Positions 1 through 64,000 of a stretch of DNA of 64,000 nucleotides are shown one piece after another. How positions within the stretch are numbered: the stretch's first letter is position 1; each line of letters begins with the position of its first letter. The notes beneath the pieces are model-generated. The model ran no database searches. It was not told where the DNA came from and saw nothing but the letters and a program-made list of their open reading frames with translations. This DNA comes from a virus. The stretch covers positions 1-64,000 of IMG/VR virus record IMGVR_UViG_3300045988_120048, one strand, 5' to 3'. The position numbers were made by a program, and so were the translations under genes.

Positions 1-198
1 AAGGAGATTTAGTATATGTAGATGGAAGTATGTATAGAGTGTCAGATTTATGCTGGCACTTTAATACTAATCCAAAGGAAGAACATGAAATAGTAATCAC
101 ATTAAATCAGGTGAATTAAGATGATAGACTTTCCAGAAATTTGGTATAGCTAAAGAATAGTAGGCTATATCTCTAATTAGTTAACTAAAAAAAAAACA

Positions 199-495
199 AT
201 GGAAAAAGGAAACAAAATGTACAGTGCTGAGGTTGTAGACAAAGCAACCTCAGCTGTAGCAATGGGATTTAGTTTAGATGACCGTAGCTTCAAAGAAAGT
301 ATTAAAGAACTTCCTGAGGAAGTACAGGCTATGGTTGTTGCATCAGTGTTAGCGGGACATGTTGCAATTCATGCGCAAATGAGAAAGGTTCTTTCTAAAG
401 CTTCTGAAATTGAGAAGAAGTTGAAGGAAATGAAGAATCCTACCAAAGAGGATGCAGACAAACTTTTCAAAGAAGCCTTTGAGAAAATGGGCTAG
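199..495 (+). CDS. hypothetical protein (ends at TAG; true stop may be the TAA at 514-516 if TAG is a sense codon)
   Basis: Provided ORF track, 98 aa, no recognisable motif. Confidence 0.4.
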   Translation: MEKGNKMYSAEVVDKATSAVAMGFSLDDRSFKESIKELPEEVQAMVVASVLAGHVAIHAQMRKVLSKASEIEKKLKEMKNPTKEDADKLFKEAFEKMG

Positions 496-917
496 GGAAA
501 GCAGCAATCCTAAAAGAATTGAGTTACACCTCTCAATTAAATGAAAAGGTGAACTTGGGAGCTACCTATGTAGTTGCAAATACATAGGACAGGTGATAAG
601 GCGAAATATGATTATTATCTAAGTAACCAAAGTACGTTCGATTCGTATGGCTCTCACAATTCCCTCTAAAATAGGATAACATCTCCTTAAAAGAAAGTAA
701 ATAGTCCCTGTCCACAAGTATAGCTGTTAACTTTCTTATCTGTAGGCTATAGAAGAGATAGTTACTAGGTTCGATACCTAGAGAGGGAACACATTTCTAG
801 TTTTGTATAGTTTTGAGTGAATAATAGTAGCTCCGCTTGAAAAATTATACTGACTGACAGTCAAAGACTGTAACTTTTCCTAGACGTAACAAATCCTCGC
901 TAGGGAGGTGAAATTCT

Positions 918-1172
918 ATGTTGAAGAATTTTAAAGCTATTATCACTACAAACAAAGATGCACAGGTTGGTCAGAATCAGCAGAAGGCTGTTGTAAATCT
1001 CCCATTTGAATTGGGGATTACAATTGACAAGAACAACCAGATTCATGACATCCATCCTAGAACTTTCCTTGGTGTGGATTTATTCTCCAAGTATCATGGT
1101 CGCACTATGGATTGGTGCTCAGACTTAGTAGAGGAGATGCGCGGACTTCACGAGGAGAAGATCAATGGCTAA
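918..1172 (+). CDS. hypothetical protein
   Basis: ORF track, 84 aa; its stop overlaps the start of the next ORF (ATGGCTAA). Confidence 0.4.
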   Translation: MLKNFKAIITTNKDAQVGQNQQKAVVNLPFELGITIDKNNQIHDIHPRTFLGVDLFSKYHGRTMDWCSDLVEEMRGLHEEKING

Positions 1173-1575
1173 GAAGTTTGATGCTGAGGCGCATATTGTA
1201 GGATTAAATACATTGCGCCACCAGCTAGCTAGAACTCCTTTTACAAGTGATACAATCCGAGAAGGATTTAAGAGTTGTGGAATACCATCAAATACAGTAT
1301 TTTGGACGGTATTTTCCAACTCTGAACTTGTAAAGCAAATTGGAGATGACTTGTATTGCTTTAATAATCCTAATAAGCCTATTCATTTTCATAAGCTTAA
1401 CGAGATTTATAAGGAATACCAAAAGAAAGTGAATACGTACCATAATAAATGGTACGATAAGAAGAGACGTAAGGATGTACTTAAAAGACCTGATATACAA
1501 GCTGCGATCAAACTCTTAAGAGAGAATGGTATGGATGTTGTACTCAGTGTCCAAAAGATATGTCTTGATATATAA
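1165..1575 (+). CDS. hypothetical protein
   Basis: ORF track, 136 aa, TAA stop. Confidence 0.45.
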   Translation: MAKKFDAEAHIVGLNTLRHQLARTPFTSDTIREGFKSCGIPSNTVFWTVFSNSELVKQIGDDLYCFNNPNKPIHFHKLNEIYKEYQKKVNTYHNKWYDKKRRKDVLKRPDIQAAIKLLRENGMDVVLSVQKICLDI

Positions 1576-1727
1576 TCTTTTATTGGGTTAGGATAGTATT
1601 TATGAGGAAGACTTGATTTAGATCAATTTACAAATTTTAACAGTATTTGATTTTGCAATTTTCTTTGTAGATACTATCTTTGCTATACAATTTTATAAGA
1701 GAGAATAAGAGGTTAATAAAAACCTAT

Positions 1728-1800
1728 GTCGTGGTGGTGTTAGTGGTTAGCATGTTAGCCTTCCAAGCTAAATGGGTGGGTTCGAGTCCCATTCACGACT
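1728..1800 (+). tRNA. tRNA-Gly (anticodon UCC)
   Basis: Cloverleaf folded by hand: acceptor GTCGTGG/TCACGAC, anticodon stem TTAGC/GCTAA with loop CTTCCAA, T-arm GTGGG-TTCGAGT-CCCAT. Confidence 0.65.
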
Positions 1801-1942
1801 CTTCTTTTCATCAACAAGATGGCGCACAGCAAAATTACTTATTCCAAACGCAATTTTATGGTAATTGAGTATTCGGAGGTTGTCCGAAGTAAATAAACAA
1901 CCAAAACGCCATCTGATTAGTTATGAATTTTTTGGTTATAGA

Positions 1943-1968
1943 TATAAGAACACTGACAGCAATTTTGT
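1943..1968 (+). promoter_or_regulatory. conserved intergenic motif TAAGA...ACAGCAA...TTT, instance a
   Basis: TATAAGAACACTGACAGCAATTTTG; the same motif recurs at 2033, 12758, 12901, 13084, 13815, 14143, 14255, 27613 and 33560. Confidence 0.5.
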
Positions 1969-2032
1969 TCCGCAACTTTTTGGAAGTACAAAAGTGTTCT
2001 GTTCTCTGACATTTCTTGTAATTTTTAAAGTT

Positions 2033-2060
2033 ATAATAAGAGTATTTACAGCAAACTTTA
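2033..2060 (+). promoter_or_regulatory. conserved intergenic motif, instance b
   Basis: ATAATAAGAGTATTTACAGCAAACTTTACG, about 60 nt upstream of tRNA-Glu. Confidence 0.5.
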
Positions 2061-2117
2061 CGATTTGAATTTTAAACTTATTTTGCTAAAAATACCTTTC
2101 GTTTGTACTCTGCTTCT

Positions 2118-2189
2118 ATCGCCATCGTCTAGTGGTTAGGACTCAACATTTTCAATGTTGCAACACCAGTCCGAATCTGGTTGGCGATG
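2118..2189 (+). tRNA. tRNA-Glu (anticodon UUC), CCA encoded
   Basis: Acceptor ATCGCCA/TGGCGAT, D-arm GTCT..GGAC, anticodon stem CAACA/TGTTG with loop TTTTCAA, T-arm ACCAG-TCCGAAT-CTGGT, discriminator G followed by CCA. Confidence 0.6.
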
Positions 2190-2384
2190 CCATATCACTT
2201 ATCTAGTGATAGAAGTGCGGACCTATTACGCATATAGGTCATAGAATCCTCAGTGTTATCTGTACACTATAATGACAGAAGGATGTGACTACGCCAAAAG
2301 AGAGTCAGTTAGAAGGTAATCTAGAAACCTTCCACCACTATCTGTATTCAATTACAAGAGCTTGAGGAACTCGATAGTGGATTC

Positions 2385-2468
2385 GTACGGTTAGCCAAGT
2401 GGACGACGGCAATAGGCTGTTAACCTATCAGAGTAATCTCATCGTAGGTTCGAATCCTACACCGTGCG
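2385..2468 (+). tRNA. type II (long variable arm) tRNA with apparent anticodon GUU (Asn-like); atypical
   Basis: Acceptor GTACGGT/ACCGTGC, 3-bp D stem GCC/GGC with an 11-nt loop, anticodon stem ATAGG/CCTAT with loop CTGTTAA, 15-nt variable arm containing a GAG/CTC hairpin, T-arm GTAGG-TTCGAAT-CCTAC. Confidence 0.5.
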
Positions 2469-2469
2469 C

Positions 2470-3039
2470 ATGATTTCTGATGATATTAAACAACAAGTAA
2501 TCGAATTGAGGAAGCAAGGAAAGACTTACCCTTAGATTCATGAACTTACTGGAGTAGCTAAAAGCTCTATATCTGACATTTGCAGACCATTGGGTTTAGG
2601 AGGAAATAAGGTAATTCCGCTTACTACAGAACTGATAAGAAAAGCACAAGAATTATATGATGAGATTGGAAGCATTAAGGAAGTTGGTAAAAAATTGGGT
2701 GTTAGTTATGATAGGCTAAATAAAGTAGTTATTCTAAAGAGACCATCCAATATCCCTAAATCAGAGGTAGTAATTCGATGGAGGAATAGGGTTAAGACTA
2801 AGCTAGTAGAGTATAAAGGAGGAAAATGTCAATGCTGCGGATACAATAGGTGTATAAGAGCATTAGAATTTCATCATCTTGATCCTAGTCAGAAGGATTT
2901 TACCATATCTGGAAAAAGTAAATCATTTGAAACGCTTAAAAAAGAAGCAGATAAATGTATTTTAGTATGCTCAAATTGTCATAAAGAAATTCACGCTGGT
3001 ATTAGAAAAATAGAAGATGAAGAAATATATTTATACTAA
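2470..3039 (+). CDS. HNH homing endonuclease with N-terminal HTH; one in-frame TAG at 2533-2535
   Basis: ATG at 2470 gives MISDDIKQQVIELRKQGKTYP-TAG-IHELTGVAKSSISDI, a classic HTH if TAG is a sense codon. It runs in frame into track ORF 2590-3039, which carries the HNH-type motifs CxxC...HH...CxxCH. TAA stop. Confidence 0.6.
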
Positions 3040-3254
3040 CGACATTACGAGAAATATTTGGACAGAATACCCTATGATGAATTTTCCAGATACTTCTCAT
3101 ACTTATGTCTCTTTAGAAGTTCTTAAGAAAGTTCTTTCTAAAGATGAATTTAGAGAGTTACAATTAAAGGTAAGAAAATACTGAGTCCTAAAAACAAAGT
3201 CGAAGTACAAGACTAGTTACTGTTTGTGCCAGAGTGCTTTTTCAGTAACATTTT

Positions 3255-3328
3255 GGGGTCTGTGATGTAATTGGCTAACATATCACTTTTGCAAAGTGAA
3301 ATTTAGGGTTCGAATCCCTCAGACTCCA
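3255..3328 (+). tRNA. tRNA-Ala (anticodon UGC)
   Basis: Acceptor GGGGTCT/AGACTCC with the G3:U70 pair diagnostic of Ala; anticodon stem TCACT/AGTGA with loop TTTGCAA; T-loop TTCGAAT. Confidence 0.7.
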
Positions 3329-3480
3329 CTTCCCTTTTAGTATTTAATAAAAGTAGTAAATTACGTAGAACTGATCCAACGACGGATTTCCTCAATATAG
3401 GTACCGAGTTCTTATTCATTCTTAGAAGTACCTTTTATAAAATAATAGTATTGGTATGTGAATATAGAGTACATTTTTAT

Positions 3481-3555
3481 CCACGGTTAGCTCAACTGGA
3501 CTAGAGCGAGAGTTTCCTAAACTCTAGGTTATAGGTTCGAGTCCTGTACCGTGGA
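3481..3555 (+). tRNA. tRNA-Arg (anticodon CCU)
   Basis: Acceptor CCACGGT/ACCGTGG, D-arm GCTC..GAGC, anticodon stem AGAGT/ACTCT with loop TTCCTAA, T-arm ATAGG-TTCGAGT-CCTGT. Confidence 0.7.
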
Positions 3556-3620
3556 CACTTTGTTTTGTAGGCATGATATGCAAGCTAGGAAGTCTATGTG
3601 AATAGATTTTCTAGCGAATT

Positions 3621-3693
3621 GGGACAATAGCTTAGATGGTCTGAGCGTTGGACTGAAAATCTAAAGGTCGTGGATCGTTACCACGTTGTCCCA
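3621..3693 (+). tRNA. tRNA-Phe (anticodon GAA)
   Basis: Acceptor GGGACAA/TTGTCCC, D-arm GCTT..GAGC, anticodon stem TTGGA/TCTAA with loop CTGAAAA, T-arm CGTGG-ATCGTTA-CCACG (unusual T-loop). Confidence 0.6.
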
Positions 3694-4012
3694 CTCATTG
3701 CAGCAGTACACCTCTCAAGGAAGTGGCAACTTAAGATAGGTAATGCAATTTTCTATACTTAAAATACTGTAGGAAAAGGTATAGACGTTAGTAACAGACG
3801 TGATGACTTAATTGTGGATAGAAAAGTTGTTACACCACAATACTTAGTGTCACATAAAGCATAAAAGTAGCGCCGACTGCCAATTGGTATTCGCGCTTGC
3901 TAAGTATCTTAGACTTAGAAACTGGATTTTAAAGGTAGGAGACAAAAACCCATTGCTCTACTAAGTTAGTCAGGATTAAATAAGGAAACTTGGGTTCTTT
4001 ACTAAGTCATTT

Positions 4013-4096
4013 GGGAGAGTAACCGGTAATTGGTAGCCGCACGGACTGTAAATCCGTTCCCTAACAGGACTGGGAGTTCGAGTCTCTCCTCTCCCA
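4013..4096 (+). tRNA. tRNA-Tyr (anticodon GUA), type II
   Basis: Acceptor GGGAGAG/CTCTCCC, anticodon stem ACGGA/TCCGT with loop CTGTAAA, long variable arm, T-arm GGGAG-TTCGAGT-CTCTC. Confidence 0.7.
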
Positions 4097-4205
4097 CTTC
4101 TCAAATCAACAATTAAAAGACACAAATCAACGACAAAACGCAAACATTGTTTTATTGTTTGTTTTTGTTTTAGTAGAATTGCCTGTGAAGGTAGTTCTAC
4201 TTTAT

Positions 4206-4276
4206 TGGACTATGGTGTAACGGTAGCACAACAGATTTTGGTTCTGTTAGTCCCGGTTCGAATCCGAGTGGTCCAA
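4206..4276 (+). tRNA. tRNA-Gln (anticodon UUG)
   Basis: U1:A72 acceptor pair (TGGACTA/TGGTCCA) typical of bacterial tRNA-Gln; anticodon stem ACAGA/TCTGT with loop TTTTGGT; T-loop TTCGAAT. Confidence 0.65.
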
Positions 4277-4321
4277 CAATTTTTGGATGTAGCATAGATA
4301 ATTTAAATGTTTAATTAAATT

Positions 4322-4493
4322 GTATTAAAATGAAAAAGTTAATTTTTGCATTTGCACTGATGTTTGGAGCAATGTTTGCTTCATGTGGAAATTCTACTAA
4401 CTCAGCTAACGCTGACAATGACAGTATTGATACTGTTCAGGTAGATACCCTCAATGCAGACACTGCTTCAGTTGACACTGTGTGTATGGATTA
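4322..4493 (+). CDS. small secreted or lipoprotein-like hypothetical (about 57 aa; MKKLIFAFALMFGAMFASCGNS...)
   Basis: ATG followed by a hydrophobic signal-like segment and a Cys (lipobox-like); too short for the ORF track. Confidence 0.3.
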
Positions 4494-4578
4494 ATCCCAA
4501 CTTGGCAAGATCTCTCTAAAGAGAGTTAAACCCTTAGGTGGAATATACTAAGGCACGCACATCGAAAGATGTGCTTAC

Positions 4579-4655
4579 GGGCTCATAGCTCAGTAGGTTA
4601 GAGCAGGTCACTCATAATGACAAGGTCGGGAGATCATACCTCTCTGGGCCCACCA
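4579..4655 (+). tRNA. tRNA with CAU anticodon (Met, fMet or Ile2 class), CCA encoded
   Basis: Acceptor GGGCTCA/TGGGCCC followed by A and CCA; D-arm GCTC..GAGC; anticodon loop CTCATAA; T-arm GGGAG-ATCATAC-CTCTC (unusual T-loop). A GCACATC-GAAA-GATGTGC hairpin lies immediately upstream. Confidence 0.55.
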
Positions 4656-4719
4656 AACAAAATATGGTAATTTAGCAAGTAATTAATAATTTAACCTGAA
4701 GCATTAAAATAACATATAT

Positions 4720-4802
4720 CGCGGGGGAGTGAAACGGACATTTATAAATCATGTCGGGGCTCATAATCCGTACGATAGTGGGTTAGACTCCCACACCCGC
4801 CA
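4720..4802 (+). ncRNA. atypical tRNA-like element (initiator-like 5' end CGCGGGG, internal CTCATAA loop, a hairpin with a 9-nt loop TTATAAATC)
   Basis: T-arm GTGGG-TTAGACT-CCCAC and a D-like GAGTGAAACGG are clear, but the body is about 10 nt too long for a canonical cloverleaf and the acceptor pairs imperfectly (1:72 C:C). It shares 5' and T-arm features with the CAU tRNA at 6531. Confidence 0.35.
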
Positions 4803-4829
4803 CATTATTAACAATAAAAATATATAAGT

Positions 4830-5102
4830 ATGTTTATAGTTCAAGTAACTTCTAGAGCATTCATCAGAGTATTTAATGATGAACTCGTAATTACTCCTGA
4901 TAAGGAGAAGGCAACAAAGTATGAAACAATTGGTGACGCAATGCGAGCAGCTGCACTTGCCAATGATTTTCTTGAATCAAAAACCATTCGTGCTATAAGG
5001 TACAATGGTGATGATTTAAGAGCTATCCTTGAATATGCTAAGGATAATAACTTAATGGACAAACCATTTGTAGAGGTGTATAATCTTTATAAGCGTCAGT
5101 AA
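4830..5102 (+). CDS. hypothetical protein
   Basis: ORF track, 90 aa. Confidence 0.45.
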   Translation: MFIVQVTSRAFIRVFNDELVITPDKEKATKYETIGDAMRAAALANDFLESKTIRAIRYNGDDLRAILEYAKDNNLMDKPFVEVYNLYKRQ

Positions 5103-5376
5103 GAATATAGTTCCAGTCGGTACTGGATAATTTCCTTAGCCCTTCTATGAGTCCTAGGCTAGAAGAGCTCTGTCTTTCCTATAGAAACCGGTGCACTCCA
5201 AAATGGAAAGATTACTGTTAAAAACATTGAAGCGAAGTTTCCTCTCTTGGAGTTTTGTACCTTCACATTCTCAGGTTTCTAGTAATCCATAAACTAGTGA
5301 CTTTTGTTGATTTTCAACAAGAAAATGCTGAGGATTGACATTATCCCAAATTAATGTTAGGCTCATAAAGAGTAAC

Positions 5377-5434
5377 ACGTAGGAGACCTTCTAGTAGTTT
5401 GAGAATAAAGCTAGAAACTCCTACGTCATTTTTT
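5377..5434 (+). terminator. long-stem hairpin (ACGTAGGAG...CTCCTACGT) followed by a T-run; candidate terminator or structured RNA
   Basis: 9-bp perfect inverted repeat with a 32-nt loop, followed by CATTTTTTAT. Confidence 0.35.
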
Positions 5435-5538
5435 ATAGATCTTCTCTCTTGAAATAAATATGACTATCCCAGTGTTAGTATTCTTTTTGAACTTTAAAAG
5501 ATTTAAAGTATATTTGAATACTTAAAAGTTCAAAAAAT

Positions 5539-6129
5539 ATGAATTGGGATAAGGAAATTGACAAATTAAAACATTATGTTTTTGTAGAAAAACTTTCATA
5601 TGAAGCTATTGGAAGAATTTATAATTGTTCTGGAAGCAATATTAAGAGAGTTATGACAAGAAGAGGTATAGATTTACCCATTAAATCTAGGAATGCTGGG
5701 AAGATTCCTGTAAATAAAGGAACAGGTAAAAAGCATTACTGTCTAAATTGTGGAAAGGAACTTGGAGGTTCACACAAGTATTGCTCTAATAAATGTTAGA
5801 TGGATTATGAATACAAGCAATGGGTGACAAAATATAAAGAGGACAACTCTATTGCTAAATCTACAAAGTGGGGCTAGATACCAAAAGTTTTAAAACGATA
5901 TATCTTTGAGAAATTTGAGAATAAATGTTGTAAGTGTGGATGGCATGAAGTTAATCCTTACACTAATACAATCCCCTTAGAAATTGATCACATAGATGGA
6001 AATGCAGAGAATAATTCTGAGGACAACTTACAATTAATTTGTCCAAACTGCCACTCCTTAACATCTACATATAGAGGGGCAAATAGAGGACATGGCAGGA
6101 ATATTACTTGGACTATCAAAGATGAATAA
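5539..6129 (+). CDS. HNH homing endonuclease (N-terminal domain paralogous to 26747 and 14331 genes); two in-frame TAGs at 5797 and 5875
   Basis: Track ORF 5539-5799 (zinc-ribbon CLNCGKE...YCSNKC) continues in frame through TAG into ...CCKCGWHEVNPY...EIDHIDGN...NLQLICPNCH (HNH motifs) and ends at TAA 6127-6129. Confidence 0.6.
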
Positions 6130-6329
6130 GTTCTCTAAGCTTTAAGGTGAAGCACGAAACTTTTAATTTCGGGAAAACGGGTCAGTACCGTTAGGGAACA
6201 CCAGGTGATAAATAATCATAGACGCTGTTTGAATCAAATGGCAGTACTACTGTTCGTGAGAATCGTGTGTGGGTAGCTTTCGGGCTATACGTGTTCCTAA
6301 GTCTCTACACGATAAAGAAGAGACGAGAT

Positions 6330-6403
6330 GGCGGAATAGCTCAGCTGGTTAGAGCGCAACATTCATAATGTTGAGGTCGTAGGTTCAAGCCCTACTTCCG
6401 CTA
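6330..6403 (+). tRNA. tRNA with CAU anticodon (Met or Ile2 class)
   Basis: Acceptor GGCGGAA/TTCCGCT (G1:U72), D-arm GCTC..GAGC, anticodon stem CAACA/TGTTG with loop TTCATAA, T-arm GTAGG-TTCAAGC-CCTAC. Confidence 0.65.
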
Positions 6404-6530
6404 CTAAGGTATAGAAACTGCAAACAAGGTTAATTTAGACAATGCCCTTCAATCGTAAAGATAGCGAACTGTTCGTAAGGAATATAGTCGTTGCGTGAGT
6501 CTATCTAATCGCCTGATACCTTTTTAACAT

Positions 6531-6603
6531 CCGGGGTGAGTGAAACGGCTTACACGTCTGTCTCATAAGCAGAAAACAGTGGGTTCGACTCCCACACACC
6601 CGA
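6531..6603 (+). tRNA. tRNA-like with CAU anticodon (initiator-like; imperfect acceptor stem)
   Basis: D-arm GTGA..ACAC, anticodon stem TCTGT/GCAGA with loop CTCATAA, T-arm GTGGG-TTCGACT-CCCAC; acceptor CCGGGGT/ACACCCG has two mismatches. Confidence 0.5.
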
Positions 6604-6953
6604 ACAATTAAACTTACATAATTACGGATTATAAGAGTTTAATAGTTGTTTAACTTTTAAAAATTAAATTATTATGTTTAAATTTGTAAAGAAAGCCGTA
6701 AGTTGGTACTTTAGAAAGTACTCAGAGTTGTATAAGATGGGATACTTGAATCCCTGTGCTTAAGATTAACTAATTATTTACTAAAATTAATTATGATGAT
6801 GAAGACACTTAAGAGAGCAATTAAATGGTACTTAAATTTGGCAGCCAAGACATATGCCTGGACTCCAAGTTGCACAATTCCTTACATTAAGTACAAAGAT
6901 TAATAGATTAATTATAGGATATTCTCAATTGGAGAATACTCCTGCTGCTGTGG

Positions 6954-6990
6954 TGTGATGGTCGCAAATAGAGTTCGATTCTCTATACAC
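6954..6990 (+). ncRNA. tRNA minihelix-like element (acceptor-like stem plus T-arm, no anticodon arm)
   Basis: GTGTGAT...TAGAG-TTCGATT-CTCTA-TACAC; preceded by hairpin GGATATTCTC-aattg-GAGAATACTCC at 6917-6942. Confidence 0.3.
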
Positions 6991-7088
6991 TAACTAATTT
7001 CCTGTCAAGCCTCTTAACAATGCTCAAATCGTACAGGCTCATTTTGAAAACAATAATTATGATATACAAATTTCTTTAAGAAAGGATG

Positions 7089-7200
7089 GCTCTATGGGGG
7101 AATGGTAGACCCGACAGACTTAGAAATAATTTCATTCATAATTTTGAGTGCTCTGATACGAAAGTTCAGAAGTAGAATCTCCCTAATTAAACAACTTAAT
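7089..7200 (+). pseudogene. degenerate tRNA-Leu(UAG)-like pseudogene
   Basis: GGCTCTATGGGGGAATGGTAGACCCGACAGACTTAGAA closely parallels the 5' half of tRNA-Leu at 8476 (GGGGCTATGGGGAAACTGGCTAGACCCAGCAGACTTAGGA) but lacks a matching 3' half. Confidence 0.4.
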
Positions 7201-7684
7201 AAGGTTGAAACACCTATAAGACTAGAATCTTAGAAAATGGAATTATACCGAGTAATCGTTATAATGAATTAAGTTGCGACAGAAGCCTCATCTATGGTGA
7301 CATAGGTTTTGGTGATGACGAGCTAAATTGAATATGCAATAGTACGTATAGAAAATGATTAGTATCTTCCGAGACTAGGCAAAAGGTATTAGTAAGTTTA
7401 AATACAAAATTTTCTATATTTGTGTATTCATAAATGTGTAGAGACTATACAGGAGATACCTAAGTTAATTAAAAGGAATGGTTTAGACTTCATCCTTAGT
7501 AATAAGGTTATAAGAGTAATGCATTATGTAAAAAAGGAGACGCTCATTGAGAGGTAAAACCTAATTCCTTACTTCGAAGTTAATTGATAAGGTAATAAAA
7601 TAGTCCAGACTACAATAACTTAAAAAAGAACAAAAGTGCCTGAATAGTTCAAGATGTGGCGCCGTAGAATAGACGAGAACATTT

Positions 7685-7770
7685 TTAAGTTAGCTTGTGT
7701 AAAAGCAAGTGTGGTAGGAAAATCTGTTGTCCAGGAATGGGCGTGCGAGTTCGACTCTCGCTAGAGCTAC
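7685..7770 (+). ncRNA. tRNA-like ncRNA candidate (T-arm GCGAG-TTCGACT-CTCGC, paired ends AGCTTGT/TAGAGCT, non-canonical body of about 88 nt)
   Basis: Clear T-arm and partially pairing termini, but no canonical D or anticodon arms; it lies in a 1.2-kb noncoding stretch upstream of the vWA/TROVE-like gene. Confidence 0.3.
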
Positions 7771-7796
7771 AAACATTAACATAAAAAAGAAAAGAA

Positions 7797-8342
7797 ATGG
7801 ATTATAGAGATAAATCAATTCACAAGTTGTTGATTTCAATAACTGATTCTTATAAGAAAGCTTCTACTAATAGTTCTAGATATTATCAAAAAGGATCTAC
7901 TACGATTAGGTTTTCTGATCATTACAGCGAACATGAGTTTGTTGATTTTGAAATAGTCAAGCTTTCCAACGGTTGCTATTATTTTACTGACAAGGATCTT
8001 GCAATAACTTCTTGCTTTTATAAGGAAGATATTGTAGGATTTTTAAAAAGTTACTTTAGTATAAGGGATTTATTTGCAAGTCATATAAAGAGCTTACTAA
8101 AGGCTCTCAAAAAGACTAACAAGGAGCTTCAAAAAGTCCATAAAGATCTGAATAGTGCTAAGCTGCGATCAGACTTGGAAGTAGCTGACTCTATATATGA
8201 GGAGAACAAAAGTCTAAAGGAACAATGCAAGACTATAAAGGTAGAACTAAACAACCTTAAGGGAAAGCTACAGAGTAGCAATAAGGCTTTACTGAAAGCA
8301 TCAAATGTAATAAAAGACGCTATCAATACTATTAAAATATAA
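7797..8342 (+). CDS. hypothetical coiled-coil protein
   Basis: ORF track, 181 aa; C-terminal heptad-like K/E/L-rich segment. Confidence 0.45.
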   Translation: MDYRDKSIHKLLISITDSYKKASTNSSRYYQKGSTTIRFSDHYSEHEFVDFEIVKLSNGCYYFTDKDLAITSCFYKEDIVGFLKSYFSIRDLFASHIKSLLKALKKTNKELQKVHKDLNSAKLRSDLEVADSIYEENKSLKEQCKTIKVELNNLKGKLQSSNKALLKASNVIKDAINTIKI

Positions 8343-8475
8343 CATTATGGATTTACAAGAACTAAAGTATTTGCTAGATTATGCCAAAAAGCATAATATG
8401 ATGCATAAACCATTTATTAGTGTTTATCAAGCTTGGTCTAAGGAATTAGAAAAGGCTTATTCCAATTAAAGGTTT

Positions 8476-8560
8476 GGGGCTATGGGGAAACTGGCTAGAC
8501 CCAGCAGACTTAGGATCTGCCGCTGAAATACGCATGTGAGTTCGAATCTCACTAGCCCCA
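8476..8560 (+). tRNA. tRNA-Leu (anticodon UAG), type II
   Basis: Acceptor GGGGCTA/TAGCCCC, 3-bp D stem GGG/CCC, anticodon stem GCAGA/TCTGC with loop CTTAGGA, long variable arm, T-arm GTGAG-TTCGAAT-CTCAC. Confidence 0.75.
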
Positions 8561-8576
8561 CAATAAAATAACTAAT

Positions 8577-8924
8577 ATGAAGAAAATTTTATGTGCTTTG
8601 CTACTTGTACTTATAAGTACTAGTGCAGTCTCTCAAAAGGTATTGAGAGCAAAAGGATGCTATGATTCTAACAATACTCCATATATAAAGACAGAAATAC
8701 TTAATAACACATGGAAAGACATTGTATGTTTGGTATTTACAGTAGAATATGGATATACCTCTAAGTATGATGTTAATCGTTACAAAGAGGCTGTGGTGAA
8801 AACCTATATAGAATCAGGCACATCCAAAATAATTACTTATTATCCTCCGAAGAATTATATTCGACCTATGAGGCAAACTCTTAGTAAGGTAATATTCTCG
8901 GATGGGAGTTATAAAAATTTTTAA
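8577..8924 (+). CDS. secreted hypothetical protein (signal peptide)
   Basis: ORF track, 115 aa; N-terminus MKKILCALLLVLISTSAVSQ. Confidence 0.4.
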   Translation: MKKILCALLLVLISTSAVSQKVLRAKGCYDSNNTPYIKTEILNNTWKDIVCLVFTVEYGYTSKYDVNRYKEAVVKTYIESGTSKIITYYPPKNYIRPMRQTLSKVIFSDGSYKNF

Positions 8925-8946
8925 TAATCATGTAAAAAAAAAAAGC

Positions 8947-10689
8947 ATGGAATTTCAAAAGAAGGTAAATTCACTTCTCGACATTAAACCTGCCGAGAAT
9001 CAGTTCGTAAAGCAAGCACTGAAAGTGTCTTCTGAAACTGAGTCAGGCAATGGAGCAAAGAAGTATTCCACAACTGGAAACGATTTTGTTGATAACTTTG
9101 CTGCTGCTTCATATTTCAAAGAGCCACGCTCTTATGAGGAGGTAGCAAAGGATATGCAAACTCTATGGGATTCAAATCCTACTCTCTGTGTAAAACTTGC
9201 GCTCTATTTCAGACTCATCACACGTAAGTCCAAAGTTGTTACTAAAGACAAAAGTGAAGAACTAGAAGTTCAGCGCGGACAGGGCTTGAAGAATGAAGGT
9301 ATTATGAGAATGCTGTGGTTGGCAATCAATCAACCTGCAACATTTAAAGTAAATCTTCCTCTTTTCATTGCAGCAGGCTCATGGAAGGATGTTATTCAAA
9401 TGCTCTCTTTAGACCTACAATATCATGGCTGGGAAGAGAGAAAGTTAGATTGGAATTTCCTATATCTGACTTTGTCAGCAGGTCTTAACAATCCTGATAC
9501 AACTCACCTGGTGCGTAAGTATTTGCCAACTATTAGAACCAATAAGAACTGTACAACGCTTGAGTCTCAAGCAGACACTCTTATAGGTAGATGGTTAGCT
9601 AGAAAATTCTCTCCTAAGTTGGAGAAGGAATCAGCTTATAAGGCTTATCGAAAGATTAAGTCTGAAGGTGTTGCTCATGAATGGCAACAACTTATTTCTC
9701 AGCAGCTGTATAACTCACTTAACTTTGACCACATTGCAGGTAGAGCGTTAGCTCTCTTGGTTGGTTCTAACTTCTTGGAAAACCACAATCTTACTAAGAA
9801 GTATATTGATTGGATTTCCTCTAAGCCTGTAGCTAAGTTCACAGGATATGTGTTCGAGCTATTTGCTCCTTTCGATGGAAACTATCGACACATAGAGGAT
9901 TACAAGGAGAAGACAATCAATGCTCAATTTGCACAACTTGTAAAGACAGGCAAAGAGAATGTGGATGCTAAGTCGTCACTACTTGTAGTACGAGATACTT
10001 CATGCTCAATGGAATCAACCGCCAGAGGATGCAAGGTGTCTTCATTCTGCATTGCTAAATCTATGGCATTGTATTTCTCTGAGTTCTTAGAGGGATGCTT
10101 CGCCGGTACATTTGCAGAGTTCTCTGATGGTTGCAAACTCCATAAATGGGCTGGAGCAACTCCAGTTGATAAGTACATCAATGATCATTGTGAGGCTTAC
10201 GGAAGTACTAATTTCCAATCTGTAATAGATCTCTTTATAAGGTTAAAATCAGAAGGAGTTGAGGAAAAGGATTTTCCAAGTGGAATCCTTTGCGTAAGTG
10301 ATGGAGAGTTTAATAGATGTGGTACTAACAAATCTACAAATTTCCAACTTGCAATTAGAAGACTTCGTGAGGCTGGATTTAGTGAGGAATACGTCAATTC
10401 CTTTAAGATTATCCTTTGGGATATTCCTAATGGATGGTATGGCGATGATAACAAGGTAAAGTTTGAAGACTTTGCAGATGCTCCTAATTTCTTCTATATG
10501 TCTGGCTATGACCCAAGTGCTGTGTCATTTATTTTAGGAGGAAATAGACCTGAACTTAAGGCTCCTAAGAATGCTGAAGAGTTATTCTTAACAGCAATGG
10601 ATCAGGAGTTACTTAATAGAGTAAGAATCGTGAAGCTTAGTGTAACTAAGCGTAAACGTAAAAAGCATACAGTTCGTACTGGTTCGTGA
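8947..10689 (+). CDS. vWA-domain protein (MIDAS motif DTSCSM); architecture compatible with a TROVE/Ro60-like protein
   Basis: Track ORF 8902-10689; the likely start is ATG 8947 (MEFQKK). MIDAS-like D-x-S-x-S sits about residue 350 of 580, C-terminal to a roughly 340-aa alpha-rich domain, as in Ro60 (TROVE then vWA). The TROVE assignment itself is tentative. Confidence 0.55.
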   Translation: MEFQKKVNSLLDIKPAENQFVKQALKVSSETESGNGAKKYSTTGNDFVDNFAAASYFKEPRSYEEVAKDMQTLWDSNPTLCVKLALYFRLITRKSKVVTKDKSEELEVQRGQGLKNEGIMRMLWLAINQPATFKVNLPLFIAAGSWKDVIQMLSLDLQYHGWEERKLDWNFLYLTLSAGLNNPDTTHLVRKYLPTIRTNKNCTTLESQADTLIGRWLARKFSPKLEKESAYKAYRKIKSEGVAHEWQQLISQQLYNSLNFDHIAGRALALLVGSNFLENHNLTKKYIDWISSKPVAKFTGYVFELFAPFDGNYRHIEDYKEKTINAQFAQLVKTGKENVDAKSSLLVVRDTSCSMESTARGCKVSSFCIAKSMALYFSEFLEGCFAGTFAEFSDGCKLHKWAGATPVDKYINDHCEAYGSTNFQSVIDLFIRLKSEGVEEKDFPSGILCVSDGEFNRCGTNKSTNFQLAIRRLREAGFSEEYVNSFKIILWDIPNGWYGDDNKVKFEDFADAPNFFYMSGYDPSAVSFILGGNRPELKAPKNAEELFLTAMDQELLNRVRIVKLSVTKRKRKKHTVRTGS

Positions 10690-10756
10690 GAATAGGTACG
10701 TAACTCTTTTCACCAAAAAGTAGGAGGGCTCAACTGACTGGGAGCTCTCCGAAAAT

Positions 10757-10829
10757 GCCCTCTTAACTTTAATGGTAGAGTGCCTGTCTTGTAAACAGGA
10801 AGTTGTCGGTTCGAGTCCGGCAGAGGGCT
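10757..10829 (+). tRNA. tRNA-Thr (anticodon UGU)
   Basis: Acceptor GCCCTCT/AGAGGGC, anticodon stem CCTGT/ACAGG with loop CTTGTAA, T-arm GTCGG-TTCGAGT-CCGGC. Confidence 0.7.
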
Positions 10830-10851
10830 CTAACATTCTAAAGGTATCAAT

Positions 10852-11043
10852 ATGGAAAAGCAAGTAATTTATAAAGGTCCAAGTATTCTTGGACTATTGG
10901 GTGTTGCCTTCGTAGTATTAAAGCTAGTTGGCGTAATTGGCTGGTCTTGGTGGTGGGTTACCCTTCCATTCTATGGACCAATAATCTTGTTAATCATTAT
11001 CTTAATCATTGCAGGTTTAATTGTATGCCAAAACACAAAGTAG
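10852..11043 (+). CDS. small membrane protein (two TM segments, W-rich)
   Basis: ORF track, 63 aa, hydrophobic. Confidence 0.4.
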   Translation: MEKQVIYKGPSILGLLGVAFVVLKLVGVIGWSWWWVTLPFYGPIILLIIILIIAGLIVCQNTK

Positions 11044-11285
11044 GTGAAATAAACGGCAATGAAGTTATTTACATTTCTGAGAAGGATGTGATTTTTTGTA
11101 AGAATACTGCTGTTAAGTTCCCTGTAATAGAACGTATCATTAGAAATGGGGAAGACAAAGGAGAAATTCCAGAAAAGAATCTTACAATCACTAAGGACAA
11201 TGGAATTGTCCATCTCGGATGTTTAACAACTACTATGGAAAACTGCCTAGATATTAGGCGCAGAGTTAATAAATTAAAAGTGTAA
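11025..11285 (+). CDS. hypothetical protein (likely start MPKHKVGEINGNEV within track ORF 10947-11285)
   Basis: ORF track; its upstream part overlaps the small membrane protein in another frame. Confidence 0.3.
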   Translation: MPKHKVGEINGNEVIYISEKDVIFCKNTAVKFPVIERIIRNGEDKGEIPEKNLTITKDNGIVHLGCLTTTMENCLDIRRRVNKLKV

Positions 11286-11298
11286 CAAAAAAAACCAG

Positions 11299-12744
11299 AT
11301 GAATCAAATTGCAAGAAAAAGCAAGAGTTCTGTTCTTGAGCAGAAGGTAAACAACTATGAAGAGGCTATGAAGAGTAAGTTCATAGAGGTAATGCAGTTA
11401 CCAGATACAACTTACGCTGATTGCCTTGACTACATTGAGAGTGAGATTGCCCAGTCTAAGAAGATGGCAAAAATTAACTATCGCATTCAGTGTTTCCGCA
11501 ACGATGGTATCTATCAGCTCAATCAGGCTATTTCTCAGGTGTTTGGATCTGTTGTTTCTAAGGAAAGTGGCAGTCCATCAGGTGAGAAAAGTGTTCAAAC
11601 TGTAGACATTACTCTTGCTGACGGAACTAGAGTTAAGGCTCCTTACGGAGATATTCAGCTCGATGGTCTTGGAGAGGATTCTTCAATTAACATTAATTAT
11701 CGTTCTGAGACACATGAACTGGTAATTACTGGAAGACTTCAGTTCCGTTTTTCATCTTTAATGGATGACATTATTGAGCAGACCAAAATGAATTTGAAGA
11801 CTAATTCGATTTATAAGGGTCAAGCTCTGGAGATTTCCAACATTAACAATCCGGAAATTCTCGACTTACGTAACATTGACGACCAGTTGATGGTTGTTAG
11901 TAAGGAAACTGAGTACGCCCTTCGTCCAATCAATGCTCGTATTCTCAATCCAGAAAAATGTATTGAGAAAGGTATTCCATTGAAGTTTGGAGCATTGTTA
12001 GAAGGAGGCTATGGAACTGGTAAAACTCTTCTTGCCTTCAAACTTGCTCGTCAGGCTGTCAAGAACAATTGGATGTTCATTTATCTGAAGGATCCAAAAC
12101 TCTTGGCAGAATCTCTTCGCATGTCTAAGATCATCGATCAATCTGGACATGGCGTTGTAATCTTTGTTGAGGATATTGATCAGGTAACACGAGGCAATCG
12201 TGATTCTGCTATGCAGGATATCCTTAACACATTGGATGGTGGTGATACTAAGGATATGAATGTCATTACCCTTTTCACTACTAATCATATTGAACTCATT
12301 GAGCCTACCTTCTTAAGAGGTAAGCGAGTTGGTACCATCATCTCTATGGGTACTCTGGATGCTGCTACAGCAGAAGAGTTTATTCGTAAATCTTTCGAGA
12401 TTGGTTGTTATCAGATTGAGGATGACCTTACAGATGTTTGTAAGTTCATCGAAGAGAACAACATCGCTCCTGCATTTATGGCAGAAATTATCGAGAAGGT
12501 TAAATCTATGATGGTGCTCACTGATGAGTGTGTCGTAAAGGCAGAGTATATTCTTAACTCTGTTAAGTCTTATCTGCACCAGGTTAAGCTTTCCCAGAAG
12601 AAGGATATGTCCCAAACTCCTGAGAAGAGACTTGTTGAGGCACTCAAGGAATGTCTCAATGTAGACGAGAAGCGTACTAAACAGTTCATTGCAATGACTG
12701 AAAGTTACTTCGACGATAGCTTGGATAACTATAACGTGCAGTAA
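11299..12744 (+). CDS. AAA+ ATPase (classical AAA clade)
   Basis: Walker A GGYGTGKT, Walker B VIFVEDID, sensor-1 FTTN, arginine-finger region LRGKR. Confidence 0.7.
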   Translation: MNQIARKSKSSVLEQKVNNYEEAMKSKFIEVMQLPDTTYADCLDYIESEIAQSKKMAKINYRIQCFRNDGIYQLNQAISQVFGSVVSKESGSPSGEKSVQTVDITLADGTRVKAPYGDIQLDGLGEDSSININYRSETHELVITGRLQFRFSSLMDDIIEQTKMNLKTNSIYKGQALEISNINNPEILDLRNIDDQLMVVSKETEYALRPINARILNPEKCIEKGIPLKFGALLEGGYGTGKTLLAFKLARQAVKNNWMFIYLKDPKLLAESLRMSKIIDQSGHGVVIFVEDIDQVTRGNRDSAMQDILNTLDGGDTKDMNVITLFTTNHIELIEPTFLRGKRVGTIISMGTLDAATAEEFIRKSFEIGCYQIEDDLTDVCKFIEENNIAPAFMAEIIEKVKSMMVLTDECVVKAEYILNSVKSYLHQVKLSQKKDMSQTPEKRLVEALKECLNVDEKRTKQFIAMTESYFDDSLDNYNVQ

Positions 12745-12757
12745 ACTAGCTATCATA

Positions 12758-12782
12758 AGAGAACTTTAGCAATATTGCTAAT
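12758..12782 (+). promoter_or_regulatory. conserved intergenic motif, variant (ATAAGAGAACTTTAGCAATATTGC)
   Basis: Matches the family consensus TAAGAG...GCAA...TT; lies between the AAA+ gene and the minihelix element. Confidence 0.4.
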
Positions 12783-12818
12783 GGTTATTTTATGATTCTT
12801 TTTAAGTTCTCTATTTAA

Positions 12819-12864
12819 GGTGCATTCCTCAGTGGGAAGTAGAGGTTCGAATCCTTATGCACCT
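12819..12864 (+). ncRNA. tRNA minihelix-like element (acceptor stem, D-loop-like segment and T-arm; no anticodon arm)
   Basis: GGTGCAT-TCCTCAGTGGGAAGT-AGAGG-TTCGAAT-CCTT-ATGCACC; perfect 7-bp acceptor pairing; followed by a T-rich run. Confidence 0.45.
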
Positions 12865-12900
12865 CGACTGGATACTTTTTTGTTTTTTATTGTTAATAAA

Positions 12901-12925
12901 TAAGAAGACTAACAGCAAGTATTTC
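12901..12925 (+). promoter_or_regulatory. conserved intergenic motif, instance c (TAAGAAGACTAACAGCAAGTATTTC)
   Basis: About 50 nt upstream of the tRNA at 12974. Confidence 0.5.
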
Positions 12926-12973
12926 ATACACTCGATTAGGGATCAAGTAAGTACAAACAAGTCTTCTGTTTAT

Positions 12974-13061
12974 CTAGGTGTACTCTAATTGGCTAGAGCC
13001 CTGATTTGGGATCAGGTGGAGGCTTAATAAGCGGATGCAGGTTCGAGTCCTGTCACCTAGA
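12974..13061 (+). tRNA. type II (long variable arm) tRNA with apparent anticodon UGG (Pro-like); atypical
   Basis: Acceptor CTAGGTG/CACCTAG, D-arm CTCT..AGAG, anticodon stem CCTGA/TCAGG with loop TTTGGGA, 20-nt variable arm containing a GCTTA-AT-AAGC hairpin, T-arm GCAGG-TTCGAGT-CCTGT. Confidence 0.5.
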
Positions 13062-13083
13062 CGCCGTTTACGTTTTTGACATG

Positions 13084-13112
13084 ATAAGAAGGAATCTAAC
13101 AGCAAATATATT
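13084..13112 (+). promoter_or_regulatory. conserved intergenic motif, instance d (ATAAGAAGGAATCTAACAGCAAATATATTC)
   Basis: Followed by tRNA-like fragments at 13120-13190 (a T-arm-like ATTGG-TTCGAAT-CCAAT, then a tRNA 5'-half-like GGTAGCTCAGCTGGTTTAGAGCA). Confidence 0.5.
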
Positions 13113-13119
13113 CTTGTAA

Positions 13120-13190
13120 AAGCAGCAAGTCATTGGTTCGAATCCAATCCTCAAAGGTAGCTCAGCTGGTTTAGAGCAGCAGCCATAAAA
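13120..13190 (+). pseudogene. fragmented or rearranged tRNA-like sequence (T-arm-like segment precedes a D-arm-like segment)
   Basis: GTCATTGGTTCGAATCCAATC then GGTAGCTCAGCTGGTTTAGAGCAGCAGCC; no consistent cloverleaf. Confidence 0.3.
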
Positions 13191-13233
13191 GAATAGATTC
13201 CTGTTTTAGATTAGTATTTATTAATTAAAAACT

Positions 13234-13755
13234 ATGATTATGAAACAACAGATTTATCAAAATGGATTTTACCTGATGATAGGTTTAATCCTTGGCGCTT
13301 TAATCACCATAATTTCAGTGCCAAAAAGTTCTCCTAAACCATCTGAAAATACTATTCGTATTGAAATGGTAAAGGATTCAGCAAAGGTTACATCTAAGGA
13401 CAAAAATGTTAAAGTTGCTCAGGTGAAACCAGTTGCCAAACCAAAAGTTCTTAATGAGACTAATTTGAGAGCTGAACTTATTAAGAACAACATACCTCAC
13501 GCAAATATTGTACTTGCTCAAGCCAAGCTTGAGACAGGTAATTTTAAGTCCAACTTGGTTCGTACTCATCAGAATATCTTTGGGCTTAAGAAGGGGAATT
13601 GTTATAGACGATATTCCCATTGGACAGAATGTGTAGAGGATTATAAGAAATGTATATCTAATAGATATAGTGGAGGTAGTTATTACGCCTTTCTAAATCG
13701 AATTGGATATGCTAGTCATCCAAACTATACTGGACTGTTAAAAGAAATGGTATAA
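13234..13755 (+). CDS. membrane-anchored peptidoglycan hydrolase (FlgJ-type glucosaminidase domain)
   Basis: N-terminal TM helix; NIVLAQAKLETGNFKS resembles the glucosaminidase LAQAALESGWG motif. Confidence 0.6.
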   Translation: MIMKQQIYQNGFYLMIGLILGALITIISVPKSSPKPSENTIRIEMVKDSAKVTSKDKNVKVAQVKPVAKPKVLNETNLRAELIKNNIPHANIVLAQAKLETGNFKSNLVRTHQNIFGLKKGNCYRRYSHWTECVEDYKKCISNRYSGGSYYAFLNRIGYASHPNYTGLLKEMV

Positions 13756-13814
13756 TGGAAAGTCCTAAGCATGACCTGAAACTGCTTACTATGGGGATGT
13801 TTGGTTTTGATTGC

Positions 13815-13838
13815 ATAGGAGATAAGAAGCACAGCAAA
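13815..13838 (+). promoter_or_regulatory. conserved intergenic motif, instance (GGAGATAAGAAGCACAGCAAAGAC)
   Basis: Same family; followed by a 280-nt structured noncoding region. Confidence 0.4.
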
Positions 13839-13929
13839 GACAGTTGGAAAGACAACAAAACAATAAATGCTAGAGTTATTAATATGACTCCTGCTTATCA
13901 GGCTGCTGCCTAATAAGCCGAGCAGCACT

Positions 13930-14040
13930 TGCTTAGGAACAGAAAGGTGCGCCATTGACAATTCTATAAGTTCTCTGTATACTTTAGGAACAGAGTGGTG
14001 GAAGTTGACAGTATATCAATCCTGTCAGCCCTAAAAGACA
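13930..14040 (+). repeat. imperfect tandem direct repeat (TTAGGAACAGA..GTG...TTGACA, two copies) in noncoding region
   Basis: TTAGGAACAGAAAGGTGCGCCATTGACAAT and TTAGGAACAGAGTGGTGGAAGTTGACAGT about 55 nt apart; preceded by hairpin GCTGC-15nt-GCAGC at 13895-13920. Confidence 0.4.
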
Positions 14041-14075
14041 AGGATAGTCTTTAAAACCTATGCTGTAAGAATGCT

Positions 14076-14112
14076 TTGATGCAAATATGTAAGACAGGGG
14101 TTCGACTCCCCT
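14076..14112 (+). pseudogene. tRNA 3' fragment (T-arm AGGGG-TTCGACT-CCCCT plus acceptor 3' strand) with no recognisable 5' half nearby
   Basis: ACAGGGGTTCGACTCCCCTCATCTCCA; upstream body does not fold as a tRNA. Confidence 0.35.
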
Positions 14113-14142
14113 CATCTCCACTTAAATGTTATATTTAGAAGA

Positions 14143-14170
14143 TTGTTATAGGAATGCACACAGCAAACTT
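14143..14170 (+). promoter_or_regulatory. conserved intergenic motif, instance h (TTATAGGAATGCACACAGCAAACTTAG)
   Basis: Family member. Confidence 0.4.
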
Positions 14171-14254
14171 AGACTATAATACAAGACTTTTAATCTTGAA
14201 CATTTCTAGTAGCATTCCGTTTTTGTTTTGAATCCATTTTTACTATATTGTTTG

Positions 14255-14282
14255 AATAAGAATACTAACAGCAATTTTATCA
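14255..14282 (+). promoter_or_regulatory. conserved intergenic motif, instance e (AATAAGAATACTAACAGCAATTTTATC)
   Basis: About 50 nt upstream of the HNH gene at 14331. Confidence 0.5.
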
Positions 14283-14330
14283 AGAATTAGTGGTTAATTT
14301 CTAAAATGTATTCTGTTTAATTTTTTTTTT

Positions 14331-14807
14331 ATGAATTGTATAAACTGTGGCAAAGAGTTAACTGGTAATTAGAAGAAATTTTGTTCTAGAAAGTGTAAAT
14401 ATGAATATTATAAGAAAGAGAATGAGGGAACTTCTTATAATTCAGCTTATAGTAAAAGAAAAGACGCTCATGGTGTTTATCTTAAATATAAGTTAATAAA
14501 GTATAAGGGAGGAAAATGTGAATGTTGTGGATATGATAAGAACATTGCGGCACTTCAATTTCATCATTTGGATCCCACTACTAAGAAATTTACATTGGAT
14601 TCTAGAACTATAGAGAGAAAAAGTGACGAAGAGATTCTATAGGAACTTAGTAAATGTAAGTTACTTTGTGCTAATTGCCATGCTGAATTGCACAATCCAG
14701 AGATGGCAAAGGAAAATTGTGTAAAGTTTAAAGAGGCTTCGAAAGGAATAAAACGTCGAAAACCTCATAACCTAGATATTTTGAATATCTCCTAGTGTTC
14801 CGAATGA
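14331..14807 (+). CDS. HNH homing endonuclease paralog with three in-frame TAGs (14370, 14637, 14793)
   Basis: MNCINCGKELTGN-TAG-KKFCSRKCKYEYY...GGKCECCGYDKNIAALQFHHLDP...CANCHAELH, closely similar to the 2470-3039 gene; ends at TGA 14805-14807 and overlaps the start of tRNA-Cys. Confidence 0.55.
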
Positions 14808-14860
14808 TTAGGTTCCGCTCTGCAAAAGCGTGTATGTGGGTTTGAGTCCCACCTAGGAGT
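14789..14860 (+). tRNA. tRNA-Cys (anticodon GCA)
   Basis: Acceptor CTCCTAG/CTAGGAG, anticodon stem CGCT/AGCG with loop CTGCAAA, T-arm GTGGG-TTTGAGT-CCCAC; D-arm imperfect. Confidence 0.55.
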
Positions 14861-14893
14861 CAAGGAGGGTTCGACTCCCTCACTGCCCTCTAC
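14861..14893 (+). pseudogene. tRNA 3' fragment (T-arm GAGGG-TTCGACT-CCCTC plus ACTGCCC) abutting tRNA-Cys
   Basis: CAAGGAGGGTTCGACTCCCTCACTGCCCTCT directly follows the tRNA-Cys discriminator. Confidence 0.35.
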
Positions 14894-14911
14894 TTATTAA
14901 GTAGAATTGTT

Positions 14912-15235
14912 ATGAAGAAAATATTATCTTTCGTTAAATTATCTGAACGTTGGTTTGTAGATATTCCTTGGGAAGGAGATGTGTCTGATCTGCAAATGGT
15001 AGCAGGTGCAGATTTACTTCTAGATTCCCTCTGTAATGGAAACACTAGAATCTCTATAGAAGTATCAACAGACCCTATAAAGGATTATATTCATCTCAAT
15101 AGAGTTTCTGAGGATGAATTTGGAGCTACTTATGGAGTAAATACTCCTAACTTTAGCGGGGAGATTTGGCTATGTCCAGTTACATTAGCAGTTTTTCCTA
15201 ATTATCCAAAGGACTTGTATATGAAGGTGTTATAA
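14912..15235 (+). CDS. hypothetical protein
   Basis: ORF track, 107 aa. Confidence 0.4.
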   Translation: MKKILSFVKLSERWFVDIPWEGDVSDLQMVAGADLLLDSLCNGNTRISIEVSTDPIKDYIHLNRVSEDEFGATYGVNTPNFSGEIWLCPVTLAVFPNYPKDLYMKVL

Positions 15236-15239
15236 GAAT

Positions 15240-15313
15240 GGTCCATTTAGTGTAACGGTTAGCACGCAATGCTGTGAACATTGAAGAATGGGTTCGACTC
15301 CCAGGTGTGACCC
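15240..15313 (+). tRNA. tRNA-His-like (anticodon GUG, extra 5' G); acceptor 3' strand pairs poorly
   Basis: G(-1)+GTCCATT, D-arm GTGT..GCAC, anticodon stem CAATG/CATTG with loop CTGTGAA, T-arm TGGG-TTCGACT-CCCA; the 3' acceptor strand is not complementary as I read it. Confidence 0.45.
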
Positions 15314-15340
15314 AAATAGATTATTAATTAAATATTTAAT

Positions 15341-15574
15341 ATGGAAAGAAACTTTAAAGATGAAGCTCTTAAGACCGTAAATGGTTTCAAAGAGGTAAAG
15401 AGTGTAGTATGTATTGTAAGCGATGGTGAATACTCCTCAGCTTGCATTGGTTCAGAAGGACGAGCAAATCTGCAGAATATGATTGTTAATGCAATGCTTC
15501 AGAATGATGCTGTACTAGCTCTATTTAAGGCAGCAGTTATAGCTGCTGAGGTATTCAAAGGTGAAGAGAATTAA
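15341..15574 (+). CDS. hypothetical protein
   Basis: ORF track, 77 aa. Confidence 0.4.
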   Translation: MERNFKDEALKTVNGFKEVKSVVCIVSDGEYSSACIGSEGRANLQNMIVNAMLQNDAVLALFKAAVIAAEVFKGEEN

Positions 15575-15581
15575 TTCTCTA

Positions 15582-15668
15582 GGAGAGTTGACTGAGCGGT
15601 TTAAAGTGGCGCCCTGCTAAGGCGCTGATCGAGTAATCGGTCCAGAGGTTCGAATCCTCTACTCTCCG
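15582..15668 (+). tRNA. tRNA-Ser (anticodon GCU), type II
   Basis: Acceptor GGAGAGT/ACTCTCC, anticodon stem GCGCC/GGCGC with loop CTGCTAA, long variable arm, T-arm CAGAGG-TTCGAAT-CCTCTA. Confidence 0.75.
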
Positions 15669-15670
15669 CT

Positions 15671-15955
15671 ATGAATGATAAAATTAATAAATTTAAGGAG
15701 GAACATAGAGAGTTTCTGGATTGCTTAATGGATGATACTTGGTTATGTGAAGAACCAATTCCATTAAAAGAAACTAAGGCTTGCTGGTATTGGGCTATAC
15801 AAATAGGTATAGAAACTGTGCCAGAAGATAAATTTGAAGATACATTTGGTATTACTTTTCAGGAATTAACTGATTGGTGGAACCAGGACATATTAAAAGT
15901 AGGACAGGAAGAAGCAACACACGAAACAAGTACGCGCGTTAAGGTGAATGAGTAA
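15671..15955 (+). CDS. hypothetical protein
   Basis: ORF track, 94 aa. Confidence 0.4.
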   Translation: MNDKINKFKEEHREFLDCLMDDTWLCEEPIPLKETKACWYWAIQIGIETVPEDKFEDTFGITFQELTDWWNQDILKVGQEEATHETSTRVKVNE

Positions 15956-16006
15956 GGCATATAGAGTAATCTATAGGACACGATGCTTTTCTTAGTTCTA
16001 TTATTT

Positions 16007-16095
16007 GGAGGGTTGGCAGAGCTGGCTTAATGCACCGGTCCTGAAAACCGGAGAACGTGACAAGCGTTCCGTGAGTTCGAATCTCACACCCTCCT
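16007..16095 (+). tRNA. tRNA-Ser (anticodon UGA), type II; position 33 is C
   Basis: Acceptor GGAGGGT/ACCCTCC, anticodon stem CCGGT/ACCGG with loop CCTGAAA, variable-arm hairpin GAACG-TGACAA-GCGTTC, T-arm GTGAG-TTCGAAT-CTCAC. Confidence 0.65.
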
Positions 16096-16183
16096 CTAAA
16101 GCTGGCACTAGTAATAGTGTCAGCTATTTTTGTATATAACGCCGAAAGGCATATTTAATAACTTTTTAAATTTTTTACACAAA

Positions 16184-17164
16184 ATGATCAAATCAATTTT
16201 GTACACTTCAAACCCTAATTTCGTTCCAACAACTTTGGAGCAGGTGTCTAACTTCGCAGAAGAGAATGGTAAGTTTATGACTTGCTTTGCAAAGGAAGGT
16301 ACTGAACTCTACTCAGTAGAGGAAGGTGCTCACATTCTTAGCAGCAAGGGCAATCACATCTATGTCCTTGAGACAGGTGGTGACTACAGCTACGCTAAGA
16401 AGAGCAACATCATCGGTGTTGTACAGGTAGATTATCCATTTGGCGCAAAGAAGCCTCTTGTAAACACTTCTACAGAGGGTGTTACCAAGAACACTATTGC
16501 AGGTTTCTCTGATCGCTTGAAGGAGACATTCATGCCTACAGAGGCTAAGGATGTTCGTGTCTCTATGGATGGTAACATCTGTGTTGCAACCAATCAGGGT
16601 TATGTAGCAATTGACGCTCAGAATCACCTGACTGCTTATCCAGAGGAACTCACTCTTCCACTGCCTGTGTTCATCATGAGCAAGCCTAAGGAGAACCTCG
16701 TAGTAGGTGATATCATTGCTCTTGATCGTAGCTATGCTAAGGTTACCTCTATCAAGGGTGAGAAGATCAACGCTATCAGCTATACAGGTGCTGGTAAGCT
16801 GATCCGCACCATCAAGGACTTCATGTTCAACCAGACTATGGTCCGCGTAGTGGTATCTCTTACTGGTAACATGGGAGGCCAGATGAATCCTATGATGCTT
16901 ATGGCACTTGCTAAGGATGGAAATAAGGATGACTCATTGGCTTCATTGTTCCCTCTCATGATGATGAATCAGCAGGGAGGTGCTGTGGCTGGTAATCCTA
17001 TGATGTTTGCATTGCTTGCTGGTAAGGATGGTTTGTCTACTAAGGATATGCTTATGATGAGCATGATGGGAGGCAACAGTCCTTTCGGTAACATGTTTGG
17101 CGCTGCTCAGGCTCCCGCTCAGGCTGCTCCTGAGAAGGAAACAGAGGAAGACATCGAGGACTAA
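16184..17164 (+). CDS. hypothetical protein with a Met/Gly/Ala-rich low-complexity C-terminal region ending in an acidic tail (EKETEEDIED)
   Basis: Track ORF 16130-17164; probable start ATG 16184 (MIKSILYTS). Confidence 0.5.
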   Translation: MIKSILYTSNPNFVPTTLEQVSNFAEENGKFMTCFAKEGTELYSVEEGAHILSSKGNHIYVLETGGDYSYAKKSNIIGVVQVDYPFGAKKPLVNTSTEGVTKNTIAGFSDRLKETFMPTEAKDVRVSMDGNICVATNQGYVAIDAQNHLTAYPEELTLPLPVFIMSKPKENLVVGDIIALDRSYAKVTSIKGEKINAISYTGAGKLIRTIKDFMFNQTMVRVVVSLTGNMGGQMNPMMLMALAKDGNKDDSLASLFPLMMMNQQGGAVAGNPMMFALLAGKDGLSTKDMLMMSMMGGNSPFGNMFGAAQAPAQAAPEKETEEDIED

Positions 17165-17225
17165 TCCACCCTCATAACCTTAAGAGGCTCTGAATAATAG
17201 TAGGAGCCTCTATTTTTTTTCTTTA

Positions 17226-17987
17226 ATGAAAGATTTTCAATTTTTAGATTACCACACGGAATATTCATGTAAAGGTGCCTTTAAGAAGGATATGGATGTA
17301 GAAGCATGCTTCTCATTCGTATTTAGACACACCGACGAGGAAAATGTAAGTGAAGAATATGAAGTTATCCTTTATAAGGGAACTGATTTTTCTAGAGAAA
17401 AGCATAATTCAAATTCGTGTCTCTTTACAAAGAAACAGATAAGGAACCATCTCAGACAAGCTCAAGGTATTTATCCATTCGATTTCTACATTACAGAAGT
17501 CACCAACTGGGGAGATGGTTATAATGTATTTAAGGTTCGCTTAAAACTCACTAACGTTCCTGGTACGTTTCATAAGTATCTTTTAACTTGGCTGAGATAT
17601 ATGTATGAGTACCCTTATAATGTTATCTTATATGATGCTTATAAGTTAAAAAAGGACCCATGCTTTAGGTTCACCTCTATGTCTGACTTGTTTAATCTTG
17701 TGCTAGGCTGTTTTAACGAAAATCCTAGAGATATTCATCAAATAGCTAGGAACCAAGTTAGCAAGACTATGTTAAAGAGAGACATTAGAGAGAAACTTCA
17801 GAATATCAAAATGTTAAATAACGTTTATGATAAGTTGAAGAATAAAGGCAATAACAACCAAATTCCAAATGAAGATGGAGATCTTACCACCTCTGATTTT
17901 GAATTTTGGGAAAGCGACGACATCTTCGAAAGACGAAGAAAGCCAGTTTACATGAATGTTTATAAAGAAGTAATAAAGAAGAAATGA
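17226..17987 (+). CDS. hypothetical protein
   Basis: ORF track, 253 aa. Confidence 0.45.
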   Translation: MKDFQFLDYHTEYSCKGAFKKDMDVEACFSFVFRHTDEENVSEEYEVILYKGTDFSREKHNSNSCLFTKKQIRNHLRQAQGIYPFDFYITEVTNWGDGYNVFKVRLKLTNVPGTFHKYLLTWLRYMYEYPYNVILYDAYKLKKDPCFRFTSMSDLFNLVLGCFNENPRDIHQIARNQVSKTMLKRDIREKLQNIKMLNNVYDKLKNKGNNNQIPNEDGDLTTSDFEFWESDDIFERRRKPVYMNVYKEVIKKK

Positions 17988-18613
17988 AGATTTATGTTGT
18001 AGGTGGAGCTGATAACTACGTCAACTTCATTGAAAATGTGCAGCTTGTTGATAAACTTGAAGATGCACAATTAGTAGTATTCACCGGCGGAGAAGATGTC
18101 ACACCTTCTCTTTATGGATGTAAGAAGCATAGAACTACTTATTCCAACCTTAGAAGAGATCAGGCAGAACAGGCTATCTTCAATAAGATAGACCCAAAGA
18201 AACAGGTTTGTCTTGGAATTTGCCGTGGATCTCAATTTCTATGTGTGATGAATGGTGGCAAGCTTGTCCAAAATGTGACGAGTCATGCTACTGGATTTAC
18301 CCATGGGATAACTGATGGCGACAAGATTTATCAAATAACTTCTACCCACCATCAGATGCAGTATCCATTTAATCTTAATGGGGAAGATTATGATATCCTG
18401 TTTGCATCTTATGGAGTAGAGAGTGACTATTATGAAGGGGAAGGAATAGACCCTAACGTTGTTCTTGGAAGAGAACCAGAAATTGTTTTATATCATAAGA
18501 AGGGATTGCCTAAGTGTCTCGCAGTACAAGGTCATCCTGAGATGATTCCTGATTCTCCTGTTGCTGAAATGATTAATAACCTTGTAAAAGATCTCGTAAA
18601 TGAAATTGCGTAA
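17984..18613 (+). CDS. class-I glutamine amidotransferase-like / gamma-glutamyl hydrolase (peptidase C26 family)
   Basis: GICRGSQF (nucleophile Cys), HH pair and AVQGHPE motifs characteristic of GATase1/C26. Confidence 0.65.
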   Translation: MKIYVVGGADNYVNFIENVQLVDKLEDAQLVVFTGGEDVTPSLYGCKKHRTTYSNLRRDQAEQAIFNKIDPKKQVCLGICRGSQFLCVMNGGKLVQNVTSHATGFTHGITDGDKIYQITSTHHQMQYPFNLNGEDYDILFASYGVESDYYEGEGIDPNVVLGREPEIVLYHKKGLPKCLAVQGHPEMIPDSPVAEMINNLVKDLVNEIA

Positions 18614-19067
18614 TGTAACTATTGGTGCAGACCCAGAACTGTTTATTATTAATGAGAAGACAAAGAAGGTAGTGTCTGCCGTTGGATTAATCCCTGGTGA
18701 AAAAGGCAATCCATGGAGATCTGATGATATGCCAGAGGGCTTTGGACTTGAGACTGATAATATTCTTGCAGAATTTAATATTCCTCCTGTTAAGGATGGA
18801 ATAAACTTTGTTAACAACATCGTTTATATGCAGGAGTATATAGATAAGTTTGTTAAGAGTAAAAATCCTGACCTTGGCATCAAATGTATAGCCTCCCAGA
18901 CCGTACCTACATCTGAATTGCAGAGCGATCAAGCTAAGCTTTTCGGATGTGATGTTGATTATAACGCCTATACAATGAAGGCAAACCCTAAGCCTAAGGG
19001 TACATCAACTAATCTTCGCTCTGCTGGTCGAATAAGTGAGGGCCAGAAGTATAGAAATATACAGTAG
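18600..19067 (+). CDS. amidoligase (COOH-NH2 ligase, glutamine-synthetase-like fold) 5' exon
   Basis: ADPELF N-terminus typical of phage Amidoligase_2 proteins. The ORF is broken by TAG and a LAGLIDADG gene; the C-terminal continuation (FHIHVGYENP...) resumes at 20192. Confidence 0.5.
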   Translation: MKLRNVTIGADPELFIINEKTKKVVSAVGLIPGEKGNPWRSDDMPEGFGLETDNILAEFNIPPVKDGINFVNNIVYMQEYIDKFVKSKNPDLGIKCIASQTVPTSELQSDQAKLFGCDVDYNAYTMKANPKPKGTSTNLRSAGRISEGQKYRNIQ

Positions 19068-20191
19068 AATTGCGTAAAAACGGTGAATGATAAATTCCTA
19101 TAAATAATTTTGAATTGCTGGAATAATTTTGTATTTTTGGTTAAATTAAGTTTAACTATAAAAATATCGAATTATGACAGAATTTCAACAAATTGTAATT
19201 AATCTAGTTAATGAAGGCAAAACTGTTTCCGAAATTGCAAAACAATTAAATAAAAATATGTCTTCAGTATCTTCAGTTGTTAAAAGATTTAATTTAACTC
19301 CTAAAAAAGCTTATGAAAATACTATCAAAGATGACTTTTTTGATGTAATAGACACAGAAGAAAAAGCCTATCTTTTAGGATTTTTTATAGCTGATGGATG
19401 TATAAATAAATCTACAAGTAGGTGTAAAGGTAGATTTTCAATTAATCAATCTGAAGATGATAAAGAAATTGTAAAAGCTTTTAAGGAGTATTTACAAGTA
19501 CCTTCAAAAATTCAATTAATAAATAATCAATCAGGTGTAAAACATAGAAAAACACAATGGAGAATTAGATGGACATCAGTTCATATGATGGAAACTATGG
19601 AAACTATTTATAATATACACCCACATAAAACTACAGATATTGAATTTGAATTTCCTATAAAATTAATTCCTGAAAATTTACAAGGACATTTTGTTCGAGG
19701 TTTTATTGATGGAGATGGTTATATGGGAAATAATGGAGAAATAAATAATTTTTCAGTAAGTATAGTAGGTGTAAGTGAAAAATTTCTTACTATGATTGGA
19801 GATTTAATTTCTAATACTACTGGAATGACTTACAATTTATATAAATCAAAAGGAAAAACTGTTGATTATATAAGTTTAAGATGGTTCTCTGAAGGTAAAA
19901 ATAAACTAGAAAAAATTACAAAATTAAAAGATTATTTATATAAAGATGCTACTATATATCTTTTTAGAAAGAAAAAAGAAATAGATGCATATATTAAATA
20001 CCGTGCTAATGTATTGAATAATATCAATACACAGTGTAACGCGTAGGAGATGAACCTGGAAACAGAATATAATTCTCCCAAGAGTGCGCAACCCTTAACA
20101 GATAATGCTGAAGGTGAAAATGTACGCTGAACTACTACGAAGGAATATAAGTAGTAGAATTAGAGGATAAAAAGCCTCTAAGATAACAAAA
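19068..20191 (+). mobile_element. intervening sequence (probable group I intron) carrying a LAGLIDADG homing endonuclease gene, splitting the amidoligase gene
   Basis: Host ORF broken at 19067 and resumed at 20192; HE ORF embedded; AT content markedly higher than flanks. Core intron elements not clearly recognised by eye. Confidence 0.5.
19174..20046 (+). CDS. LAGLIDADG homing endonuclease (double-motif)
   Basis: Motifs YLLGFFIADGCI and FVRGFIDGDGYM; N-terminal HTH-like segment; very AT-rich codon usage. Confidence 0.75.
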   Translation: MTEFQQIVINLVNEGKTVSEIAKQLNKNMSSVSSVVKRFNLTPKKAYENTIKDDFFDVIDTEEKAYLLGFFIADGCINKSTSRCKGRFSINQSEDDKEIVKAFKEYLQVPSKIQLINNQSGVKHRKTQWRIRWTSVHMMETMETIYNIHPHKTTDIEFEFPIKLIPENLQGHFVRGFIDGDGYMGNNGEINNFSVSIVGVSEKFLTMIGDLISNTTGMTYNLYKSKGKTVDYISLRWFSEGKNKLEKITKLKDYLYKDATIYLFRKKKEIDAYIKYRANVLNNINTQCNA

Positions 20192-20557
20192 TTGTTTCAC
20201 ATTCATGTGGGATATGAAAATCCTGACGTAGATACTAGTCTTGCTCTTGTAAAGTATATGGATGCCTTTTTAGGTATTCCTTCCGTCGTTAAGGATAAAG
20301 ATAAGAAACGTCGCTCTCTTTATGGTAAAGCCGGCTGCTTCCGTTTAACTGACTACGGTGTTGAGTACCGAGTTCTTAGTAGTGCAATGATGGGTTCCCC
20401 TTCTAAGTTGTCCTTCATCTGGAAGCAATTGCAGAAGGCTTTGAAAGCTTATCAGACCAACTATAGTCTTCCAAGTAGAGATTTAGTTCAGGAAGCCATT
20501 AATAACAGTAATGTTGAACTAGCTGAACAGTTAATAACTCATTATAATTTAGCATAA
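20192..20557 (+). CDS. amidoligase 3' exon
   Basis: Begins FHIHVGYENP (Amidoligase_2 catalytic His motif region). TTG in the track is probably not a real start; this is exon 2. Confidence 0.5.
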   Translation: MFHIHVGYENPDVDTSLALVKYMDAFLGIPSVVKDKDKKRRSLYGKAGCFRLTDYGVEYRVLSSAMMGSPSKLSFIWKQLQKALKAYQTNYSLPSRDLVQEAINNSNVELAEQLITHYNLA

Positions 20558-20559
20558 TT

Positions 20560-21906
20560 ATGTGTGGAATATTTGGTATCGTTACAAAGAGCATGAGGTC
20601 TTTTGACTTTCCAACTTTCTGTACATTAGGTATTGCTAATGACAGTAGAGGTGGTGACTCTTGTGGCTATTTTATTGATGGACACTACGAGTATGGAGCA
20701 AAAGGCGATGATAAGTGGTTCCAGTGTTTTTTCCAAGACAATAAGTTCCTTAATGAGCTTAAAATGAGTTCGGTAGCTTTTGGTCATTGTAGAAAAGCGT
20801 CTGTTGGTATCATCGACGAAACAACTGCTCAGCCAGTGGTACTTACTAATGCCAATGGAAAGGTAGAATATGTTCTAATGCATAATGGAACTATCTATAA
20901 TTACAAGGAGTTAGCTAAAAAATACATACCAGATATTGATATTACTGGTATGACTGACTCTCAGGTAATGGCTAGAATTTTCTATCGTTCTGGATACAAG
21001 GCACTCAGTGAGTATAACGGTGGAGCAGTGTTTGCAATTGCAGACTACCGTGGTGGAAAACCAAAGATTTTACTCTTTAAAGGAGCCTCCAAGAAAGACA
21101 AGTGGGATAAGAAGGAAACGGATGAACGTCCATTGTACTTCTGTGTCGATCCTATAAAGGGAGAGTTAATTTTCTCTTCTATTGCTTCTTATTTAATGTC
21201 TCTTAGACATAAGCTCACAACTTGGATTTTAAATCCAAATTGCCTCTTTGAGTTTAATGGTAAGGACTTAATTGCCGTTGAGGAAGTTTCTAGAGCCAAT
21301 GCTTGTCAAAGGAAGGAAACCGTATATGTAACTCCATCTAAATATGGTGGAAAATATTGGGGAGAATTTGGGCTGGAAGAAAGCAATGGTAATCTTTACG
21401 ACGATTTTATTTCGACTAACCAAGTAGATAATACTTATCATGGAAGGGGCAAAAAGCTCCAAGGACGAGTAATACTTAGTAAGTATGGAATGATGATGGA
21501 TGAAGCTCCTAAGAAGTCAACATATAAGGAGATATTCTTCTGGGATGGAGTTGCTCTTAAGAATGTTGCGTGCTTTCGATTTCTTACAGTCCTTAAGAAG
21601 GACAGCAAGCTCGAAGATAAAGAGTTTAATAAGAAGTTTAAGAACCTTATAAGGTATTTGAGCGTTGATGGTGTATATCATGAGAAGGATGTATGGTATC
21701 GAGCTACCTCTCCAACTAAGAGAGTTCCTTTTACAGGAACATTAAACATGATTACATCAACTTCTTCTACAGAATTTTTTGCTGGAAGCAGAAGAACTAC
21801 TAAATATGGTAGGACTTCTGATGAGGCATTTAGTTCTCTAGAGGAAGCTAAATTGGATGTTAATTTTAAAACAATTAAGGAAGAATGCAAGTCTTTGATG
21901 AAATAA
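20560..21906 (+). CDS. class-II (Ntn) glutamine amidotransferase domain protein
   Basis: N-terminal MCGIFGIV with catalytic Cys2, as in the Gn_AT_II family. Confidence 0.65.
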   Translation: MCGIFGIVTKSMRSFDFPTFCTLGIANDSRGGDSCGYFIDGHYEYGAKGDDKWFQCFFQDNKFLNELKMSSVAFGHCRKASVGIIDETTAQPVVLTNANGKVEYVLMHNGTIYNYKELAKKYIPDIDITGMTDSQVMARIFYRSGYKALSEYNGGAVFAIADYRGGKPKILLFKGASKKDKWDKKETDERPLYFCVDPIKGELIFSSIASYLMSLRHKLTTWILNPNCLFEFNGKDLIAVEEVSRANACQRKETVYVTPSKYGGKYWGEFGLEESNGNLYDDFISTNQVDNTYHGRGKKLQGRVILSKYGMMMDEAPKKSTYKEIFFWDGVALKNVACFRFLTVLKKDSKLEDKEFNKKFKNLIRYLSVDGVYHEKDVWYRATSPTKRVPFTGTLNMITSTSSTEFFAGSRRTTKYGRTSDEAFSSLEEAKLDVNFKTIKEECKSLMK

Positions 21907-22784
21907 CTAAAAGATGGGTGAGCTCTCGAAATTGTGCGAGGATTATCATCCAACAACTCCCAGAGCAAGTTATCTTCGGATATACTAGTAAGCCTGATAA
22001 GGTTGTTAGAGTTCTTATAGCTAGCTCTAGTGGGCATAGTAATTACTTTGAAACGGATTTAAATCTATATAAGGGGAAACTCTTGTATAGTAAGAGAAAT
22101 GGAGTATACTTTTCTCCTATCCATCACAACGAAGATTTTATACTTACAGAGCAGCTCATAAAGGGTTTCGGAGATTTTCCTTATATTCTTACTAGAAGGT
22201 ATGAAGCTGTAGAGAATTTCGATGCTTTCAATGGAAAGCAAGAAATCAAAGACCATGAAACTTTGTATCCCTTATCAAAATATTTAAAGTACACTTTTGG
22301 ACTGGAGTTCGAAACATCTCAAGGATATGTGCCTGAGGACGTATGTTATCGAGATGGATTAATCCCATTAAGGGATGGATCCATTACCGGACCAGAGTAC
22401 TCTACCGTTATACTGAAGGGAGGAGAGGGACTTTCTCTTCTTCATCAGCAGATAGAGACACTCAAAGAGTATACTAACTTTAATAAGGAATGCTCTCTAC
22501 ATGTTCATCTAGGAGGTTATCCTCTTAAGCCTGATACTATCTACAATCTTTATCTTGTATGTAAATCTATTGAACCTGAGCTGGAAAATATGCTTCCTGC
22601 TTTGACTTTCAATAGTGCTAGATATAAGGATAATGGTAAAGACTATTGTAAAAAGCTTGCTTTGTACGGTAGTTTTGAGGATATGTATTCACATCTAGTG
22701 GGAAGACAATTCTTCGGAAGCTTTACCCAAGCTCATCCTGATGATAAAGAACGAAAAAGAAAGTGGAATATACCAACTCGTTAG
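21885..22784 (+). CDS. amidoligase paralog, 5' exon
   Basis: FGLEFETSQG...SLHVHLGGY motifs of Amidoligase_2; ORF terminates at TAG-TAA immediately before intron-like sequence. Confidence 0.6.
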   Translation: MQVFDEITKRWVSSRNCARIIIQQLPEQVIFGYTSKPDKVVRVLIASSSGHSNYFETDLNLYKGKLLYSKRNGVYFSPIHHNEDFILTEQLIKGFGDFPYILTRRYEAVENFDAFNGKQEIKDHETLYPLSKYLKYTFGLEFETSQGYVPEDVCYRDGLIPLRDGSITGPEYSTVILKGGEGLSLLHQQIETLKEYTNFNKECSLHVHLGGYPLKPDTIYNLYLVCKSIEPELENMLPALTFNSARYKDNGKDYCKKLALYGSFEDMYSHLVGRQFFGSFTQAHPDDKERKRKWNIPTR

Positions 22785-23085
22785 TAAAATGGCGAGGCTA
22801 ACTGGAGACAGTTAGAAAAATAAATTGGGTGAATTTAGGGAAACCTAAATAAAATCATTATATTTGTAGTATATCAATTTATGCTACAAAGTAAGTGATT
22901 TTACAAGGCAATCCTAAGCCAAGCTATAGCTTAACAACTATAGAAGGTTCAGAGACTAACAGTTGAAACTCCTTTTAAGGAGAATATAATACTGACACGA
23001 GCGCCCGACATCCTTATGGGATGAAGATATAGTCCGATACCTAGAGGAAACTTTAGGATGCAAGATAAAGAACTTGCTATAACAT
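22785..23085 (+). mobile_element. group I intron (ORF-less) in amidoligase paralog
   Basis: Contains GGTTCAGAGACTAACAG (R element) and GAAGATATAGTCCGA (S element) in correct order; flanked by the two halves of one amidoligase reading frame. Confidence 0.7.
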
Positions 23086-23424
23086 TTGTATTATTGGTGT
23101 AATTTCATTAATGCTCTTTGTTATCAGGTAAATAAAACTATCGAGTTTAGATTTCTTCGTCCAACCTATAGCTTTAAGAAGATCCTCCTATGGCTTTATA
23201 TATTCAACGGCATTTTAAGATATGCTGAGGAGTACTATGTGCCGGGATGTCACACTAATCTAACTGTGATTATGCAGAAGTGTTATCCTTCGGACTTGGC
23301 AAAAGAACTTTGCCTTGGTATAAAGAAGCTTTGGGCACTTAGTGTAAATCAGCGTGGAAACGGTGATCCTATCGGAGCTGACGTTTGGATGGAGGAAGAA
23401 TTGTTTAACAGCTTAAAGATTTAA
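23086..23424 (+). CDS. amidoligase paralog, 3' exon
   Basis: Track ORF (TTG start artefact); continues the amidoligase after the intron. Confidence 0.5.
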   Translation: MYYWCNFINALCYQVNKTIEFRFLRPTYSFKKILLWLYIFNGILRYAEEYYVPGCHTNLTVIMQKCYPSDLAKELCLGIKKLWALSVNQRGNGDPIGADVWMEEELFNSLKI

Positions 23425-23430
23425 CAAAGT

Positions 23431-24012
23431 ATGGCAAAACAGGTATTAGAAATTGAAGTTCCAGATGGTAAAAAAGCCATTTGGAAGGATGGTCGTGTTG
23501 TCTTCGAAGATGTAGATACTATGGAAAGTATCAAAACTATCGAGGACGCTGCTCAATTTCTCGCAGACAAGAGGATCTGTGAGGATATTCTGGACTCATT
23601 ATCTAGACTTCCTAAGGACTCATTTGAGTGGAAGATAGCTGCTTATAGGGCAGTGGTTGCAGCTGTAACCTATAATGAACAGAGGCATCTTACCACTGGA
23701 GAACGTTGGTTTCCTACTATTGAGTTCTGTCGACCTGGAAAGCTTAAGAATTGTTGCGGTGACATCGTTGTAGGACGAATCAAATCAGAAGGAGAAGAGT
23801 TCGATGTCGTGGGCGGTCACGCTTATAACGGCGCGAGTGCGGGTCTCGGTTCCTTCTACTCGTCTTACGGCGTGTCTTACGCCTGGACGTATATCGGCTT
23901 CCGGTCGGTTGGTTCAAAGAAAGCCGCTCTATACATTTCTAAGCAATTTGGAAAGCTTCTGTTTGAGGTTAGTTATGGTGGTACGAACTGTGATTGGAGA
24001 TGGATGGCATAG
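23431..24012 (+). CDS. hypothetical protein (contains a local GC-rich patch 23800-23900)
   Basis: ORF track, 193 aa. Confidence 0.45.
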   Translation: MAKQVLEIEVPDGKKAIWKDGRVVFEDVDTMESIKTIEDAAQFLADKRICEDILDSLSRLPKDSFEWKIAAYRAVVAAVTYNEQRHLTTGERWFPTIEFCRPGKLKNCCGDIVVGRIKSEGEEFDVVGGHAYNGASAGLGSFYSSYGVSYAWTYIGFRSVGSKKAALYISKQFGKLLFEVSYGGTNCDWRWMA

Positions 24013-24088
24013 TCATAATCTGTATATCAGTAGTAGCACTATTCATTGTAGACACAATTTGTGACACTATTAAGGATTGTAAGAAAAA

Positions 24089-24610
24089 ATGATGGAGTGG
24101 TATTACATTCTGGGAATCATCTCTTATGGTATTTTCATTGTCCAATTCCTTCTCTCCAACTTCTTTGGTTGGGGAGATTTGGATTTAGACATTGATTTTG
24201 ATGGTGAACCAGACTTTGGACTTGGAGATGTTCTCTCCTTCAAAGGATTAGTTCATTTTGCAATGGGCTTCTCCGGATGGCTTATGCTGGCGGGAAAGGT
24301 TACCCTTACCACCTTAGCAATAGCTTCTGTAATTGGTTTTGCATTTATTGTGATTTTATACTATGCCTATAGGCTATGTTTAAAGTTCAATAGTGAACCC
24401 CAAATCAAAAGTGGAGAAAGTTTAGTTGGAAAGGAAGTAGCAATTTCTGTCCAGATTTCAGAAATGGAATACTCTGGAAACTGTATAACAGACTCTGGAT
24501 ACATTCCATTGGATAGGTGCAGACTTTCAAAGCCAGCAAACCACACAATAAAGTGTGGAGACATTCTTCACATTGACTCGTATAAGTCAGGAATTTATTT
24601 TATTTCTTAA
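24089..24610 (+). CDS. NfeD-like membrane protein (N-terminal TM helices plus C-terminal beta-rich OB-like domain)
   Basis: Hydrophobic N-terminal half; immediately upstream of and co-oriented with an SPFH/flotillin gene, the classical NfeD-flotillin pairing. Confidence 0.45.
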   Translation: MMEWYYILGIISYGIFIVQFLLSNFFGWGDLDLDIDFDGEPDFGLGDVLSFKGLVHFAMGFSGWLMLAGKVTLTTLAIASVIGFAFIVILYYAYRLCLKFNSEPQIKSGESLVGKEVAISVQISEMEYSGNCITDSGYIPLDRCRLSKPANHTIKCGDILHIDSYKSGIYFIS

Positions 24611-24628
24611 TTAATAAAAATTTTATAA

Positions 24629-26437
24629 ATGTTAACAGAAAGTTTAGTTATTGCAGGCGCAATAGTTGTGCTTGTAATCTTGACCCTCATCGGTCTTATG
24701 TCACGTTATCGTCGTTGTGCAAGTGATGAAATCTTGGTAGTCTTTGGTAAGACTGGCAAGAAAGTTGGAATTAATCCAGCAACTGGCAAGAAGGAAACAA
24801 CAATTCTTCCTTCTAAGATCATCCATGGCGGAGGTACCTTTGTATTCCCTGTAATTCAGGATTGGAAGAAGATGTCTCTGAAACCAATTCAGATTCAGAC
24901 AGAGGTAGAAGGTGTGTCAAGTCAGATGATTAAGGTCAAGATTCCGGTTACCTTGACTACTGGAATTGGTACAACTGATGTACTCATGCAAAATGCTGCA
25001 AGTCGTTTCCTGACTGCTAAACCTGATGAGATTTCTGCTCAAATTACTGATATTCTTATTGGTGAAATGCGTGCTTTGATGGCTACTATGACCATTGAAG
25101 AGATCAATGCTGACCGAATCAAGTTCCTTGGTAATGCTAAGGAGGATATTGAGACTGAATTGAACAAGGTAGGTTTCAGTATTATTAACATTAACAATGC
25201 TGATATTACTGATGATGCTGACTATATTAAGAATCTTGGTAAGAAGGCAGCTACCAAGGCAAAGGCTCAGGCTGAAGCAGACATCGCTGAGGAGGAAAAG
25301 AAGGGTGACATTCAGATTGCTGAAACCAATAAGGAGAAAGCAATTGCTGTAGCTGCTGCAGAGAAGGATCAAGCTACTCAGGTGGCTCAGACTAAGCAGG
25401 AGCAGGAAGTAAAGGTTGCCGAGATCGAGAAGAACAAGGCAATTAGTCTTGCAGAGGCTGATAAGACTAAGGAGTCTGAGGTTGCTAATCAGCAGGCTGA
25501 TAAGGAAGCTGCTACCGCTGCTGCACAGGCTCGTTCAGCTGCTGCTGTAGCAAAGTCTGAAGCAGATGCTCTTGCTGCACAGGCAGAGGCAGAGGCTGAG
25601 AAGAATATTCGTATGGCTAAGGCTGAACAGCAGCAGGAAGCTGAAACCAGAAAGGCTATTAATGAGCAGGAAGCTAAGGTAGCTGAGTATGATGCTGAAA
25701 AGCGTAAGCGTACAGCTGAAGCTAATAAGCAGGCAGGCGTAGCTGAGCAGACAGCAACTATTGAGGTTTCTAAGGCACAAGCTGAGGCTGCTAAGGCACA
25801 GGCTGAAGCAGTCCGTGTTGAGGGTGTATCTAAGGCTGAAGCTGAAGTAGCAATTGCTAAGAAGAATGCTGAAGCTAAGGAGGCACAGTTGAACGCTGAG
25901 TCTATTGTTCCTGCTCAGAAGAAGAAGGAAGCTGTAGTTATTGAGGCTGAGGCTGAGAAGCAGAAGAAGATTGTTGAGGCACAGGCTGAGGCTGAAGCAA
26001 TTAAGCAGAAAGCTTTAGCTGAGGCTCAGGCAATCCAGGCTAAGGCAGAAGCTGAGGCAGAGGGTAACAAGAAGAAACTCCTTGCTGAGGCAGAGGGTAA
26101 GCGTGCCTCTTTGATGGCTGAGGCTGATAAGGTTCAGGCTATTGAGATGGCTCCAGCACTTGCAATTGAGAAGATGATTGAGACAGGTATGACTCCGGAG
26201 ATGATTGTTCAGTATAAGACTGTCGATCAGCTTAAGGGTATTGCCGAAGCTCAGGCTGAGGTTTATGAGCATATCCATCTTGGTGAGGTTACTGTTTATG
26301 GTAACGAGAACACTGCTGGTAACTTCATGGCTTCAATGGCTGAGAATCTCAATCCAGCATTTGAACTTCTCAAGTCTATTCCTTTCAAGAAGACTCTCAA
26401 TGCTATAGCAGGCAAGGAAGAGGTCAAGAATGATTAA
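24629..26437 (+). CDS. flotillin-like SPFH/band-7 protein with long Ala/Glu/Lys-rich coiled coil
   Basis: N-terminal TM segment, SPFH-like region, then about 300 aa of EA/AEA/KAQAEA repeats (flotillin architecture). Confidence 0.7.
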   Translation: MLTESLVIAGAIVVLVILTLIGLMSRYRRCASDEILVVFGKTGKKVGINPATGKKETTILPSKIIHGGGTFVFPVIQDWKKMSLKPIQIQTEVEGVSSQMIKVKIPVTLTTGIGTTDVLMQNAASRFLTAKPDEISAQITDILIGEMRALMATMTIEEINADRIKFLGNAKEDIETELNKVGFSIININNADITDDADYIKNLGKKAATKAKAQAEADIAEEEKKGDIQIAETNKEKAIAVAAAEKDQATQVAQTKQEQEVKVAEIEKNKAISLAEADKTKESEVANQQADKEAATAAAQARSAAAVAKSEADALAAQAEAEAEKNIRMAKAEQQQEAETRKAINEQEAKVAEYDAEKRKRTAEANKQAGVAEQTATIEVSKAQAEAAKAQAEAVRVEGVSKAEAEVAIAKKNAEAKEAQLNAESIVPAQKKKEAVVIEAEAEKQKKIVEAQAEAEAIKQKALAEAQAIQAKAEAEAEGNKKKLLAEAEGKRASLMAEADKVQAIEMAPALAIEKMIETGMTPEMIVQYKTVDQLKGIAEAQAEVYEHIHLGEVTVYGNENTAGNFMASMAENLNPAFELLKSIPFKKTLNAIAGKEEVKND

Positions 26438-26537
26438 CCTTTGTTAATTTTGTAAATTAACTAAGAATTAGTATCTTTATAAGTCTACTTGATATGGGTA
26501 TTAAATGTACTCTATCGAGTAGACTTTTTTATCATTT

Positions 26538-26621
26538 GGAGGGATAGCACGTAATTGGAAGCGTCACAGTCTTCTAAACTGTTGCCATATGGCCTTCAGG
26601 GTTCGAATCCCTGTCCCTTCA
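26538..26621 (+). tRNA. type II (long variable arm) tRNA with apparent anticodon UCU (Arg-like); atypical
   Basis: Acceptor GGAGGGA/TCCCTTC, anticodon stem ACAGT/ACTGT with loop CTTCTAA, variable-arm hairpin GCCATATGGC, T-arm CAGGG-TTCGAAT-CCCTG. Confidence 0.5.
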
Positions 26622-26746
26622 CATTATTATTAATTTTTGATGGGCATTCTTCCCTTATATGTTTAAAAAGAAATGATTTATGTATTATGTAGAGCAAATG
26701 GTTTGAAGAAAAAGAAAATTTAGAGAATATGATTCTCGTGTAGAAA

Positions 26747-27595
26747 ATGAGTTATGAAGACATAGGTAGACATTATGGTTGTAGTGGCTCAAATATTAAG
26801 AAAGTTGCTATTAGAATTGGTATTCAACTCCCTTAGAGAAGAAAATCAAAAGAAAGTGAAACTTTCAATAAGGGAACTGGACAGAAGTATTACTGTCTGA
26901 ACTGTGGAAAGTTGTTAAATCAAGACAATGGTGGTAGCTACAAGCATAAATTTTGTGATAACAAATGCTAGAGGGAATATCAGCACAAAATTGGGTATCA
27001 GAAAATACTAGATGGAGATTCATCAATAATGAGGGCTAATTACTCTCCACATGCTTTTAAGGACGATATACTTCAGGAACAAAATGGAGTATGTGCTATA
27101 TGTGGTTCAAAGCCTGAGTGGAATGGTAAACCTCTAGTATTTATTTTGGATCATATAGATGGTCATGCATCTAATAATATTAGAACTAATCTTAGATGTA
27201 TATGCCCAAACTGTGATTCTCAATTAGATACCTATAAATCTAAAAACAAATGTGGAGAAAGGAGTTACTATCGCTATCATAAATATGAGGATATAACTAA
27301 GCAAAAAGATAATGAACTAGTATTTAAGGAACTAAATCTCAATTTAGACATAAAGGTATGTACTATAGGGGGAGAAGAAATCAACCTTACAAAGAATGAA
27401 TTTAATCTCCTTGAATTTCTTATAAAGAACAAGAACAAAATACATTCTAGACAGGAAATCCTTAATAATGTATGGGATTCTAAAGTTTCTTTAAGAACTG
27501 TAGATACTACTATGTCGAGGTTGCGTAAAAAAATGAAAAATTTAGGTAAGTATTTAATAACTAGATTAGGATTTGGATACGGTATTTTGGAATGA
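26747..27595 (+). CDS. HNH endonuclease fused to C-terminal OmpR/PhoB-type winged-helix domain; two in-frame TAGs (26834, 26969)
   Basis: ATG 26747 gives MSYEDIGRHYGCSGSNIKKV...YCLNCGKLL...FCDNKC-TAG-..., paralogous to the N-terminus of the 5539 gene. It continues in frame into track ORF 27029-27595, which has HNH motifs CAICG...LDHIDGH...CPNC and a trans_reg_C-like LTKNEFNLLEFL...RTVDTTMSRLRKKM. Confidence 0.6.
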
Positions 27596-27612
27596 GGTTT
27601 TGCCATAATCTT

Positions 27613-27640
27613 ATAATAAGAGCACTTGCAGCAAAAATTC
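27613..27640 (+). promoter_or_regulatory. conserved intergenic motif, instance f (ATAATAAGAGCACTTGCAGCAAAAATTC)
   Basis: Family member, about 140 nt upstream of the minihelix element at 27777. Confidence 0.45.
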
Positions 27641-27776
27641 AAAAATAAAATATTATTCATAAAATGACTTTTGAATTTAATAACTAGCTGGTCTAGTCCG
27701 ATTTCTATTGAGGTTAATGTAGAATATTCTCTTGCTACTATTAGAAGATAAATAGAAGTAGTGGAGGTGCTCTGTT

Positions 27777-27823
27777 TAGGTTGGAGTTAAGGCTCTATAG
27801 AGGTTCGAACCCTCTCAACCTTC
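27777..27823 (+). ncRNA. tRNA minihelix-like element (acceptor-like stem plus T-arm; no anticodon arm)
   Basis: TAGGTTG-GAGTTAAGGCTCTAT-AGAGG-TTCGAAC-CCTCT-CAACCTT; 6 of 7 acceptor pairs. Confidence 0.4.
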
Positions 27824-27945
27824 TAAGTTTATAAAGATTAAAGTAGAATAAGATGAAAAAGAATGTTTTTGCCTTGAAATGAGTACACTTAGTACTCTCG
27901 TCTTTTCGGTTATTATTTCACTGTGTTGTATATTTTAATTAATTT

Positions 27946-28959
27946 ATGAAAAATTTTATGAAGAAATTTATTTTCATCATGAGTTTGCTGTTTACTCTGT
28001 GTAGTTTTACCTACTCACAAACAGCGTATGAAGAATCTAAAATCCTTGATAACACTTCTATTAGTGTTGTAGGTGGAGCAACTACTCCTCTGGACTTTAA
28101 CTCAGTATTTCCAGTAAATGGAGTTGCTGGTATTAAGTTGCAGAAGGACTTTACTCCTGTATTTGGGTTTAATATCGAAGGATTGGCTTCCTTTGGTGAT
28201 AACCACTATGGTAGTGCTCCTACTGTAGTAAAATCTGTTAATACCGGATTGAACGGAGTTGTTAACTTCTCTAACCTGCTGTGCGGATATAATGGAGCCC
28301 CTCGGAGGTTTGAAGTAAGCACTGAGACTGGTATTGGCTGGCTGCATAGTTGGACAGGACACTGTAACTATATTACCTCTAAAACTGGAGCGGTATTGTC
28401 ATTCAATCTAGGTAAGGAGAAGGCTCACTCGATTATAGTTAATCCTGCAGTATACTGGAATCTGAACAAGACAGGTCATGTAGAGTTCAATAAGAATTAT
28501 GCTCAGCTTGGTGTCTTGATTGGATGGGTATATCACTTTAAGACTTCTAATGGTACAAGAAGCTTTAAGGCATATGACATTGCATCAATGAACAATGAAA
28601 TTAATTCTCTTAAGAAGGATTTAGCAAAGAAACCTACAGAAATTGTAAAGGAAGTTGTTAAGACTGAAGTTGTTACTAATACAATTGGTAACACAGTGAT
28701 TTTCTTTGCACAAAATTCTGCAAAACTTACTGGAACCGCAATGTCTGAATTGTCTAAGATTCCATCTGGTTCTAAGGTAAGCATTATTGGTTCTGCGTCT
28801 CCAGAAGGCTCCTCTAATTACAATCAGAAGTTGTCGGAGAAACGTGCAAAAACTGTTTCCAAATTCTTAACTGGAAATGGTGTAATCGTAGAGAATTGTA
28901 TTGGAGCTGGTGTTACTGACACTACTAGTGGTCGTGTAGCAATAGTTACTATTAAGTAA
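27946..28959 (+). CDS. OmpA-family outer-membrane protein (signal peptide, beta-rich N-domain, OmpA-like C-domain)
   Basis: Signal peptide MKNFMKKFIFIMSLLFTLCSF; C-terminal GSASPEGSSNYNQKLSEKRAKTV matches the OmpA-like domain motif (NxxLSxxRA). Confidence 0.65.
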   Translation: MKNFMKKFIFIMSLLFTLCSFTYSQTAYEESKILDNTSISVVGGATTPLDFNSVFPVNGVAGIKLQKDFTPVFGFNIEGLASFGDNHYGSAPTVVKSVNTGLNGVVNFSNLLCGYNGAPRRFEVSTETGIGWLHSWTGHCNYITSKTGAVLSFNLGKEKAHSIIVNPAVYWNLNKTGHVEFNKNYAQLGVLIGWVYHFKTSNGTRSFKAYDIASMNNEINSLKKDLAKKPTEIVKEVVKTEVVTNTIGNTVIFFAQNSAKLTGTAMSELSKIPSGSKVSIIGSASPEGSSNYNQKLSEKRAKTVSKFLTGNGVIVENCIGAGVTDTTSGRVAIVTIK

Positions 28960-29138
28960 AACTTTAGGTAACAAACATCTCCCACTGACTCGTTTAAATA
29001 TCGTAAATTACCTTAAAATTAATCATTTGGGTTAGAAAGAAAAAGAACGTACGATAGGTGCTGGGACAATGGAATGTTATAATAAAACCAGTGAAAATAA
29101 CCTAAACTCATTTCTAGTTGGAGTATAACTAACTAGAT

Positions 29139-29218
29139 TACCTCCTTATATCAGTGGTAGAAGTTTAACAAAGTCTATATTAGTGAAACTGTCAGTGGTT
29201 CGAATCCACTAGGAGGTA
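29139..29218 (+). ncRNA. tRNA-like element (perfect acceptor ACCTCCT/AGGAGGT and T-arm AGTGG-TTCGAAT-CCACT; body does not fold into a canonical anticodon arm)
   Basis: Middle segment is about 6 nt longer than a class I tRNA; only an AGTTT/AAACT stem with a 19-nt loop is evident. Confidence 0.4.
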
Positions 29219-29253
29219 CTACCTGTTCCTGTAAACAAAAAAAAAAGAAGAAA

Positions 29254-30528
29254 ATGGCTGATTTTAATATGAGTAAATTGTGGCTCGGTAAAGATGGATA
29301 TTACCGAGATGTAAACGGCAACAAGATTGCCTAGAAAGGGCAGCCCATTTCTGGTGCTGCTTGGAGATATTTAGCAGGAAAATATGGAAGGGAAGTTGCC
29401 AATAGAACCTCAATGAATACTAGAAATGGAAACATATTCTAGAATGGACGTTGGCGTTTTAATGATATCAAATCTTCTAAGCAAGGGAAAACTGCTACAT
29501 GGGATGAAGCAGCTTCTAGAATAGAGGAAAATGCAAAGGCAGCAGGAGCTAGAAAGACAGCAACCGGCTATACATAGAGAAACCCTTTCAATAATAAAGA
29601 TACCTATCTAAATCAAGATACAAAGAATAAAGCTATGAAGGCTTATAGAGCACGACAGAAATCATAGACTTCTGCTGAGAATCCTGATGAATTTAGTTGG
29701 AGTGATCTAAATCCTTTCAAGAAAGGTGCTTGGGAAGGCAACTGGGATAGTGCAGCAAAAAACTTCGTTGATTCCTTTAAATCAATTCCTGATATTTGGA
29801 AAAAGGGGTATGCTAGAAGAGGTGAAATGTACGATAATGTTCCTCAGAGTGTGTTGGGTCCAAAACGAAACACAGGTGCTTTGGCACGATTCAATGATAC
29901 TCTTGGAGATATTTCTAGAACTGGAAATGCTGTTCTGGGAGGAACTATTGGAACTGCCTTGCAGCTCTTGCTACCATAGAAGGTTGAGAGAGAAGCTGGC
30001 AATCTAGGACAATATCTAGATCTAGGTAAAGATGTTAACTCTGTCAGAAGTTATTTAACTCCAGGAGAAGAAGGAATATTGCCAGATGATCCTAGGAATA
30101 AGGGATTTGCTGATTAGAATTTTGCCTGGACTGGACTAGACGAATAGTAGAGAAGAAATATTAACGATGATGCCAACTTTGCTATGGCTATCCTTGGAAC
30201 TAAAGGTATGAAGGGTGGAGTCTCTAGACTTAAGACTGGAGTCTCTGGAATGATAAGAGATGGAGTAGGTACTACGCTGAAGAATAATTGGAAACCTATT
30301 ATGTCTCATACACCAGGTGCTGCTAACCTTTATTAGGCTGGAAGTGCACTTAATTCTGTAAGAAGGGCATTAGCCCCTAAGAGACTAGGAGGAGCAGAAG
30401 GAATTGGCAGTAGATCTGCAAATGTAGGAAAAGCTGCATTTCAGGGGCTTATGGCTTCAGATCCTACTATGGCACTATACCCTTATGCACATAGCAGTTA
30501 TATGGTAAATTTATCTAATAATAATTAA
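29254..30528 (+). CDS. hypothetical protein encoded with about 9 in-frame TAG codons (read-through required); ends at TAA
   Basis: One frame is continuously open from ATG 29254 to TAA 30526 except for TAG codons (for example GCC TAG AAA; TTC TAG AAT; GAA TAG TAG AGA). No in-frame TAA or TGA. Track ORF 29726-30007 is in a different, spurious frame. Confidence 0.55.
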
Positions 30529-30530
30529 AT

Positions 30531-31997
30531 ATGAGTATTAAAAAGAAGGCACAATATTTAGGTGAGGGAGTAAATTGGTTAAAAGGTCATGGTTAGATGA
30601 TACCAGATTACTTCGGAAACCTGATGAGACGAATTGGAGGAGGTGAGAGAGCTGTAGTTAGAGCTAGGCAAGCTTCTCCAGAATTAATTGCATCTAGAAA
30701 TAGTTAGAGAGGAGCTGAAATGAGTCATAATCTTGCAGCTCAAAGATATAAAGAAGCTTAGCAAGCAGAAAGTAAATTATTAGACAGCACTAAAAATTGG
30801 AAGTAGCCTAATAGTAAAAGAAATGTAAAGAGAGTAAATGATGCTGCGCGAAAAACAGATGAAGCTGAAAGAAGTGCAATAACTGCATCATAGAAAAGTA
30901 TGGAAGCTAAGGAAGCTTTCAATAATACTAAGAGACAGGTTACGAATGATGCCCTAAGACAAGTTAGGAATAAAGGTATTAAAAGAACTCTTAAAACTAC
31001 TGGACTTGTAGGTGGTCTTGGTACTGGAGCTTATCTAGTTATTCCAAGAAATTCTAAATCACCTAGTGCTGCAGCTGAAAAGAAATTAAACAAGCTTGCA
31101 AAGTAGAAAATATTGCAGTAGACAGGTAGTTGGAGACCTACATAGAAGATGAGAGAAATCAACTTAGAAGGGAAGAAGCAGTCCATCAGGGATGCAAAAG
31201 CCATGAGGAGTGCAGCTTCTAAGGCTCAACTCAAATGGATGTAGGAAAACTCTGATAAAGCTACCAAGGTTTACAAGAGTGGCGCTAGAGAATTTGGAGG
31301 GGATGAAAATAAATTAGCCCTTCTAAAGGTTAGACAAGAAGCAATGAAACCATTCATTTCGTAGGAAGCAAGTAAAATCCGAAGGAATAGAGCATTAGGT
31401 ACTTTAGGCTTAGCCGGACTTGTCACTGCAGGTTATAACTTTGAACCAACTAACTTTTATGTTCACGATCTTCATAAAGGGTGGAGAAATAAAATTGGTT
31501 TGGATTCAAAGAGTACAACTCGTACCGAAAAAGATATGTCAGATAACTTCAATAATCAAATTCAAGAGTTGGCTGCTCTGGCAATAGCCTCTGATTAGAA
31601 GGGATTAACTCCTTGGGTTTACCAAGTGTATAATAGATCACATGGCAGGGAAGCTAAATATGCAGATTTTAGTAATCCTATAAAATTCCTTAACCCTGGA
31701 TAGAGAGTTGAATATTCTAATGGAGGTATGAGCATGTCCTAGTCTAGAAATAAGGATGGATTTAATGTAGTATTAACTGACGAAGCAGCTTGGGATCCAG
31801 ATTAGGGTGCATCCTATTCAGCACTTTCTCCTAGAGGACTTCCAGTTACATTAGGAGTGACTAGGAAGAATTTGGGAAATAATATTGACAAAATGAGATA
31901 TTAGTATAATATCCCGCTCGAAAAGGTAGATAGTATGCGGAATGTATACAATAAATATTCTGAAATAATAAGAAAAGAAAGAGAAAATAAGGCATGA
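30531..31997 (+). CDS. hypothetical protein encoded with about 23 in-frame TAG codons; ends at TGA overlapping the next gene's ATG
   Basis: Frame open from ATG 30531 to TGA 31995-31997 apart from TAGs; contains track ORF 30900-31106 in the same frame; no in-frame TAA or TGA. Confidence 0.55.
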
Positions 31998-32491
31998 AAA
32001 AGATGTTAGTATTGCTTATTAGCATTCCATGTATGTTTATCGCATGGTATTGCTATGGGATGGGTAAATCTCAGTATTCTGGAAATATCTATTCTTGTAT
32101 AGATATGAAAATAGAATATGGACATATCAATCCGAATAATTTGAAGGAAGTTATTGATTTCTCAAATGAGATAACTTCTCGTACATTAACTTTTTCTACA
32201 AAATCTGAATATAAAGGTTTTGATAAGTTATCATTAAACAAAGAGACTAAAACTCATTGTGTCTATTATGCCAGAACTTATAAGAAGGTATTTGATTACA
32301 TTATCTCAAAAGGTAACTTAAAAGCAACTTGTGAAATAAGAAGAGAACCCATAAAGGGTTTAGGATTTATTCCAAAATTCTTTAAGTCCATTGGAGATAC
32401 TAGAATGTATAATTTTACCAAGGACCATGACTACTGTGTAGTTAATGGCGTAATTGTAGTAGACCCAACTGTTTATGATTTCTTACATTAA
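31994..32491 (+). CDS. secreted or lipoprotein-like hypothetical protein
   Basis: ORF track, 165 aa; hydrophobic N-terminus; start overlaps upstream stop (ATGA). Confidence 0.45.
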   Translation: MKKMLVLLISIPCMFIAWYCYGMGKSQYSGNIYSCIDMKIEYGHINPNNLKEVIDFSNEITSRTLTFSTKSEYKGFDKLSLNKETKTHCVYYARTYKKVFDYIISKGNLKATCEIRREPIKGLGFIPKFFKSIGDTRMYNFTKDHDYCVVNGVIVVDPTVYDFLH

Positions 32492-32499
32492 GAAAAAGA

Positions 32500-32544
32500 A
32501 GCTCTATATGGTATTTTTGGCAGGTTCGAATCCTGCCAGAGCTA
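32500..32544 (+). ncRNA. tRNA minihelix-like element (acceptor stem plus T-arm; no anticodon arm)
   Basis: AGCTCTA-TATGGTATTTTTG-GCAGG-TTCGAAT-CCTGC-CAGAGCT. Confidence 0.45.
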
Positions 32545-32567
32545 CAATTAACTTTAATTTTTAACAT

Positions 32568-33452
32568 ATGGTTAACGAATTTTATCAAGAATTACCTAGT
32601 AATTATGCAAATTATGAAGACGTTGTTCTTCCTAAGCACGAATCAATGAGAGAAAAAACTCGTAGAGAGGGAGTATATGGGTATCATGACCATTGGAATA
32701 AGGATGCCTATACTTGGATAGATAGATTCCTTGAGGATTCTGTTGGGAAGAAGTTTGACAACGTATATCCTAAGGTATGCGAGAGATTTAGAAAGAAGAA
32801 GGACTTCGGGTTCCGTGAAGAGTTTAAGTCAAGAATTGATCCTCATAATATGTCTGATGTATGTTGGCATAGTAACAACTACTATTTGGATTCCAATCAT
32901 ATTATTAGAAGGTATAAACCTATTAAGAATAATAAGCGCAGAAAGTATGTTATGGAGCTAGATAGGTCAGAAGATTACTACATTGTAAACAAGGAAAAAC
33001 TCTTTTTGGAACATCCAGAAATTGTACTATATTTAAAAGCCAAATTGGGCAAGGATATAGATTATATAATTGCATCCAGTGAACGACTCTCGAATGACCT
33101 TGGAAAGAAGGTACAGGAGTGTATTACTGAGGCAATAGGAAAACTGTATACAAATTATCCTCCTAATTGGTCTCTTGATTACTGGTATTCTCCTATCATA
33201 CGAAATAAAAAGTATAAGAGGCTTAGTACTTCTGACCTCATAAAGTGTTATTACGATTCTATCAATAAAACGTATTATGAGGGAACTCCAGAGTATTCAA
33301 AACATTATTATGAGGAGAGATCTGCAGAGCGGAAACGAATGAGGGAGTATAGAAAGGAGAAAGAACTAGTCCACGCTCAAATGTTGAAAGACTCGTTAAT
33401 TAGAGCCAATGCGGAAAAGTGGATTAGAAAGAATACTCGCGAATCAAACTGA
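32568..33452 (+). CDS. hypothetical basic protein
   Basis: ORF track, 294 aa, K/R/Y-rich. Confidence 0.45.
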   Translation: MVNEFYQELPSNYANYEDVVLPKHESMREKTRREGVYGYHDHWNKDAYTWIDRFLEDSVGKKFDNVYPKVCERFRKKKDFGFREEFKSRIDPHNMSDVCWHSNNYYLDSNHIIRRYKPIKNNKRRKYVMELDRSEDYYIVNKEKLFLEHPEIVLYLKAKLGKDIDYIIASSERLSNDLGKKVQECITEAIGKLYTNYPPNWSLDYWYSPIIRNKKYKRLSTSDLIKCYYDSINKTYYEGTPEYSKHYYEERSAERKRMREYRKEKELVHAQMLKDSLIRANAEKWIRKNTRESN

Positions 33453-33559
33453 AAAAGGGTTTATAGTAAGTAGAATACAAACCAGAAACCCTGAGTAGGC
33501 TATAAATTGCCAAACAGCCATCCTTGTAATGAGGTAGGAGCGTTGTTAGGTATCCTTAT

Positions 33560-33590
33560 AAGATAACATACAGCAAAATTATTCTTCACT
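33560..33590 (+). promoter_or_regulatory. conserved intergenic motif, instance g (TATAAGATAACATACAGCAAAATTATTC)
   Basis: About 100 nt upstream of tRNA-Trp. Confidence 0.45.
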
Positions 33591-33674
33591 TCTTAAAAAT
33601 GAATAAAGACCCCTCTATTTTGGGTTCTTCAATGGAGGTTAAAGAGAATGTTAGAACCTTGTTGTCTGATTTTA

Positions 33675-33746
33675 TGCACCTATAGGTTAATGGTTAGACT
33701 AGCGGTCTCCAAAATCGCAGATGGGAGTTCGATTCTCTCTGGGTGT
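33675..33746 (+). tRNA. tRNA-Trp (anticodon CCA)
   Basis: Acceptor GCACCTA/TGGGTGT (with G:U pairs), anticodon stem GCGGT/ATCGC with loop CTCCAAA, T-arm GGGAG-TTCGATT-CTCTC. Confidence 0.6.
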
Positions 33747-33765
33747 GCTAATTAAGTTTAGCAAT

Positions 33766-34071
33766 ATGGAAAATATAAAGGTAAAAGACGAAGAGATTAT
33801 CGTACCTTGTGATGACTCAGTTAATGAGTTATTTATTTGCCAATGTAATAACGTAGAACATCAACTTATTTTCTCATACTTTTCTGATGATGAGGATAAA
33901 GATGTCTATGTATCAGTACATTTATCTCCAGATTCTTTCTGGAAACGCATTTGGAACTCTATAAAGTACATATTCGGATATAGGTGCATGTTTGGTCACT
34001 TTGATGAATTTATCTTTAAGAAGCAAGATGCAGGCAAGTTACAAAGGGTAGTGGATTTTCTCAAGTCTTAA
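33766..34071 (+). CDS. hypothetical protein (likely start MENIKVKDEEI inside track ORF 33721-34071)
   Basis: ORF track; the upstream part overlaps tRNA-Trp, so the internal ATG is preferred. The printed sequence and the track appear to differ by one nt near 33840. Confidence 0.4.
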   Translation: MENIKVKDEEIIVPCDDSVNELFICQCNNVEHQLIFSYFSDDEDKDVYVSVHLSPDSFWKRIWNSIKYIFGYRCMFGHFDEFIFKKQDAGKLQRVVDFLKS

Positions 34072-34072
34072 A

Positions 34073-34543
34073 ATGTTTAGGGCTTCTGTGAGAATTTTTC
34101 TTGCGGAAGCTTTTTTTTTTTCTATGTCTAGTTATAAGTTAATAACCGACGGTGCGTATTCATCTAAACTAGACCAAGGTGGACTTGGCTTAGTATTTTT
34201 AAAAGATGATAAGTTAATCCTTAGATATTCAAAGATGTATAAACATACTACAAATAATCAGATGGAACTAGGGGCAATTATTACTGGGCTAAAGTGTATT
34301 ACTAAGCCTATTGATAACCTAACTATTGTATCTGATAGTATGTATTGCATTGGATGTGCTACTAAGGGTTGGAAAAGAAGTAAAAATGTAAAGTTGTGGG
34401 AAGAGTTTGATAGGCAATATACTCGTGTATCCGAACTATGTCCAAATATTGTTTTTGAACATGTTAAAGGGCATAATGGTGATAAATGGAATGAATATTG
34501 CGACAAGCTTGCAACTACAGCTTCTAAAAGAATGGGAGATTAA
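34073..34543 (+). CDS. rnhA: ribonuclease HI
   Basis: Conserved RNase H residues/motifs: ...LGLVF...ELGAII...SDSMY...HVKGHNGDKWNEYCDKLA. Confidence 0.75.
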   Translation: MFRASVRIFLAEAFFFSMSSYKLITDGAYSSKLDQGGLGLVFLKDDKLILRYSKMYKHTTNNQMELGAIITGLKCITKPIDNLTIVSDSMYCIGCATKGWKRSKNVKLWEEFDRQYTRVSELCPNIVFEHVKGHNGDKWNEYCDKLATTASKRMGD

Positions 34544-34757
34544 GTATGGGATTTTTAATTGTATTAGGAATATTTATGGCTTTAGCCCTATTTTCAATTC
34601 TGACGACAAAGTATTCCTCTATAGAGGTAGACCCTAATGAGGAAATTTAGTAATAACATAAATTAACAATTCGTCCGTCAGATACAGTTATAAAAAGATT
34701 ATATTTACAGACAGAAATGTAGATAAAACTTTTTATTTATATTAATGGTATTTAATT

Positions 34758-35273
34758 ATGGTATCTGAAAACGGAACTAAAGTATGTTGTAAATGTGGAA
34801 AAGAGAAACCAGTGAGTGAGTTTCATAAAGACAAGAACTCAAGTGATGGTTATACCTATCAGTGTAAAGAATGTAGAAATGCAAAATACAAAGAGTATTA
34901 TCACTCTAACATTGATAAAATGAAAGAGAAACGGGAAAATACTAAGGAATATCGAAAAGAATATTATAGCGATCCAGAAAGGAAATTTCAGTATAGAAAA
35001 AGGTATATTGAACGAGAGTTCGGTATTAAATATGAGCAGTATGATAAGATGCTAGAGGCACAAGAGGGGGTATGCGCTATATGTGGCAAACCTGAAACGA
35101 AATCTAATGCTAAATATCTAGCGGTGGATCATAATCACGAAACTGGTGTAGTAAGAGGGTTACTGTGCAATAATTGTAATAGAGCCCTTGGTCTTCTCGG
35201 TGATAACGTGGAAACATTACAAAACGCAATAAATTATTTATTAAAACATGAGAGAAATAATAACAGCATGTGA
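34758..35273 (+). CDS. HNH endonuclease (endonuclease VII-like zinc-binding HNH)
   Basis: CxxC...CxxC N-terminal; LAVDHNHETGVVRGLLCNNCN. Confidence 0.7.
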   Translation: MVSENGTKVCCKCGKEKPVSEFHKDKNSSDGYTYQCKECRNAKYKEYYHSNIDKMKEKRENTKEYRKEYYSDPERKFQYRKRYIEREFGIKYEQYDKMLEAQEGVCAICGKPETKSNAKYLAVDHNHETGVVRGLLCNNCNRALGLLGDNVETLQNAINYLLKHERNNNSM

Positions 35274-36801
35274 TGGATATAAATTATCTCATCATCGTAT
35301 GTACCCAGAGGGTACACAAATGGTTTATAGTAACTGGACTCCAAGAAGTTGCCGTTACTTTCCAGAAGCCACAGAAGGCTCTGTAGTATTTGGTATTCAG
35401 TACTTTGTAAAGAAGTATTTGATTGAGGAATTTAACAAATGGTTTGCTCTTCCTAAGGAAGAAGCTATTAAGCAATTTGCTTATCGTGTAGGTAACTTTG
35501 TAGACCTTAATCAGGTTGGAACAAAGCATATTGAGGAACTTTATGATTTAGGATATCTTCCTATTGAAATTAAAGCTCTTCCTGAGGGTTCTATCTGCCC
35601 TATAAGGGTACCTATGATGACTATTAAGAATACTCTTCCGGACTTCTTCTGGTTGACTAATTATTTGGAGACTCTGATTAGCTGCACTCTATGGCTTCCT
35701 TGTACTTCTGCAACAAGTGCTCGTCTTTATAAGAAGAGACTTATGGAACATGCTAGAAAGACTGGATTCCCGGAGGAAGTAAATCTGGGTTTCTCCTGTC
35801 ACGATTTCTCAATGAGAGGTATGGCTGGACTTGATGCCGCTATTATCTCTGGTATGGCTCACATGACTTCATTCTGTGGTAGTGAAACAATTCCTGCTAT
35901 TGAAGCAGTAGAGCACTATTACAATGCAGATGTTACTAAAGAACTTGTAGCTGCAACTGTTCCAGCAACTGAACACAGTGTAATGTGTGCAGGAGGTGAG
36001 GACGATGAGATTGAAACATATCGTCGTCTTATTAATGACCTATATCCAACAGGTATTATCTCAATAGTATCTGATACTTGGGATTTCTGGCAGGTAGTTG
36101 AGAAGTTCTTGCCTAAGCTTAAGGCAGACATTATTAAGCGTGATGGTCGAGTAGTAATTCGTCCTGATAGTGGTGATCCAGTAGATATTATTTGTGGTCT
36201 TCGTACAAATCCTCATTATCACACTGCAATGAAGGAAGGCAAGTACTACTGTGATTTCAATCCATTTATGGATGATGATGAAAGTCATTATGTAGAAGTA
36301 TCTGAAGGTCAGTACTATGGAGCATATTATATGCTAGGCAAGATCTTTGGCTGGAATACTACTGTAAACGATTATCGTTATCCAAGTACCAAGGTAGGTT
36401 TGCTCTATGGAGATTCTATCACTCTGGAGCGTCAGCGTGATATCTATGCTCGATTAGAGAACGCTCATATGGCAGCTTGTAACCTCGTTCTCGGCATTGG
36501 ATCTTATACTTATCAGTTTAAGTCTCGTGATTCTTTGGGATTTGCAGTTAAAGCAACTGCATGTACTATTAAAGGACAACTTCGAGAAATCTTTAAGCAT
36601 CCAAAGACTGATGATGGAACGAAGAACTCCCTTAAAGGTCTTATTAGAGTTGAGGAGGAGAATGGCAAGTATGTTGCTTATGATCAGCAGACTAAGGATG
36701 CAGAACTGGGAGGCTGTCTTAAAACAGTCTTTGTAAACGGAGACTTAGTAAGAGAATATTCTCTTTCTGAGATTCGAGAACGTGTAAATTCAACACTATG
36801 A
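35248..36801 (+). CDS. nadV: nicotinamide phosphoribosyltransferase (NAMPT/NadV-like)
   Basis: Size of about 517 aa and the VVIRPDSGDPVD motif characteristic of NAMPT/NAPRT-family enzymes. Confidence 0.7.
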   Translation: MREIITACDGYKLSHHRMYPEGTQMVYSNWTPRSCRYFPEATEGSVVFGIQYFVKKYLIEEFNKWFALPKEEAIKQFAYRVGNFVDLNQVGTKHIEELYDLGYLPIEIKALPEGSICPIRVPMMTIKNTLPDFFWLTNYLETLISCTLWLPCTSATSARLYKKRLMEHARKTGFPEEVNLGFSCHDFSMRGMAGLDAAIISGMAHMTSFCGSETIPAIEAVEHYYNADVTKELVAATVPATEHSVMCAGGEDDEIETYRRLINDLYPTGIISIVSDTWDFWQVVEKFLPKLKADIIKRDGRVVIRPDSGDPVDIICGLRTNPHYHTAMKEGKYYCDFNPFMDDDESHYVEVSEGQYYGAYYMLGKIFGWNTTVNDYRYPSTKVGLLYGDSITLERQRDIYARLENAHMAACNLVLGIGSYTYQFKSRDSLGFAVKATACTIKGQLREIFKHPKTDDGTKNSLKGLIRVEEENGKYVAYDQQTKDAELGGCLKTVFVNGDLVREYSLSEIRERVNSTL

Positions 36802-37229
36802 AGCACCCATTCAATCAGCAAGCCTGCTTAGATAGGCTCAAAGGGGAGTATGATAAATACGGTAAGCTGATTGTTGCCTTTGACTTTGACAACACTATAT
36901 ATGACTTCCATAATAATGGAGGTGATTATAGTGAAGTCATTGAACTTTTAAAAGAATGTATTAAACTAGAGTTTGATCTCATTCTGTTTACCGTGGATGA
37001 GGATCCTGATAAAGTATCTGAGAAGGTACGATGGCTAGTATCTAATGATTTATGGAACTACAAGAGTTCCCATTTCTTTGTTAATACTAGTCCAATATTT
37101 AGCAGATCCAGAAAACCCTATTATAATATTCTGCTTGATGATAGAGCGGGATTGGAAGAAAGTTATAACATTTTAAAACAAGTTGTAGATTATGCAAATT
37201 CTAAATTTAGTAAATTTGGAGAAGAGTGA
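36798..37229 (+). CDS. HAD-superfamily hydrolase (phosphatase)
   Basis: Motif I FDFDNTI (DxDxT). Confidence 0.5.
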   Translation: MKHPFNQQACLDRLKGEYDKYGKLIVAFDFDNTIYDFHNNGGDYSEVIELLKECIKLEFDLILFTVDEDPDKVSEKVRWLVSNDLWNYKSSHFFVNTSPIFSRSRKPYYNILLDDRAGLEESYNILKQVVDYANSKFSKFGEE

Positions 37230-38001
37230 CATTAAGTATACTCTATCCAGATTTCCAGATGGGGAAGTACAAATTTCCTTAGGAGACTTCAGTCACAAAG
37301 ACCAAATCTGTGTAAAGTGTAGAATTACTAATGCTGAGGAGTTGTTCATTGTGACTCAGGTTCTCGACATTCTTGACAGACATGATGTCTGTTATGACGT
37401 CGATATATTTTATCTTATGGGAATGAGAATGGATAGAGTCATGGACTTTAACCGCCCATTTACTCTTAAGGTAATAACAAAGATGCTTGGTAATTCTAAC
37501 GCAGAAAATATTTCTGTTTTAGAGCCTCACTCAGATGCGATATACGACTATAGATTTGGAGACAAATTTAGAGCCTTGTATCCTGAGAAACATACACGCC
37601 CAGATGGTTGGACGGTTGATTATCAGTTAGTCTTACCAGACGCTGGAGCAGTGGAGCGCTACGAATATCTTGATAAAGATCCTATATCTTGCAGCAAAGT
37701 TCGTGATACAGCTACTGGCAAAATTTTAGAGATTAAAATAGACAATTCTGAAAAACTTGATGGTAGACCATTAATGATAATTGATGATTTGTGCGATGGA
37801 GGAGGAACCTTCTGTGGAATTGCAGAATGCTTCAAAAAGATTGGAATACCTAAAGACAGACTTAACATCTCTGTAGTTCATATGGTTAATCCTAAGGGCA
37901 TTGAGAATCTATCTAAGAATTTCAATCACGTATGGTTTACTAACTCTTATAAGGACTGGGAGAATCTTCCAGAAAATGTAACAATGATTAAAGTAGTATA
38001 A
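37192..38001 (+). CDS. prs: ribose-phosphate pyrophosphokinase (PRPP synthetase)
   Basis: N-terminal RFPDGEVQISL (compare Prs RFSDGEVSVQI) and PRPP-binding loop LMIIDDLCDGGGT. Confidence 0.65.
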   Translation: MQILNLVNLEKSDIKYTLSRFPDGEVQISLGDFSHKDQICVKCRITNAEELFIVTQVLDILDRHDVCYDVDIFYLMGMRMDRVMDFNRPFTLKVITKMLGNSNAENISVLEPHSDAIYDYRFGDKFRALYPEKHTRPDGWTVDYQLVLPDAGAVERYEYLDKDPISCSKVRDTATGKILEIKIDNSEKLDGRPLMIIDDLCDGGGTFCGIAECFKKIGIPKDRLNISVVHMVNPKGIENLSKNFNHVWFTNSYKDWENLPENVTMIKVV

Positions 38002-38135
38002 TATGAAGTACAAGAAGAAACTTGAAAATCTTAAAGCGGCACAGGCATGGTGGGATAAGCTTCCAGAACGCGATAAAGCTGGTTTAACCCGCCCAGGTGG
38101 AATAAATCAGAAAACAGCTGCCTCTGCTTAAGCTT

Positions 38136-39308
38136 ATGAGGAGAGTAGTTATTGTTGGAATGGGAATATATTCCAGCATAGGCACTAATAAAAAAGAGGT
38201 TCTAGAGTCTTTACGAAAGGGCTTCTGTGGAATTGGAATGGATCCATCTAGGGAAGGGTTTAACTCTAAACTAACTGGAATCGTCCCAATTCCAGATAAA
38301 ATACCTCAGCATATTAGAAGATATATGGCTCCTCAAACCTGCTATATGTACAATGCCCTAAACGAGGCTTTAGAAGATGCTCACTTAGAATGTCCTCCTG
38401 TTAACTGTGGATTAATTATTGGAAATGATAGTAGTTCTCAGGCTACAGTAGAGGCAGTAGAGTCCTATTCTAAACTCAAAAGGACTTCTAAGTTGGGTGC
38501 AACTCATGTTTTTAAGACATTAACTTCTAATCCTACAGCTGTTCTAAGTACATACTTTAGACTAGAGGGTCCATCCTTTAGTGTTGGGGGAGCATGTGCT
38601 TCTGGAGCTCACGCAATAGGAGTTAGCTATAACTTGATTGCTGGGGGCGCTGCAGACATTATAGCTGCAGGTGGATGTCAGGAGGTTAATCCTGCTGCCA
38701 CCTTTGCCTTTGATGCTATTGGAACTTTCTCAAAATCCACTATTCCTAAAGAAGCGGTTAAGCCCTTTGATAAGAATAGAGAGGGGTTAGTTCCTAGCGG
38801 TGGCGCAGCTTGTTTAATCTTAGCAGAAATGGATTGGGCATTGGAGCAGAATCTTCAAATTTATGGGGAGATAGTTGGATATGGAGCTAATTCTTCTAAT
38901 CATCTCTCGAAGAGTGATTTGAACGCTGAATTAGAGTGTATGCAGAAAGCCCTTAGGAACTATTCTCCTAATGATGTTAGTGTAATTAGTGCCCACGCTA
39001 CTGGTACAGTTGATGGCGATCTCAGTGAAGCAGGAGCTATACTAGGATTATTTGATAAATGTAGACCCTACATAAGTGCAACCAAGGCTCTTACTGGACA
39101 CGAAATGTGGGCAGCAGGGTCTACTGAAATAGTATATTCAATATTATCTAGTAAAGCTGGCTTTGTTCCACCTAATATTAATACTGAAGATGGTTCCTAC
39201 TCCCTTAATATCCATAGAGACTTAGTAGAAGTTGAATCCCCAAAGTTCATTTTGAGTAATTCCTTTGGACTAGGCGGTACTAACAGTTCAATATTAATTA
39301 AGTTATGA
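38136..39308 (+). CDS. beta-ketoacyl-ACP synthase (KAS I/II, FabF/FabB-like)
   Basis: Active-site Cys in GGACASGAHAIG; His motifs SAHATGT and ALTGHEMWAAG; C-terminal GGTNSS. Confidence 0.8.
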   Translation: MRRVVIVGMGIYSSIGTNKKEVLESLRKGFCGIGMDPSREGFNSKLTGIVPIPDKIPQHIRRYMAPQTCYMYNALNEALEDAHLECPPVNCGLIIGNDSSSQATVEAVESYSKLKRTSKLGATHVFKTLTSNPTAVLSTYFRLEGPSFSVGGACASGAHAIGVSYNLIAGGAADIIAAGGCQEVNPAATFAFDAIGTFSKSTIPKEAVKPFDKNREGLVPSGGAACLILAEMDWALEQNLQIYGEIVGYGANSSNHLSKSDLNAELECMQKALRNYSPNDVSVISAHATGTVDGDLSEAGAILGLFDKCRPYISATKALTGHEMWAAGSTEIVYSILSSKAGFVPPNINTEDGSYSLNIHRDLVEVESPKFILSNSFGLGGTNSSILIKL

Positions 39309-39553
39309 TAGAGGAAATAATTTCTGACATAATTCACTATATTACGGAAGACATAGGATACCCTGTGCAGTTGAATGAGAACAGCAATTTAGCAGATGAT
39401 GCAGGAATGGATAGTCTAGATACGGTAGATCTCCTAGGGCACCTTGAGGCTAAGTATGATGTTAAGTTCAACGAGGAGGATCATTCTATCTTTAAGAAAA
39501 GTATTCGTGAAATAGCGAAGTATACTGATTCACTAAGAGGAAATGAAGCATAA
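39305..39553 (+). CDS. acyl carrier protein
   Basis: DAGMDSLDTVDLL phosphopantetheine-attachment motif; 82 aa acidic. Confidence 0.75.
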   Translation: MIEEIISDIIHYITEDIGYPVQLNENSNLADDAGMDSLDTVDLLGHLEAKYDVKFNEEDHSIFKKSIREIAKYTDSLRGNEA

Positions 39554-39869
39554 AATTTATCTAAAGGTTGTGAAGGGTAGATGGTATATATCATTGGGGT
39601 GTAAGGGATATAAATCTACATATGCCCTAAATAGAGCCTTATCTACATTAATTCATGGAGAGTCTGCAGAGGTTACATTCACCTCTGATAGAACAGAAAA
39701 TTCCGCTTATAAAGCTGTAGTTACCAGAAGGGATGACCTATACATTCTGGAACTTCATGACTTAGATACTGATGAATTGAAGATGTCTATAGAGCAATGT
39801 CCAAAGATATTTAACGATTTTGATATCGGTTCTGAGTTTTATATAAATTATAAGCCTAATGATAATTGA
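39543..39869 (+). CDS. hypothetical protein
   Basis: ORF track. Confidence 0.4.
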   Translation: MKHKIYLKVVKGRWYISLGCKGYKSTYALNRALSTLIHGESAEVTFTSDRTENSAYKAVVTRRDDLYILELHDLDTDELKMSIEQCPKIFNDFDIGSEFYINYKPNDN

Positions 39870-40128
39870 GGAGAAGGATTTTCGGTTAACTCCAGTTTCT
39901 GAATCTAGTCCTATGTTCGACTTAGAACTTCTGTATACAGTACGTCCTAAGGGCAAAGAGGCTAGACAGGAATTTAAGAATGTAGCCTATGGAATAAGCT
40001 TAGAGTCCGCTCTAAAGAAGGTTATTCAGTATAGAGTATCATGTAAACATGATACTACTGACTTGGCAACATATCTGAAGGACTTTAGAGAGGAATTAGA
40101 TTCACTTAAAGCACTATGCGGAATTTAA
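39859..40128 (+). CDS. hypothetical protein
   Basis: ORF track. Confidence 0.4.
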   Translation: MIIEEKDFRLTPVSESSPMFDLELLYTVRPKGKEARQEFKNVAYGISLESALKKVIQYRVSCKHDTTDLATYLKDFREELDSLKALCGI

Positions 40129-40607
40129 ATGTTCACAGCTTACAGAGATCATTAAACGATTTATGTTTGCAACTTAACAATAAATACCTTATAAACAATG
40201 GTGGATGTTGTTTTGTTGCATATTTGATTGCCTTCCATCTAGATAGGTTGGGGCTAAGATATAAGTTACTTATCTTTACAAATGAGTTGAAAGATGATAT
40301 TAGTATTTCATCTGAAATTCATTCTAAAGTTAAGAATAACTCAAGAAGGACCTCCATAGTAGGTTCGGGAACTTGTCATCATTACGCTCTATATTTAGAA
40401 GGAGGGGGAACTATAAATGTTGGAGGGTTTAATAGTCTTCCTAACAAATATCTGGTTGAAGATATAAAGTCCTCTGATATTAAATGGATTTATAGGTCTG
40501 GAAGATGGAATCCAAAGTATAATGTCCATAACAATAGAATTATTCGTAAAACTTTTAATGCATTTTTTAATGGCTACGAAGAAAGAAACGGTTTATCCAA
40601 TCACTAG
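40116..40607 (+). CDS. hypothetical protein
   Basis: ORF track. Confidence 0.4.
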   Translation: MRNLNVHSLQRSLNDLCLQLNNKYLINNGGCCFVAYLIAFHLDRLGLRYKLLIFTNELKDDISISSEIHSKVKNNSRRTSIVGSGTCHHYALYLEGGGTINVGGFNSLPNKYLVEDIKSSDIKWIYRSGRWNPKYNVHNNRIIRKTFNAFFNGYEERNGLSNH

Positions 40608-40706
40608 GACATTACTATGTCCTAGGTGTAGACAAAGGGGGAAGCATACCCTCTATGTTCCTGAGTATGCAATTTATAAATGTACAATTTGTGGTAATAT
40701 ACACGC

Positions 40707-41153
40707 ATGAAAGAAGAAAATGTTAAAAGTCCTATTAAGGCAGCCCAGGGTGATGAGGATCGCTGGGTAGATGTGCACGATGATGCACTTATGGTTGAAT
40801 TGGGTATTCACCCTCGTCCTGTAACTCCTAGAGACCCTAGTGTCTGGAGCAAGAGCAAACAGGAGAAGAAAATACTCCGAACTCTAAGATGTGCTCATAA
40901 GGGCAAGATGCATCTTGGTACCTCTCCTCGTAAGGTAATTCCTGTACGAGCTAAGCTTATTGTTCAGCTAAAGAAGAACAAACGATTCCCATATACAACA
41001 TACTCCACTATCTGTGGTATGCACCAGATAGGAGATGTTCTTAACTTTTTCCATCAGTGGGATCGTCAAAATAGAATGATGGTTAGTGTTGTAGCTAAGT
41101 ATACCTTCAATGGGAAAACGTACACGCCAAACGAACGACCATTCTGGAAGTAA
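40707..41153 (+). CDS. hypothetical protein
   Basis: ORF track. Confidence 0.4.
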   Translation: MKEENVKSPIKAAQGDEDRWVDVHDDALMVELGIHPRPVTPRDPSVWSKSKQEKKILRTLRCAHKGKMHLGTSPRKVIPVRAKLIVQLKKNKRFPYTTYSTICGMHQIGDVLNFFHQWDRQNRMMVSVVAKYTFNGKTYTPNERPFWK

Positions 41154-41429
41154 GTTTTATAAGTATGAAGGAGGGATTGTTGAACTCCTTCCTACTTTCA
41201 CGTATGAAGTAACCTTAAGTAAGTATTGGAATAATGGTTTCTGCCAACTTGGTAGTAAGTTATACAAGGCTGATAGGTTACTTCATATAAAGGATAATTG
41301 TATTGTAACAAAGTATGATGGATACAGTATCGAGAAAGAAATTTCCTTGGTAGGTGTCCCTCAAGAGTTTGTAGATGAAATGAATCTACCACTCTATGTT
41401 TCTAAACCAAATAAAAAATTAAAGAAAAA

Positions 41430-41990
41430 ATGAATAACGAAATCGTACTTAAGGACAAGTTTGTTGATTATGCTGGTAAAGAGCATCAGTTTGTAATTGC
41501 AGCTACAAAGGTTGCACTCAAGAATACTGACTCTGGTTATCCATTAGTAATGAAGATTGTTAATGGAACTGGTGAAGGACTTGGATGTGTTCAGGTAGGC
41601 TTGCAGATTGGTGTATCTATCTGTAATCCAGTAGATAAGTTCAGTGAGAAGGTGGGTGTACTTAAGGCAGTTGCTCGTGCCAAGAACTCTGAAATTGCAC
41701 TTTATGCTGCACATCCTGGACAGATGAGTGATAATCTCGTCCGTACTTATCTTGCTCAGGAAGCAGAGTATATTAAGGAGAATCCTGAGAAGTACATCAA
41801 GGGATATAATGACGCTAAGGCTCGTTTCTTGAAGCATCAGGAAATGGAGCAGGTGAAGGAGAACTTTACTGACATTGAGAAGGTTATCGTAGAAGGAGTG
41901 AAAAAGGATCCTGCTTACCTTGACAATGTACAGAAGTATCTCGACTATCTGAACAAGCAAACTAAGAAATGCGGAAAGCAGAGAAAGTAA
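41430..41990 (+). CDS. hypothetical protein
   Basis: ORF track, 186 aa. Confidence 0.45.
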   Translation: MNNEIVLKDKFVDYAGKEHQFVIAATKVALKNTDSGYPLVMKIVNGTGEGLGCVQVGLQIGVSICNPVDKFSEKVGVLKAVARAKNSEIALYAAHPGQMSDNLVRTYLAQEAEYIKENPEKYIKGYNDAKARFLKHQEMEQVKENFTDIEKVIVEGVKKDPAYLDNVQKYLDYLNKQTKKCGKQRK

Positions 41991-42167
41991 TTCTGGTTTT
42001 CTTCATATTTACTAGTTTAGCTTTAGGATATATTATATTTAAACCTGAGAAACAAGTTCAGGCTCCGGACTATTCTGAAAGAATAGATTCCTTGGAGTCT
42101 GAACTCTCCTCCATAAAGAGTAAAAGAGATTCTATAGCAGGAAGAATTGATACAACTGTAATTAAAA

Positions 42168-42572
42168 TTGAACAGAATGAAAAGAGCTACAAAGAGACTA
42201 TTAGTAACATTGTTAATAACACTACTAGCGACGACTACATCTTCTTCATCAACTATCTCAAGTGGAATAGAGAAAGATTCGACAGTATCAATAACTCCAG
42301 CCCAACTGAAGGAGACTAATCTAATCTTTGCTGAACACCATAAGTTATTAATTGAAAACCAATTACTTTCTGAGCAATTAAATAATTATAAGGAAGATAA
42401 TAAACTTCTTACAAGAGCTGATTCGGTTAGACAAGCTCAGATTAAAGTCTACAAAGATTGGAATAATTCTTTAACCAAGGATCTCAATAAGAAAAATAGA
42501 ACTCTATTTTTCTGGAAGATTGGAGGCATTATAGTTAGTTCTGGTTTATTAGTACTTCTGTTAGTAAAGTGA
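42168..42572 (+). CDS. hypothetical membrane-anchored coiled-coil protein
   Basis: ORF track; C-terminal TM segment; overlaps track ORF 41969-42319 in another frame. Confidence 0.35.
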   Translation: MNRMKRATKRLLVTLLITLLATTTSSSSTISSGIEKDSTVSITPAQLKETNLIFAEHHKLLIENQLLSEQLNNYKEDNKLLTRADSVRQAQIKVYKDWNNSLTKDLNKKNRTLFFWKIGGIIVSSGLLVLLLVK

Positions 42573-42741
42573 GCCTTATAAGGATAGAAAAAGATAAATT
42601 TGGAGTTAAATTAAAGTTTCCTAATAGGGAATGTAAGTCTTGTAGAAGGTATCCATGCTTTCGTGGAATTGAAAAGTGTTCTTCTAATTTTGCAGCCTAT
42701 GGTTGCACCTATTATAGGGAACTTAATTCTTCAAATTAATC

Positions 42742-43047
42742 ATGACTGTTCTAGCTAAATTATTGGCTAGTGAAGAGGATGCTCTTGGCTATACAACATA
42801 TGTCTTTGAGTGTCTAGATGAGGACGTGATTAAAGAAACTAGGTACATTATGTGCACTAGGTATCCAAATTGGGATCACCGTAAGATAGAGATAGGTGAG
42901 GTTGGGTTTCTAAACTTCTTTGAAGTAAAGGCTGGAGTTGATAAGTGGTTTGACGGAAATAAATTTGTCCCTTATCGCTATAGCAACATTCAGTTTATGA
43001 AGTTTGTAGAGAAACCTATTAAAAAGCCTCACAAGTTTACAATGTAA
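42742..43047 (+). CDS. hypothetical protein
   Basis: ORF track. Confidence 0.4.
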   Translation: MTVLAKLLASEEDALGYTTYVFECLDEDVIKETRYIMCTRYPNWDHRKIEIGEVGFLNFFEVKAGVDKWFDGNKFVPYRYSNIQFMKFVEKPIKKPHKFTM

Positions 43048-43091
43048 GATATAATTTAAAAAATAACAATATGAAAGACAGTAAATAAATT

Positions 43092-43961
43092 ATGACAGTA
43101 ATGAGAGACAAACTTATGGAGGCAATGGAAGCAAAGAATAATGACATTAAGTCATTTGTATGGAAACTTGCACGAAAGGCAGATGGAACTCAGGAGGAGA
43201 TTCATCTTGTTGACGCTACTCCAGAACAACTTAATCAATTCTACAAGCATTGTTTATCAATGCTTCATAGTACTGATAAGTTAAATCCTGGTAGATATGT
43301 TCTTTTGGACATTATTAGTGAGCAGCGTAAGAAGTGTAATGTTGAGCTCTTCCTTCGTAAGTTGGAGTCTGGCGAAATATGCGCAGATGGTAAACCTTAC
43401 CCTCGCCATCTGTATATTCAGGACCTTCGTGGATATATGAATAGTCATAAGGAGGATTTCCCTTCTAATGAACTAAAGAATATCTCTATTGCAGCATGCA
43501 CTGGAGGTCTTCCTAGAGAGTTTGAAAGAATCTCTATAGAGGATGTTCTTGACGGAGGCTTGGATCAACTTGGTTATTTTGATAACAAACATATAACTTT
43601 TAGTTTCATTCTTAATATGGGTGTATATCTTACTCCATCTGAAATGAAGGAGTTTGATGAAAAGGATAAGGATGGAAACACACGTAGTAAGCTTGAGGTT
43701 ATTAAGGAGCGCCTTAATATTAAGAATACTGTACGCTTAACCGTAAAGCCTACAGGTCTTAATTTCAATGAACTGCGTGCTATGGTCAACTTAAGACCTA
43801 AGAAGTATTCTGAATTGACTACTGATCAACTTATGGTGCTTCGTAATAAGGTTCTGTTCCGTTTGGAAAATGAGGTTATGTTCCACATTGACCAGTGGGA
43901 GGAGAGAATCCGTCAGCTTAAACTAGTTGCAGAAAGTCGTGGAATCACACTTGAAGACTAA
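43092..43961 (+). CDS. hypothetical protein
   Basis: ORF track, 289 aa. Confidence 0.45.
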   Translation: MTVMRDKLMEAMEAKNNDIKSFVWKLARKADGTQEEIHLVDATPEQLNQFYKHCLSMLHSTDKLNPGRYVLLDIISEQRKKCNVELFLRKLESGEICADGKPYPRHLYIQDLRGYMNSHKEDFPSNELKNISIAACTGGLPREFERISIEDVLDGGLDQLGYFDNKHITFSFILNMGVYLTPSEMKEFDEKDKDGNTRSKLEVIKERLNIKNTVRLTVKPTGLNFNELRAMVNLRPKKYSELTTDQLMVLRNKVLFRLENEVMFHIDQWEERIRQLKLVAESRGITLED

Positions 43962-44048
43962 TGGATAAGCTATCAGATTTTCTTATTAACTGTCAGAACT
44001 TCATCAATATAGATAACTATGCTATATTGTTATATGGATTGATAGAAT

Positions 44049-45329
44049 ATGCAAGAATCTTCATTTAAAAGGACTACCCGAGACGAAAGACAGGAGAAGT
44101 GTCGAGTCAAATGGGTAAAAAATAAGTGTAAGGGAACAATAGTTGCATCCACTGGTTTTGGAAAGACTAGAGTTGGACTTAACTGTATTAAGACAGTCCT
44201 GAAAAAATATCCAAGCATGAAAGTCATAGTTATAGTTCCTACTACTGCTCTAAAAGAGCAGTGGCTGGGGCTACTTGACTTTAATGGATTGTCTCTTAAT
44301 TGTGAGGTGTTAGTAATTAATACTGCTATTAAGAGATTATACAAATGTGACATTATTGTGATTGATGAAATCCATAGAGTTGCAGCAGATACATTGAAGC
44401 ATGTCTTTGAAACTGTTAATTATAAGTATATTCTTGGTTTGACAGCAACCTTTGAGAGACTTGATGGAAAACATGAGTTGCTTAAGAAATACTGTCCTGT
44501 TATTGATGAAATTACCCTTGCTGAATCAAAATTCCAAGGATGGATTTCTGACTATAAGGAATACCAAGTTATACTGGATGTTGATGATATTGCTACCTAT
44601 AAAGAAATGAATAGGGAATTTACCGAGCATTTTGAGTTCTTTAATTTCGACTGGGAGAAAGTTCTAAATTGCCTAGGACCAAGGGGGTTTATGTATCGTT
44701 CTCAATTGAGGGATGAAATGTGTCCTAATGGGACAGAAGAGCAAAGAAAACAGGTATTTAAGCAAATAACATATCACGCAACACAATTTATGCGGGTTGT
44801 ACAGTCTAGAAAAGCTTTTATTAATAATCATCCAAAAAAGATAGAAGTTGCTAGACGAATTATTCAAGCTAGACCAAATTCTAAGATTATTACTTTTTCA
44901 AATAATGTCAAGATGGCAGAATCTATAGGCATGGGAGGAAAAGTGTTTTCTGGAAAGGATAGTAAGAAGAAGGGGAGAATGACAATAGAGGAATTTAGTA
45001 CTGAAAAGACTGGAATATTACATACTATCAAAAAAGCCGATGAAGGCTTAGATGTACCAGGATTGTCAGTTGCTATTATACTTGGTCTAGATTCTTCTAA
45101 AATCCGCAAGACACAACGAATAGGACGTGTGGCTAGGAAGGAAGGTGACAAAAAGGCTGAAATATTTACGTTAGTCTTAGATCAAACTGTTGAGACAGAA
45201 TGGTTTAAGAGATCCAACAGTTCTGCAAGTGTTATTACAATTGATGAAAAAGGGTTAGATGACGTTTTAGCTGGAAAGGAACCTAGACCTTATGTTAAAC
45301 ATATTAAGGACTTTACATTTAGATATTAA
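44049..45329 (+). CDS. SF2 DNA/RNA helicase (DEAH-type; phage UvsW/RAD25-like)
   Basis: Motif I GFGKT, motif II VIDEIH, motif III LTATFER, motif VI QRIGRVAR. Confidence 0.7.
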   Translation: MQESSFKRTTRDERQEKCRVKWVKNKCKGTIVASTGFGKTRVGLNCIKTVLKKYPSMKVIVIVPTTALKEQWLGLLDFNGLSLNCEVLVINTAIKRLYKCDIIVIDEIHRVAADTLKHVFETVNYKYILGLTATFERLDGKHELLKKYCPVIDEITLAESKFQGWISDYKEYQVILDVDDIATYKEMNREFTEHFEFFNFDWEKVLNCLGPRGFMYRSQLRDEMCPNGTEEQRKQVFKQITYHATQFMRVVQSRKAFINNHPKKIEVARRIIQARPNSKIITFSNNVKMAESIGMGGKVFSGKDSKKKGRMTIEEFSTEKTGILHTIKKADEGLDVPGLSVAIILGLDSSKIRKTQRIGRVARKEGDKKAEIFTLVLDQTVETEWFKRSNSSASVITIDEKGLDDVLAGKEPRPYVKHIKDFTFRY

Positions 45330-45597
45330 TATATGATAAATGAGAAAATGAATGAACTTCTCATTCTAAGCTCCCTCTTAAGTACAATTAATACCAAGGA
45401 TATTGAATATAACGGAGAAACTAGAATGATTAAAAGAAATGACGGAACTTATTACAACGTAGACAAAATGCAAGAAAGAGCAGAAATCTTAGTTGAGGAG
45501 TTTATGAAGCCGTATGCAATTTGATTCCACCTCGAAAGAGGTCTAACTTATGTGCAGTTGTAAGATTAGTATTTTTCAATATTAACTTATAAACTGC

Positions 45598-46215
45598 TTG
45601 AAAAATTTAACTTTAACACTAGAAGAAGAAATATCTATACTCAGTAAGTATAGAATAACCCCAAATGAGCTGATGTTTATCAGAACTTTACTGTTGCTTC
45701 AGGATGAAGAGAATGAAGATATATTCAAATCATACATAGAAGCATTATATAAATGTGAAGTGAAAACTAGGGAGGTTATTCTATCTTTACAGAGTAAAGG
45801 AATTATTCTAAAGAGTTTTCATTGTCCAAAGGAAGGAGAAGCTTTTGATCCATATTCTATACCATTTAATAAGAACTTTATAAAGAATCTTTATAGATGT
45901 TCTTTTGAAATGGGAAAGGAATTGTTTGAAGCATATCCTCAATTTGGAATTATAGGAACCTCCACGGTTCCGTTAAGAACTGTAGCTAAAAAGTTTGATT
46001 CATTAGAAGAAGCTTATTTTAGATATGGCAAAAGCATTAAGTGGAATGAAGAAAAACATAATCAAATCATTGAATTAGTTAGATGGGCGAAAGATAATAA
46101 TATTATTAACTGTAGTCTAGCTAGCTTTATTGTTAATCAGGGATGGATTGATCTAGAAGCCCTTAAGAAGGGAGATGGCGCTAATGTTAATTTTGACGCA
46201 ATTAAGTTGGTATGA
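45598..46215 (+). CDS. hypothetical protein
   Basis: ORF track, 205 aa. Confidence 0.45.
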   Translation: MKNLTLTLEEEISILSKYRITPNELMFIRTLLLLQDEENEDIFKSYIEALYKCEVKTREVILSLQSKGIILKSFHCPKEGEAFDPYSIPFNKNFIKNLYRCSFEMGKELFEAYPQFGIIGTSTVPLRTVAKKFDSLEEAYFRYGKSIKWNEEKHNQIIELVRWAKDNNIINCSLASFIVNQGWIDLEALKKGDGANVNFDAIKLV

Positions 46216-47315
46216 TAACTGGTAGAGAAGAGTTTTTTAACCTAGTTCGTGAAGGACGAGAGGGTAAGAATATTGGCTTATCTGTAGGTTCTAAAAGATT
46301 AGAAAGCTTTATAGATGGCTATTTACCAGGAACTAGCTACTTGATAGGTGCTGCGTCTGGTGTAGGTAAATCAACCTATGCTCTATGGACATTTGTATAT
46401 CAGCCACTTATTCACTTTCTTGATGGAGAGTGTCCGGAGAGAGATCCAAGATGGCTTCTCTTTAGTCTAGAGATGACTAGAAGTCAAGTATATGCAAAAC
46501 TAGTATCCATGTACATTATGGATAAGTTTGGAGTAGAACTCAGATATAAGGAGATGTTCTCTAGAGGTAAAGATTGTATCCTATCTGATGATAGGTATGA
46601 ACTTCTAGAGAAAGCTTCTGAATTTATGGATGTACTTGATGAAAGACTAACCTTTTACGAGGGGAGTCTAACTGAGGCAGTATATCTTAGAGAAGTCGAA
46701 AAAGAACTCAGAAAGTATGGAGAATTTACGGAGGATGGTTATATCCCTAATAATCCTCAACAGATTCTTGGAGTTCTTGTGGATCACTTTACTCTCGTTA
46801 AAGCAACTTCTGGAAGATCTAAGAAAGAGGAAATAGATGCAATTTCTAGAGACTCTGTAATGCTTAGAAATAAAACTAAGATTATGAGTCCTATTCATAT
46901 TGCTCAGTTTAATAGAGATTCTAATAATCAAGAAAGAATGAAGCAAGGATTGCAAGATCCTTCCTCTAATGATTTCAAGGATAGTGGTGCTCTCTATGAG
47001 GATAGTCAAGTAGTTCTTGCACTATTTAGTCCTCATAAATATAAGCTCTCATCTTATAGGAAGTACGATATTAAGACGTTGGAACAATGTTTCATAGGTC
47101 TATTCCTTTTAAAGAGTAGATTTGGTACTTCCGACATAATGGTTCCTCTAGGTTATTATGGTGATAGTTCTCACTATATAGAATTACCTAAACCTGATGA
47201 AATATTTGATTATGAAAAATATAAAAGTCCAGAATGGGCTTTGGAAGAGCAGCAAGATAACGTAAAGATAGAAGATGATAATAAAACTATTCAAAAATCT
47301 AAATTTACATTATAA
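46212..47315 (+). CDS. DnaB-family replicative helicase (C-terminal RecA-like domain)
   Basis: Walker A GAASGVGKST, then LLFSLEMT (H1a-like) and the DnaB-like layout. Confidence 0.65.
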   Translation: MITGREEFFNLVREGREGKNIGLSVGSKRLESFIDGYLPGTSYLIGAASGVGKSTYALWTFVYQPLIHFLDGECPERDPRWLLFSLEMTRSQVYAKLVSMYIMDKFGVELRYKEMFSRGKDCILSDDRYELLEKASEFMDVLDERLTFYEGSLTEAVYLREVEKELRKYGEFTEDGYIPNNPQQILGVLVDHFTLVKATSGRSKKEEIDAISRDSVMLRNKTKIMSPIHIAQFNRDSNNQERMKQGLQDPSSNDFKDSGALYEDSQVVLALFSPHKYKLSSYRKYDIKTLEQCFIGLFLLKSRFGTSDIMVPLGYYGDSSHYIELPKPDEIFDYEKYKSPEWALEEQQDNVKIEDDNKTIQKSKFTL

Positions 47316-47599
47316 TGGCTGAATTAATAGCAATCGTCGGTGAAAGTGGAAGTGGTAAAACTTCAAGTGTTAGAAATCTTGACCCAGCAAAGACCTTTAT
47401 CATATCAACAACTGGTAAGCGTCCTGGAATTAAGGGAGCTAACAAGAAATATCCTTCTTTCACTGTTCAGGATGGAAAAGTTTCTGGCAATTTCTTTGCC
47501 TCTGCAAATGTTGATCAAATCGGTAAGGTATTACAGATTATTGACAAGAAAATGCCGCACATTACAACTGTCGTCATAGACGATAAACAAATCTTTTAA
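47315..47599 (+). CDS. Sak4-like / AAA_24 phage ATPase, 5' exon
   Basis: Walker A GESGSGKTS and Walker B TVVIDD; ORF stops before a LAGLIDADG gene and the same protein family resumes at 48691. Confidence 0.55.
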   Translation: MAELIAIVGESGSGKTSSVRNLDPAKTFIISTTGKRPGIKGANKKYPSFTVQDGKVSGNFFASANVDQIGKVLQIIDKKMPHITTVVIDDKQIF

Positions 47600-48690
47600 A
47601 ACACATTAGATATTTTGAGAACCCACGAAATATTATTATATTTATATCATAATAATTAACTTAATTTATTTTTGATATGAATAGAAAATATAACGATTCT
47701 CAAATCATTGAATTACATTCTGCTGGTCTTACAGACCGAGAAATTGCTGAAACTCTTGGTGTATCTCCTAATAATCTTGCTACTAAGAGAAGGAAATTGG
47801 GACTTACTCCAAATAAAAGTAAGAGAGACACATATAAATTAACAAAGAAAGAATTAGAAATTTTAGTAGGAACCATATTAGGAGATTCTACTATTAGGTA
47901 TGTGCACAGTCAGTGCAAATATCCAAATCTAACTTTTTCACATGGACTTAACCAAAAGGAGTACTTCGATTGGCTTACTGATAAGTTATCTAATCTGAGA
48001 TCTTCCATCGGAAAATATAATTCTAAGTATATTAGAACAAACGGGGAAATCGCTGAAAGATTAGTTTATACAGGAAGTAATATGTTCTGTTTGAAAGAAC
48101 TTCGTGACGTTTTTTATACGAAAGAGGGAAAGAAAATTATCCCCATTGAGTATATCAAGAGTATCTTCTCTGAATTAAGTCTATATTGTTTATTTATGGA
48201 CGATGGAAGTTATGATATTAGAAGCAATAGCTATATAATTAATACACAATGTTTTTCTAGAGAAAATCTCGAAGAATTTGTATGTTTATTACATAACAAA
48301 TTTGGGCTTGATTTTAGTATTAAGTCTGATAATTGTCTATATCTAAAGCATTCGTCAAATGAACAAATGTATAAAATCCTTACTTCAGTAAATGAATGTA
48401 AATCAATGGACTACAAATGTGGTAGTCGTCGTAAAACTCCGTTAAACGGGGAAACCCCAGAAATGGACAATCCCGTGCTAAACCCTCAAGAAATTGAGGA
48501 AAATGCCGATCGACTAGAGGTGATGCCAAATAAGTAATGTTGTGGCTATAAAATCCTCCACGAAAGCGGGGCACTACTCAAAGTACAGTTCGAGAGAATA
48601 GGAAATGAGCCAAAGATATAGTCAGGACTATATAGTAATATATAGAACTGGAGGATAAAGAGCCTTCAGGATAACATATCGTTCCAGTAT
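47600..48690 (+). mobile_element. group I intron carrying a LAGLIDADG homing endonuclease, splitting the Sak4-like ATPase gene
   Basis: P/Q-like element TAAACGGGGAAACCCCAGAAATGGACAATCCCGTGCTAAAC at 48444-48485 (homologous copy in the ligase intron at 63790), S element AAGATATAGTC at about 48608, R-like GTTCGAGAGAATAG at about 48586. Confidence 0.65.
47677..48537 (+). CDS. LAGLIDADG homing endonuclease with N-terminal HTH
   Basis: Motifs ILVGTILGDSTI and LYCLFMDDGSY; N-terminal HTH (LTDREIAETLGVSPNNL). Confidence 0.7.
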   Translation: MNRKYNDSQIIELHSAGLTDREIAETLGVSPNNLATKRRKLGLTPNKSKRDTYKLTKKELEILVGTILGDSTIRYVHSQCKYPNLTFSHGLNQKEYFDWLTDKLSNLRSSIGKYNSKYIRTNGEIAERLVYTGSNMFCLKELRDVFYTKEGKKIIPIEYIKSIFSELSLYCLFMDDGSYDIRSNSYIINTQCFSRENLEEFVCLLHNKFGLDFSIKSDNCLYLKHSSNEQMYKILTSVNECKSMDYKCGSRRKTPLNGETPEMDNPVLNPQEIEENADRLEVMPNK

Positions 48691-49104
48691 GTGATGGGCT
48701 TTGAGGCAATGGATAGAGCTAAGGAGAAGAGCTATGATAAATTTACTGATATGGCACAGCATGCGTATCAGGTATTGAAGTCTGCAATGAACATGCGTGA
48801 CGACTTAAATGTTGTAGTCTCTACTCATAGTGAAAACATGGGTGATAGAGTGTCTCCTTATTACAAAATGAAGACTCTCGGAAAGATGTTGGATTCTGTG
48901 ATTACTCTGGAAGGTTTGTTTACTTATGTGTTCTTCACCACTATACAGCGCGATGAGGACAATAAGCCTTCATATAAGTTTATCACTAATTCTGATGGTA
49001 CTTGTACTGCTAAGTCTCCAATGGGATTATTTAACGATATTTATATCGATAATGATCTTGATTATGTAGTAAAACGTATTAAGGAATATAACGAGGAAGA
49101 CTAA
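48691..49104 (+). CDS. Sak4-like ATPase, 3' exon
   Basis: Continuation of the AAA_24-like protein after the intron. Confidence 0.5.
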   Translation: MMGFEAMDRAKEKSYDKFTDMAQHAYQVLKSAMNMRDDLNVVVSTHSENMGDRVSPYYKMKTLGKMLDSVITLEGLFTYVFFTTIQRDEDNKPSYKFITNSDGTCTAKSPMGLFNDIYIDNDLDYVVKRIKEYNEED

Positions 49105-49703
49105 TGCCTACTGTAAAAGAAACTTTTATCCTAAGTCTAACCTATGAAATGTCGGTGGACACAGAAACCGGCGAAGTGTTAGAAACCAAGCTTATTGACA
49201 GGAGTGTTAATAAGCCAGTTAAAGCAATGAAAGCAACTGCAAATGAAGCAGTGCAAGATGATGATAAAGAGCCAAAACTTTATTTGGAAGATAACAAGTG
49301 TAGACTTAACTCTAAGGCTGTATCCCTTATGGGGATTAGCCCAGGAGATAAGTTAGACATCAAGTATGATGATGGAAAGAATGGTTCAGTTCCTATCATT
49401 GGAACTGATGAGGCTTTTGGTACGAAGGGAGGTAATAAACTGACTAAGTCAAATACCATAGCCTGCAGAGGTAGCAAGAATGAAGAACTTTCCAAATATG
49501 GAAAGGAATTTGTTCTAGCTGTACACCCATCGAAAGCCGGATTATTCGTACTTACTTCTGAAGAGATGGCTGTAGATCAATTAGTTGGAGATGACAATGT
49601 TAACATTGATACTCCAGAAGGGATAGATCTTAATTTAGAAGGATTAGTAGATGACAAAGATGCAAATGTAAGTTCTATAGATACAAACTTCTTTAAACTT
49701 TAA
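49104..49703 (+). CDS. hypothetical protein
   Basis: ORF track, 199 aa. Confidence 0.45.
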   Translation: MPTVKETFILSLTYEMSVDTETGEVLETKLIDRSVNKPVKAMKATANEAVQDDDKEPKLYLEDNKCRLNSKAVSLMGISPGDKLDIKYDDGKNGSVPIIGTDEAFGTKGGNKLTKSNTIACRGSKNEELSKYGKEFVLAVHPSKAGLFVLTSEEMAVDQLVGDDNVNIDTPEGIDLNLEGLVDDKDANVSSIDTNFFKL

Positions 49704-49715
49704 TTTGTAAATATT

Positions 49716-50423
49716 ATGTCAGAATTTAATTTTGGTAGTCTCGCAACAACACAAGCAACTTCTAATGTACAGCAGCGTCTTAAACCTTGGGGAATTTATC
49801 CTGTAAAGTTCTCAGGAGCTCGCAAGGAAACTATTAAGGGTAAGAAAGACCCTAATGCAGTTTATGAAATTCTTAAGGTCCGTTTTGACGGAGCTGACGG
49901 ATATTATGAAGAGTCTATCTTTTATCCTAAGGATGGAGACGAAAAACGTCCTACTTATACAAGTAAAGAAGGTCATGAATATCAGGGAGCATCTTCTTTT
50001 GATAGAACAATGACCTTTATTGCACAGGTAGCAGAGGTTCTCAATCCAGAAGGGTTCAAAAAGATGCAGGCAGCTAGTGCTAAGTTTAGATCTTTTGATG
50101 ATGTAGTTACTGCATTCATAAAGATTACTGACAGCGCCAAAGGTAAGGAAACTAATCTCAAACTTGTAGGAAGAACACAAAACGGAAACGTTGTAGCAAG
50201 TCTTCCTAAGTTTGTTGCAATAAATAAGAATGGAGAGAAGTTTACCTGTGATAACTTCGTGGGTGATAAGCTTTTCTTCTCTGCTTATGAAGAGTCTAAA
50301 AAGGCAGAATATCTGAATGCCAAGCCAACTAACATGGATAGTGGTGAAAATTCTACTATTGCCAAGGAAGTTGATAGCAAAGCAGCAGGTTCTGAAGATA
50401 TAGACTTCGAATCATTGCTTTAA
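49716..50423 (+). CDS. hypothetical protein (possibly ssDNA-binding; unverified)
   Basis: ORF track, 235 aa; sits among replication genes. Confidence 0.4.
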   Translation: MSEFNFGSLATTQATSNVQQRLKPWGIYPVKFSGARKETIKGKKDPNAVYEILKVRFDGADGYYEESIFYPKDGDEKRPTYTSKEGHEYQGASSFDRTMTFIAQVAEVLNPEGFKKMQAASAKFRSFDDVVTAFIKITDSAKGKETNLKLVGRTQNGNVVASLPKFVAINKNGEKFTCDNFVGDKLFFSAYEESKKAEYLNAKPTNMDSGENSTIAKEVDSKAAGSEDIDFESLL

Positions 50424-50515
50424 TAAGAATTGAGAGGTATCTACTGTGATAGTAGGTATCTCTATTTTGGTTTTTACTAGAAATTTAGTATTTTTGTGTT
50501 CTAAACACAATTATT

Positions 50516-51526
50516 ATGGACTTCTCGTTTCAACCAAAAATTACTAAAGAATTAATTTTATCTAGGTTCTCTGAGGAGCAACTTATGGAATACTACTTGC
50601 ACATTCCAGTTAAGAAGGGGCTATTTCGCTCTCCTCTAAGGAGAGATAAGCAACCAACTTGTAGTTTCTATAGGAACAAGTCTGGAACATTAATATTTAA
50701 GGATTTTGCAACTGGACAGCATTTGAACATATTTGATGTAGTCCAATCTATCTTTAGATGTGACTATTTCGAGTCACTTAGAATCATTGCTAATGACTTT
50801 GGAATTGTTCGAGATAATGCTCTACATAAGAATCCAGGTAAGATTAATTTAAATCCTATTAAGATTAAAGATAAAGAGATATCAAAGATTCAAATTGAGG
50901 TGCAGGAATTTACAGACAGTGAACTTAAATGGTGGGGAAAATATGGAATCTCCAAGGACATCTTAAAGCGCTTTAATGTATATTCATGTAAGCATGTCTT
51001 TCTAAATGATCAATTATTTGCTGAATCACAGCAGCACTGCCCTATATTCGGGTATTATGGCAAGAAGTATCAGGGTCTTGAGCTATGGAGATGCTATTTT
51101 CCAAAGAGAACTTCTTTTAGGTTTATAACGAATTGGCCTAGTAAGAAAATTCAGGGCTATGACCAGCTGCCAAAGAAAGGAAAGCTACTAGTGATTACTA
51201 AATCAATGAAGGATAGCATGTGTCTCTACTCCTGTGGAATAACTGCATGTGCCCCGAATAGTGAAAATCTATTTATTCCTGACAAGGTTTTGGAGGACTT
51301 AAAGAATCGTTTCGAGAACATTGTAGTTCTATATGACAACGATAGACCAGGCTTATATAATATGGCTAAGATTCGGAAAGAACATCCAGAGCTTACTTAC
51401 ATATTTATTCCTAAGAGGTATGGAAGTAAGGATATATCAGATTTTTATAAAGATCATGGAAGAAAGGAAACACTCAATTTAATAAAAACATTTATATTAT
51501 GGTTAAAAGAACATAGACAGAATTAG
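50516..51526 (+). CDS. DNA primase (zinc-binding domain plus TOPRIM-like domain)
   Basis: CSFYRNKSGTLIFKDFATGQHLNIFD resembles the DnaG zinc-ribbon region; LYDNDRPG is a TOPRIM-like acidic motif. Confidence 0.6.
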   Translation: MDFSFQPKITKELILSRFSEEQLMEYYLHIPVKKGLFRSPLRRDKQPTCSFYRNKSGTLIFKDFATGQHLNIFDVVQSIFRCDYFESLRIIANDFGIVRDNALHKNPGKINLNPIKIKDKEISKIQIEVQEFTDSELKWWGKYGISKDILKRFNVYSCKHVFLNDQLFAESQQHCPIFGYYGKKYQGLELWRCYFPKRTSFRFITNWPSKKIQGYDQLPKKGKLLVITKSMKDSMCLYSCGITACAPNSENLFIPDKVLEDLKNRFENIVVLYDNDRPGLYNMAKIRKEHPELTYIFIPKRYGSKDISDFYKDHGRKETLNLIKTFILWLKEHRQN

Positions 51527-51756
51527 ACACATCTGTAAGGGCAACTTTCAAGGATGGAACTTCTAAAGACTTTACATCTATAGAGGAGGCTAGTGATGGT
51601 ACAGGAATATCTGTTGCAGCTATTAAGATTAGATGTAATAAGCCTGGAACTGGTGGAAAAGACAAAACCACCTTTGAATGGTTAAATGATACTACTGCTA
51701 GACACTATAGAGCCAAGAAATCCAAGAACAAGGGAGCAGGCTTAGAAGCAGAAGTT

Positions 51757-52068
51757 GTGAATAAACTAAAGGAGATTGGTTATGGCGGGGTATGTAGAGC
51801 TGCTGGAGAGTCTAAGAATTTAGACGCTTCTAAGGTCGATATCGCAGATATTAACCATGAACTTGAGGTAGCCATTCAGTGCAAGCACTATGCTAAATTT
51901 CCGAATTACTTTGACATAAAAGATGAGTGTACAGATCCTCGTGACTTTGTCTTAGTTTGGAAGAAATCAGCCCAAGCAGGAGAGAACAGTAAAGGAACAG
52001 TAGCTGTTCTTGATATAGACTTTTTTTATAAGTTGTTAAAAACTTACCATGAATATGGAAACAAATAA
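51757..52068 (+). CDS. hypothetical protein
   Basis: ORF track. Confidence 0.4.
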   Translation: MNKLKEIGYGGVCRAAGESKNLDASKVDIADINHELEVAIQCKHYAKFPNYFDIKDECTDPRDFVLVWKKSAQAGENSKGTVAVLDIDFFYKLLKTYHEYGNK

Positions 52069-52304
52069 TGTTCATGGTCTAAAAGACCGGGACAAGTAAT
52101 GAATAAATATATAATTCCAGTATGTAATATCTCAAATTCAAAGGTGTATAACCTTAGGATAATCGCAAATTCTAATGCTGATTGTCAGGACAAAATTATG
52201 GAAAAATTTGCAGACTATTCCGAATGTGATTCCTACCGTGATTTCATTAAAGATTTGAATAGCCAGGATATTCTTATTGGAGCAATAACTGATATAGAAG
52301 AATT

Positions 52305-52838
52305 ATGAGATTACGAATAGGACTAGATATTGATGATACAGTCTGTGATTTTATAAATCCTTATTTGAAGCGCTTTGGCACTCCCCATAAGGATAGTGAG
52401 ATCACCAGAAATGTAAACAGGATCCTTATAAAGGATAGAGAATTTTGGTTAAATCTTCCGGTTATCAACCGTCCAGACTTTATGCCTGCTTTGTATTGTA
52501 CTAAGAGAGTACATTCTAAAGCTTGGTCTAAGAAGTTTTTGGAATTGAATGATTTGCCAATAGCTCCTATATATCAGGTTTACTGTCAGGTATCTAGTAA
52601 AGCACCTAGGATTAAAGGTAGGGTTGATGTTTTCGTTGATGATAGTATCTCAAATTTCATTGACCTTAACTTGCATGGAATACCCTGCTTGCTAATGGAT
52701 GCTAAGCATAATAGAAAGTGGGGTCCAGTTGGAAGGATCTTTAGTCTTAGAGAAGAAGAAATAGAGGATTGTTATAATCTATTCTTAGATACACTATATC
52801 CTAACTTTAAAGATTTAGTATATGATAAGTTTGGCTGA
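52305..52838 (+). CDS. HAD-family 5'(3')-deoxyribonucleotidase-like phosphatase
   Basis: Motif I GLDIDDTVCDF. Confidence 0.5.
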   Translation: MRLRIGLDIDDTVCDFINPYLKRFGTPHKDSEITRNVNRILIKDREFWLNLPVINRPDFMPALYCTKRVHSKAWSKKFLELNDLPIAPIYQVYCQVSSKAPRIKGRVDVFVDDSISNFIDLNLHGIPCLLMDAKHNRKWGPVGRIFSLREEEIEDCYNLFLDTLYPNFKDLVYDKFG

Positions 52839-53862
52839 TTTAAATCAGATTCAGATTATACCTCTATTGGATACTTTAAGGTTGCAGAAGATAGACGATG
52901 TAGAGTATTTTAGTGAGAAATACAATAGCTACATAAGCAATTCTAGACTGTCTCTTATAAATCCAGATCAAGACAATGATCCTAAGGCTTTCTTTGAGGG
53001 GTTTGGAAAACACAACAAGTACAGTGATGCCTTAATATTTGGTAGTGCTGTTCATGAACTTACTCTTCAGCCAGAGTTCTTCCACATGTGTACAAGTGTG
53101 GATAGACCTACTGCCAAAGCAGGTTTTATGGCGGATGAACTCTTCGAAGAGTATAAGAAAAATCCTTCTTTAAGCTCAGATGCTCTTATAAGAGCTTCTG
53201 ATAAAGTTGATTATTACAAGGGCAAATTTGATAAAGAGAAACAAGATGCCCTGCTCTCAAAGTGTTCAGACTATTGGGAGGGCAGACAGGAATATGAATC
53301 TTCTCCTTTAAATAGCACCCCAATTTATTTGGATGCTAAGGGTAGAGAAAGAGTTTTACAGTGTGTAAGAGCTTTAAAGGAAAACGAGAGTATCCAGAAG
53401 CTACTTCATCCTGAAGGACTCTTGGAAGATCCTATTTCCGAGAATGAGCAAGCAATTTTGCTTGATGTCAAAGTTATAGTTCCAGGATGTGATCCTTTCG
53501 TGTTAAAGCTAAAGGCTAAACTTGATAACTATACTATTGACAAAGAAACTAATACTATTGTAGTTAATGATGTCAAGACTATTGGGAAAATAGTTTCAGA
53601 ATTTCCTGACAATTTTAAGAGGTTTCACTATCATCGGGAGTTATCCTTGTACAGCTGGATGTTATCTCTTGTAGCTAAGAAGCATTATGGTATGGAGAAT
53701 TGTACAATTCGTTCCAACTGTTTAGTTGTATCTACCATACCAAAGTATTACACTAAGGTATATGAAGTTACCAAAGCTGACTTTACAAGAGGGTGGGAAG
53801 AATTTAAAGCTCTTCTAAGGCTTGTAGCCCACTATTATAATAAAGGATATAGGTTCGTCTAA
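52822..53862 (+). CDS. hypothetical protein (possible PD-(D/E)XK nuclease; weak)
   Basis: ORF track, 346 aa; VNDVKT could be an (D/E)xK motif. Confidence 0.35.
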   Translation: MISLADLNQIQIIPLLDTLRLQKIDDVEYFSEKYNSYISNSRLSLINPDQDNDPKAFFEGFGKHNKYSDALIFGSAVHELTLQPEFFHMCTSVDRPTAKAGFMADELFEEYKKNPSLSSDALIRASDKVDYYKGKFDKEKQDALLSKCSDYWEGRQEYESSPLNSTPIYLDAKGRERVLQCVRALKENESIQKLLHPEGLLEDPISENEQAILLDVKVIVPGCDPFVLKLKAKLDNYTIDKETNTIVVNDVKTIGKIVSEFPDNFKRFHYHRELSLYSWMLSLVAKKHYGMENCTIRSNCLVVSTIPKYYTKVYEVTKADFTRGWEEFKALLRLVAHYYNKGYRFV

Positions 53863-54215
53863 TGGATATTGCCATGGATGTTATAACCACTCCCCCGTAC
53901 CAAGATATGCAGCGGTTATATAACCGTTACTACTCGTTGGGATATTTAGAAACGGACATAAATGCTAAATTTGCATTGATTTCCCTTATAGGGTATCTAA
54001 CTTTTAAGCTAAAGCAAAAGAAGCCAGATGTAACTGCTTATCAGGTTATAAGAAAGATAGTTGAAGACAGCTTACCAGAAGACTTCATAAAAGGAATTGC
54101 GGTGGTTGTAGAAGACTTTTCTTATGGCTGTAAAAGCTTCCCTACATTTGGTATAAACGACAAAGATATTCCTAATAAAATAAAGGAAATTTTGTCAACA
54201 TATGTTCCGTTTTAA
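53862..54215 (+). CDS. hypothetical protein
   Basis: ORF track. Confidence 0.4.
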   Translation: MDIAMDVITTPPYQDMQRLYNRYYSLGYLETDINAKFALISLIGYLTFKLKQKKPDVTAYQVIRKIVEDSLPEDFIKGIAVVVEDFSYGCKSFPTFGINDKDIPNKIKEILSTYVPF

Positions 54216-54493
54216 TTATAAGTAGGTAGATTCATTTATTTTGTGCAGATAATTTTGTTAACATTTGTTAACAATAAAATAGTCACTTTTCGTTTGCATA
54301 GGTTGAGTAATATATTATATTTGCTTTACCAAAGTCAACGAAAGAAGATGAGGTAAAATTTAGAGCTTAAGATAAACTTTACAAATTATTGTTTTGATGA
54401 TTCAATAAAGAATAGTATATTTGTAATGTTAGATGAAAGATGTTGATACGAATTAATGTTTTTGATTTTAAACTTTTTAAATTTTATTGAATT
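54216..54493. promoter_or_regulatory. AT-rich intergenic region with direct repeat TTGTTAACA x2 (palindromic GTTAAC cores); candidate promoter/operator or origin-proximal region
   Basis: TTTGTTAACATTTGTTAACAATAAA at about 54255-54280; about 280 nt without ORF between two gene blocks. Confidence 0.3.
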
Positions 54494-55045
54494 ATGACAC
54501 AAATTATGAATTTTAAGAGAATGGAAGTAACTGGAGCAACTAAGGATGAAGCACTTGCAAAGGCTCCTTTTGACATTATGGGTGATGCTACACAGGCTTA
54601 CAAAATCTGGAAGAAAAAGCAGGTAAACGGTGTAACTGACGCTGACAAGAAGCAGTTTATGCTTGATTATCTTTCTAAGAAATCTAAGAATGTTGCTGGC
54701 GTAGGATTCTCAATCACATTGGAGTCAGCCGTTGCTGATAGCCGTGAGCGTCCTTATAGTATTCACGACAAGAAAAATGAGTCTGGTGCTCGTAAGTACA
54801 AGACTACTTATCAGTTGATTGATAAGACTACTGGTTCAGTTATTGCTGAAACAAACGAAACTAAGGCTAAGGCTAAGGAAATTGCTAAGAATTTGTATGT
54901 AGATAAGGGCTTTAAGGGCAACATTATCTGCACATATACAAAGCAGGTAGTTGATGGCGAGCCAATCGCATTTGAAGCTGAGTATACTCCTTCAAAGAGT
55001 TCTCGTGTTGGTAGTTATCTTGTATTCGGAGTTGAAAGAGGTTAA
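54494..55045 (+). CDS. hypothetical protein
   Basis: ORF track, 183 aa; followed by hairpin GGGCAGTTGTTGAGAAACGACTGCCC plus T-run (terminator-like) at about 55069-55100. Confidence 0.45.
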   Translation: MTQIMNFKRMEVTGATKDEALAKAPFDIMGDATQAYKIWKKKQVNGVTDADKKQFMLDYLSKKSKNVAGVGFSITLESAVADSRERPYSIHDKKNESGARKYKTTYQLIDKTTGSVIAETNETKAKAKEIAKNLYVDKGFKGNIICTYTKQVVDGEPIAFEAEYTPSKSSRVGSYLVFGVERG

Positions 55046-55068
55046 TTCCATATCTAAATCCTATATTA

Positions 55069-55102
55069 AGGGCAGTTGTTGAGAAACGACTGCCCGTTTT
55101 TT
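55069..55102 (+). terminator. rho-independent terminator-like hairpin plus T-run
   Basis: GGGCAGTTG...CGACTGCCC stem followed by GTTTTTTTTTT. Confidence 0.5.
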
Positions 55103-55152
55103 TTTTATAGCATAATAGCTTAATATAAAATTGAATAAATCAATTAAAAATA

Positions 55153-56700
55153 ATGAAACATTCGACTGTTAGAAAATATACTGAAATATTAACCGCAGCA
55201 AAAAATAGCGGACAGAACTTACATCTTTTCTGTGAGAAAAACGGACTTAACTATAATAGTATAGTTGGAGCTATCTCTACTCTTAAGAAGCAGAATGATG
55301 TTGAAACTGACGAGGTAAAGACTTTGCTTCATTTGTATAGTGAAGTAGTCTCTAAGAAGGGAAAGTCCTTGAAGGAGGTGATTGATACGGACGATAGAGC
55401 AGAAACTTCTGTTCTCAGAGGAGAAGATGGAAGGATTAACTTCTATAGTTATCAAATCTTTAGAAGGGATAAGGCACCTCTAACTGGTAAATTAACTAGG
55501 GAGGAAATGAATACTATTCATAGACTCTACTCTTACTATGGAGACTCTCTAACTCAGAGAGTTATTTCTAGACACTTTGTGGACTTATCTCTTGTAGACT
55601 TTAAGAGAATCCTTCGTGCATTTAATATCACTAAAGCATCTGCTCCATTTGCTCCTCATATGTTTGAGGAATTGAGTGAGGATGAGCTTAGAGAAATTCA
55701 ACTTCGTGAGAAGGAGAATAGCTTCCTCCGCAAAGCGGAAGAGGATCAAATCAAAAATACAGAGAAGCTTCTAAAGAAGTATGCCAAAGAGAATATCGAA
55801 CTTAAAAGACAGATGAAGGATCTGTCTGAATTTAAAGTAAAGCTCCCAGAAAATCTTAATCCTATTCTTTTAGAAGAGAGAAAGGAGGTGGGAAGGAACA
55901 TAAATCTTTATCTTTCTGACCTACATTTAGGAGCTGCTTTGACTACAGGTTCTCTTTATAAGGAGAATATTAAGTATGGTTTTGTCGAAGCTCAGAGAAG
56001 ACTCGCTGAGATTCTGGAGAGGCTTCATCAACTCGGAACTTTTGATACTATCAATCTTGTGCTAATGGGAGATAACATTGACTGTGCAGGAGTATATGGT
56101 AAGACAGCAAGGCTTGATCATGACCTTCCAGAAAATATGGATGCCAGAGAACAAGCCAACAAATTCATAGAGCTCTTGCTATGGTTTATAGGATCTTTAG
56201 TGGAGAAGGAAAATAAATTCTGTTCTCACATAAACCTGTATTCAGTTCCTTGTGGTAATCATGGAGGCAATTATGAATATATGTGTAATAAAGCATTGAT
56301 TGCAACAGTAAATGCTAAATTTCCAAATATAAAAACTATATTTTGGGAGGATTTCTTTGGAATATTTGAGTTTAATGATAACACCTTTATATGTTGTCAT
56401 GGCAAGGATGACCAATATATGAGACGAGGTCTTCCTCTAAATCTTGACGATAAGTCAAAGGTTATGCTCTATGAGTGGCTTCATGAAATGGGTATTCATA
56501 AAGATAATGTCCATTTTATAAAGGGAGATTTGCATTCTAATTCTTTAAACTCTTGTAAGAGATTAGATTATAGAAATGTTTTAAGTCTCTTTGGAGCTTC
56601 CGATTATTCTAATTACAACTTTAGCAGAAATTCCTATGGTATGTCTTATGACTTATTTGTAGGAAGCAATCTTATTAGAGGAACATTTGAAAATCTTTAG
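55153..56700 (+). CDS. Mre11/SbcD-like metallophosphoesterase nuclease
   Basis: Calcineurin-like motifs LSDLHLG, MGDNID and CGNHGG in the C-terminal two-thirds. Confidence 0.6.
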   Translation: MKHSTVRKYTEILTAAKNSGQNLHLFCEKNGLNYNSIVGAISTLKKQNDVETDEVKTLLHLYSEVVSKKGKSLKEVIDTDDRAETSVLRGEDGRINFYSYQIFRRDKAPLTGKLTREEMNTIHRLYSYYGDSLTQRVISRHFVDLSLVDFKRILRAFNITKASAPFAPHMFEELSEDELREIQLREKENSFLRKAEEDQIKNTEKLLKKYAKENIELKRQMKDLSEFKVKLPENLNPILLEERKEVGRNINLYLSDLHLGAALTTGSLYKENIKYGFVEAQRRLAEILERLHQLGTFDTINLVLMGDNIDCAGVYGKTARLDHDLPENMDAREQANKFIELLLWFIGSLVEKENKFCSHINLYSVPCGNHGGNYEYMCNKALIATVNAKFPNIKTIFWEDFFGIFEFNDNTFICCHGKDDQYMRRGLPLNLDDKSKVMLYEWLHEMGIHKDNVHFIKGDLHSNSLNSCKRLDYRNVLSLFGASDYSNYNFSRNSYGMSYDLFVGSNLIRGTFENL

Positions 56701-56713
56701 AAATTAAATTATT

Positions 56714-57037
56714 ATGGTAAAAGAAAAGAAAGTAAGAAGAGAAGTAAAAAATAAATATGCCTTTGGTGTATATAAACCAAACAAGAATTGCAAACCAGTT
56801 ACCTATAATGGTACTGAGTATTTATCTAAAGCACAGTGTATGGCTCTTGAAGGAATTACACGTAAAGAGCTGGATGAATACTTAAATGGGGGCTTAGGCG
56901 AAATTAACGAAGCGATTAACGAAGCAATTGATGTTAAAGAAGACCAACCAGCAGAGGGACCTCTAGAAGGACCTTTGGAAGGACCATGGGGTCCAGATGA
57001 AGCTCCTGGAGATGTGAACTTGGACGACATATTTTAA
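56714..57037 (+). CDS. hypothetical acidic protein; followed by terminator-like hairpin (57040-57075)
   Basis: ORF track; GGAGAGAACAGTATTCTCTCC plus T-run downstream. Confidence 0.4.
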   Translation: MVKEKKVRREVKNKYAFGVYKPNKNCKPVTYNGTEYLSKAQCMALEGITRKELDEYLNGGLGEINEAINEAIDVKEDQPAEGPLEGPLEGPWGPDEAPGDVNLDDIF

Positions 57038-57155
57038 TTATAAGGAGAGAACAGTATTCTCTCCTGTTTTTTTTAGACTGAATACAGATAAACCAGATTA
57101 TGGAGATTACTTAGATAGTAGATATATTTTCACAATCAATCTGATATTTTAGTCA

Positions 57156-57938
57156 ATGGAATTAAACCTTAACGAATTATTGAAAGGAAAAGCCACGGTT
57201 ATACGTGGAAAAGAGTATTTGAGTGCGGAAGCTTATGCTGTTCCATTTTTGGAAAGAATGTCCAAATTTACTAAGGACTTTAGAATCCAAGCAAAGTTAC
57301 CAGACCAAATGAGTCTCACAAGAGATAAAGATCTCAACGCTGAAGATACCGTCTTTAATAGAGTTTGGATTCAAGCAATTCTCCCAGAGGAATTTAGCAT
57401 TGATAATCACAACGAGGTTATAGGTATGGTCTATGGACTTGATACTAGGAAGCCTGTAGCTAAGATTTATAGAGGAGCTTTAAATATGGCATGTCTTAAC
57501 TTATGTGTATTTAATCCATCCTTTCTAAATTTACAGGAAATAGAACCAGAGAAACCTTTAGATTTTGGATGTATTCAACCTCTTATGGAACAAACCTCTA
57601 CCTTGAAGGTATGGTTAGATAAATTAAAATCTACCGAAGTACCTTATGATAATCGTCTAATTAACGAGAATCTAGGAATGTGGGTAAGAGAGACGATAGC
57701 ATGCTCCTATAATACGGGATTTGGAAAGGTAAAACTTGCCAGCAATACTGCTATTGATGCATATAAACTTCTTTATGAGAAAGAGGATTCCCCTTATTTT
57801 GTAGGAGAGGGAGAAAGTACATCTATGTTTAATGTGTATAATGCATTTACAGAACTTATAAGTAATGCAGACACAAGGGATATAGTAAATAAAGTTGAGA
57901 AGACCTTGCTCCTTAGAAATATTTTACATTTATCTTAA
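57156..57938 (+). CDS. hypothetical protein
   Basis: ORF track, 260 aa. Confidence 0.45.
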   Translation: MELNLNELLKGKATVIRGKEYLSAEAYAVPFLERMSKFTKDFRIQAKLPDQMSLTRDKDLNAEDTVFNRVWIQAILPEEFSIDNHNEVIGMVYGLDTRKPVAKIYRGALNMACLNLCVFNPSFLNLQEIEPEKPLDFGCIQPLMEQTSTLKVWLDKLKSTEVPYDNRLINENLGMWVRETIACSYNTGFGKVKLASNTAIDAYKLLYEKEDSPYFVGEGESTSMFNVYNAFTELISNADTRDIVNKVEKTLLLRNILHLS

Positions 57939-57995
57939 GATTTTAAAATTTCAATAACTTTTATTATATTTACTAAATATTAATCTAAGTAAATT

Positions 57996-60164
57996 ATGTA
58001 TAGAGTTACAAAACGCGAAGGAAATTTAGAGTCTTTTGATATTAGCAGAATAGAAAGTGCTATACGTAAGGCTTTTATGTCTTGTGAGACAGAAGTTAGT
58101 GAAGATGTTATTAAAAATATTGCAAAAGCAGTTAATATCTGGGATACAATCAGTATAGAGGACATTCAAGATCAAATAATTGAACTCCTCGGAGATTATG
58201 ACTATCCCGATGTAGCTGCTGCCTATAGATCTTATAAGGATAAGCAATCAAGAGCTAGAATGCTTTGGCGGAAAATTCATTATATGGACGAATATATAGA
58301 CAGTAATGAAAATGCTGCTACTATGTCCAATACTGATGGAAATGCGAATACTTCTGCTAAGAATGTTGCAACTCTGGAGCCAGAGGTATTTAAGGACGAT
58401 TTCAGAACTATACAGAGGTATAGGATGAAGAGGAAGCTTAAGCAGATGTATCCAGAGGTTGCATATGATTATGAGAGAGATATAGAAGGACATGAAATTT
58501 ATGTTCATGATGAGGCTTCAACTCCAACTCTAAAGCAATATTGTATGGCTGTATCCCTATATCCTCTAATGTTGGAAGGATGTGGAGTTCTAGATAAAAC
58601 TACTCCATCAGAGCCAAATGACTTGCAGTCCTTCAGTGGGCAATTAGTAAATTCTATATTTACTCTATCTGCTCAATGCAAGGGAGCCGTAGCAGTAGGT
58701 TCGTATTTTATTGCTTTAAATTACTATATCATTGCTGAATATGGAGAAAAGTGGTATGAACATTTAGATGATGTAGTTACATCTAGCAACTGCAAAAAGT
58801 CTAGAACTATGAGAAATATGATTGAAAAAGCATTCAAGCAATTTGTTTGTGGAATCAATCAGCCTGCAGGTAATAGGGGTTATCAAAGCCCATTCACCAA
58901 TATCTCATATTATGATCATACTTACTTCTCATCATTGTTTGGAACTTTCTACTATCCAGATGGTACTCAACCTGAGTGGGAAGCAGTTGATGCTTTGCAA
59001 AGATTGTTCATGAATTGGTTTAATCAGTGGAGATTGAGACAACTCGTGGCGTTTCCAGTAGAAACTATGGCTATGGTATATGATCCAAAAACAGGGGATA
59101 TCATAGATAAGGATTACAAGGATTTAACTGCTGAGATGTATGCTAAGGGTCATTCCTTCTTCACTTATATATCTGATAGTGCAGACAGTCTTGCTTCATG
59201 CTGTAGACTAAGAAATGAGTTATCAGAAAATACGTTTAGTCCTACATCTGGTATGACGGGAATCAAGACCGGAAGTGCCAATGTTATTACTTTGAATGTG
59301 AACAGAATTATTCAAAACTACTTTGGACCTTGTAAGCATAAGGAGGTAGTGGAGAAAGAGCTCTGGAATGATTCTGTGCATAGGTCAGAATTTGTAAGGT
59401 ACCTTACTTCAATCTTGGAGAGAGTTTATAAGTATCATATTGCTTATAAGACTATGCTTTATGAGTGGGAGAGTAAAGGTGCCTATGCCTCTTCTAATGG
59501 AGGATTTATTAATATAAAGGACTTGTATAGTACAATTGGTATAAATGGATTAAACGAGGCTGCCAGATTCTTGGGTTTAGAAGTCTCTAACAATCCAGAA
59601 TATATTCAATTTCTACAATTAGTTCTTGGAACTATTAAGGAACAGAACAAGAAACATTCTATTCACGACAAGAAGAGACCTTTCTTATTCAATAGTGAAT
59701 GTGTTCCTGCTGAGTCTTTAGGAGGTAAGAATTATCGCTGGGATAAATCCGATGGGTTTTGGGTTCCCGAAGACGAGAATCTTTATAATTCATATTTCTA
59801 TAATGCTCACGACAATACCTCTGTTCTTGACAAGTTTATATTGCATGGAAGGCAAACTGCCTCTTATTGCGATGGAGGTTCTGCACTTCACTGTAACCTA
59901 CAAGATCATTTAAGCAAGGAACAATATCTTAAGCTTATTGATTTTGCAGTAAGTCAGGGAACCAATTACTTCACTTTTAATATTCCAAATAGTCAGTGTG
60001 ATGATTGTCATTTCATTACTAAGCATCCTATAAAGGTATGTCCGAAATGTGGAAGCTCTCATATTACTCAATATACAAGAATTATTGGTTATTTAAGACC
60101 AATTACAGCCTTTGGTTCTGATAGAAAAATAGAGGCTGGAGAAAGAACTTACAGTACATTATAA
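57996..60164 (+). CDS. nrdD: anaerobic ribonucleoside-triphosphate reductase (class III)
   Basis: N-terminal ATP-cone (VTKREGNLESFDISRIESAIRKA), C-terminal Zn ribbon CDDCHF...CPKCGSS and glycyl-radical motif TRIIGYLRP. Confidence 0.85.
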   Translation: MYRVTKREGNLESFDISRIESAIRKAFMSCETEVSEDVIKNIAKAVNIWDTISIEDIQDQIIELLGDYDYPDVAAAYRSYKDKQSRARMLWRKIHYMDEYIDSNENAATMSNTDGNANTSAKNVATLEPEVFKDDFRTIQRYRMKRKLKQMYPEVAYDYERDIEGHEIYVHDEASTPTLKQYCMAVSLYPLMLEGCGVLDKTTPSEPNDLQSFSGQLVNSIFTLSAQCKGAVAVGSYFIALNYYIIAEYGEKWYEHLDDVVTSSNCKKSRTMRNMIEKAFKQFVCGINQPAGNRGYQSPFTNISYYDHTYFSSLFGTFYYPDGTQPEWEAVDALQRLFMNWFNQWRLRQLVAFPVETMAMVYDPKTGDIIDKDYKDLTAEMYAKGHSFFTYISDSADSLASCCRLRNELSENTFSPTSGMTGIKTGSANVITLNVNRIIQNYFGPCKHKEVVEKELWNDSVHRSEFVRYLTSILERVYKYHIAYKTMLYEWESKGAYASSNGGFINIKDLYSTIGINGLNEAARFLGLEVSNNPEYIQFLQLVLGTIKEQNKKHSIHDKKRPFLFNSECVPAESLGGKNYRWDKSDGFWVPEDENLYNSYFYNAHDNTSVLDKFILHGRQTASYCDGGSALHCNLQDHLSKEQYLKLIDFAVSQGTNYFTFNIPNSQCDDCHFITKHPIKVCPKCGSSHITQYTRIIGYLRPITAFGSDRKIEAGERTYSTL

Positions 60165-60367
60165 TGGAAATAAAGAATCTTAAGTCCGTTTCGGATGATT
60201 TAAATAAGTATAGCTATGTAGCTAAAGAGGGGGATTATATAACTGTCACTGAGTGGGCTAACGGGGAAGGATGGGATATAGACCTTAACGGTACTCCTAT
60301 CAAACTCCATGACACCGAGCTTGCTGCAATTAATTATTTAACTCAGGTATTAATGTATGAAAAATGA
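60164..60367 (+). CDS. small hypothetical protein
   Basis: ORF track, 67 aa, tightly packed between nrdD and the phosphatase. Confidence 0.4.
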   Translation: MEIKNLKSVSDDLNKYSYVAKEGDYITVTEWANGEGWDIDLNGTPIKLHDTELAAINYLTQVLMYEK

Positions 60368-61007
60368 AATTTTAGTGATTCCAGATGTTCATGGGCGTGA
60401 TTTCTGGAAAGAACCTTGCAGAGAATGGGAGGGGAAGGTAGTCTTTTTAGGAGACTACCACGACCCATACCCTCAGCAGGTGAGTAAAAACAATTCCTTA
60501 GAAAATTTAAAAGTTCTTATAAATTTCTATGAGAATAACAAGTCCAGAGTAGTCTGCCTCTTAGGAAACCACGATGGCAACTACCTTATAATGGATGGGT
60601 TTGCTGATAGAGTTGACTATGGCAATTACCACGAAGTTACTTCCCTTCTAAAGAGGCTAGATCTTAAGGTTGCTTATCATGTTAATGATGTTCTATTTAG
60701 CCATGCTGGAGTCCTTCCTAAGTGGTTAAAGGTTAATAACCTCTCTATAGAGGATGTTCCGAACCTGAAATTTGATCATAAAGCCTTAACTGATGTATCT
60801 CCTTGGAGAGGAGGATTTTCGGAAGTTGGAGGAATCCTTTGGGGAGACGTTAGAGAGTATGCGTCAGAGGATCATATACCTGATCTCTATCAAGTCTTTG
60901 GACATACTCAAATGAAGAAAGAAATAATTCAACCTGACTTTGCTTGTCTAGACTGTAGGAAGTGTTTCATTATGGACTTAGATTCTAAGGAAATAAGGGA
61001 ATATTAA
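60357..61007 (+). CDS. metallophosphoesterase (PPP-family Ser/Thr phosphatase-like)
   Basis: Motifs IPDVHGR, GDYHD and GNHD. Confidence 0.7.
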   Translation: MKNEILVIPDVHGRDFWKEPCREWEGKVVFLGDYHDPYPQQVSKNNSLENLKVLINFYENNKSRVVCLLGNHDGNYLIMDGFADRVDYGNYHEVTSLLKRLDLKVAYHVNDVLFSHAGVLPKWLKVNNLSIEDVPNLKFDHKALTDVSPWRGGFSEVGGILWGDVREYASEDHIPDLYQVFGHTQMKKEIIQPDFACLDCRKCFIMDLDSKEIREY

Positions 61008-61017
61008 ATGTGAATGT

Positions 61018-61491
61018 ATGCTTAAATACGTTAATTATGAAGTAGTATTCGCAGAAATTCCAGATGAGATTTCCTTAGCAATAAACATTTCTAATTGTCC
61101 TTGTAAATGTTCTGGTTGTCATTCCCCTTATTTAGCAGAGGACATAGGTACCTTATTAACTCAGAGAAGGTTGAAAGACATCATTGAGAAAAACAAAGGA
61201 ATTACCTGTGTATGCTTTATGGGAGGTGATCTTGAGCCACACTATATTAATACTTTAGCCAAGCAAATTAAGGAAACAACGGATTTGAAGGTTGGATGGT
61301 ATAGTGGAAGGCAAGTACTGAGTGCAGAAATCAATCCTAAATGGTTTGATTTTATTAAGATTGGACCATATGTTGAGCAATTCGGACCTCTAAACAATCC
61401 TAATACTAATCAGATTATGTATAAGGTAGTTCATGAAAGTGGTAAAAATGTGCTGCTTGACATTACAAATAAATTTTGGAAGGAATCATGA
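61018..61491 (+). CDS. nrdG: anaerobic RNR activating enzyme (radical SAM)
   Basis: CPCKCSGCHSP cluster (CxxxCxxC-like) and placement after nrdD. Confidence 0.7.
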   Translation: MLKYVNYEVVFAEIPDEISLAINISNCPCKCSGCHSPYLAEDIGTLLTQRRLKDIIEKNKGITCVCFMGGDLEPHYINTLAKQIKETTDLKVGWYSGRQVLSAEINPKWFDFIKIGPYVEQFGPLNNPNTNQIMYKVVHESGKNVLLDITNKFWKES

Positions 61492-61694
61492 AGATATGGG
61501 CAATTATTTTAATCATACTTAGCTTAAGTAAGCTATGTATAATAGGAAGTCAGGAGAAACATGAGCTTGCACGAGATCTATTTTATCAAATAAGAGATAA
61601 TTTAGAGGAGTTTCAAAAGAAAGCTATGTTTGTTCTGATTATTGACAGTATCATTGGATTAGTCTGTGGTGCTGCTATATTGTTTATTTTATGA
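61476..61694 (+). CDS. small membrane protein
   Basis: ORF track, 72 aa, two hydrophobic segments. Confidence 0.4.
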   Translation: MEGIMKIWAIILIILSLSKLCIIGSQEKHELARDLFYQIRDNLEEFQKKAMFVLIIDSIIGLVCGAAILFIL

Positions 61695-61957
61695 CAGACG
61701 TTATTGTTGTTTACAGTGACAAGAATCAGCTTGACAGAATCGGAGATACTTCTAAGTATACTCCGATTTTTCGTTTTGTTGATTCTTTAGCCAAGAAGAG
61801 TAAAAAGGAAGCATGGAGGATTAAATCCTACTATGGAGCCAAATTAGATCCATTTGCAGTTATATTAGATGACGAAAAGCCAGTTAGAGCTTTTTACACA
61901 GAAGCAGAAGATGTAATTGATTCTCTTATTAAATACTTAAACAACAATGGAAAATAA
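61691..61957 (+). CDS. hypothetical protein
   Basis: ORF track, 88 aa. Confidence 0.4.
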   Translation: MTDVIVVYSDKNQLDRIGDTSKYTPIFRFVDSLAKKSKKEAWRIKSYYGAKLDPFAVILDDEKPVRAFYTEAEDVIDSLIKYLNNNGK

Positions 61958-62468
61958 AATAGTAGTAAACGTAATTAACAAGTCTAACAACCCTCTTCCT
62001 AAGTATGAAACAGCAGGTGCTGCTGGTTTTGACATTAGAGTCGATTTGAGTCGTGTTACTCCAGACACTCCTATTAAGGGTTTCGGAGATGCGGAGGTTA
62101 TTTGGTCCGGTGAGGGACATACAGTTCCGATGATTCGAATTGCTCCAAGGTCTAGAGCTTTGCTTCCTACTGGTATATTTGCTGCTATTCCTGAAGGATG
62201 GCAGGTAAGCTGTCGTCCAAGAAGTGGTATGTCTATAAAGAAGGGATTGACCCTTGTAAATACCCCTGGCACTATAGATGCAGATTACCGTGGAGAATGG
62301 CATCTTCCTGTAATTAATCTTGGACTAGAGGATGTATACATTGAGGATGGGGAGCGTATTTGTCAAGGTATTTTAGAGCCTGTTTACCACATTGAGTGGA
62401 ATGAGGTGACATCTTTAGATGAAACTGAGAGAGGAGATGGAGGTTTTAATTCAACTGGATCAAAGTAA
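61947..62468 (+). CDS. dut: dUTP diphosphatase
   Basis: dUTPase motifs AGAAGFDIR, RPRSGMSIK, GTIDADYRGE and C-terminal GDGGFNSTG. Confidence 0.75.
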   Translation: MENKIVVNVINKSNNPLPKYETAGAAGFDIRVDLSRVTPDTPIKGFGDAEVIWSGEGHTVPMIRIAPRSRALLPTGIFAAIPEGWQVSCRPRSGMSIKKGLTLVNTPGTIDADYRGEWHLPVINLGLEDVYIEDGERICQGILEPVYHIEWNEVTSLDETERGDGGFNSTGSK

Positions 62469-62471
62469 GCT

Positions 62472-62834
62472 ATGGGATTAGATATATTTCTTACTAAAAA
62501 GAAACGTTCAGAGATTGGTTACTTTAGAAAAGTTAATTTTCTAGTAAAATTCTTTGAGAAGAAGGGGTTTGATGTTCCAAATCAGACTCCACTGGTAATC
62601 AAGAGAGAAGATGCAGAAGAACTACTTTCTAAGTGTGAGGAAGTTTTGTGGGATCACTCAAAAGGTCCAGAATTGCTTCCTACCATGTCTGGATTCTTCT
62701 TTGGAAGTACAGACTATGATGATTACTACTATGATGACGTAGAAGCAGTTAGAGACTACGTCAAAGACAAGTTACTTCCTGAGTTTGATACTCTAGAGGA
62801 AGGAGAAGACATATACTTTGAAACTTGGTATTAA
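62472..62834 (+). CDS. hypothetical acidic protein
   Basis: ORF track. Confidence 0.4.
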   Translation: MGLDIFLTKKKRSEIGYFRKVNFLVKFFEKKGFDVPNQTPLVIKREDAEELLSKCEEVLWDHSKGPELLPTMSGFFFGSTDYDDYYYDDVEAVRDYVKDKLLPEFDTLEEGEDIYFETWY

Positions 62835-63038
62835 ATGAAAGGATTTATTAAAACAGAAGCAATAGATGGATGGTTAGATAAAGGAAATGGTATAACTACC
62901 GTGTACCTACGTAGTGGCATTGCAATTAATATTCCAACTAGTGATTTTATGACTGGATGGAATAGTAATAAGGAAATTGCCGAAACCATAACAAAAGATC
63001 AAATGATTTGTATTGGTGGTTTAAATAAAAATAGTTAG
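62835..63038 (+). CDS. hypothetical protein
   Basis: ORF track. Confidence 0.35.
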   Translation: MKGFIKTEAIDGWLDKGNGITTVYLRSGIAINIPTSDFMTGWNSNKEIAETITKDQMICIGGLNKNS

Positions 63039-63039
63039 A

Positions 63040-63348
63040 ATGATAACTAAGGAAGAATTTATTGATCTTATTTTGAAACAACAGGAGTGGTCTAATAGAA
63101 TTGATGAAGTTTCAGAAGCTCTCAGTGTGCCTACACTCTTCGAGAGTGACTGGGTAGAGTATGCATCTGTCCTCTTCGATAAAACTTTAGATCTCTTGTT
63201 TAATGAGGATGGAGTAGATGACATAGACTGGTGGATGTATGAAAAATCTGGAAACCCAGAACTCAAGATGTGGGATGAAAATGGAAAGGAAATTCCTACA
63301 GATACAGTAGAAGATCTTTGGAATTTGGTTAAGGATAATCAGAAATGA
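63040..63348 (+). CDS. hypothetical protein
   Basis: ORF track. Confidence 0.4.
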   Translation: MITKEEFIDLILKQQEWSNRIDEVSEALSVPTLFESDWVEYASVLFDKTLDLLFNEDGVDDIDWWMYEKSGNPELKMWDENGKEIPTDTVEDLWNLVKDNQK

Positions 63349-63780
63349 TTAAGTATCTCCTTGGTAAAGCATCAACTGGAAAGTTTCGTTTCGCAGTAGT
63401 TGAATGCGATGAAGAATGGCATGAACCTGAACATGGCTACGTAATACAGCGTAGCTATGGTCAGGTAGGCGGCAAGACTACACTATCGCCTAAGATTATT
63501 GTAGATAGGGCTAAACAGAAAAGAACTTGGAAAGAGCAATATACTCTTCAATTCAATTCTGAAACCAAGAAGTTCTTAGACAAGGGATATGTTGAAGTAG
63601 AAAAGCATCCTAAGGAATACACCCTTGATGAGCTTCAGTCAATTTTTGGAGAGGTTAAGACTAATCAATATGGGGTAATTAAACCCCAACTTGCTAAACA
63701 AGCAGATAAGGTGACTAATCCAAAGATATTTGAAAAGAAGTGGCTTATTAGTAGAAAGCTTGACGGTAGATTTATGCTGT
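63345..63780 (+). CDS. ATP-dependent DNA (or RNA) ligase, 5' exon ending just after motif I
   Basis: Adenylation motif I ISRKLDGRF (KxDG). The reading frame then runs into an intron-like structured element and stops at 63876-63878. Confidence 0.55.
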
Positions 63781-64000
63781 CGTTAAATCCGGCTAAACGG
63801 GGAACCCTGAGATGGGAATCCCGTGCTAAATTAGTTAGTAATAACTATAAATGCCTAGAGACTAGGAATGCTTCCTAAAAATACTTCAGGAAAATAAATT
63901 TCCCACGAAAACCGGATTTCGTCTAAATATTTTATTTTGATGGGATAAAAATTTTAGTTATTATTGCATAAGTTTAATTTTAAAAATTAATTTAGCTTAT
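63781..64000 (+). mobile_element. group I intron-like element interrupting the ligase gene (extends beyond window)
   Basis: TAAACGGGGAACCCTGAGATGGGAATCCCGTGCTAAAT (63793-63830) is homologous to the P/Q-like element of the intron at 48444; a downstream TAGAGACTAGGA resembles an R element. Confidence 0.5.

Follow-up and report, generated by a model that had tools for sequence, protein, structure and literature searches.

The question raised by this locus is whether two adjacent long reading frames, gA and gB, which are interrupted by TAG and by no other stop codon, are genes in which TAG is read as an amino acid and, if so, which amino acid is inserted and by which tRNA. The frames lie in the window, that is, the whole stretch of 64,000 nucleotides analyzed here (positions 1 to 64,000 of IMG/VR virus record IMGVR_UViG_3300045988_120048). 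With a probability of about 0.88, the DNA stems from an uncultivated gut phage of ~165-182 kb whose genes are written in two codes. The features concerned are listed in Table 1.

Table 1. Features of the window that bear on the use of TAG.
Feature	Position	Strand	Remarks
HNH gene (HTH + HNH)	2470-3039	+	1 TAG (2533); directly 3' of tRNA-Asn
HNH gene (zinc ribbon + HNH)	5539-6129	+	2 TAG (5797, 5875); between two tRNA-Met genes
HNH gene	14331-14807	+	TAG 14370, 14640, 14793; just after tmRNA gene
Standard-code gene	23431-24012	+	TAG stop 24010, back-up TAA one codon on
HNH insertion + Trans_reg_C gene, one frame	26687-27595	+	Follows tRNA-Arg(UCU)
tRNA-like gene, candidate amber suppressor	29140-29219	+	35 nt upstream of gA
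gA	29254-30528	+	424 sense codons, 9 in-frame TAG, stop TAA
gB	30531-31997	+	488 codons, 15 in-frame TAG, stop TGA 31995-31997
KAS	38136-39308		No in-frame TAG
Helicases	44049-45329, 46212-47315		No in-frame TAG
nrdD	57996-60164		No in-frame TAG

An earlier note on this DNA had described gA and gB as adjacent frames that are open except for TAG and end cleanly, and the frame count bore this out: neither TAA nor TGA occurs in their 912 codons. The ~424 codons and ~9 TAGs reported for gA were recovered exactly, with TAG at codons 27, 63, 108, 138, 242, 288, 298, 299, and 361. The length given for gB agreed as well, but the ~23 TAGs claimed for it had to be corrected to 15, and the consecutive TAG TAG placed in this second frame is actually located in gA (30145 and 30148). 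The reported overlap of the second stop with the next start codon was found (ATG at 31994). On the plus strand of the window TAA and TGA together have a frequency of 0.053 per triplet; the two off-frames of each gene hold 13-51 of them, and when the region was shuffled 1000 times, the longest run free of both had a mean of 97 codons and never exceeded 210. Among all six frames, gA and gB are by far the longest open runs containing TAG. A chance origin of these frames is excluded. TAG accounts for a share of 0.53 of the Gln codons in the island (29254-31997). The comparison of ORFs under stop reassignment, proposed in the earlier note, could be made at window scale, but it did not discriminate, with a coverage of 0.82 when TAG was read as sense and also 0.82 when TAA was; we therefore relied on per-gene evidence.

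Most of the window is written in the standard code and comprises a tRNA array and genes for nucleotide and NAD metabolism, helicases, nrdD, and KAS; inspection of the coordinates confirmed that the last three are free of in-frame TAG. A core set of 69 ORFs, covering 72% of the window, was picked as standard-code. Its stops are TAA (45), TGA (15), and TAG (9), one of the nine being the internal TAG of the HNH gene at 5539-6129. About 8 of the 68 standard genes end at TAG, and TAG is never internal in these ~68 genes (15,154 codons), as follows from the choice of the ORFs as standard-code. It had also been stated that genes ending at TAG have a TAA or TGA a few codons later, and such stops were located 0, 1, 3, 5, 11, 17, 18, and 27 codons on in about eight ORFs. 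Furthermore, the TAG stop at 24010 aligns with the TAA terminus of the homologues in the related loci L012 and L014. TAG is in dual use, as a sense codon in the recoded set and as a stop in standard genes.

Homologues of gA were found in at least 17 assemblies, and the frames are open in more than 15 independent assemblies of related gut phages of ~165-182 kb. They are rich in TAG and free of TAA and TGA in loci L001-L003, L007, L008, L010-L014, and L019-L028; down to ~50% identity they stay open and TAG-rich, and many TAG positions are common to the lineages. Comparison of gA with relatives gave 37/22/88 and 39/24/111 substitutions at codon positions 1/2/3. Translations of the relatives in public sources read through TAG as Q.

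The amino acid inserted at TAG had been left open by the earlier note. Of the 11 TAG columns that vary in gA, 8 have CAG or CAA in place of TAG, and exchanges between TAG and CAA, which take two steps, are among these; in gB, one of the two codons is the partner at most columns. When residues at TAG columns were compared within the phage family (17 gA N-domains), Gln made up 50 of 139 sense residues as compared to a background of 2.7%, an enrichment of ~13-fold. A few TAG columns align with Lys (AAG) or Glu (GAG) in relatives, and TGG, TAT/TAC, TCG, and TTG are essentially missing as partners. The alignment check suggested earlier was thus answered in favor of recoding: TAG columns face sense codons, mainly CAG/CAA, and not gaps or termini. 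Since TAG is exchanged mainly with CAG and CAA, these alignments indicate that it means glutamine (code 15), which is most likely the amino acid inserted. Selection on TAG itself was also considered. The codon is kept at gA codons 27 and 63 in 16 of 17 sequences; neighboring synonymous sites are about equally conserved, and retention of TAG is therefore not evidence for selection on the codon.

Four HNH endonuclease genes had been reported to carry 1-3 in-frame TAGs each. These numbers (1, 2, 3, and 2) were reproduced, and PHROG and Pfam matches to HNH, HTH, and zinc-ribbon domains span the TAGs. The HTH_23 match of the gene at 2470-3039 (residues 3-36) crosses the TAG at residue 22, the phrog_1271 match at 5539-6129 (residues 61-183) crosses both TAGs, and the phrog_2255 match at 14331-14807 (residues 7-128) crosses two; the third TAG of this last gene may be the real stop. 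The description of the fourth gene had to be revised. Frame 26747-27595 contains 2 TAGs, or 4 if the start is set at 26687 (26690, 26741, 26834, and 26969), and consists of an HNH insertion of ~624 nt (~26687-27315) and a separate gene for a 95-aa Trans_reg_C protein (~27311-27595). The HNH part is present in the window, L019, L001, L012, L021, and L011, and is missing from L002, L003, L007, L013, L014, L023, L024, and L026, where the Trans_reg_C gene alone is kept. The insertion and a different allele of tRNA-Arg move together, and other cassettes consisting of a tRNA and a gene are exchanged as units in this phage genome. The TAG share of Gln codons in the HNH genes is 0.36.

Additionally, the sequence of relatives was read to ~30 kb past the window. 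Just beyond it, the closest relative carries convergent ORFs of 604, 931, 815, and 1520 codons with 21, 31, 23, and 32 TAGs, respectively. Similar heavily TAG-recoded ORFs were found in ~20 further IMG/VR contigs, giant ORFs in other contigs containing up to ~59 TAGs each. The recoded block is convergent and follows the replication genes, its TAG share of Gln codons is 0.56, similar to that of the island, and its giant ORFs gave no family matches. Judged from these relatives, recoding is wider than the two genes and the HNH genes and includes a heavily recoded block just outside the window. The same codon habit inside and outside suggests that gA and gB form a small late-style island within the early block of a mixed-code phage. 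The label "late" for the recoded genes is drawn from analogy and gene order.

Protein gA is conserved in its N-terminal domain (~residues 1-135) and varies in the C-terminal part; confidence of its AF2 model was limited to residues 1-130, and fold and PDB searches with gA returned nothing usable. Neither gA nor gB matched Pfam or PHROG. Apparently, gB is an in-frame fusion of two genes that are adjacent in close relatives: its counterparts in L002 are the separate genes gB1 (336 aa) and gB2 (345 aa), the two-gene arrangement occurs in L002, L019, L003, and L021, and alignment to relatives places a deletion of ~597 nt at window position 31067, inside gB, which would have produced the fusion. 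As a mosaic, gB matches L014_g2 and L007_g3, and its hydropathy shows weakly hydrophobic glycine-rich segments. A gene for an OmpA-like lipoprotein lies upstream of the island and, in relatives, a gene for a GH25 muramidase with a signal peptide lies downstream. By analogy, we infer that the island proteins may have an envelope- or lysis-related late role. Scanning for sigma-70 promoters and terminators around the island revealed no enrichment over shuffles.

The element directly upstream of gA was analyzed as a possible source of suppression. ARAGORN calls anticodon cta at 29140-29219; this is the only CUA-bearing tRNA-like gene among the 21 tRNA-type genes of the window, and neither the window nor 88 loci yielded a second, canonical CUA, UUA, or UCA tRNA. 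The element has a 7-bp acceptor stem, a canonical 5-bp T arm (AGTGG TTCGAAT CCACT), GG in the D-loop, and a long central arm with the 7-nt loop G-U-C-U-A-U-A, which presents CUA at the anticodon position together with U33 and U37. It departs from a canonical tRNA in having U37 in place of a purine and in its D stem (positions 10-13/22-25), where only 2 Watson-Crick pairs are possible and 3-4 are needed. Covariation instead pairs the 3' half of the D-region with the variable region (columns 23-27 with 58-62). Across 8 variants, all of the 21 pairs are formed (100%), with 4 double changes, as compared to 36-46% paired in slid controls; the T arm shows double changes from AU to GC and from GC to AU. 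Folds predicted from single variants disagree with one another. The Rfam tRNA model RF00005 (gathering threshold 29 bits) gave no match to the element at E<=10 in a 501-nt slice.

Variation among relatives was considerable. An 11-nt deletion was followed by two substitutions through which a 5-bp stem with U33-CUA in a 7-nt loop was re-formed. In most relatives the element is 91 nt long and has a loop of 8 nt or a hairpin able to bury CUA. The version in L008 and L026 is diverged and has no CUA loop, and the TAG-rich gA-like gene of L012 is not accompanied by the element. Among IMG/VR contigs, the element was found only in the 4 that carry gA, and ~20 other heavily recoded relatives are without it. 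With the phage's own tRNA-Gln(UUG) it shares a weak first pair A1-U72 and A73; the sequences are otherwise unrelated. A search of the window and of 1.2 Mb of related loci, which represent part of each genome, revealed neither a release factor (GGQ motif) nor GlnRS. The suppressor and release-factor check proposed in the earlier note thus succeeded in part: there is a CUA tRNA-like gene directly upstream of gA, but it is non-canonical and missing from many equally recoded relatives, and no release factor was found in the sequence covered. Because of the Rfam miss and this patchy distribution, the element stays a candidate suppressor.

Several other explanations were weighed against these data. 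If the TAG frames were decaying pseudogenes or truly split genes, with TAGs as real stops, the absence of a family assignment for gA and gB, the varying number of island genes, and the resemblance of gB to a deletion fusion would be accounted for. The complete lack of TAA and TGA against 13-51 in the off-frames, the openness of the frames and common TAG positions down to ~50% identity, the bias of substitutions to the third position, the alternation of TAG with Gln codons, and the HNH domain matches crossing TAGs all oppose this; the possibility is close to nil and, going by these comparisons, effectively refuted. That TAG is sense with another meaning (Lys, Glu, Tyr, Trp, or pyrrolysine) would agree with the columns containing AAG or GAG and with the unreadable identity elements of the tRNA-like gene. 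ARAGORN labels any CUA tRNA 'Pyl', and no Pyl machinery was seen. The CAG/CAA partners in both genes, the two-nucleotide exchanges with CAA, the Gln enrichment, and the near absence of Trp, Tyr, TCG, and TTG codons as partners argue against it, and all phage cases tested so far are Gln (PMC9523058; bioRxiv 10.1101/2021.08.26.457843), which makes another residue improbable. Even less credit is given to the idea that there is no switch in time and that the host or the infected cell reads TAG as Gln from the start. The back-up stops 0-27 codons after TAG-ended genes are compatible with it; however, the standard genes are free of internal TAG, whereas about every second Gln codon is TAG in the island and late block. 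Also, one TAG stop falls exactly opposite the TAA stop of relatives, and no TAG=Gln bacterium is known as host of such phages (Borges et al., bioRxiv 10.1101/2021.08.26.457843).

A further explanation concerns the role of the element itself. TAG would be read as glutamine, but suppression would be due to another tRNA encoded elsewhere in the genome or, with RF1 disabled, to near-cognate host tRNA-Gln. In this case the element would serve as an RNase P/Z processing signal or as the leader of the island mRNA, or would be a relic of a tRNA-linked mobile cassette. We consider this slightly better than an even bet. It draws on the missing D stem, U37, and the Rfam result, on the 91-nt forms and the L008/L026 version, on L012 and the restriction to 4 contigs, and on the swapping of tRNA-plus-gene cassettes. 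Against it stand the status of the element as sole CUA tRNA-like gene of the window, its acceptor stem, T arm, and D-loop GG, the covarying stems, and the remaking of the anticodon arm after the 11-nt deletion. Conversely, it is conceivable, though somewhat doubtful, that the element functions as an amber suppressor and represents a new structural type, in which pairing between D-region and variable region replaces the D stem and CUA sits in an 8-nt loop or can be masked in most relatives, and that it travels, as one cassette, together with the TAG-rich genes served by it.

From the above, we infer the timing and source of suppression as follows. Early in infection, the host would read TAG as stop and recoded genes would give short fragments, gA stopping at codon 27. 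As an amber-suppressing Gln-tRNA(CUA) accumulates, the recoded genes would be fully translated, and the few early genes terminated by TAG would run on to the nearby back-up TAA or TGA. In this way, recoding would time the translation of late-type and selfish genes. The sole candidate suppressor that the window offers, the element at 29140-29219, may share a transcript with the island.

The pattern matches those of Borges et al., Yutin et al., and Peters et al. and is a well-described trick of large gut phages. Borges et al. found that recoding preferentially affects late and lysis genes as well as an intron endonuclease, and described suppressor modules located 5' of lysis cassettes, a suppressor tRNA CUA in 40% of genomes, and the code-15 clades Lak, crAss-like, Garnet, Amethyst, Sapphire, and Topaz (bioRxiv 10.1101/2021.08.26.457843). 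As in those phages, TAG-recoded modules are scattered through the genome next to standard-code early genes, recoding extends to homing endonucleases, Gln is the residue aligned with TAG, a candidate suppressor tRNA adjoins a recoded cassette (the suppressor often being undetectable with standard tools), and the genome size falls within the 99-190 kb of their human-gut cases. In contrast to them, the island proteins have no recognizable lysis or structural domains, and no release factor or aaRS occurs in the genome part read. The assertion of the earlier note that a gene subset is TAG-recoded as in gut phages is sustained by the conservation, the third-position bias, the Gln columns, and the upstream CUA tRNA-like gene. 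At the level of sequence comparison, the recoding is real and conserved, with Gln assigned by alignment and TAG used in both ways.

Code-15 crAss-like phages (Yutin et al. 2021; PMC9523058; Zeta, PMC12386605) offer an analogy for TAG=Gln and late genes. Like them, the phage has a forward block of tRNA and nucleic-acid metabolism genes followed by an opposite block of very large ORFs, and is rich in tRNAs, introns, and homing endonucleases. For crAss-like phages, Peters et al. 2022 (PMC9523058) proved TAG=Gln by proteomics, and detection of the suppressor tRNA(CUA) genes of these phages can be difficult (PMC9523058; PMC12386605). When 27000-34000 was compared with Crassvirales DNA records, matches were confined to an HNH gene and an RNA element of 146 nt, and four proteins used as queries had no match in these records. 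DNA and tblastn searches of annotated GenBank phages with gA, flotillin, a giant ORF, and the tRNA region revealed no close relative; searches with four proteins gave no annotated relative except phage csAssE-Sib for flotillin (39.5% identity). The Jade-phage 'code change module' consists of a suppressor tRNA, an aaRS, and an RF directly upstream of a recoded lysis cassette (bioRxiv 10.1101/2021.08.26.457843). Here, too, a putative suppressor-type tRNA gene directly precedes a recoded run near a muramidase; in Jade, however, the recoded codon is TGA, read as Trp, and TrpRS and RF1 are encoded in addition, whereas the present tRNA-like candidate stands alone. With the E. coli supE-type amber suppressor (tRNA-Gln, CUA) the element shares CUA at the anticodon position, putatively read as Gln, whereas supE is a canonical cloverleaf and the phage element has U37 and no D stem. 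GlnRS depends on U35.

For annotation, these results mean that the standard code turns the island, the homing endonucleases, and the whole late block into meaningless fragments, and that code 15 applied everywhere over-extends the TAG-terminated early genes. The phage adds a large gut-phage lineage, not represented among the annotated phage records of GenBank, to those with TAG=Gln as a likely translational timer, and provides a compact example of a late-style cassette set among early genes. Novelty could lie only in the CUA tRNA-like gene with its non-canonical structure. Should this gene be functional, the structures to be sought as missing suppressors of recoded phages would be widened; such tRNAs would evade covariance models, which would help to explain the apparent lack of suppressors in most TAG-recoded phages.

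Two adjacent frames, gA and gB (together the island), are open except for TAG, as an earlier note had claimed, and codon counts and clean TAA or TGA ends confirm this. Two details needed correction: gB does not hold about 23 TAGs, and the TAG TAG doublet (30145/30148) assigned to it lies in gA. The gB stop overlaps the next ATG (31994). TAA and TGA make up 5.3% of triplets on this strand of the window, the two off-frames of the gA/gB region contain 13-51 of them, and the longest run free of both was ≤210 codons in all 1000 shuffles of the island region.

Assemblies in IMG/VR, ENA, Logan and NCBI, built from many samples, contain homologues of gA, mostly on contigs of 165-182 kb. In all relatives examined, even at protein identities as low as about 50%, the gA-like and following genes were full of TAG and free of TAA and TGA; the related locus L007 has four such genes (8, 14, 11 and 6 TAGs) and L014 five (13, 17, 5, 8 and 5 TAGs). 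Translations of island genes in the source databases read TAG as Q. The window's gA was compared with nine relatives by codon position; differences were concentrated at position 3 (37/22/88 and 39/24/111 substitutions at positions 1/2/3), hence the whole read-through frame is under purifying selection. A pseudogene reading is excluded.

Selected features of the window
Feature	Coordinates	Strand	Details
gA	29254-30528	+	424 codons, 9 in-frame TAG, no TAA/TGA, stop TAA
gB	30531-31997	+	488 codons, 15 in-frame TAG, no TAA/TGA inside, stop TGA
CUA tRNA-like element	29140-29219	+	35 nt upstream of gA
~146-nt element	28962-29108	+	intergenic, just upstream of CUA tRNA-like gene
HNH genes (four)	2470-3039, 5539-6129, 14331-14807, 26687-27595		1, 2, 3 and 2-4 in-frame TAGs
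tRNA-Asn	2385-2469		85 nt, long variable arm, unusual for isotype
tRNA-Pro	12974-13062		89 nt, long variable arm, unusual for isotype
tRNA-Arg(UCU)	26538-26622		85 nt, long variable arm, unusual for isotype
tRNA-His(GUG)	15241-15312		weak, acceptor stem poorly paired; Rfam 33.9 bits; missed by ARAGORN
tmRNA	13793-14123	+	RF00023, 65.7 bits; inside tRNA array, TAG-containing HNH gene directly after
abiF RNA motif	7001-7038	+	RF03085, 50.2 bits (gathering score 37); tRNA region
Group I intron 1	22773-23057	+	RF00028, 88 bits; interrupts amidoligase-like gene starting 21885
Group I intron 2	48363-48645	+	RF00028, 50 bits; at 3' end of LAGLIDADG gene
LAGLIDADG endonuclease gene	47677-48537		last ~175 nt overlapped by intron 2
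Glutamine-related cluster	17984-21906		auxiliary metabolism; glutamine amidotransferase, amidoligase, gamma-glutamyl-hydrolase-like genes
Flotillin/Band_7 protein	24629-26437		602 aa
NAD salvage	35248-38001		auxiliary metabolism; NAMPT with PRPP synthetase
Auxiliary-metabolism stretch	38136-39553		beta-ketoacyl synthase; acyl-carrier protein adjoins it in relative L013

The earlier note had left the amino acid open. Of the 11 variable TAG columns in gA, 8 had CAG or CAA as the partner codon, as did most of those in gB, including several two-nucleotide swaps between TAG and CAA; AAG and GAG stood opposite TAG in few cases, and TGG (Trp), TAY, TCG and TTG essentially never. Furthermore, when 17 distinct N-terminal domains were aligned, 50 of the 139 sense residues in columns with TAG were Gln vs. 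a 2.7% background. Judged from these homologue alignments, the CAG/CAA exchange and the Gln excess indicate that TAG is glutamine, as in genetic code 15. The proposed recoding of a gene subset is thus supported and extended to a named residue; for crAss-like phages, TAG=Gln was demonstrated by metaproteomics (PMC9523058).

The window forms a block encoded on one strand. Besides the CUA tRNA-like element it carries 20 tRNA genes, a tmRNA and a pair of group I introns, together with genes for NAD salvage, RNase H, endonuclease VII, helicases, nrdD and KAS. In agreement with the earlier observation, nrdD, both helicases and KAS contain no in-frame TAG. The 69 standard ORFs (15,154 codons), TAG-free because they were selected as standard-code ORFs, end in TAA (45), TGA (15) or TAG (9), one of the nine being an internal TAG of HNH gene 5539-6129. 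TAG remains a stop in these standard-code genes, since the TAG ending gene 23431-24012 falls in the alignment exactly where the L012 and L014 homologues terminate with TAA. The apparent TAG stop (22782) of the amidoligase-like gene falls within the intron interrupting it. A Thg1-family tRNA-His guanylyltransferase is encoded about 2 kb (2.3-3.1 kb) beyond the window's right end (L032 12322-13074).

Profile matches to HTH, zinc-ribbon and HNH domains extend through the TAG positions of all four HNH genes, bearing out the contiguity noted before, and all four lie directly 3' of a tRNA or tmRNA gene. The HNH insertion 26687-27315, upstream of a Trans_reg_C gene, accompanies the tRNA-Arg(UCU) allele, which is completely different from the unrelated 75-nt tRNA-Arg that occupies its position in HNH-less genomes (comparison with loci L001, L002, L007, L011 and L012); hence tRNA and HNH gene swap as a single cassette. 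A further homing-endonuclease-type gene, present in the single relative L037 (14062-15003; 313 aa, phrog_559 HNH endonuclease), has 11 TAGs in frame and again shows that selfish endonuclease genes follow the TAG=Gln style.

A rightward walk past the window was done in the closest relative. There, ligase, Thg1, sigma factor and PolA genes are followed by a convergent block with ORFs of 604, 931, 815 and 1520 codons (21, 31, 23 and 32 TAGs); about 20 further IMG/VR contigs have ORFs of ~1550 codons with ~50 TAGs. The TAG share of Gln codons was 53% in the island, 56% in the convergent block and 36% in the HNH genes. Given the TAG habit shared with the convergent block, the island is no isolated oddity but a small late-style cassette set within the early block of a phage with mixed code. 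A wider family was recovered via a conserved 150-aa protein. Its close members (L039-L046) have giant ORFs with ~50 TAGs and distant members (L064, with 1555 codons, and L066) encode a similarly long ORF in standard code; therefore, the genetic code varies within the family.

The island comprises one to five genes across relatives. In the closest ones these are gA, gB1 (336 aa) and gB2 (345 aa), and comparison with them indicates that a deletion of ~597 nt created gB of the window by joining, in frame, the first ~179 codons of gB1 to the last ~309 of gB2. Island proteins had no matches in Pfam, PHROG, PDB-sequence and fold searches, and the predicted gA structure is confident at residues 1-130 only. 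Glycine-rich stretches of weak hydrophobicity occur in several island proteins of relatives; gA and gB of the window were below the hydropathy cut-off. The island is flanked by standard-code genes, one for an OmpA-like lipoprotein and, in several relatives, one for a GH25 muramidase that bears a lipoprotein signal peptide. Our best guess, a little short of even odds, is a late role aimed at envelope or lysis; virion-internal proteins are the main alternative.

The earlier note had also proposed a search for a suppressor tRNA and a release factor. ARAGORN calls a CUA tRNA at the element upstream of gA, which the Rfam tRNA model misses even at E≤10; the window and the fetched loci contain neither a second CUA tRNA nor a release-factor motif. 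Eight sequence variants back four helices, namely acceptor stem, T arm, an inner stem, and an outer central stem in which the variable region pairs with the D region's 3' half (163 of 163 cells paired, four pairs with double changes; slid controls 36-46%). In the majority of relatives the element has 91 nt, and its CUA sits in a loop of 8 nt or can be sequestered by a UCUAU/AUAGA hairpin. The window has an 80-nt form, with 11 nt lost, in which two substitutions restore a 5-bp stem and U33-CUA-U37 is presented in a 7-nt loop. Several observations speak against a suppressor role: a CUA loop is missing from the L008/L026 version, the element is absent from L012 with its TAG-rich gA-like gene and from other heavily recoded relatives, and within IMG/VR both halves occur only in the four contigs on which gA is found too. 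A working suppressor is possible, but we lean against it. Otherwise, the element would be a processing signal or leader, or the relic of a tRNA-linked cassette, the true suppressor lying elsewhere in the genome.

The ~146-nt element shares ~83% identity with stretches of Lak megaphages and crAss-like Burzaovirus cr124_1/cr7_1, located there 12 nt ahead of tRNA-Met. RNAalifold on five sequences gave 31 pairs, seven with compensatory double changes, and Rfam had no match. A covariance model detected one copy each in L011, L019 and L028 and none in L007, L012 and L014. The element is a candidate for an undescribed structured RNA tied to phage tRNA genes.

The lineage has no annotated relative among GenBank phage records. 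It shows all testable defining features of a mixed-code TAG=Gln phage; a suppressor and a late function are possible further ones. [quoted passage not shown] Zeta crAss-like phages have the same two-block layout, and their CUA suppressors are likewise hard to find (PMC12386605). This kind of recoding has thus already been described in gut phages, and the present lineage adds to it.

Follow-up and report, generated by a model that had tools for sequence, protein, structure and literature searches.

A predicted NARP1-type locus with a linked HAD phosphatase gene in a viral genome

Gene organization of the locus

The window, the 64-kb stretch of a ~175-kb viral genome analyzed here, contains three overlapping open reading frames on the plus strand at 35248-38001. 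They encode a NAMPT-like protein, a HAD phosphatase and a Prs-like protein, and the enzyme activities named for them below are all predicted from sequence.

35248..36801, plus strand: putative Namat (nicotinamide ADP-ribose transferase; NAMPT-like), 517 aa, assigned by PF04095, PF18127 and NF006629
36798..37229, plus strand: capless (C0-type) HAD / DxDxT phosphatase, 143 aa, of an unnamed family; proposed NARP1 accessory enzyme
37192..38001, plus strand: putative Adps (ADP-ribose pyrophosphokinase; Prs-like), 269 aa, assigned by Prs-model scores, a neighbor-joining tree and its C-terminus

The sequence-only reading had described three contiguous genes of NAD+ metabolism, and this description stands, coordinates included; the genes are also co-oriented. 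The motifs it had quoted are also present in the proteins named, IRPDSGDP in the NAMPT-like protein and RFPDGEV (aa 20-26) and IIDDLCDGGGT (aa 196-206) in the Prs-like protein. The stop codon of the Namat gene and the start codon of the HAD gene share the sequence ATGA (4-nt overlap), and the HAD gene overlaps the Prs-like gene by 38 nt. Directly upstream lies an endonuclease VII gene, which shares 26 nt with the beginning of the Namat gene. Only the 432-nt HAD gene separates Namat from Adps, on the same strand and with overlapping reading frames, which agrees with how NARP1 is defined operationally, by Adps and Namat encoded close to each other. The virus probably infects an anaerobic gut member of the Bacteroidota, a group in which NARP1 has so far not been studied experimentally.

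The NAMPT-like protein carries the Namat selectivity clamp

The profile-based assignment of the large phosphoribosyltransferase, which the sequence-only reading had suggested as a check, returned PF04095, PF18127 and NF006629 (515.6 bits, cut-off 405). The top match in the PDB is 9w5x at 489 bits, an entry bearing the SPbetaL1 Namat motif GSFTYQYNTRD, compared with ~200 bits for human NAMPT. Sequence identity is 64% to the Namat of crAss-like phage cr126_1, 50% to that of Bacillus phage Belinda and 46% to that of ICP1. Four features of the protein are located as follows.

35338..35358, plus strand: selectivity-clamp loop (SCL) region TPRSCRY, from the alignment to 9w5x, with residue roles taken from PMC12774641
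35965..35985, plus strand: catalytic core ATEHSVM, with His243 as the phospho-histidine equivalent, from a four-sequence Namat alignment
36157-36180, plus strand: IRPDSGDP (aa 304-311), containing the Namat core residues R305 and D307
36499..36531, plus strand: selectivity-clamp helix (SCH) motif GSYTYQFKSRD (aa 418-428), matching the published Namat signature

The published SCH signature is GSX-phi1-X-phi2-X-phi3-TRD with aromatic X (PMC12774641). In the window protein, Y420 and F424 are the equivalents of F392 and Y396, which stack on the adenine in SPbetaL1 Namat; the one deviation, a serine in place of threonine before RD, recurs in cr126_1. The corresponding position of Xcc Nampt reads GMGGALLQKVDRD. 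Within the SCL region, R36 aligns with SPbetaL1 R40 in the alignment to 9w5x, and both elements of the Namat clamp, the SCH motif and the SCL stacking residue, are present. The aromatic form of the SCH is also found in 80 of the 88 NAMPT-like genes at loci linked to the HAD family described below.

The core residues, comprising D9/Y11, F187/R190, His243, R305/D307 and D389, are invariant in the four-sequence alignment, and mutation of SPbetaL1 R306, the counterpart of R305, abolishes activity. Two peculiarities of the window protein are a glutamate at position 213, where SPbetaL1 has the nicotinamide-binding Asp215, and a 20-aa insertion at aa 319-338. The aromatic clamp and the higher score against 9w5x than against human NAMPT (489 vs ~200 bits) indicate that the NAMPT-like protein is a Namat.

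The Prs-like protein groups with Adps

The Prs-like protein had been read as a bona fide PRPP synthetase, an assignment that its scores do not bear out. Against TIGR01251 (cut-off 113) it reaches 56 bits, its best result among the 12 NCBIfam Prs models, all of whose thresholds it misses, while the true Prs enzymes of E. coli (423), Phocaeicola (357) and Mucilaginibacter (190) all pass; the validated ICP1 Adps scores 98. A Pfam scan of the protein found neither PF13793 nor PF14572 (Pribosyltran_N, Pribosyl_synth) and only a sub-threshold PF00156. In a neighbor-joining tree, a distance method applied here to few taxa and excluding archaeal class III PRPS, a branch with 100% bootstrap support (500 replicates) separates nine cellular Prs from 21 phage Adps-like proteins, and the window protein falls on the Adps side with the Adps of ICP1, SPbeta-like phages, Felixounavirus and PaoP5. 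The protein is divergent, sharing 22-29% of its residues with reference Adps and 17-23% with Prs; its phrog_619 score of 182 bits lies below that of E. coli Prs (193).

37693..37719, plus strand: Adps catalytic beta-hairpin SKVRDTATG, from the alignment with ICP1 Adps
37777..37812, plus strand: Adps PP loop IIDDLCDGGGTF (aa 196-207), aligned with ICP1 Adps

The C-terminus ends in ...NVTMIKVV, beyond which E. coli Prs continues for ~24 residues (269 vs 315 aa overall). By alignment, the segment missing from the window protein is the alpha11-alpha12 module of Prs, whose loss is described as a defining signature of Adps (PMC13586617). The PP loop aligns with IVDDICDGAASF of ICP1 Adps, where E. 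coli Prs has LVDDMIDTGGTL; its core reads DDLCDGGGTF, compared with DDICDGAASF in ICP1, whose solved structure assigns D212, D213, C215, D216 and F221 to this loop (PMC13586617). The lid residue F223 of ICP1 Adps is replaced by glycine. Lys169 in the beta-hairpin corresponds in the alignment to Lys185, an essential residue of ICP1 Adps whose mutation to alanine abolishes ADPR-PP formation (PMC13586617), and the pattern K-x-R-D-x-x-T-G is common to the window protein, ICP1, Belinda and cr126_1. Class III PRPS are likewise short and likewise bear this pattern (4twb). Taken together, the failure in the Prs models, the tree, the C-terminus, the PP loop and the catalytic lysine suggest that the Prs-like protein is an Adps.

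Assignment of the module to NARP1

Pfam detected no NMNAT, Nudix or Macro domain in the 49 open reading frames scanned from the window, which spans 64 kb of the ~175-kb genome, and a regular-expression search for the HxGH motif and the Nudix box in all six frames of the same 64 kb gave no match. The sequence-only reading had likewise recognized no NMN adenylyltransferase, and for the window this holds. We also built a custom Adpp/Macro HMM from 11 published Adpp sequences (positive control E = 7e-59), which found no match in the window or in 82 phage and viral loci carrying the HAD gene (80 IMG/VR contigs, cr126_1 and Belinda).

For a homologous phage pair, the annotation-based prediction of a path from PRPP to NMN has been refuted: the purified Prs-like enzyme gave no measurable PRPP-synthetase product and instead converted ADPR and ATP to ADPR-PP, and the NAMPT-like enzyme favored ADPR-PP, yielding NAD+ directly (Osterman et al. 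2024, bioRxiv 10.1101/2024.02.11.579819). Because the window combines an Adps-type Prs-like protein with a Namat clamp and lacks recognizable NMNAT, Nudix and Macro genes, we consider it highly probable that the module is NARP1. A missing NMNAT is then expected rather than a gap, since NARP1 needs none. The role against NAD+-depleting defense that the sequence-only reading had envisaged is very probably right.

A capless HAD phosphatase linked to NARP1

The middle gene appears to be the only part of the module not already described; the sequence-only reading gave it no role in the pathway, and our literature search found no paper tying NARP1 to a HAD enzyme. Its product has the Rossmannoid fold and motifs I-IV by which the HAD superfamily is recognized.

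36882..36896, plus strand: motif I DFDNT (aa 29-33), with Asp29 as nucleophile and Asp31 as acid/base
36984-36992, plus strand: motif II Thr65 (in LFT)
37110..37151, plus strand: motif III Lys106 (RKPYYN) and motif IV Asp114-Asp115 (LLDDRAG, aa 112-118)

Across 52 homologs, D29, D31, N32, T33, K106, D114, D115 and R116 are invariant and Thr65 is at least 90% conserved. The protein matches no Pfam model, and its family has neither a Pfam model nor a name; it does match phrog_1238 (E = 1e-18), which PHROGs labels "phosphoheptose isomerase" and places in the auxiliary metabolic gene class. The nearest solved structure is the uncharacterized BT_0820 (PDB 2obb). Membership of the BT0820 family (NF046079) was rejected, as the match, at 25 bits, lies far below the cut-off of 165. 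Structural neighbors include 5'-nucleotidases, IMP nucleotidase and class C acid phosphatases, and the phosphatase domains of T4 Pnkp and Pnkp1 are also among the fold matches. A capless DxDxT enzyme is known to strip cyclic, 2'- and 3'-phosphates from ribose (PMC3592404).

Of 107 loci with the HAD gene, 98 also contain Namat and Adps, arranged in at least four different orders. Among viral loci the full triad is present in 75 of 80, in three gene orders; these loci represent 18 HAD clusters at 70% identity, 16 of which include the full triad. Loci from genomes and MAGs contain it in 23 of 27 cases and add further gene orders. The triad is found in Crassvirales and Herelleviridae (annotated records) and in bacterial genomes, and in Lak megaphages the HAD gene adjoins Adps, as it does directly in most gene orders. 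Neighbors other than Namat and Adps are not conserved, and start and stop codons overlap on both sides of the HAD gene in the window and in cr126_1. At one locus (L077), the HAD homolog adjoins NAD synthase (NadE) in a cluster that also contains isochorismatase-family (PncA-like), Adps-like and NAMPT-like genes. Two loci (L113, L120) have the HAD gene with no NAD genes nearby.

We regard a functional role of the HAD enzyme in NAD+ rebuilding as likely. The combined reading, a NARP1 core with a functionally linked HAD phosphatase of whatever substrate, is in our estimation probable.

Proposed mechanism

In the mechanism we propose, a host defense NADase (TIR, SIR2, SEFIR and similar) would cleave NAD+ to ADP-ribose and nicotinamide. 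By homology to the characterized enzymes, Adps would then pyrophosphorylate ADPR at its 1'' hydroxyl with the β,γ-pyrophosphate of ATP, which yields ADPR-PP and AMP, and Namat would exchange the pyrophosphate for nicotinamide to form NAD+ directly, a route with no NMN intermediate and no requirement for an NMN adenylyltransferase. In a third step, suggested by gene context and fold, the HAD enzyme would return to the ADPR pool a phospho-ADP-ribose that Adps cannot use, much as the Macro-domain Adpp of NARP1-AP does, although on an unrelated fold. That the enzyme acts on some phospho-ADPR species has, in our judgment, close to an even chance. Foremost among the candidates is ADPR-1''-phosphate, which RES-type NADases produce; specific action on this compound is a tentative proposal that we hold to be rather unlikely. 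Other candidates are ADPR-1'',2''-cyclic phosphate, a spontaneous decay product of ADPR-PP, and 2'-phospho-ADPR derived from NADP+. The substrate does not have to be one peculiar to ADPR-PP chemistry, since a HAD homolog also lies beside the PRPP-type NadM-Nampt-Prs cluster in four Mucilaginibacter chromosomes.

Alternative explanations

A stricter version of the third step, nested within it, would make the HAD enzyme a non-orthologous displacement of Macro Adpp and the locus the NARP1-AP of Bacteroidota and Bacillota phages. The gene occupies the same position within the operon as Adpp in Vibrio phage Gary (Adps-phosphatase-Namat), and the lack of a Macro match in the window and at all 82 phage and viral loci with the HAD gene would fit. 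Host ranges also appear complementary: among the entries of Table S1 covered here, Macro-positive NARP1 belongs to Vibrio, Pseudomonas, Acinetobacter and Pseudoalteromonas phages and to no Bacillus, Bacteroides or Prevotella phage, while the HAD gene occurs in phages of Prevotella, of Bacteroides and, in 54 of 84 Adps-positive records, of Bacillus, although this distribution is confounded by phylogeny. aRES is present in the host groups of the HAD phages, with homologs listed for Bacteroides, Prevotella and Bacillus cereus. Yet in one cluster (L121) the HAD gene is accompanied by Adps and by a homolog of Macro Adpp (E = 9e-38), so the HAD enzyme is not simply a replacement and the two may not be equivalent; its occurrence with the PRPP-type cluster of Mucilaginibacter also speaks against strict displacement, which we consider doubtful.

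With NARP1 still correct, the HAD enzyme could instead be a nucleotidase acting on a product of the pathway, for example AMP, NMN or PPi, the last pulling the Namat reaction forward. AMP inhibits ICP1 Adps, leaving ~35% activity at 500 uM, and the direct adjacency to Adps and the nucleotidases among the structural neighbors are compatible with such a role, which we nevertheless judge improbable.

Also improbable, and more so, is a generic phage phosphatase unrelated to NAD+ that lies by chance in the same early-gene region, acting in sugar-phosphate metabolism, on the dNMP pool or in the Pnkp-like healing of RNA or DNA ends. The PHROGs annotation, the Pnkp domains among the fold matches and the two loci without NAD genes favor this explanation. 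Chance linkage is untenable, however, because the adjacency survives so many rearrangements, in unrelated phage families and on bacterial chromosomes; the unconserved remaining neighbors, the codon overlaps on both sides of the gene and its position after NadE in L077 argue in the same direction.

Finally, we consider highly improbable the route put forward in the sequence-only reading, akin to NARP2 or classical salvage, in which PRPP made from ribose-5-phosphate would combine with nicotinamide to NMN and a host or unseen NMNAT would finish the synthesis: the Pfam and NCBIfam names fit it, Namat enzymes retain in vitro about half of the NMN-forming activity of NAMPT when ADPR-PP is absent (PMC12774641), and the NMNAT search covered 64 kb of ~175 kb, but the experiments on the homologous pair, the Adps features of the Prs-like protein and the adenine clamp defining ADPR-PP specificity all contradict it, of the phages that have a KVP40-type Nampt, 94% carry an Nmnat as well and none pairs this Nampt with Adps, and the genuine PRPP-type cluster of Mucilaginibacter, with an NMNAT-Nudix gene, a Prs passing TIGR01251 and a Nampt without the aromatic clamp, differs from the window locus on every criterion.

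Comparison with known systems

The closest known system is NARP1 itself (Osterman et al. 2024; Bas63, SPbetaL1, Fado, ICP1), with which the window shares a co-oriented, translationally coupled Adps and Namat pair, the aromatic clamp of Namat, the PP loop, catalytic lysine and C-terminal truncation of Adps, the lack of an NMNAT and the predicted role against NAD+-depleting defense. Bas63, SPbetaL1 and ICP1 have a two-gene Adps-Namat order, whereas the window has the three-gene order Namat-HAD-Adps; the highly divergent Adps, Glu213 and the Namat insertion are further differences.

NARP2 and the bacterial NadV-Prs-NadM salvage pathway (KVP40 NadV/NatV; Mucilaginibacter L110) also use NAMPT and Prs families to make NAD+ from nicotinamide. 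However, they proceed through PRPP and NMN and need an NMNAT (NatV or NadM), which the window lacks; their Nampt has a non-aromatic SCH equivalent (GGALLQKVDRD), and the L110 Prs passes the curated thresholds. Membership of NARP2 was rejected given the aromatic clamp and the absence of NMNAT and Nudix genes from the 64-kb window of the ~175-kb genome; NARP1 and NARP2 are not known to occur together in any phage.

The T4 Pnkp 3'-phosphatase domain differs from the window enzyme in acting on nucleic-acid ends and in being fused to a kinase. NARP1-AP (Adpp; Vibrio phage Gary; bioRxiv 10.64898/2026.01.28.702374) likewise comprises three genes, one of them for a phosphatase encoded between or next to Adps and Namat, and a common logic, the conversion of phosphorylated ADPR to ADPR for NARP1, is plausible. 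The window phosphatase is a capless HAD / DxDxT enzyme instead of a Macro domain, and no Macro Adpp lies within two genes of its NARP1 genes, as NARP1-AP requires. RyDEP-NARP1 of mycobacteriophage DyoEdafos similarly has an accessory enzyme inserted in the NARP1 operon, which yields linear ADPR for Adps (bioRxiv 10.64898/2026.05.28.727677); RyDEP, a glycosidase that targets cyclic ADPR immune signals, is unrelated to the HAD phosphatase in fold and chemistry. If the proposed third step is true, the HAD enzyme joins Macro Adpp and RyDEP as an accessory enzyme that feeds ADPR to NARP1.

Organization of the three-gene module

The module comprises three overlapping ORFs:

35248–36801, plus strand, NAMPT-like protein, here called Namat (517 aa)
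36798–37229, plus strand, HAD phosphatase (143 aa)
37192–38001, plus strand, Prs-like protein, here called Adps (269 aa)

A sequence-only reading had placed the genes at these sites, and the motifs that it quoted are present: IRPDSGDP at aa 304–311 of the first protein, and RFPDGEV (aa 20–26) and IIDDLCDGGGT (aa 196–206) in the third. An ATGA sequence joins the Namat stop to the HAD start, the HAD gene runs 38 nt into the Prs-like gene, and the upstream endonuclease VII gene overlaps the Namat start by 26 nt. Judged by this layout, the triad appears packed for co-translation. No convincing plus-strand terminator was found inside the operon, and the plus strand carries every substantial gene of the 64-kb window. 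A sigma-70 promoter scan gave a chance-level result (20 sites against 22.5 expected), the consensus probably not being applicable to a Bacteroidota host. A 175-kb IMG/VR viral contig matches the window, with identities of 100% for the HAD gene, 99% for Adps, and 97% for Namat. Megablast against phage records returned a single related entry, the unannotated MT835492.1, with 72.5% identity over the Adps gene.

The gene pair flanking the HAD phosphatase probably belongs to the NARP1 type

NARP1 is an established and common pathway, present in 4.3% of sequenced phages. As published, it consists of a NAMPT-like and a Prs-like gene without an NMNAT (bioRxiv 10.1101/2024.02.11.579819). From annotation, Osterman et al. 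first expected PRPP and then NMN as products, which their own experiments disproved; purified Adps gave no measurable product in a PRPP-synthetase assay and converted ADPR and ATP to ADPR-PP, and Namat formed NAD+ directly, preferring ADPR-PP to PRPP (bioRxiv 10.1101/2024.02.11.579819). Two later structure papers supply sequence criteria for Namat and Adps (PMC12774641, PMC13586617).

The first protein is a member of the NAMPT/NAPRTase family (PF04095 and PF18127; NF006629, 515.6 bits), as the sequence-only reading had proposed. The Namat signature is a selectivity-clamp helix, GSX-phi-X-phi-X-phi-TRD, with aromatic residues at X (PMC12774641). At aa 418–428 the window protein reads GSYTYQFKSRD; the same position holds GSFTYQYNTRD in SPbetaL1 Namat and GMGGALLQKVDRD in Xcc Nampt. 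Loop residue R36 aligns to the adenine-stacking R40 of SPbetaL1. The top match in a PDB sequence search was SPbetaL1 Namat at 489 bits, with human NAMPT at about 200 bits. The catalytic core residues D9, Y11, F187, R190, H243, R305, D307, and D389 are retained; the sole core difference is Glu213 (35884–35886), which replaces the nicotinamide-binding Asp215 of SPbetaL1 and is also found in the crAss-like phage cr126_1. A 20-aa insertion, RTNPHYHTAMKEGKYYCDFN, at aa 319–338 (36202–36261) is missing from the cr126_1, Belinda, ICP1, and SPbetaL1 proteins.

The third protein had been read as a bona fide PRPP synthetase, a description that its scores do not bear out. It is weakly Prs-like, reaching about half the curated cut-off of the best curated Prs model, and neither a Pribosyltran_N nor a Pribosyl_synth domain was detected in it with Pfam and NCBIfam. 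The curated Prs models do discriminate Adps from Prs.

Scores against the curated Prs model TIGR01251 (curated cut-off, 113 bits)
E. coli Prs: 423 bits
Phocaeicola Prs: 357 bits
Mucilaginibacter Prs: 190 bits
ICP1 Adps (validated): 98 bits
Belinda Adps: 81 bits
Window protein: 56 bits
cr126_1 Adps: 55 bits

Loss of the alpha11-alpha12 module is defining for Adps (PMC13586617), and in the alignment the C-terminus of the window protein lacks this module. Its PP loop, DDLCDGGGTF, is Adps-like (DDICDGAASF in ICP1; DDMIDTGGTL in E. coli Prs), and the hairpin lysine is kept, K169 being equivalent to K185 of ICP1. A neighbour-joining tree of 30 sequences (distance method with Poisson correction; archaeal class III PRPS, which are likewise short and likewise carry a K-x-R-D-x-x-T-G hairpin, were left out) separates 9 cellular Prs from 21 phage Adps-like proteins with 100% bootstrap. 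The Adps side holds the window protein together with ICP1, SPbeta-like, Felixounavirus, and PaoP5 sequences. The window protein is divergent, with 22–29% identity to reference Adps and 17–23% to Prs; a PDB sequence search returned only weak matches to cellular PRPS (E of 8e-9 or worse), and the ICP1 Adps entries were not among them. PHROG membership was rejected as an Adps test: phrog_619 (‘ribose-phosphate pyrophosphokinase’) fits validated Adps as well as E. coli Prs, giving 193 bits for the latter and 182 for the window protein, and its name is unreliable for phage annotation.

No NMNAT, Nudix, or Macro domain was found among the 49 window ORFs in a Pfam scan, and a regular-expression search of all six frames found no HxGH motif or Nudix box. 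The earlier observation that an NMNAT is absent from the window thus holds, although not its reading as a gap. The absence is what NARP1 predicts, because in 94% of phages that have a KVP40-type Nampt, Nmnat is encoded too, and NARP1 and NARP2 (Nampt plus Nmnat, acting via PRPP and NMN) occur together in no phage (original NARP1 paper, bioRxiv 10.1101/2024.02.11.579819). By every criterion that can be applied to sequence, the core is very probably a member of NARP1. The genes and, very probably, the anti-defence purpose proposed in the sequence-only reading stand; the PRPP-to-NMN chemistry, refuted experimentally for the homologous phage gene pair (Osterman et al.; bioRxiv 10.1101/2024.02.11.579819), has to be replaced.

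A HAD phosphatase is conserved within NARP1 loci

The NARP1 core is already known; the new feature is the embedded HAD phosphatase. All four HAD motifs are present, with D29, D31, T33, K106, D114, and D115 invariant and T65 nearly so across 52 homologs. Its fold neighbours include the T4 Pnkp 3'-phosphatase, class C acid phosphatases, 5'(3')-nucleotidases, and the phage pentose-1,5-bisphosphate phosphatase AfhF. A PDB sequence search gave spurious matches only (a designed repeat protein, for example). In all, 611 family members were detected, and none of the 120 matches listed carries a Pfam domain or an informative name. The PHROGs label ‘phosphoheptose isomerase’ (phrog_1238) was set aside: the members are HAD-fold phosphatases, which the label does not fit. 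The searchable literature yielded no paper linking NARP1 with any HAD or haloacid enzyme, with BT0820, or with the name ‘phosphoheptose isomerase’, nor any account of what BT0820 (2obb) does.

The order of the three genes varies among phages. The cr126_1 genome has Namat-HAD-Adps, the genes overlapping; Bacillus phage Belinda (Herelleviridae) has Adps-Namat-HAD; and in Lak megaphages the HAD gene adjoins Adps. Namat and Adps lie on the same strand as the HAD gene in 75 of 80 IMG/VR HAD loci (38–100% identity); grouped at 70% identity, the loci fall into 18 clusters, 16 of which hold the full triad, and they show three gene orders. Among 27 bacterial-genome and MAG loci, the triad recurs in 23, and further orders appear, such as HAD-Adps-Namat in Cohnella. 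Other neighbours of the HAD loci are not conserved. In a collection of phage records, the HAD gene is found in 81, 54 of them from Bacillus phages, and an Adps-like gene in 1513, of which 84 are from Bacillus phages. The triad linkage thus outlasts rearrangement across unrelated phage families, which indicates function.

Proposed role of the HAD phosphatase

Two accessory enzymes are described as supplying linear ADPR to NARP1 (bioRxiv 10.64898/2026.01.28.702374, bioRxiv 10.64898/2026.05.28.727677). The Macro-domain phosphatase Adpp, present in 15% of NARP1 operons, removes the phosphate from ADPR-1''-P made by the RES-type NADase defence aRES, the combination being termed NARP1-AP (bioRxiv 10.64898/2026.01.28.702374), and the glycosidase RyDEP opens cyclic ADPR signals (bioRxiv 10.64898/2026.05.28.727677). 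Given these precedents, dephosphorylation of a phospho-ADPR species by the HAD enzyme would be the most economical hypothesis. The HAD gene occupies the same intra-operon place as Adpp, and Bacteroides, Prevotella, and Bacillus cereus are among the hosts listed with aRES homologs. Bacillus, Bacteroides, and Prevotella phages are absent from the examined entries of the table of Macro-positive NARP1 operons, and the Adpp-specific HMM found no Macro homolog in 82 phage and viral HAD loci or in the window. T4 Pnkp, a capless DxDxT phosphatase, takes 2',3'-cyclic, 2'-, and 3'-phosphates off ribose (PMC3592404), a precedent that matters because ADPR-PP decays to ADPR-cyclic-phosphate in vivo (bioRxiv 10.1101/2024.02.11.579819).

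That the HAD enzyme simply replaces Adpp is nevertheless unlikely. Strict mutual exclusion of the two holds for the 82 phage and viral loci but is broken by a MAG contig (L121:4139-6200; DAORGW010000032.1), where a Macro Adpp homolog (E = 9e-38) is followed first by Adps, its start overlapping, and then by two small ORFs and a HAD gene cut at the contig end; no other NARP1 cluster was found to combine the two candidate phosphatases. Two further loci carry the HAD gene without nearby NAD genes. A HAD homolog also accompanies a PRPP-type cluster on four Mucilaginibacter chromosomes (L109, L110, L114, L115), so the family goes with PRPP-type NAD salvage as well. In L110:850-6351, a NadM-like NMNAT-Nudix gene, a canonical Nampt, and a true Prs precede the HAD homolog, separated from it by two ORFs; the gap varies across the four loci. 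NadM has a Nudix domain with ADPR pyrophosphatase activity, and ADPR therefore plausibly feeds this cluster too.

Clusters with the HAD gene would then have in common a Prs-family enzyme whose product is a labile ribose-1-pyrophosphate and, plausibly also for the PRPP-type cluster, ADPR as input. For this reason we favour a phosphatase that may quite possibly recycle ribose-1''-phosphorylated derivatives into the substrate pool. Tentatively, the DxDxT phosphatase could join Macro Adpp and RyDEP as a third class of NARP1 accessory enzyme, so far undescribed, that serves salvage or metabolite repair by making ribose-1''-phosphorylated dead ends available again to the Prs-family enzyme. Its candidate substrates are ADPR-1''-P, as made by RES-type NADases; ADPR-1'',2''-cyclic phosphate, into which ADPR-PP decays spontaneously; and possibly PRPP-derived equivalents. 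That ADPR-1''-P specifically is the substrate is less likely than not.

A different one-strand NAD cluster lies on a 245-kb contig (L077:1044-6588; IMGVR_UViG_3300045988_175595). It encodes an isochorismatase-family (PncA-like) protein, an Adps-like protein, a NAMPT-like protein with the non-Namat clamp region GSFSMQAIEENGVLKPFTRD, and NAD synthase (PF02540, 188 bits), followed by a HAD homolog. This arrangement suggests a deamido route from nicotinamide through nicotinate and NaAD to NAD+, built on ADPR-PP; we found no earlier description of such a cluster. The long HAD ORF at L071:6010-6951 was discarded as an informative fusion: its in-frame partner is a NUMOD4/HNH homing endonuclease and offers no functional clue.

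Genes surrounding the module

Other features of the window are as follows:

17984–22784, amidotransferase/amidoligase cluster: Peptidase_C26/GATase (17984–18613), GATase_6/7 (20560–21906), and a weak Amidoligase_2 match (21885–22784)
19174–20046 and 47677–48537, LAGLIDADG endonucleases, the first splitting the amidotransferase/amidoligase cluster
24629–26437, large SPFH/Band-7 protein (602 aa)
34079–34113, strong terminator-like hairpin, 16 pairs then a T-run, just past the stop of ORF 33721–34071
34758–35273, homing-type endonuclease VII, N-terminal zinc-ribbon region, overlapping the Namat start
38003–38131, 42-aa ORF filling the gap between the NARP1 block and the beta-ketoacyl synthase
38136–39553, directly downstream of the NARP1 block, beta-ketoacyl synthase (PF00109 and PF02801, 390 aa) and acyl carrier protein (PF00550, 82 aa) in overlapping frames
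57996–62468, anaerobic ribonucleotide reductase NrdD (PF13597, 268 bits, ATP-cone), 4Fe-4S domain protein (putative NrdD activase, weak Fer4_12 match), calcineurin-like phosphoesterase, and dUTPase/dCTP-deaminase-like protein

The fatty-acid or polyketide-type pair is unusual for a phage, and the amidotransferase/amidoligase cluster may encode a modification pathway. In cr126_1, too, an SPFH gene is present, two genes downstream of the NARP1-HAD module (L001:5423-6214); such genes may recur as neighbours. The hairpin may mark the end of a transcription unit. Because it sits within the 5' end annotated for the RNase H ORF, RNase H probably starts at a later Met, at about 34124. An anaerobic gut host is indicated by the NrdD group, by a GC content of 35%, and by relatives found in human faeces and among Bacteroidales phages.

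Implications for NAD+-based defence and annotation

NAD+ depletion is an antiviral strategy reportedly found in >15–20% of bacteria. NARP1 is the phage response, and enzymes such as aRES, which yield ADPR derivatives unusable by NARP1, are the bacterial counter-measure. A conserved HAD phosphatase tied to NARP1 would, if confirmed, be another layer in this arms race. Among gut Bacteroidota phages it is encoded by crAss-like phages, Lak megaphages, and the ~175–190 kb lineage of the window, and it is also found in most NARP1-bearing Bacillus Herelleviridae. With the tentative salvage role, phages of Bacteroidota and Bacillota would overcome a wider range of NAD+-depleting defences; the presence of the same enzyme beside bacterial PRPP-type NAD clusters would also be explained. 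The enzyme may further reveal which non-canonical NAD+ cleavage products gut anaerobes make. As a 143-aa protein amenable to existing assays, it offers a concrete new lead that can be tested directly and cheaply.

NARP1 genes are still labelled ‘PRPP synthetase + NAMPT’ by pipelines and careful human readers, and an NMN route with a missing NMNAT is then inferred. The two routes can be told apart from sequence alone by asking whether the Prs-like protein passes curated Prs cut-offs, whether its C-terminus is truncated, whether the NAMPT-like protein has the aromatic Namat clamp, and whether an NMNAT is present.

Comparison with known NAD+ salvage systems

On these features the core is predicted to be neither NARP2, nor a bona fide Prs/Nampt pair, nor NARP1-AP in the strict Macro-domain sense. 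The genuine PRPP-type cluster of Mucilaginibacter provides a contrast case for annotation. It contains a NadM-like NMNAT-Nudix gene, whereas the window has none; its Nampt has the canonical non-aromatic GGALLQKVDRD in place of the aromatic GSYTYQFKSRD; and its Prs passes TIGR01251 and carries PF13793 and PF14572, while the window Adps fails the model and has neither domain. The window module is unlike the Mucilaginibacter cluster on all these criteria.
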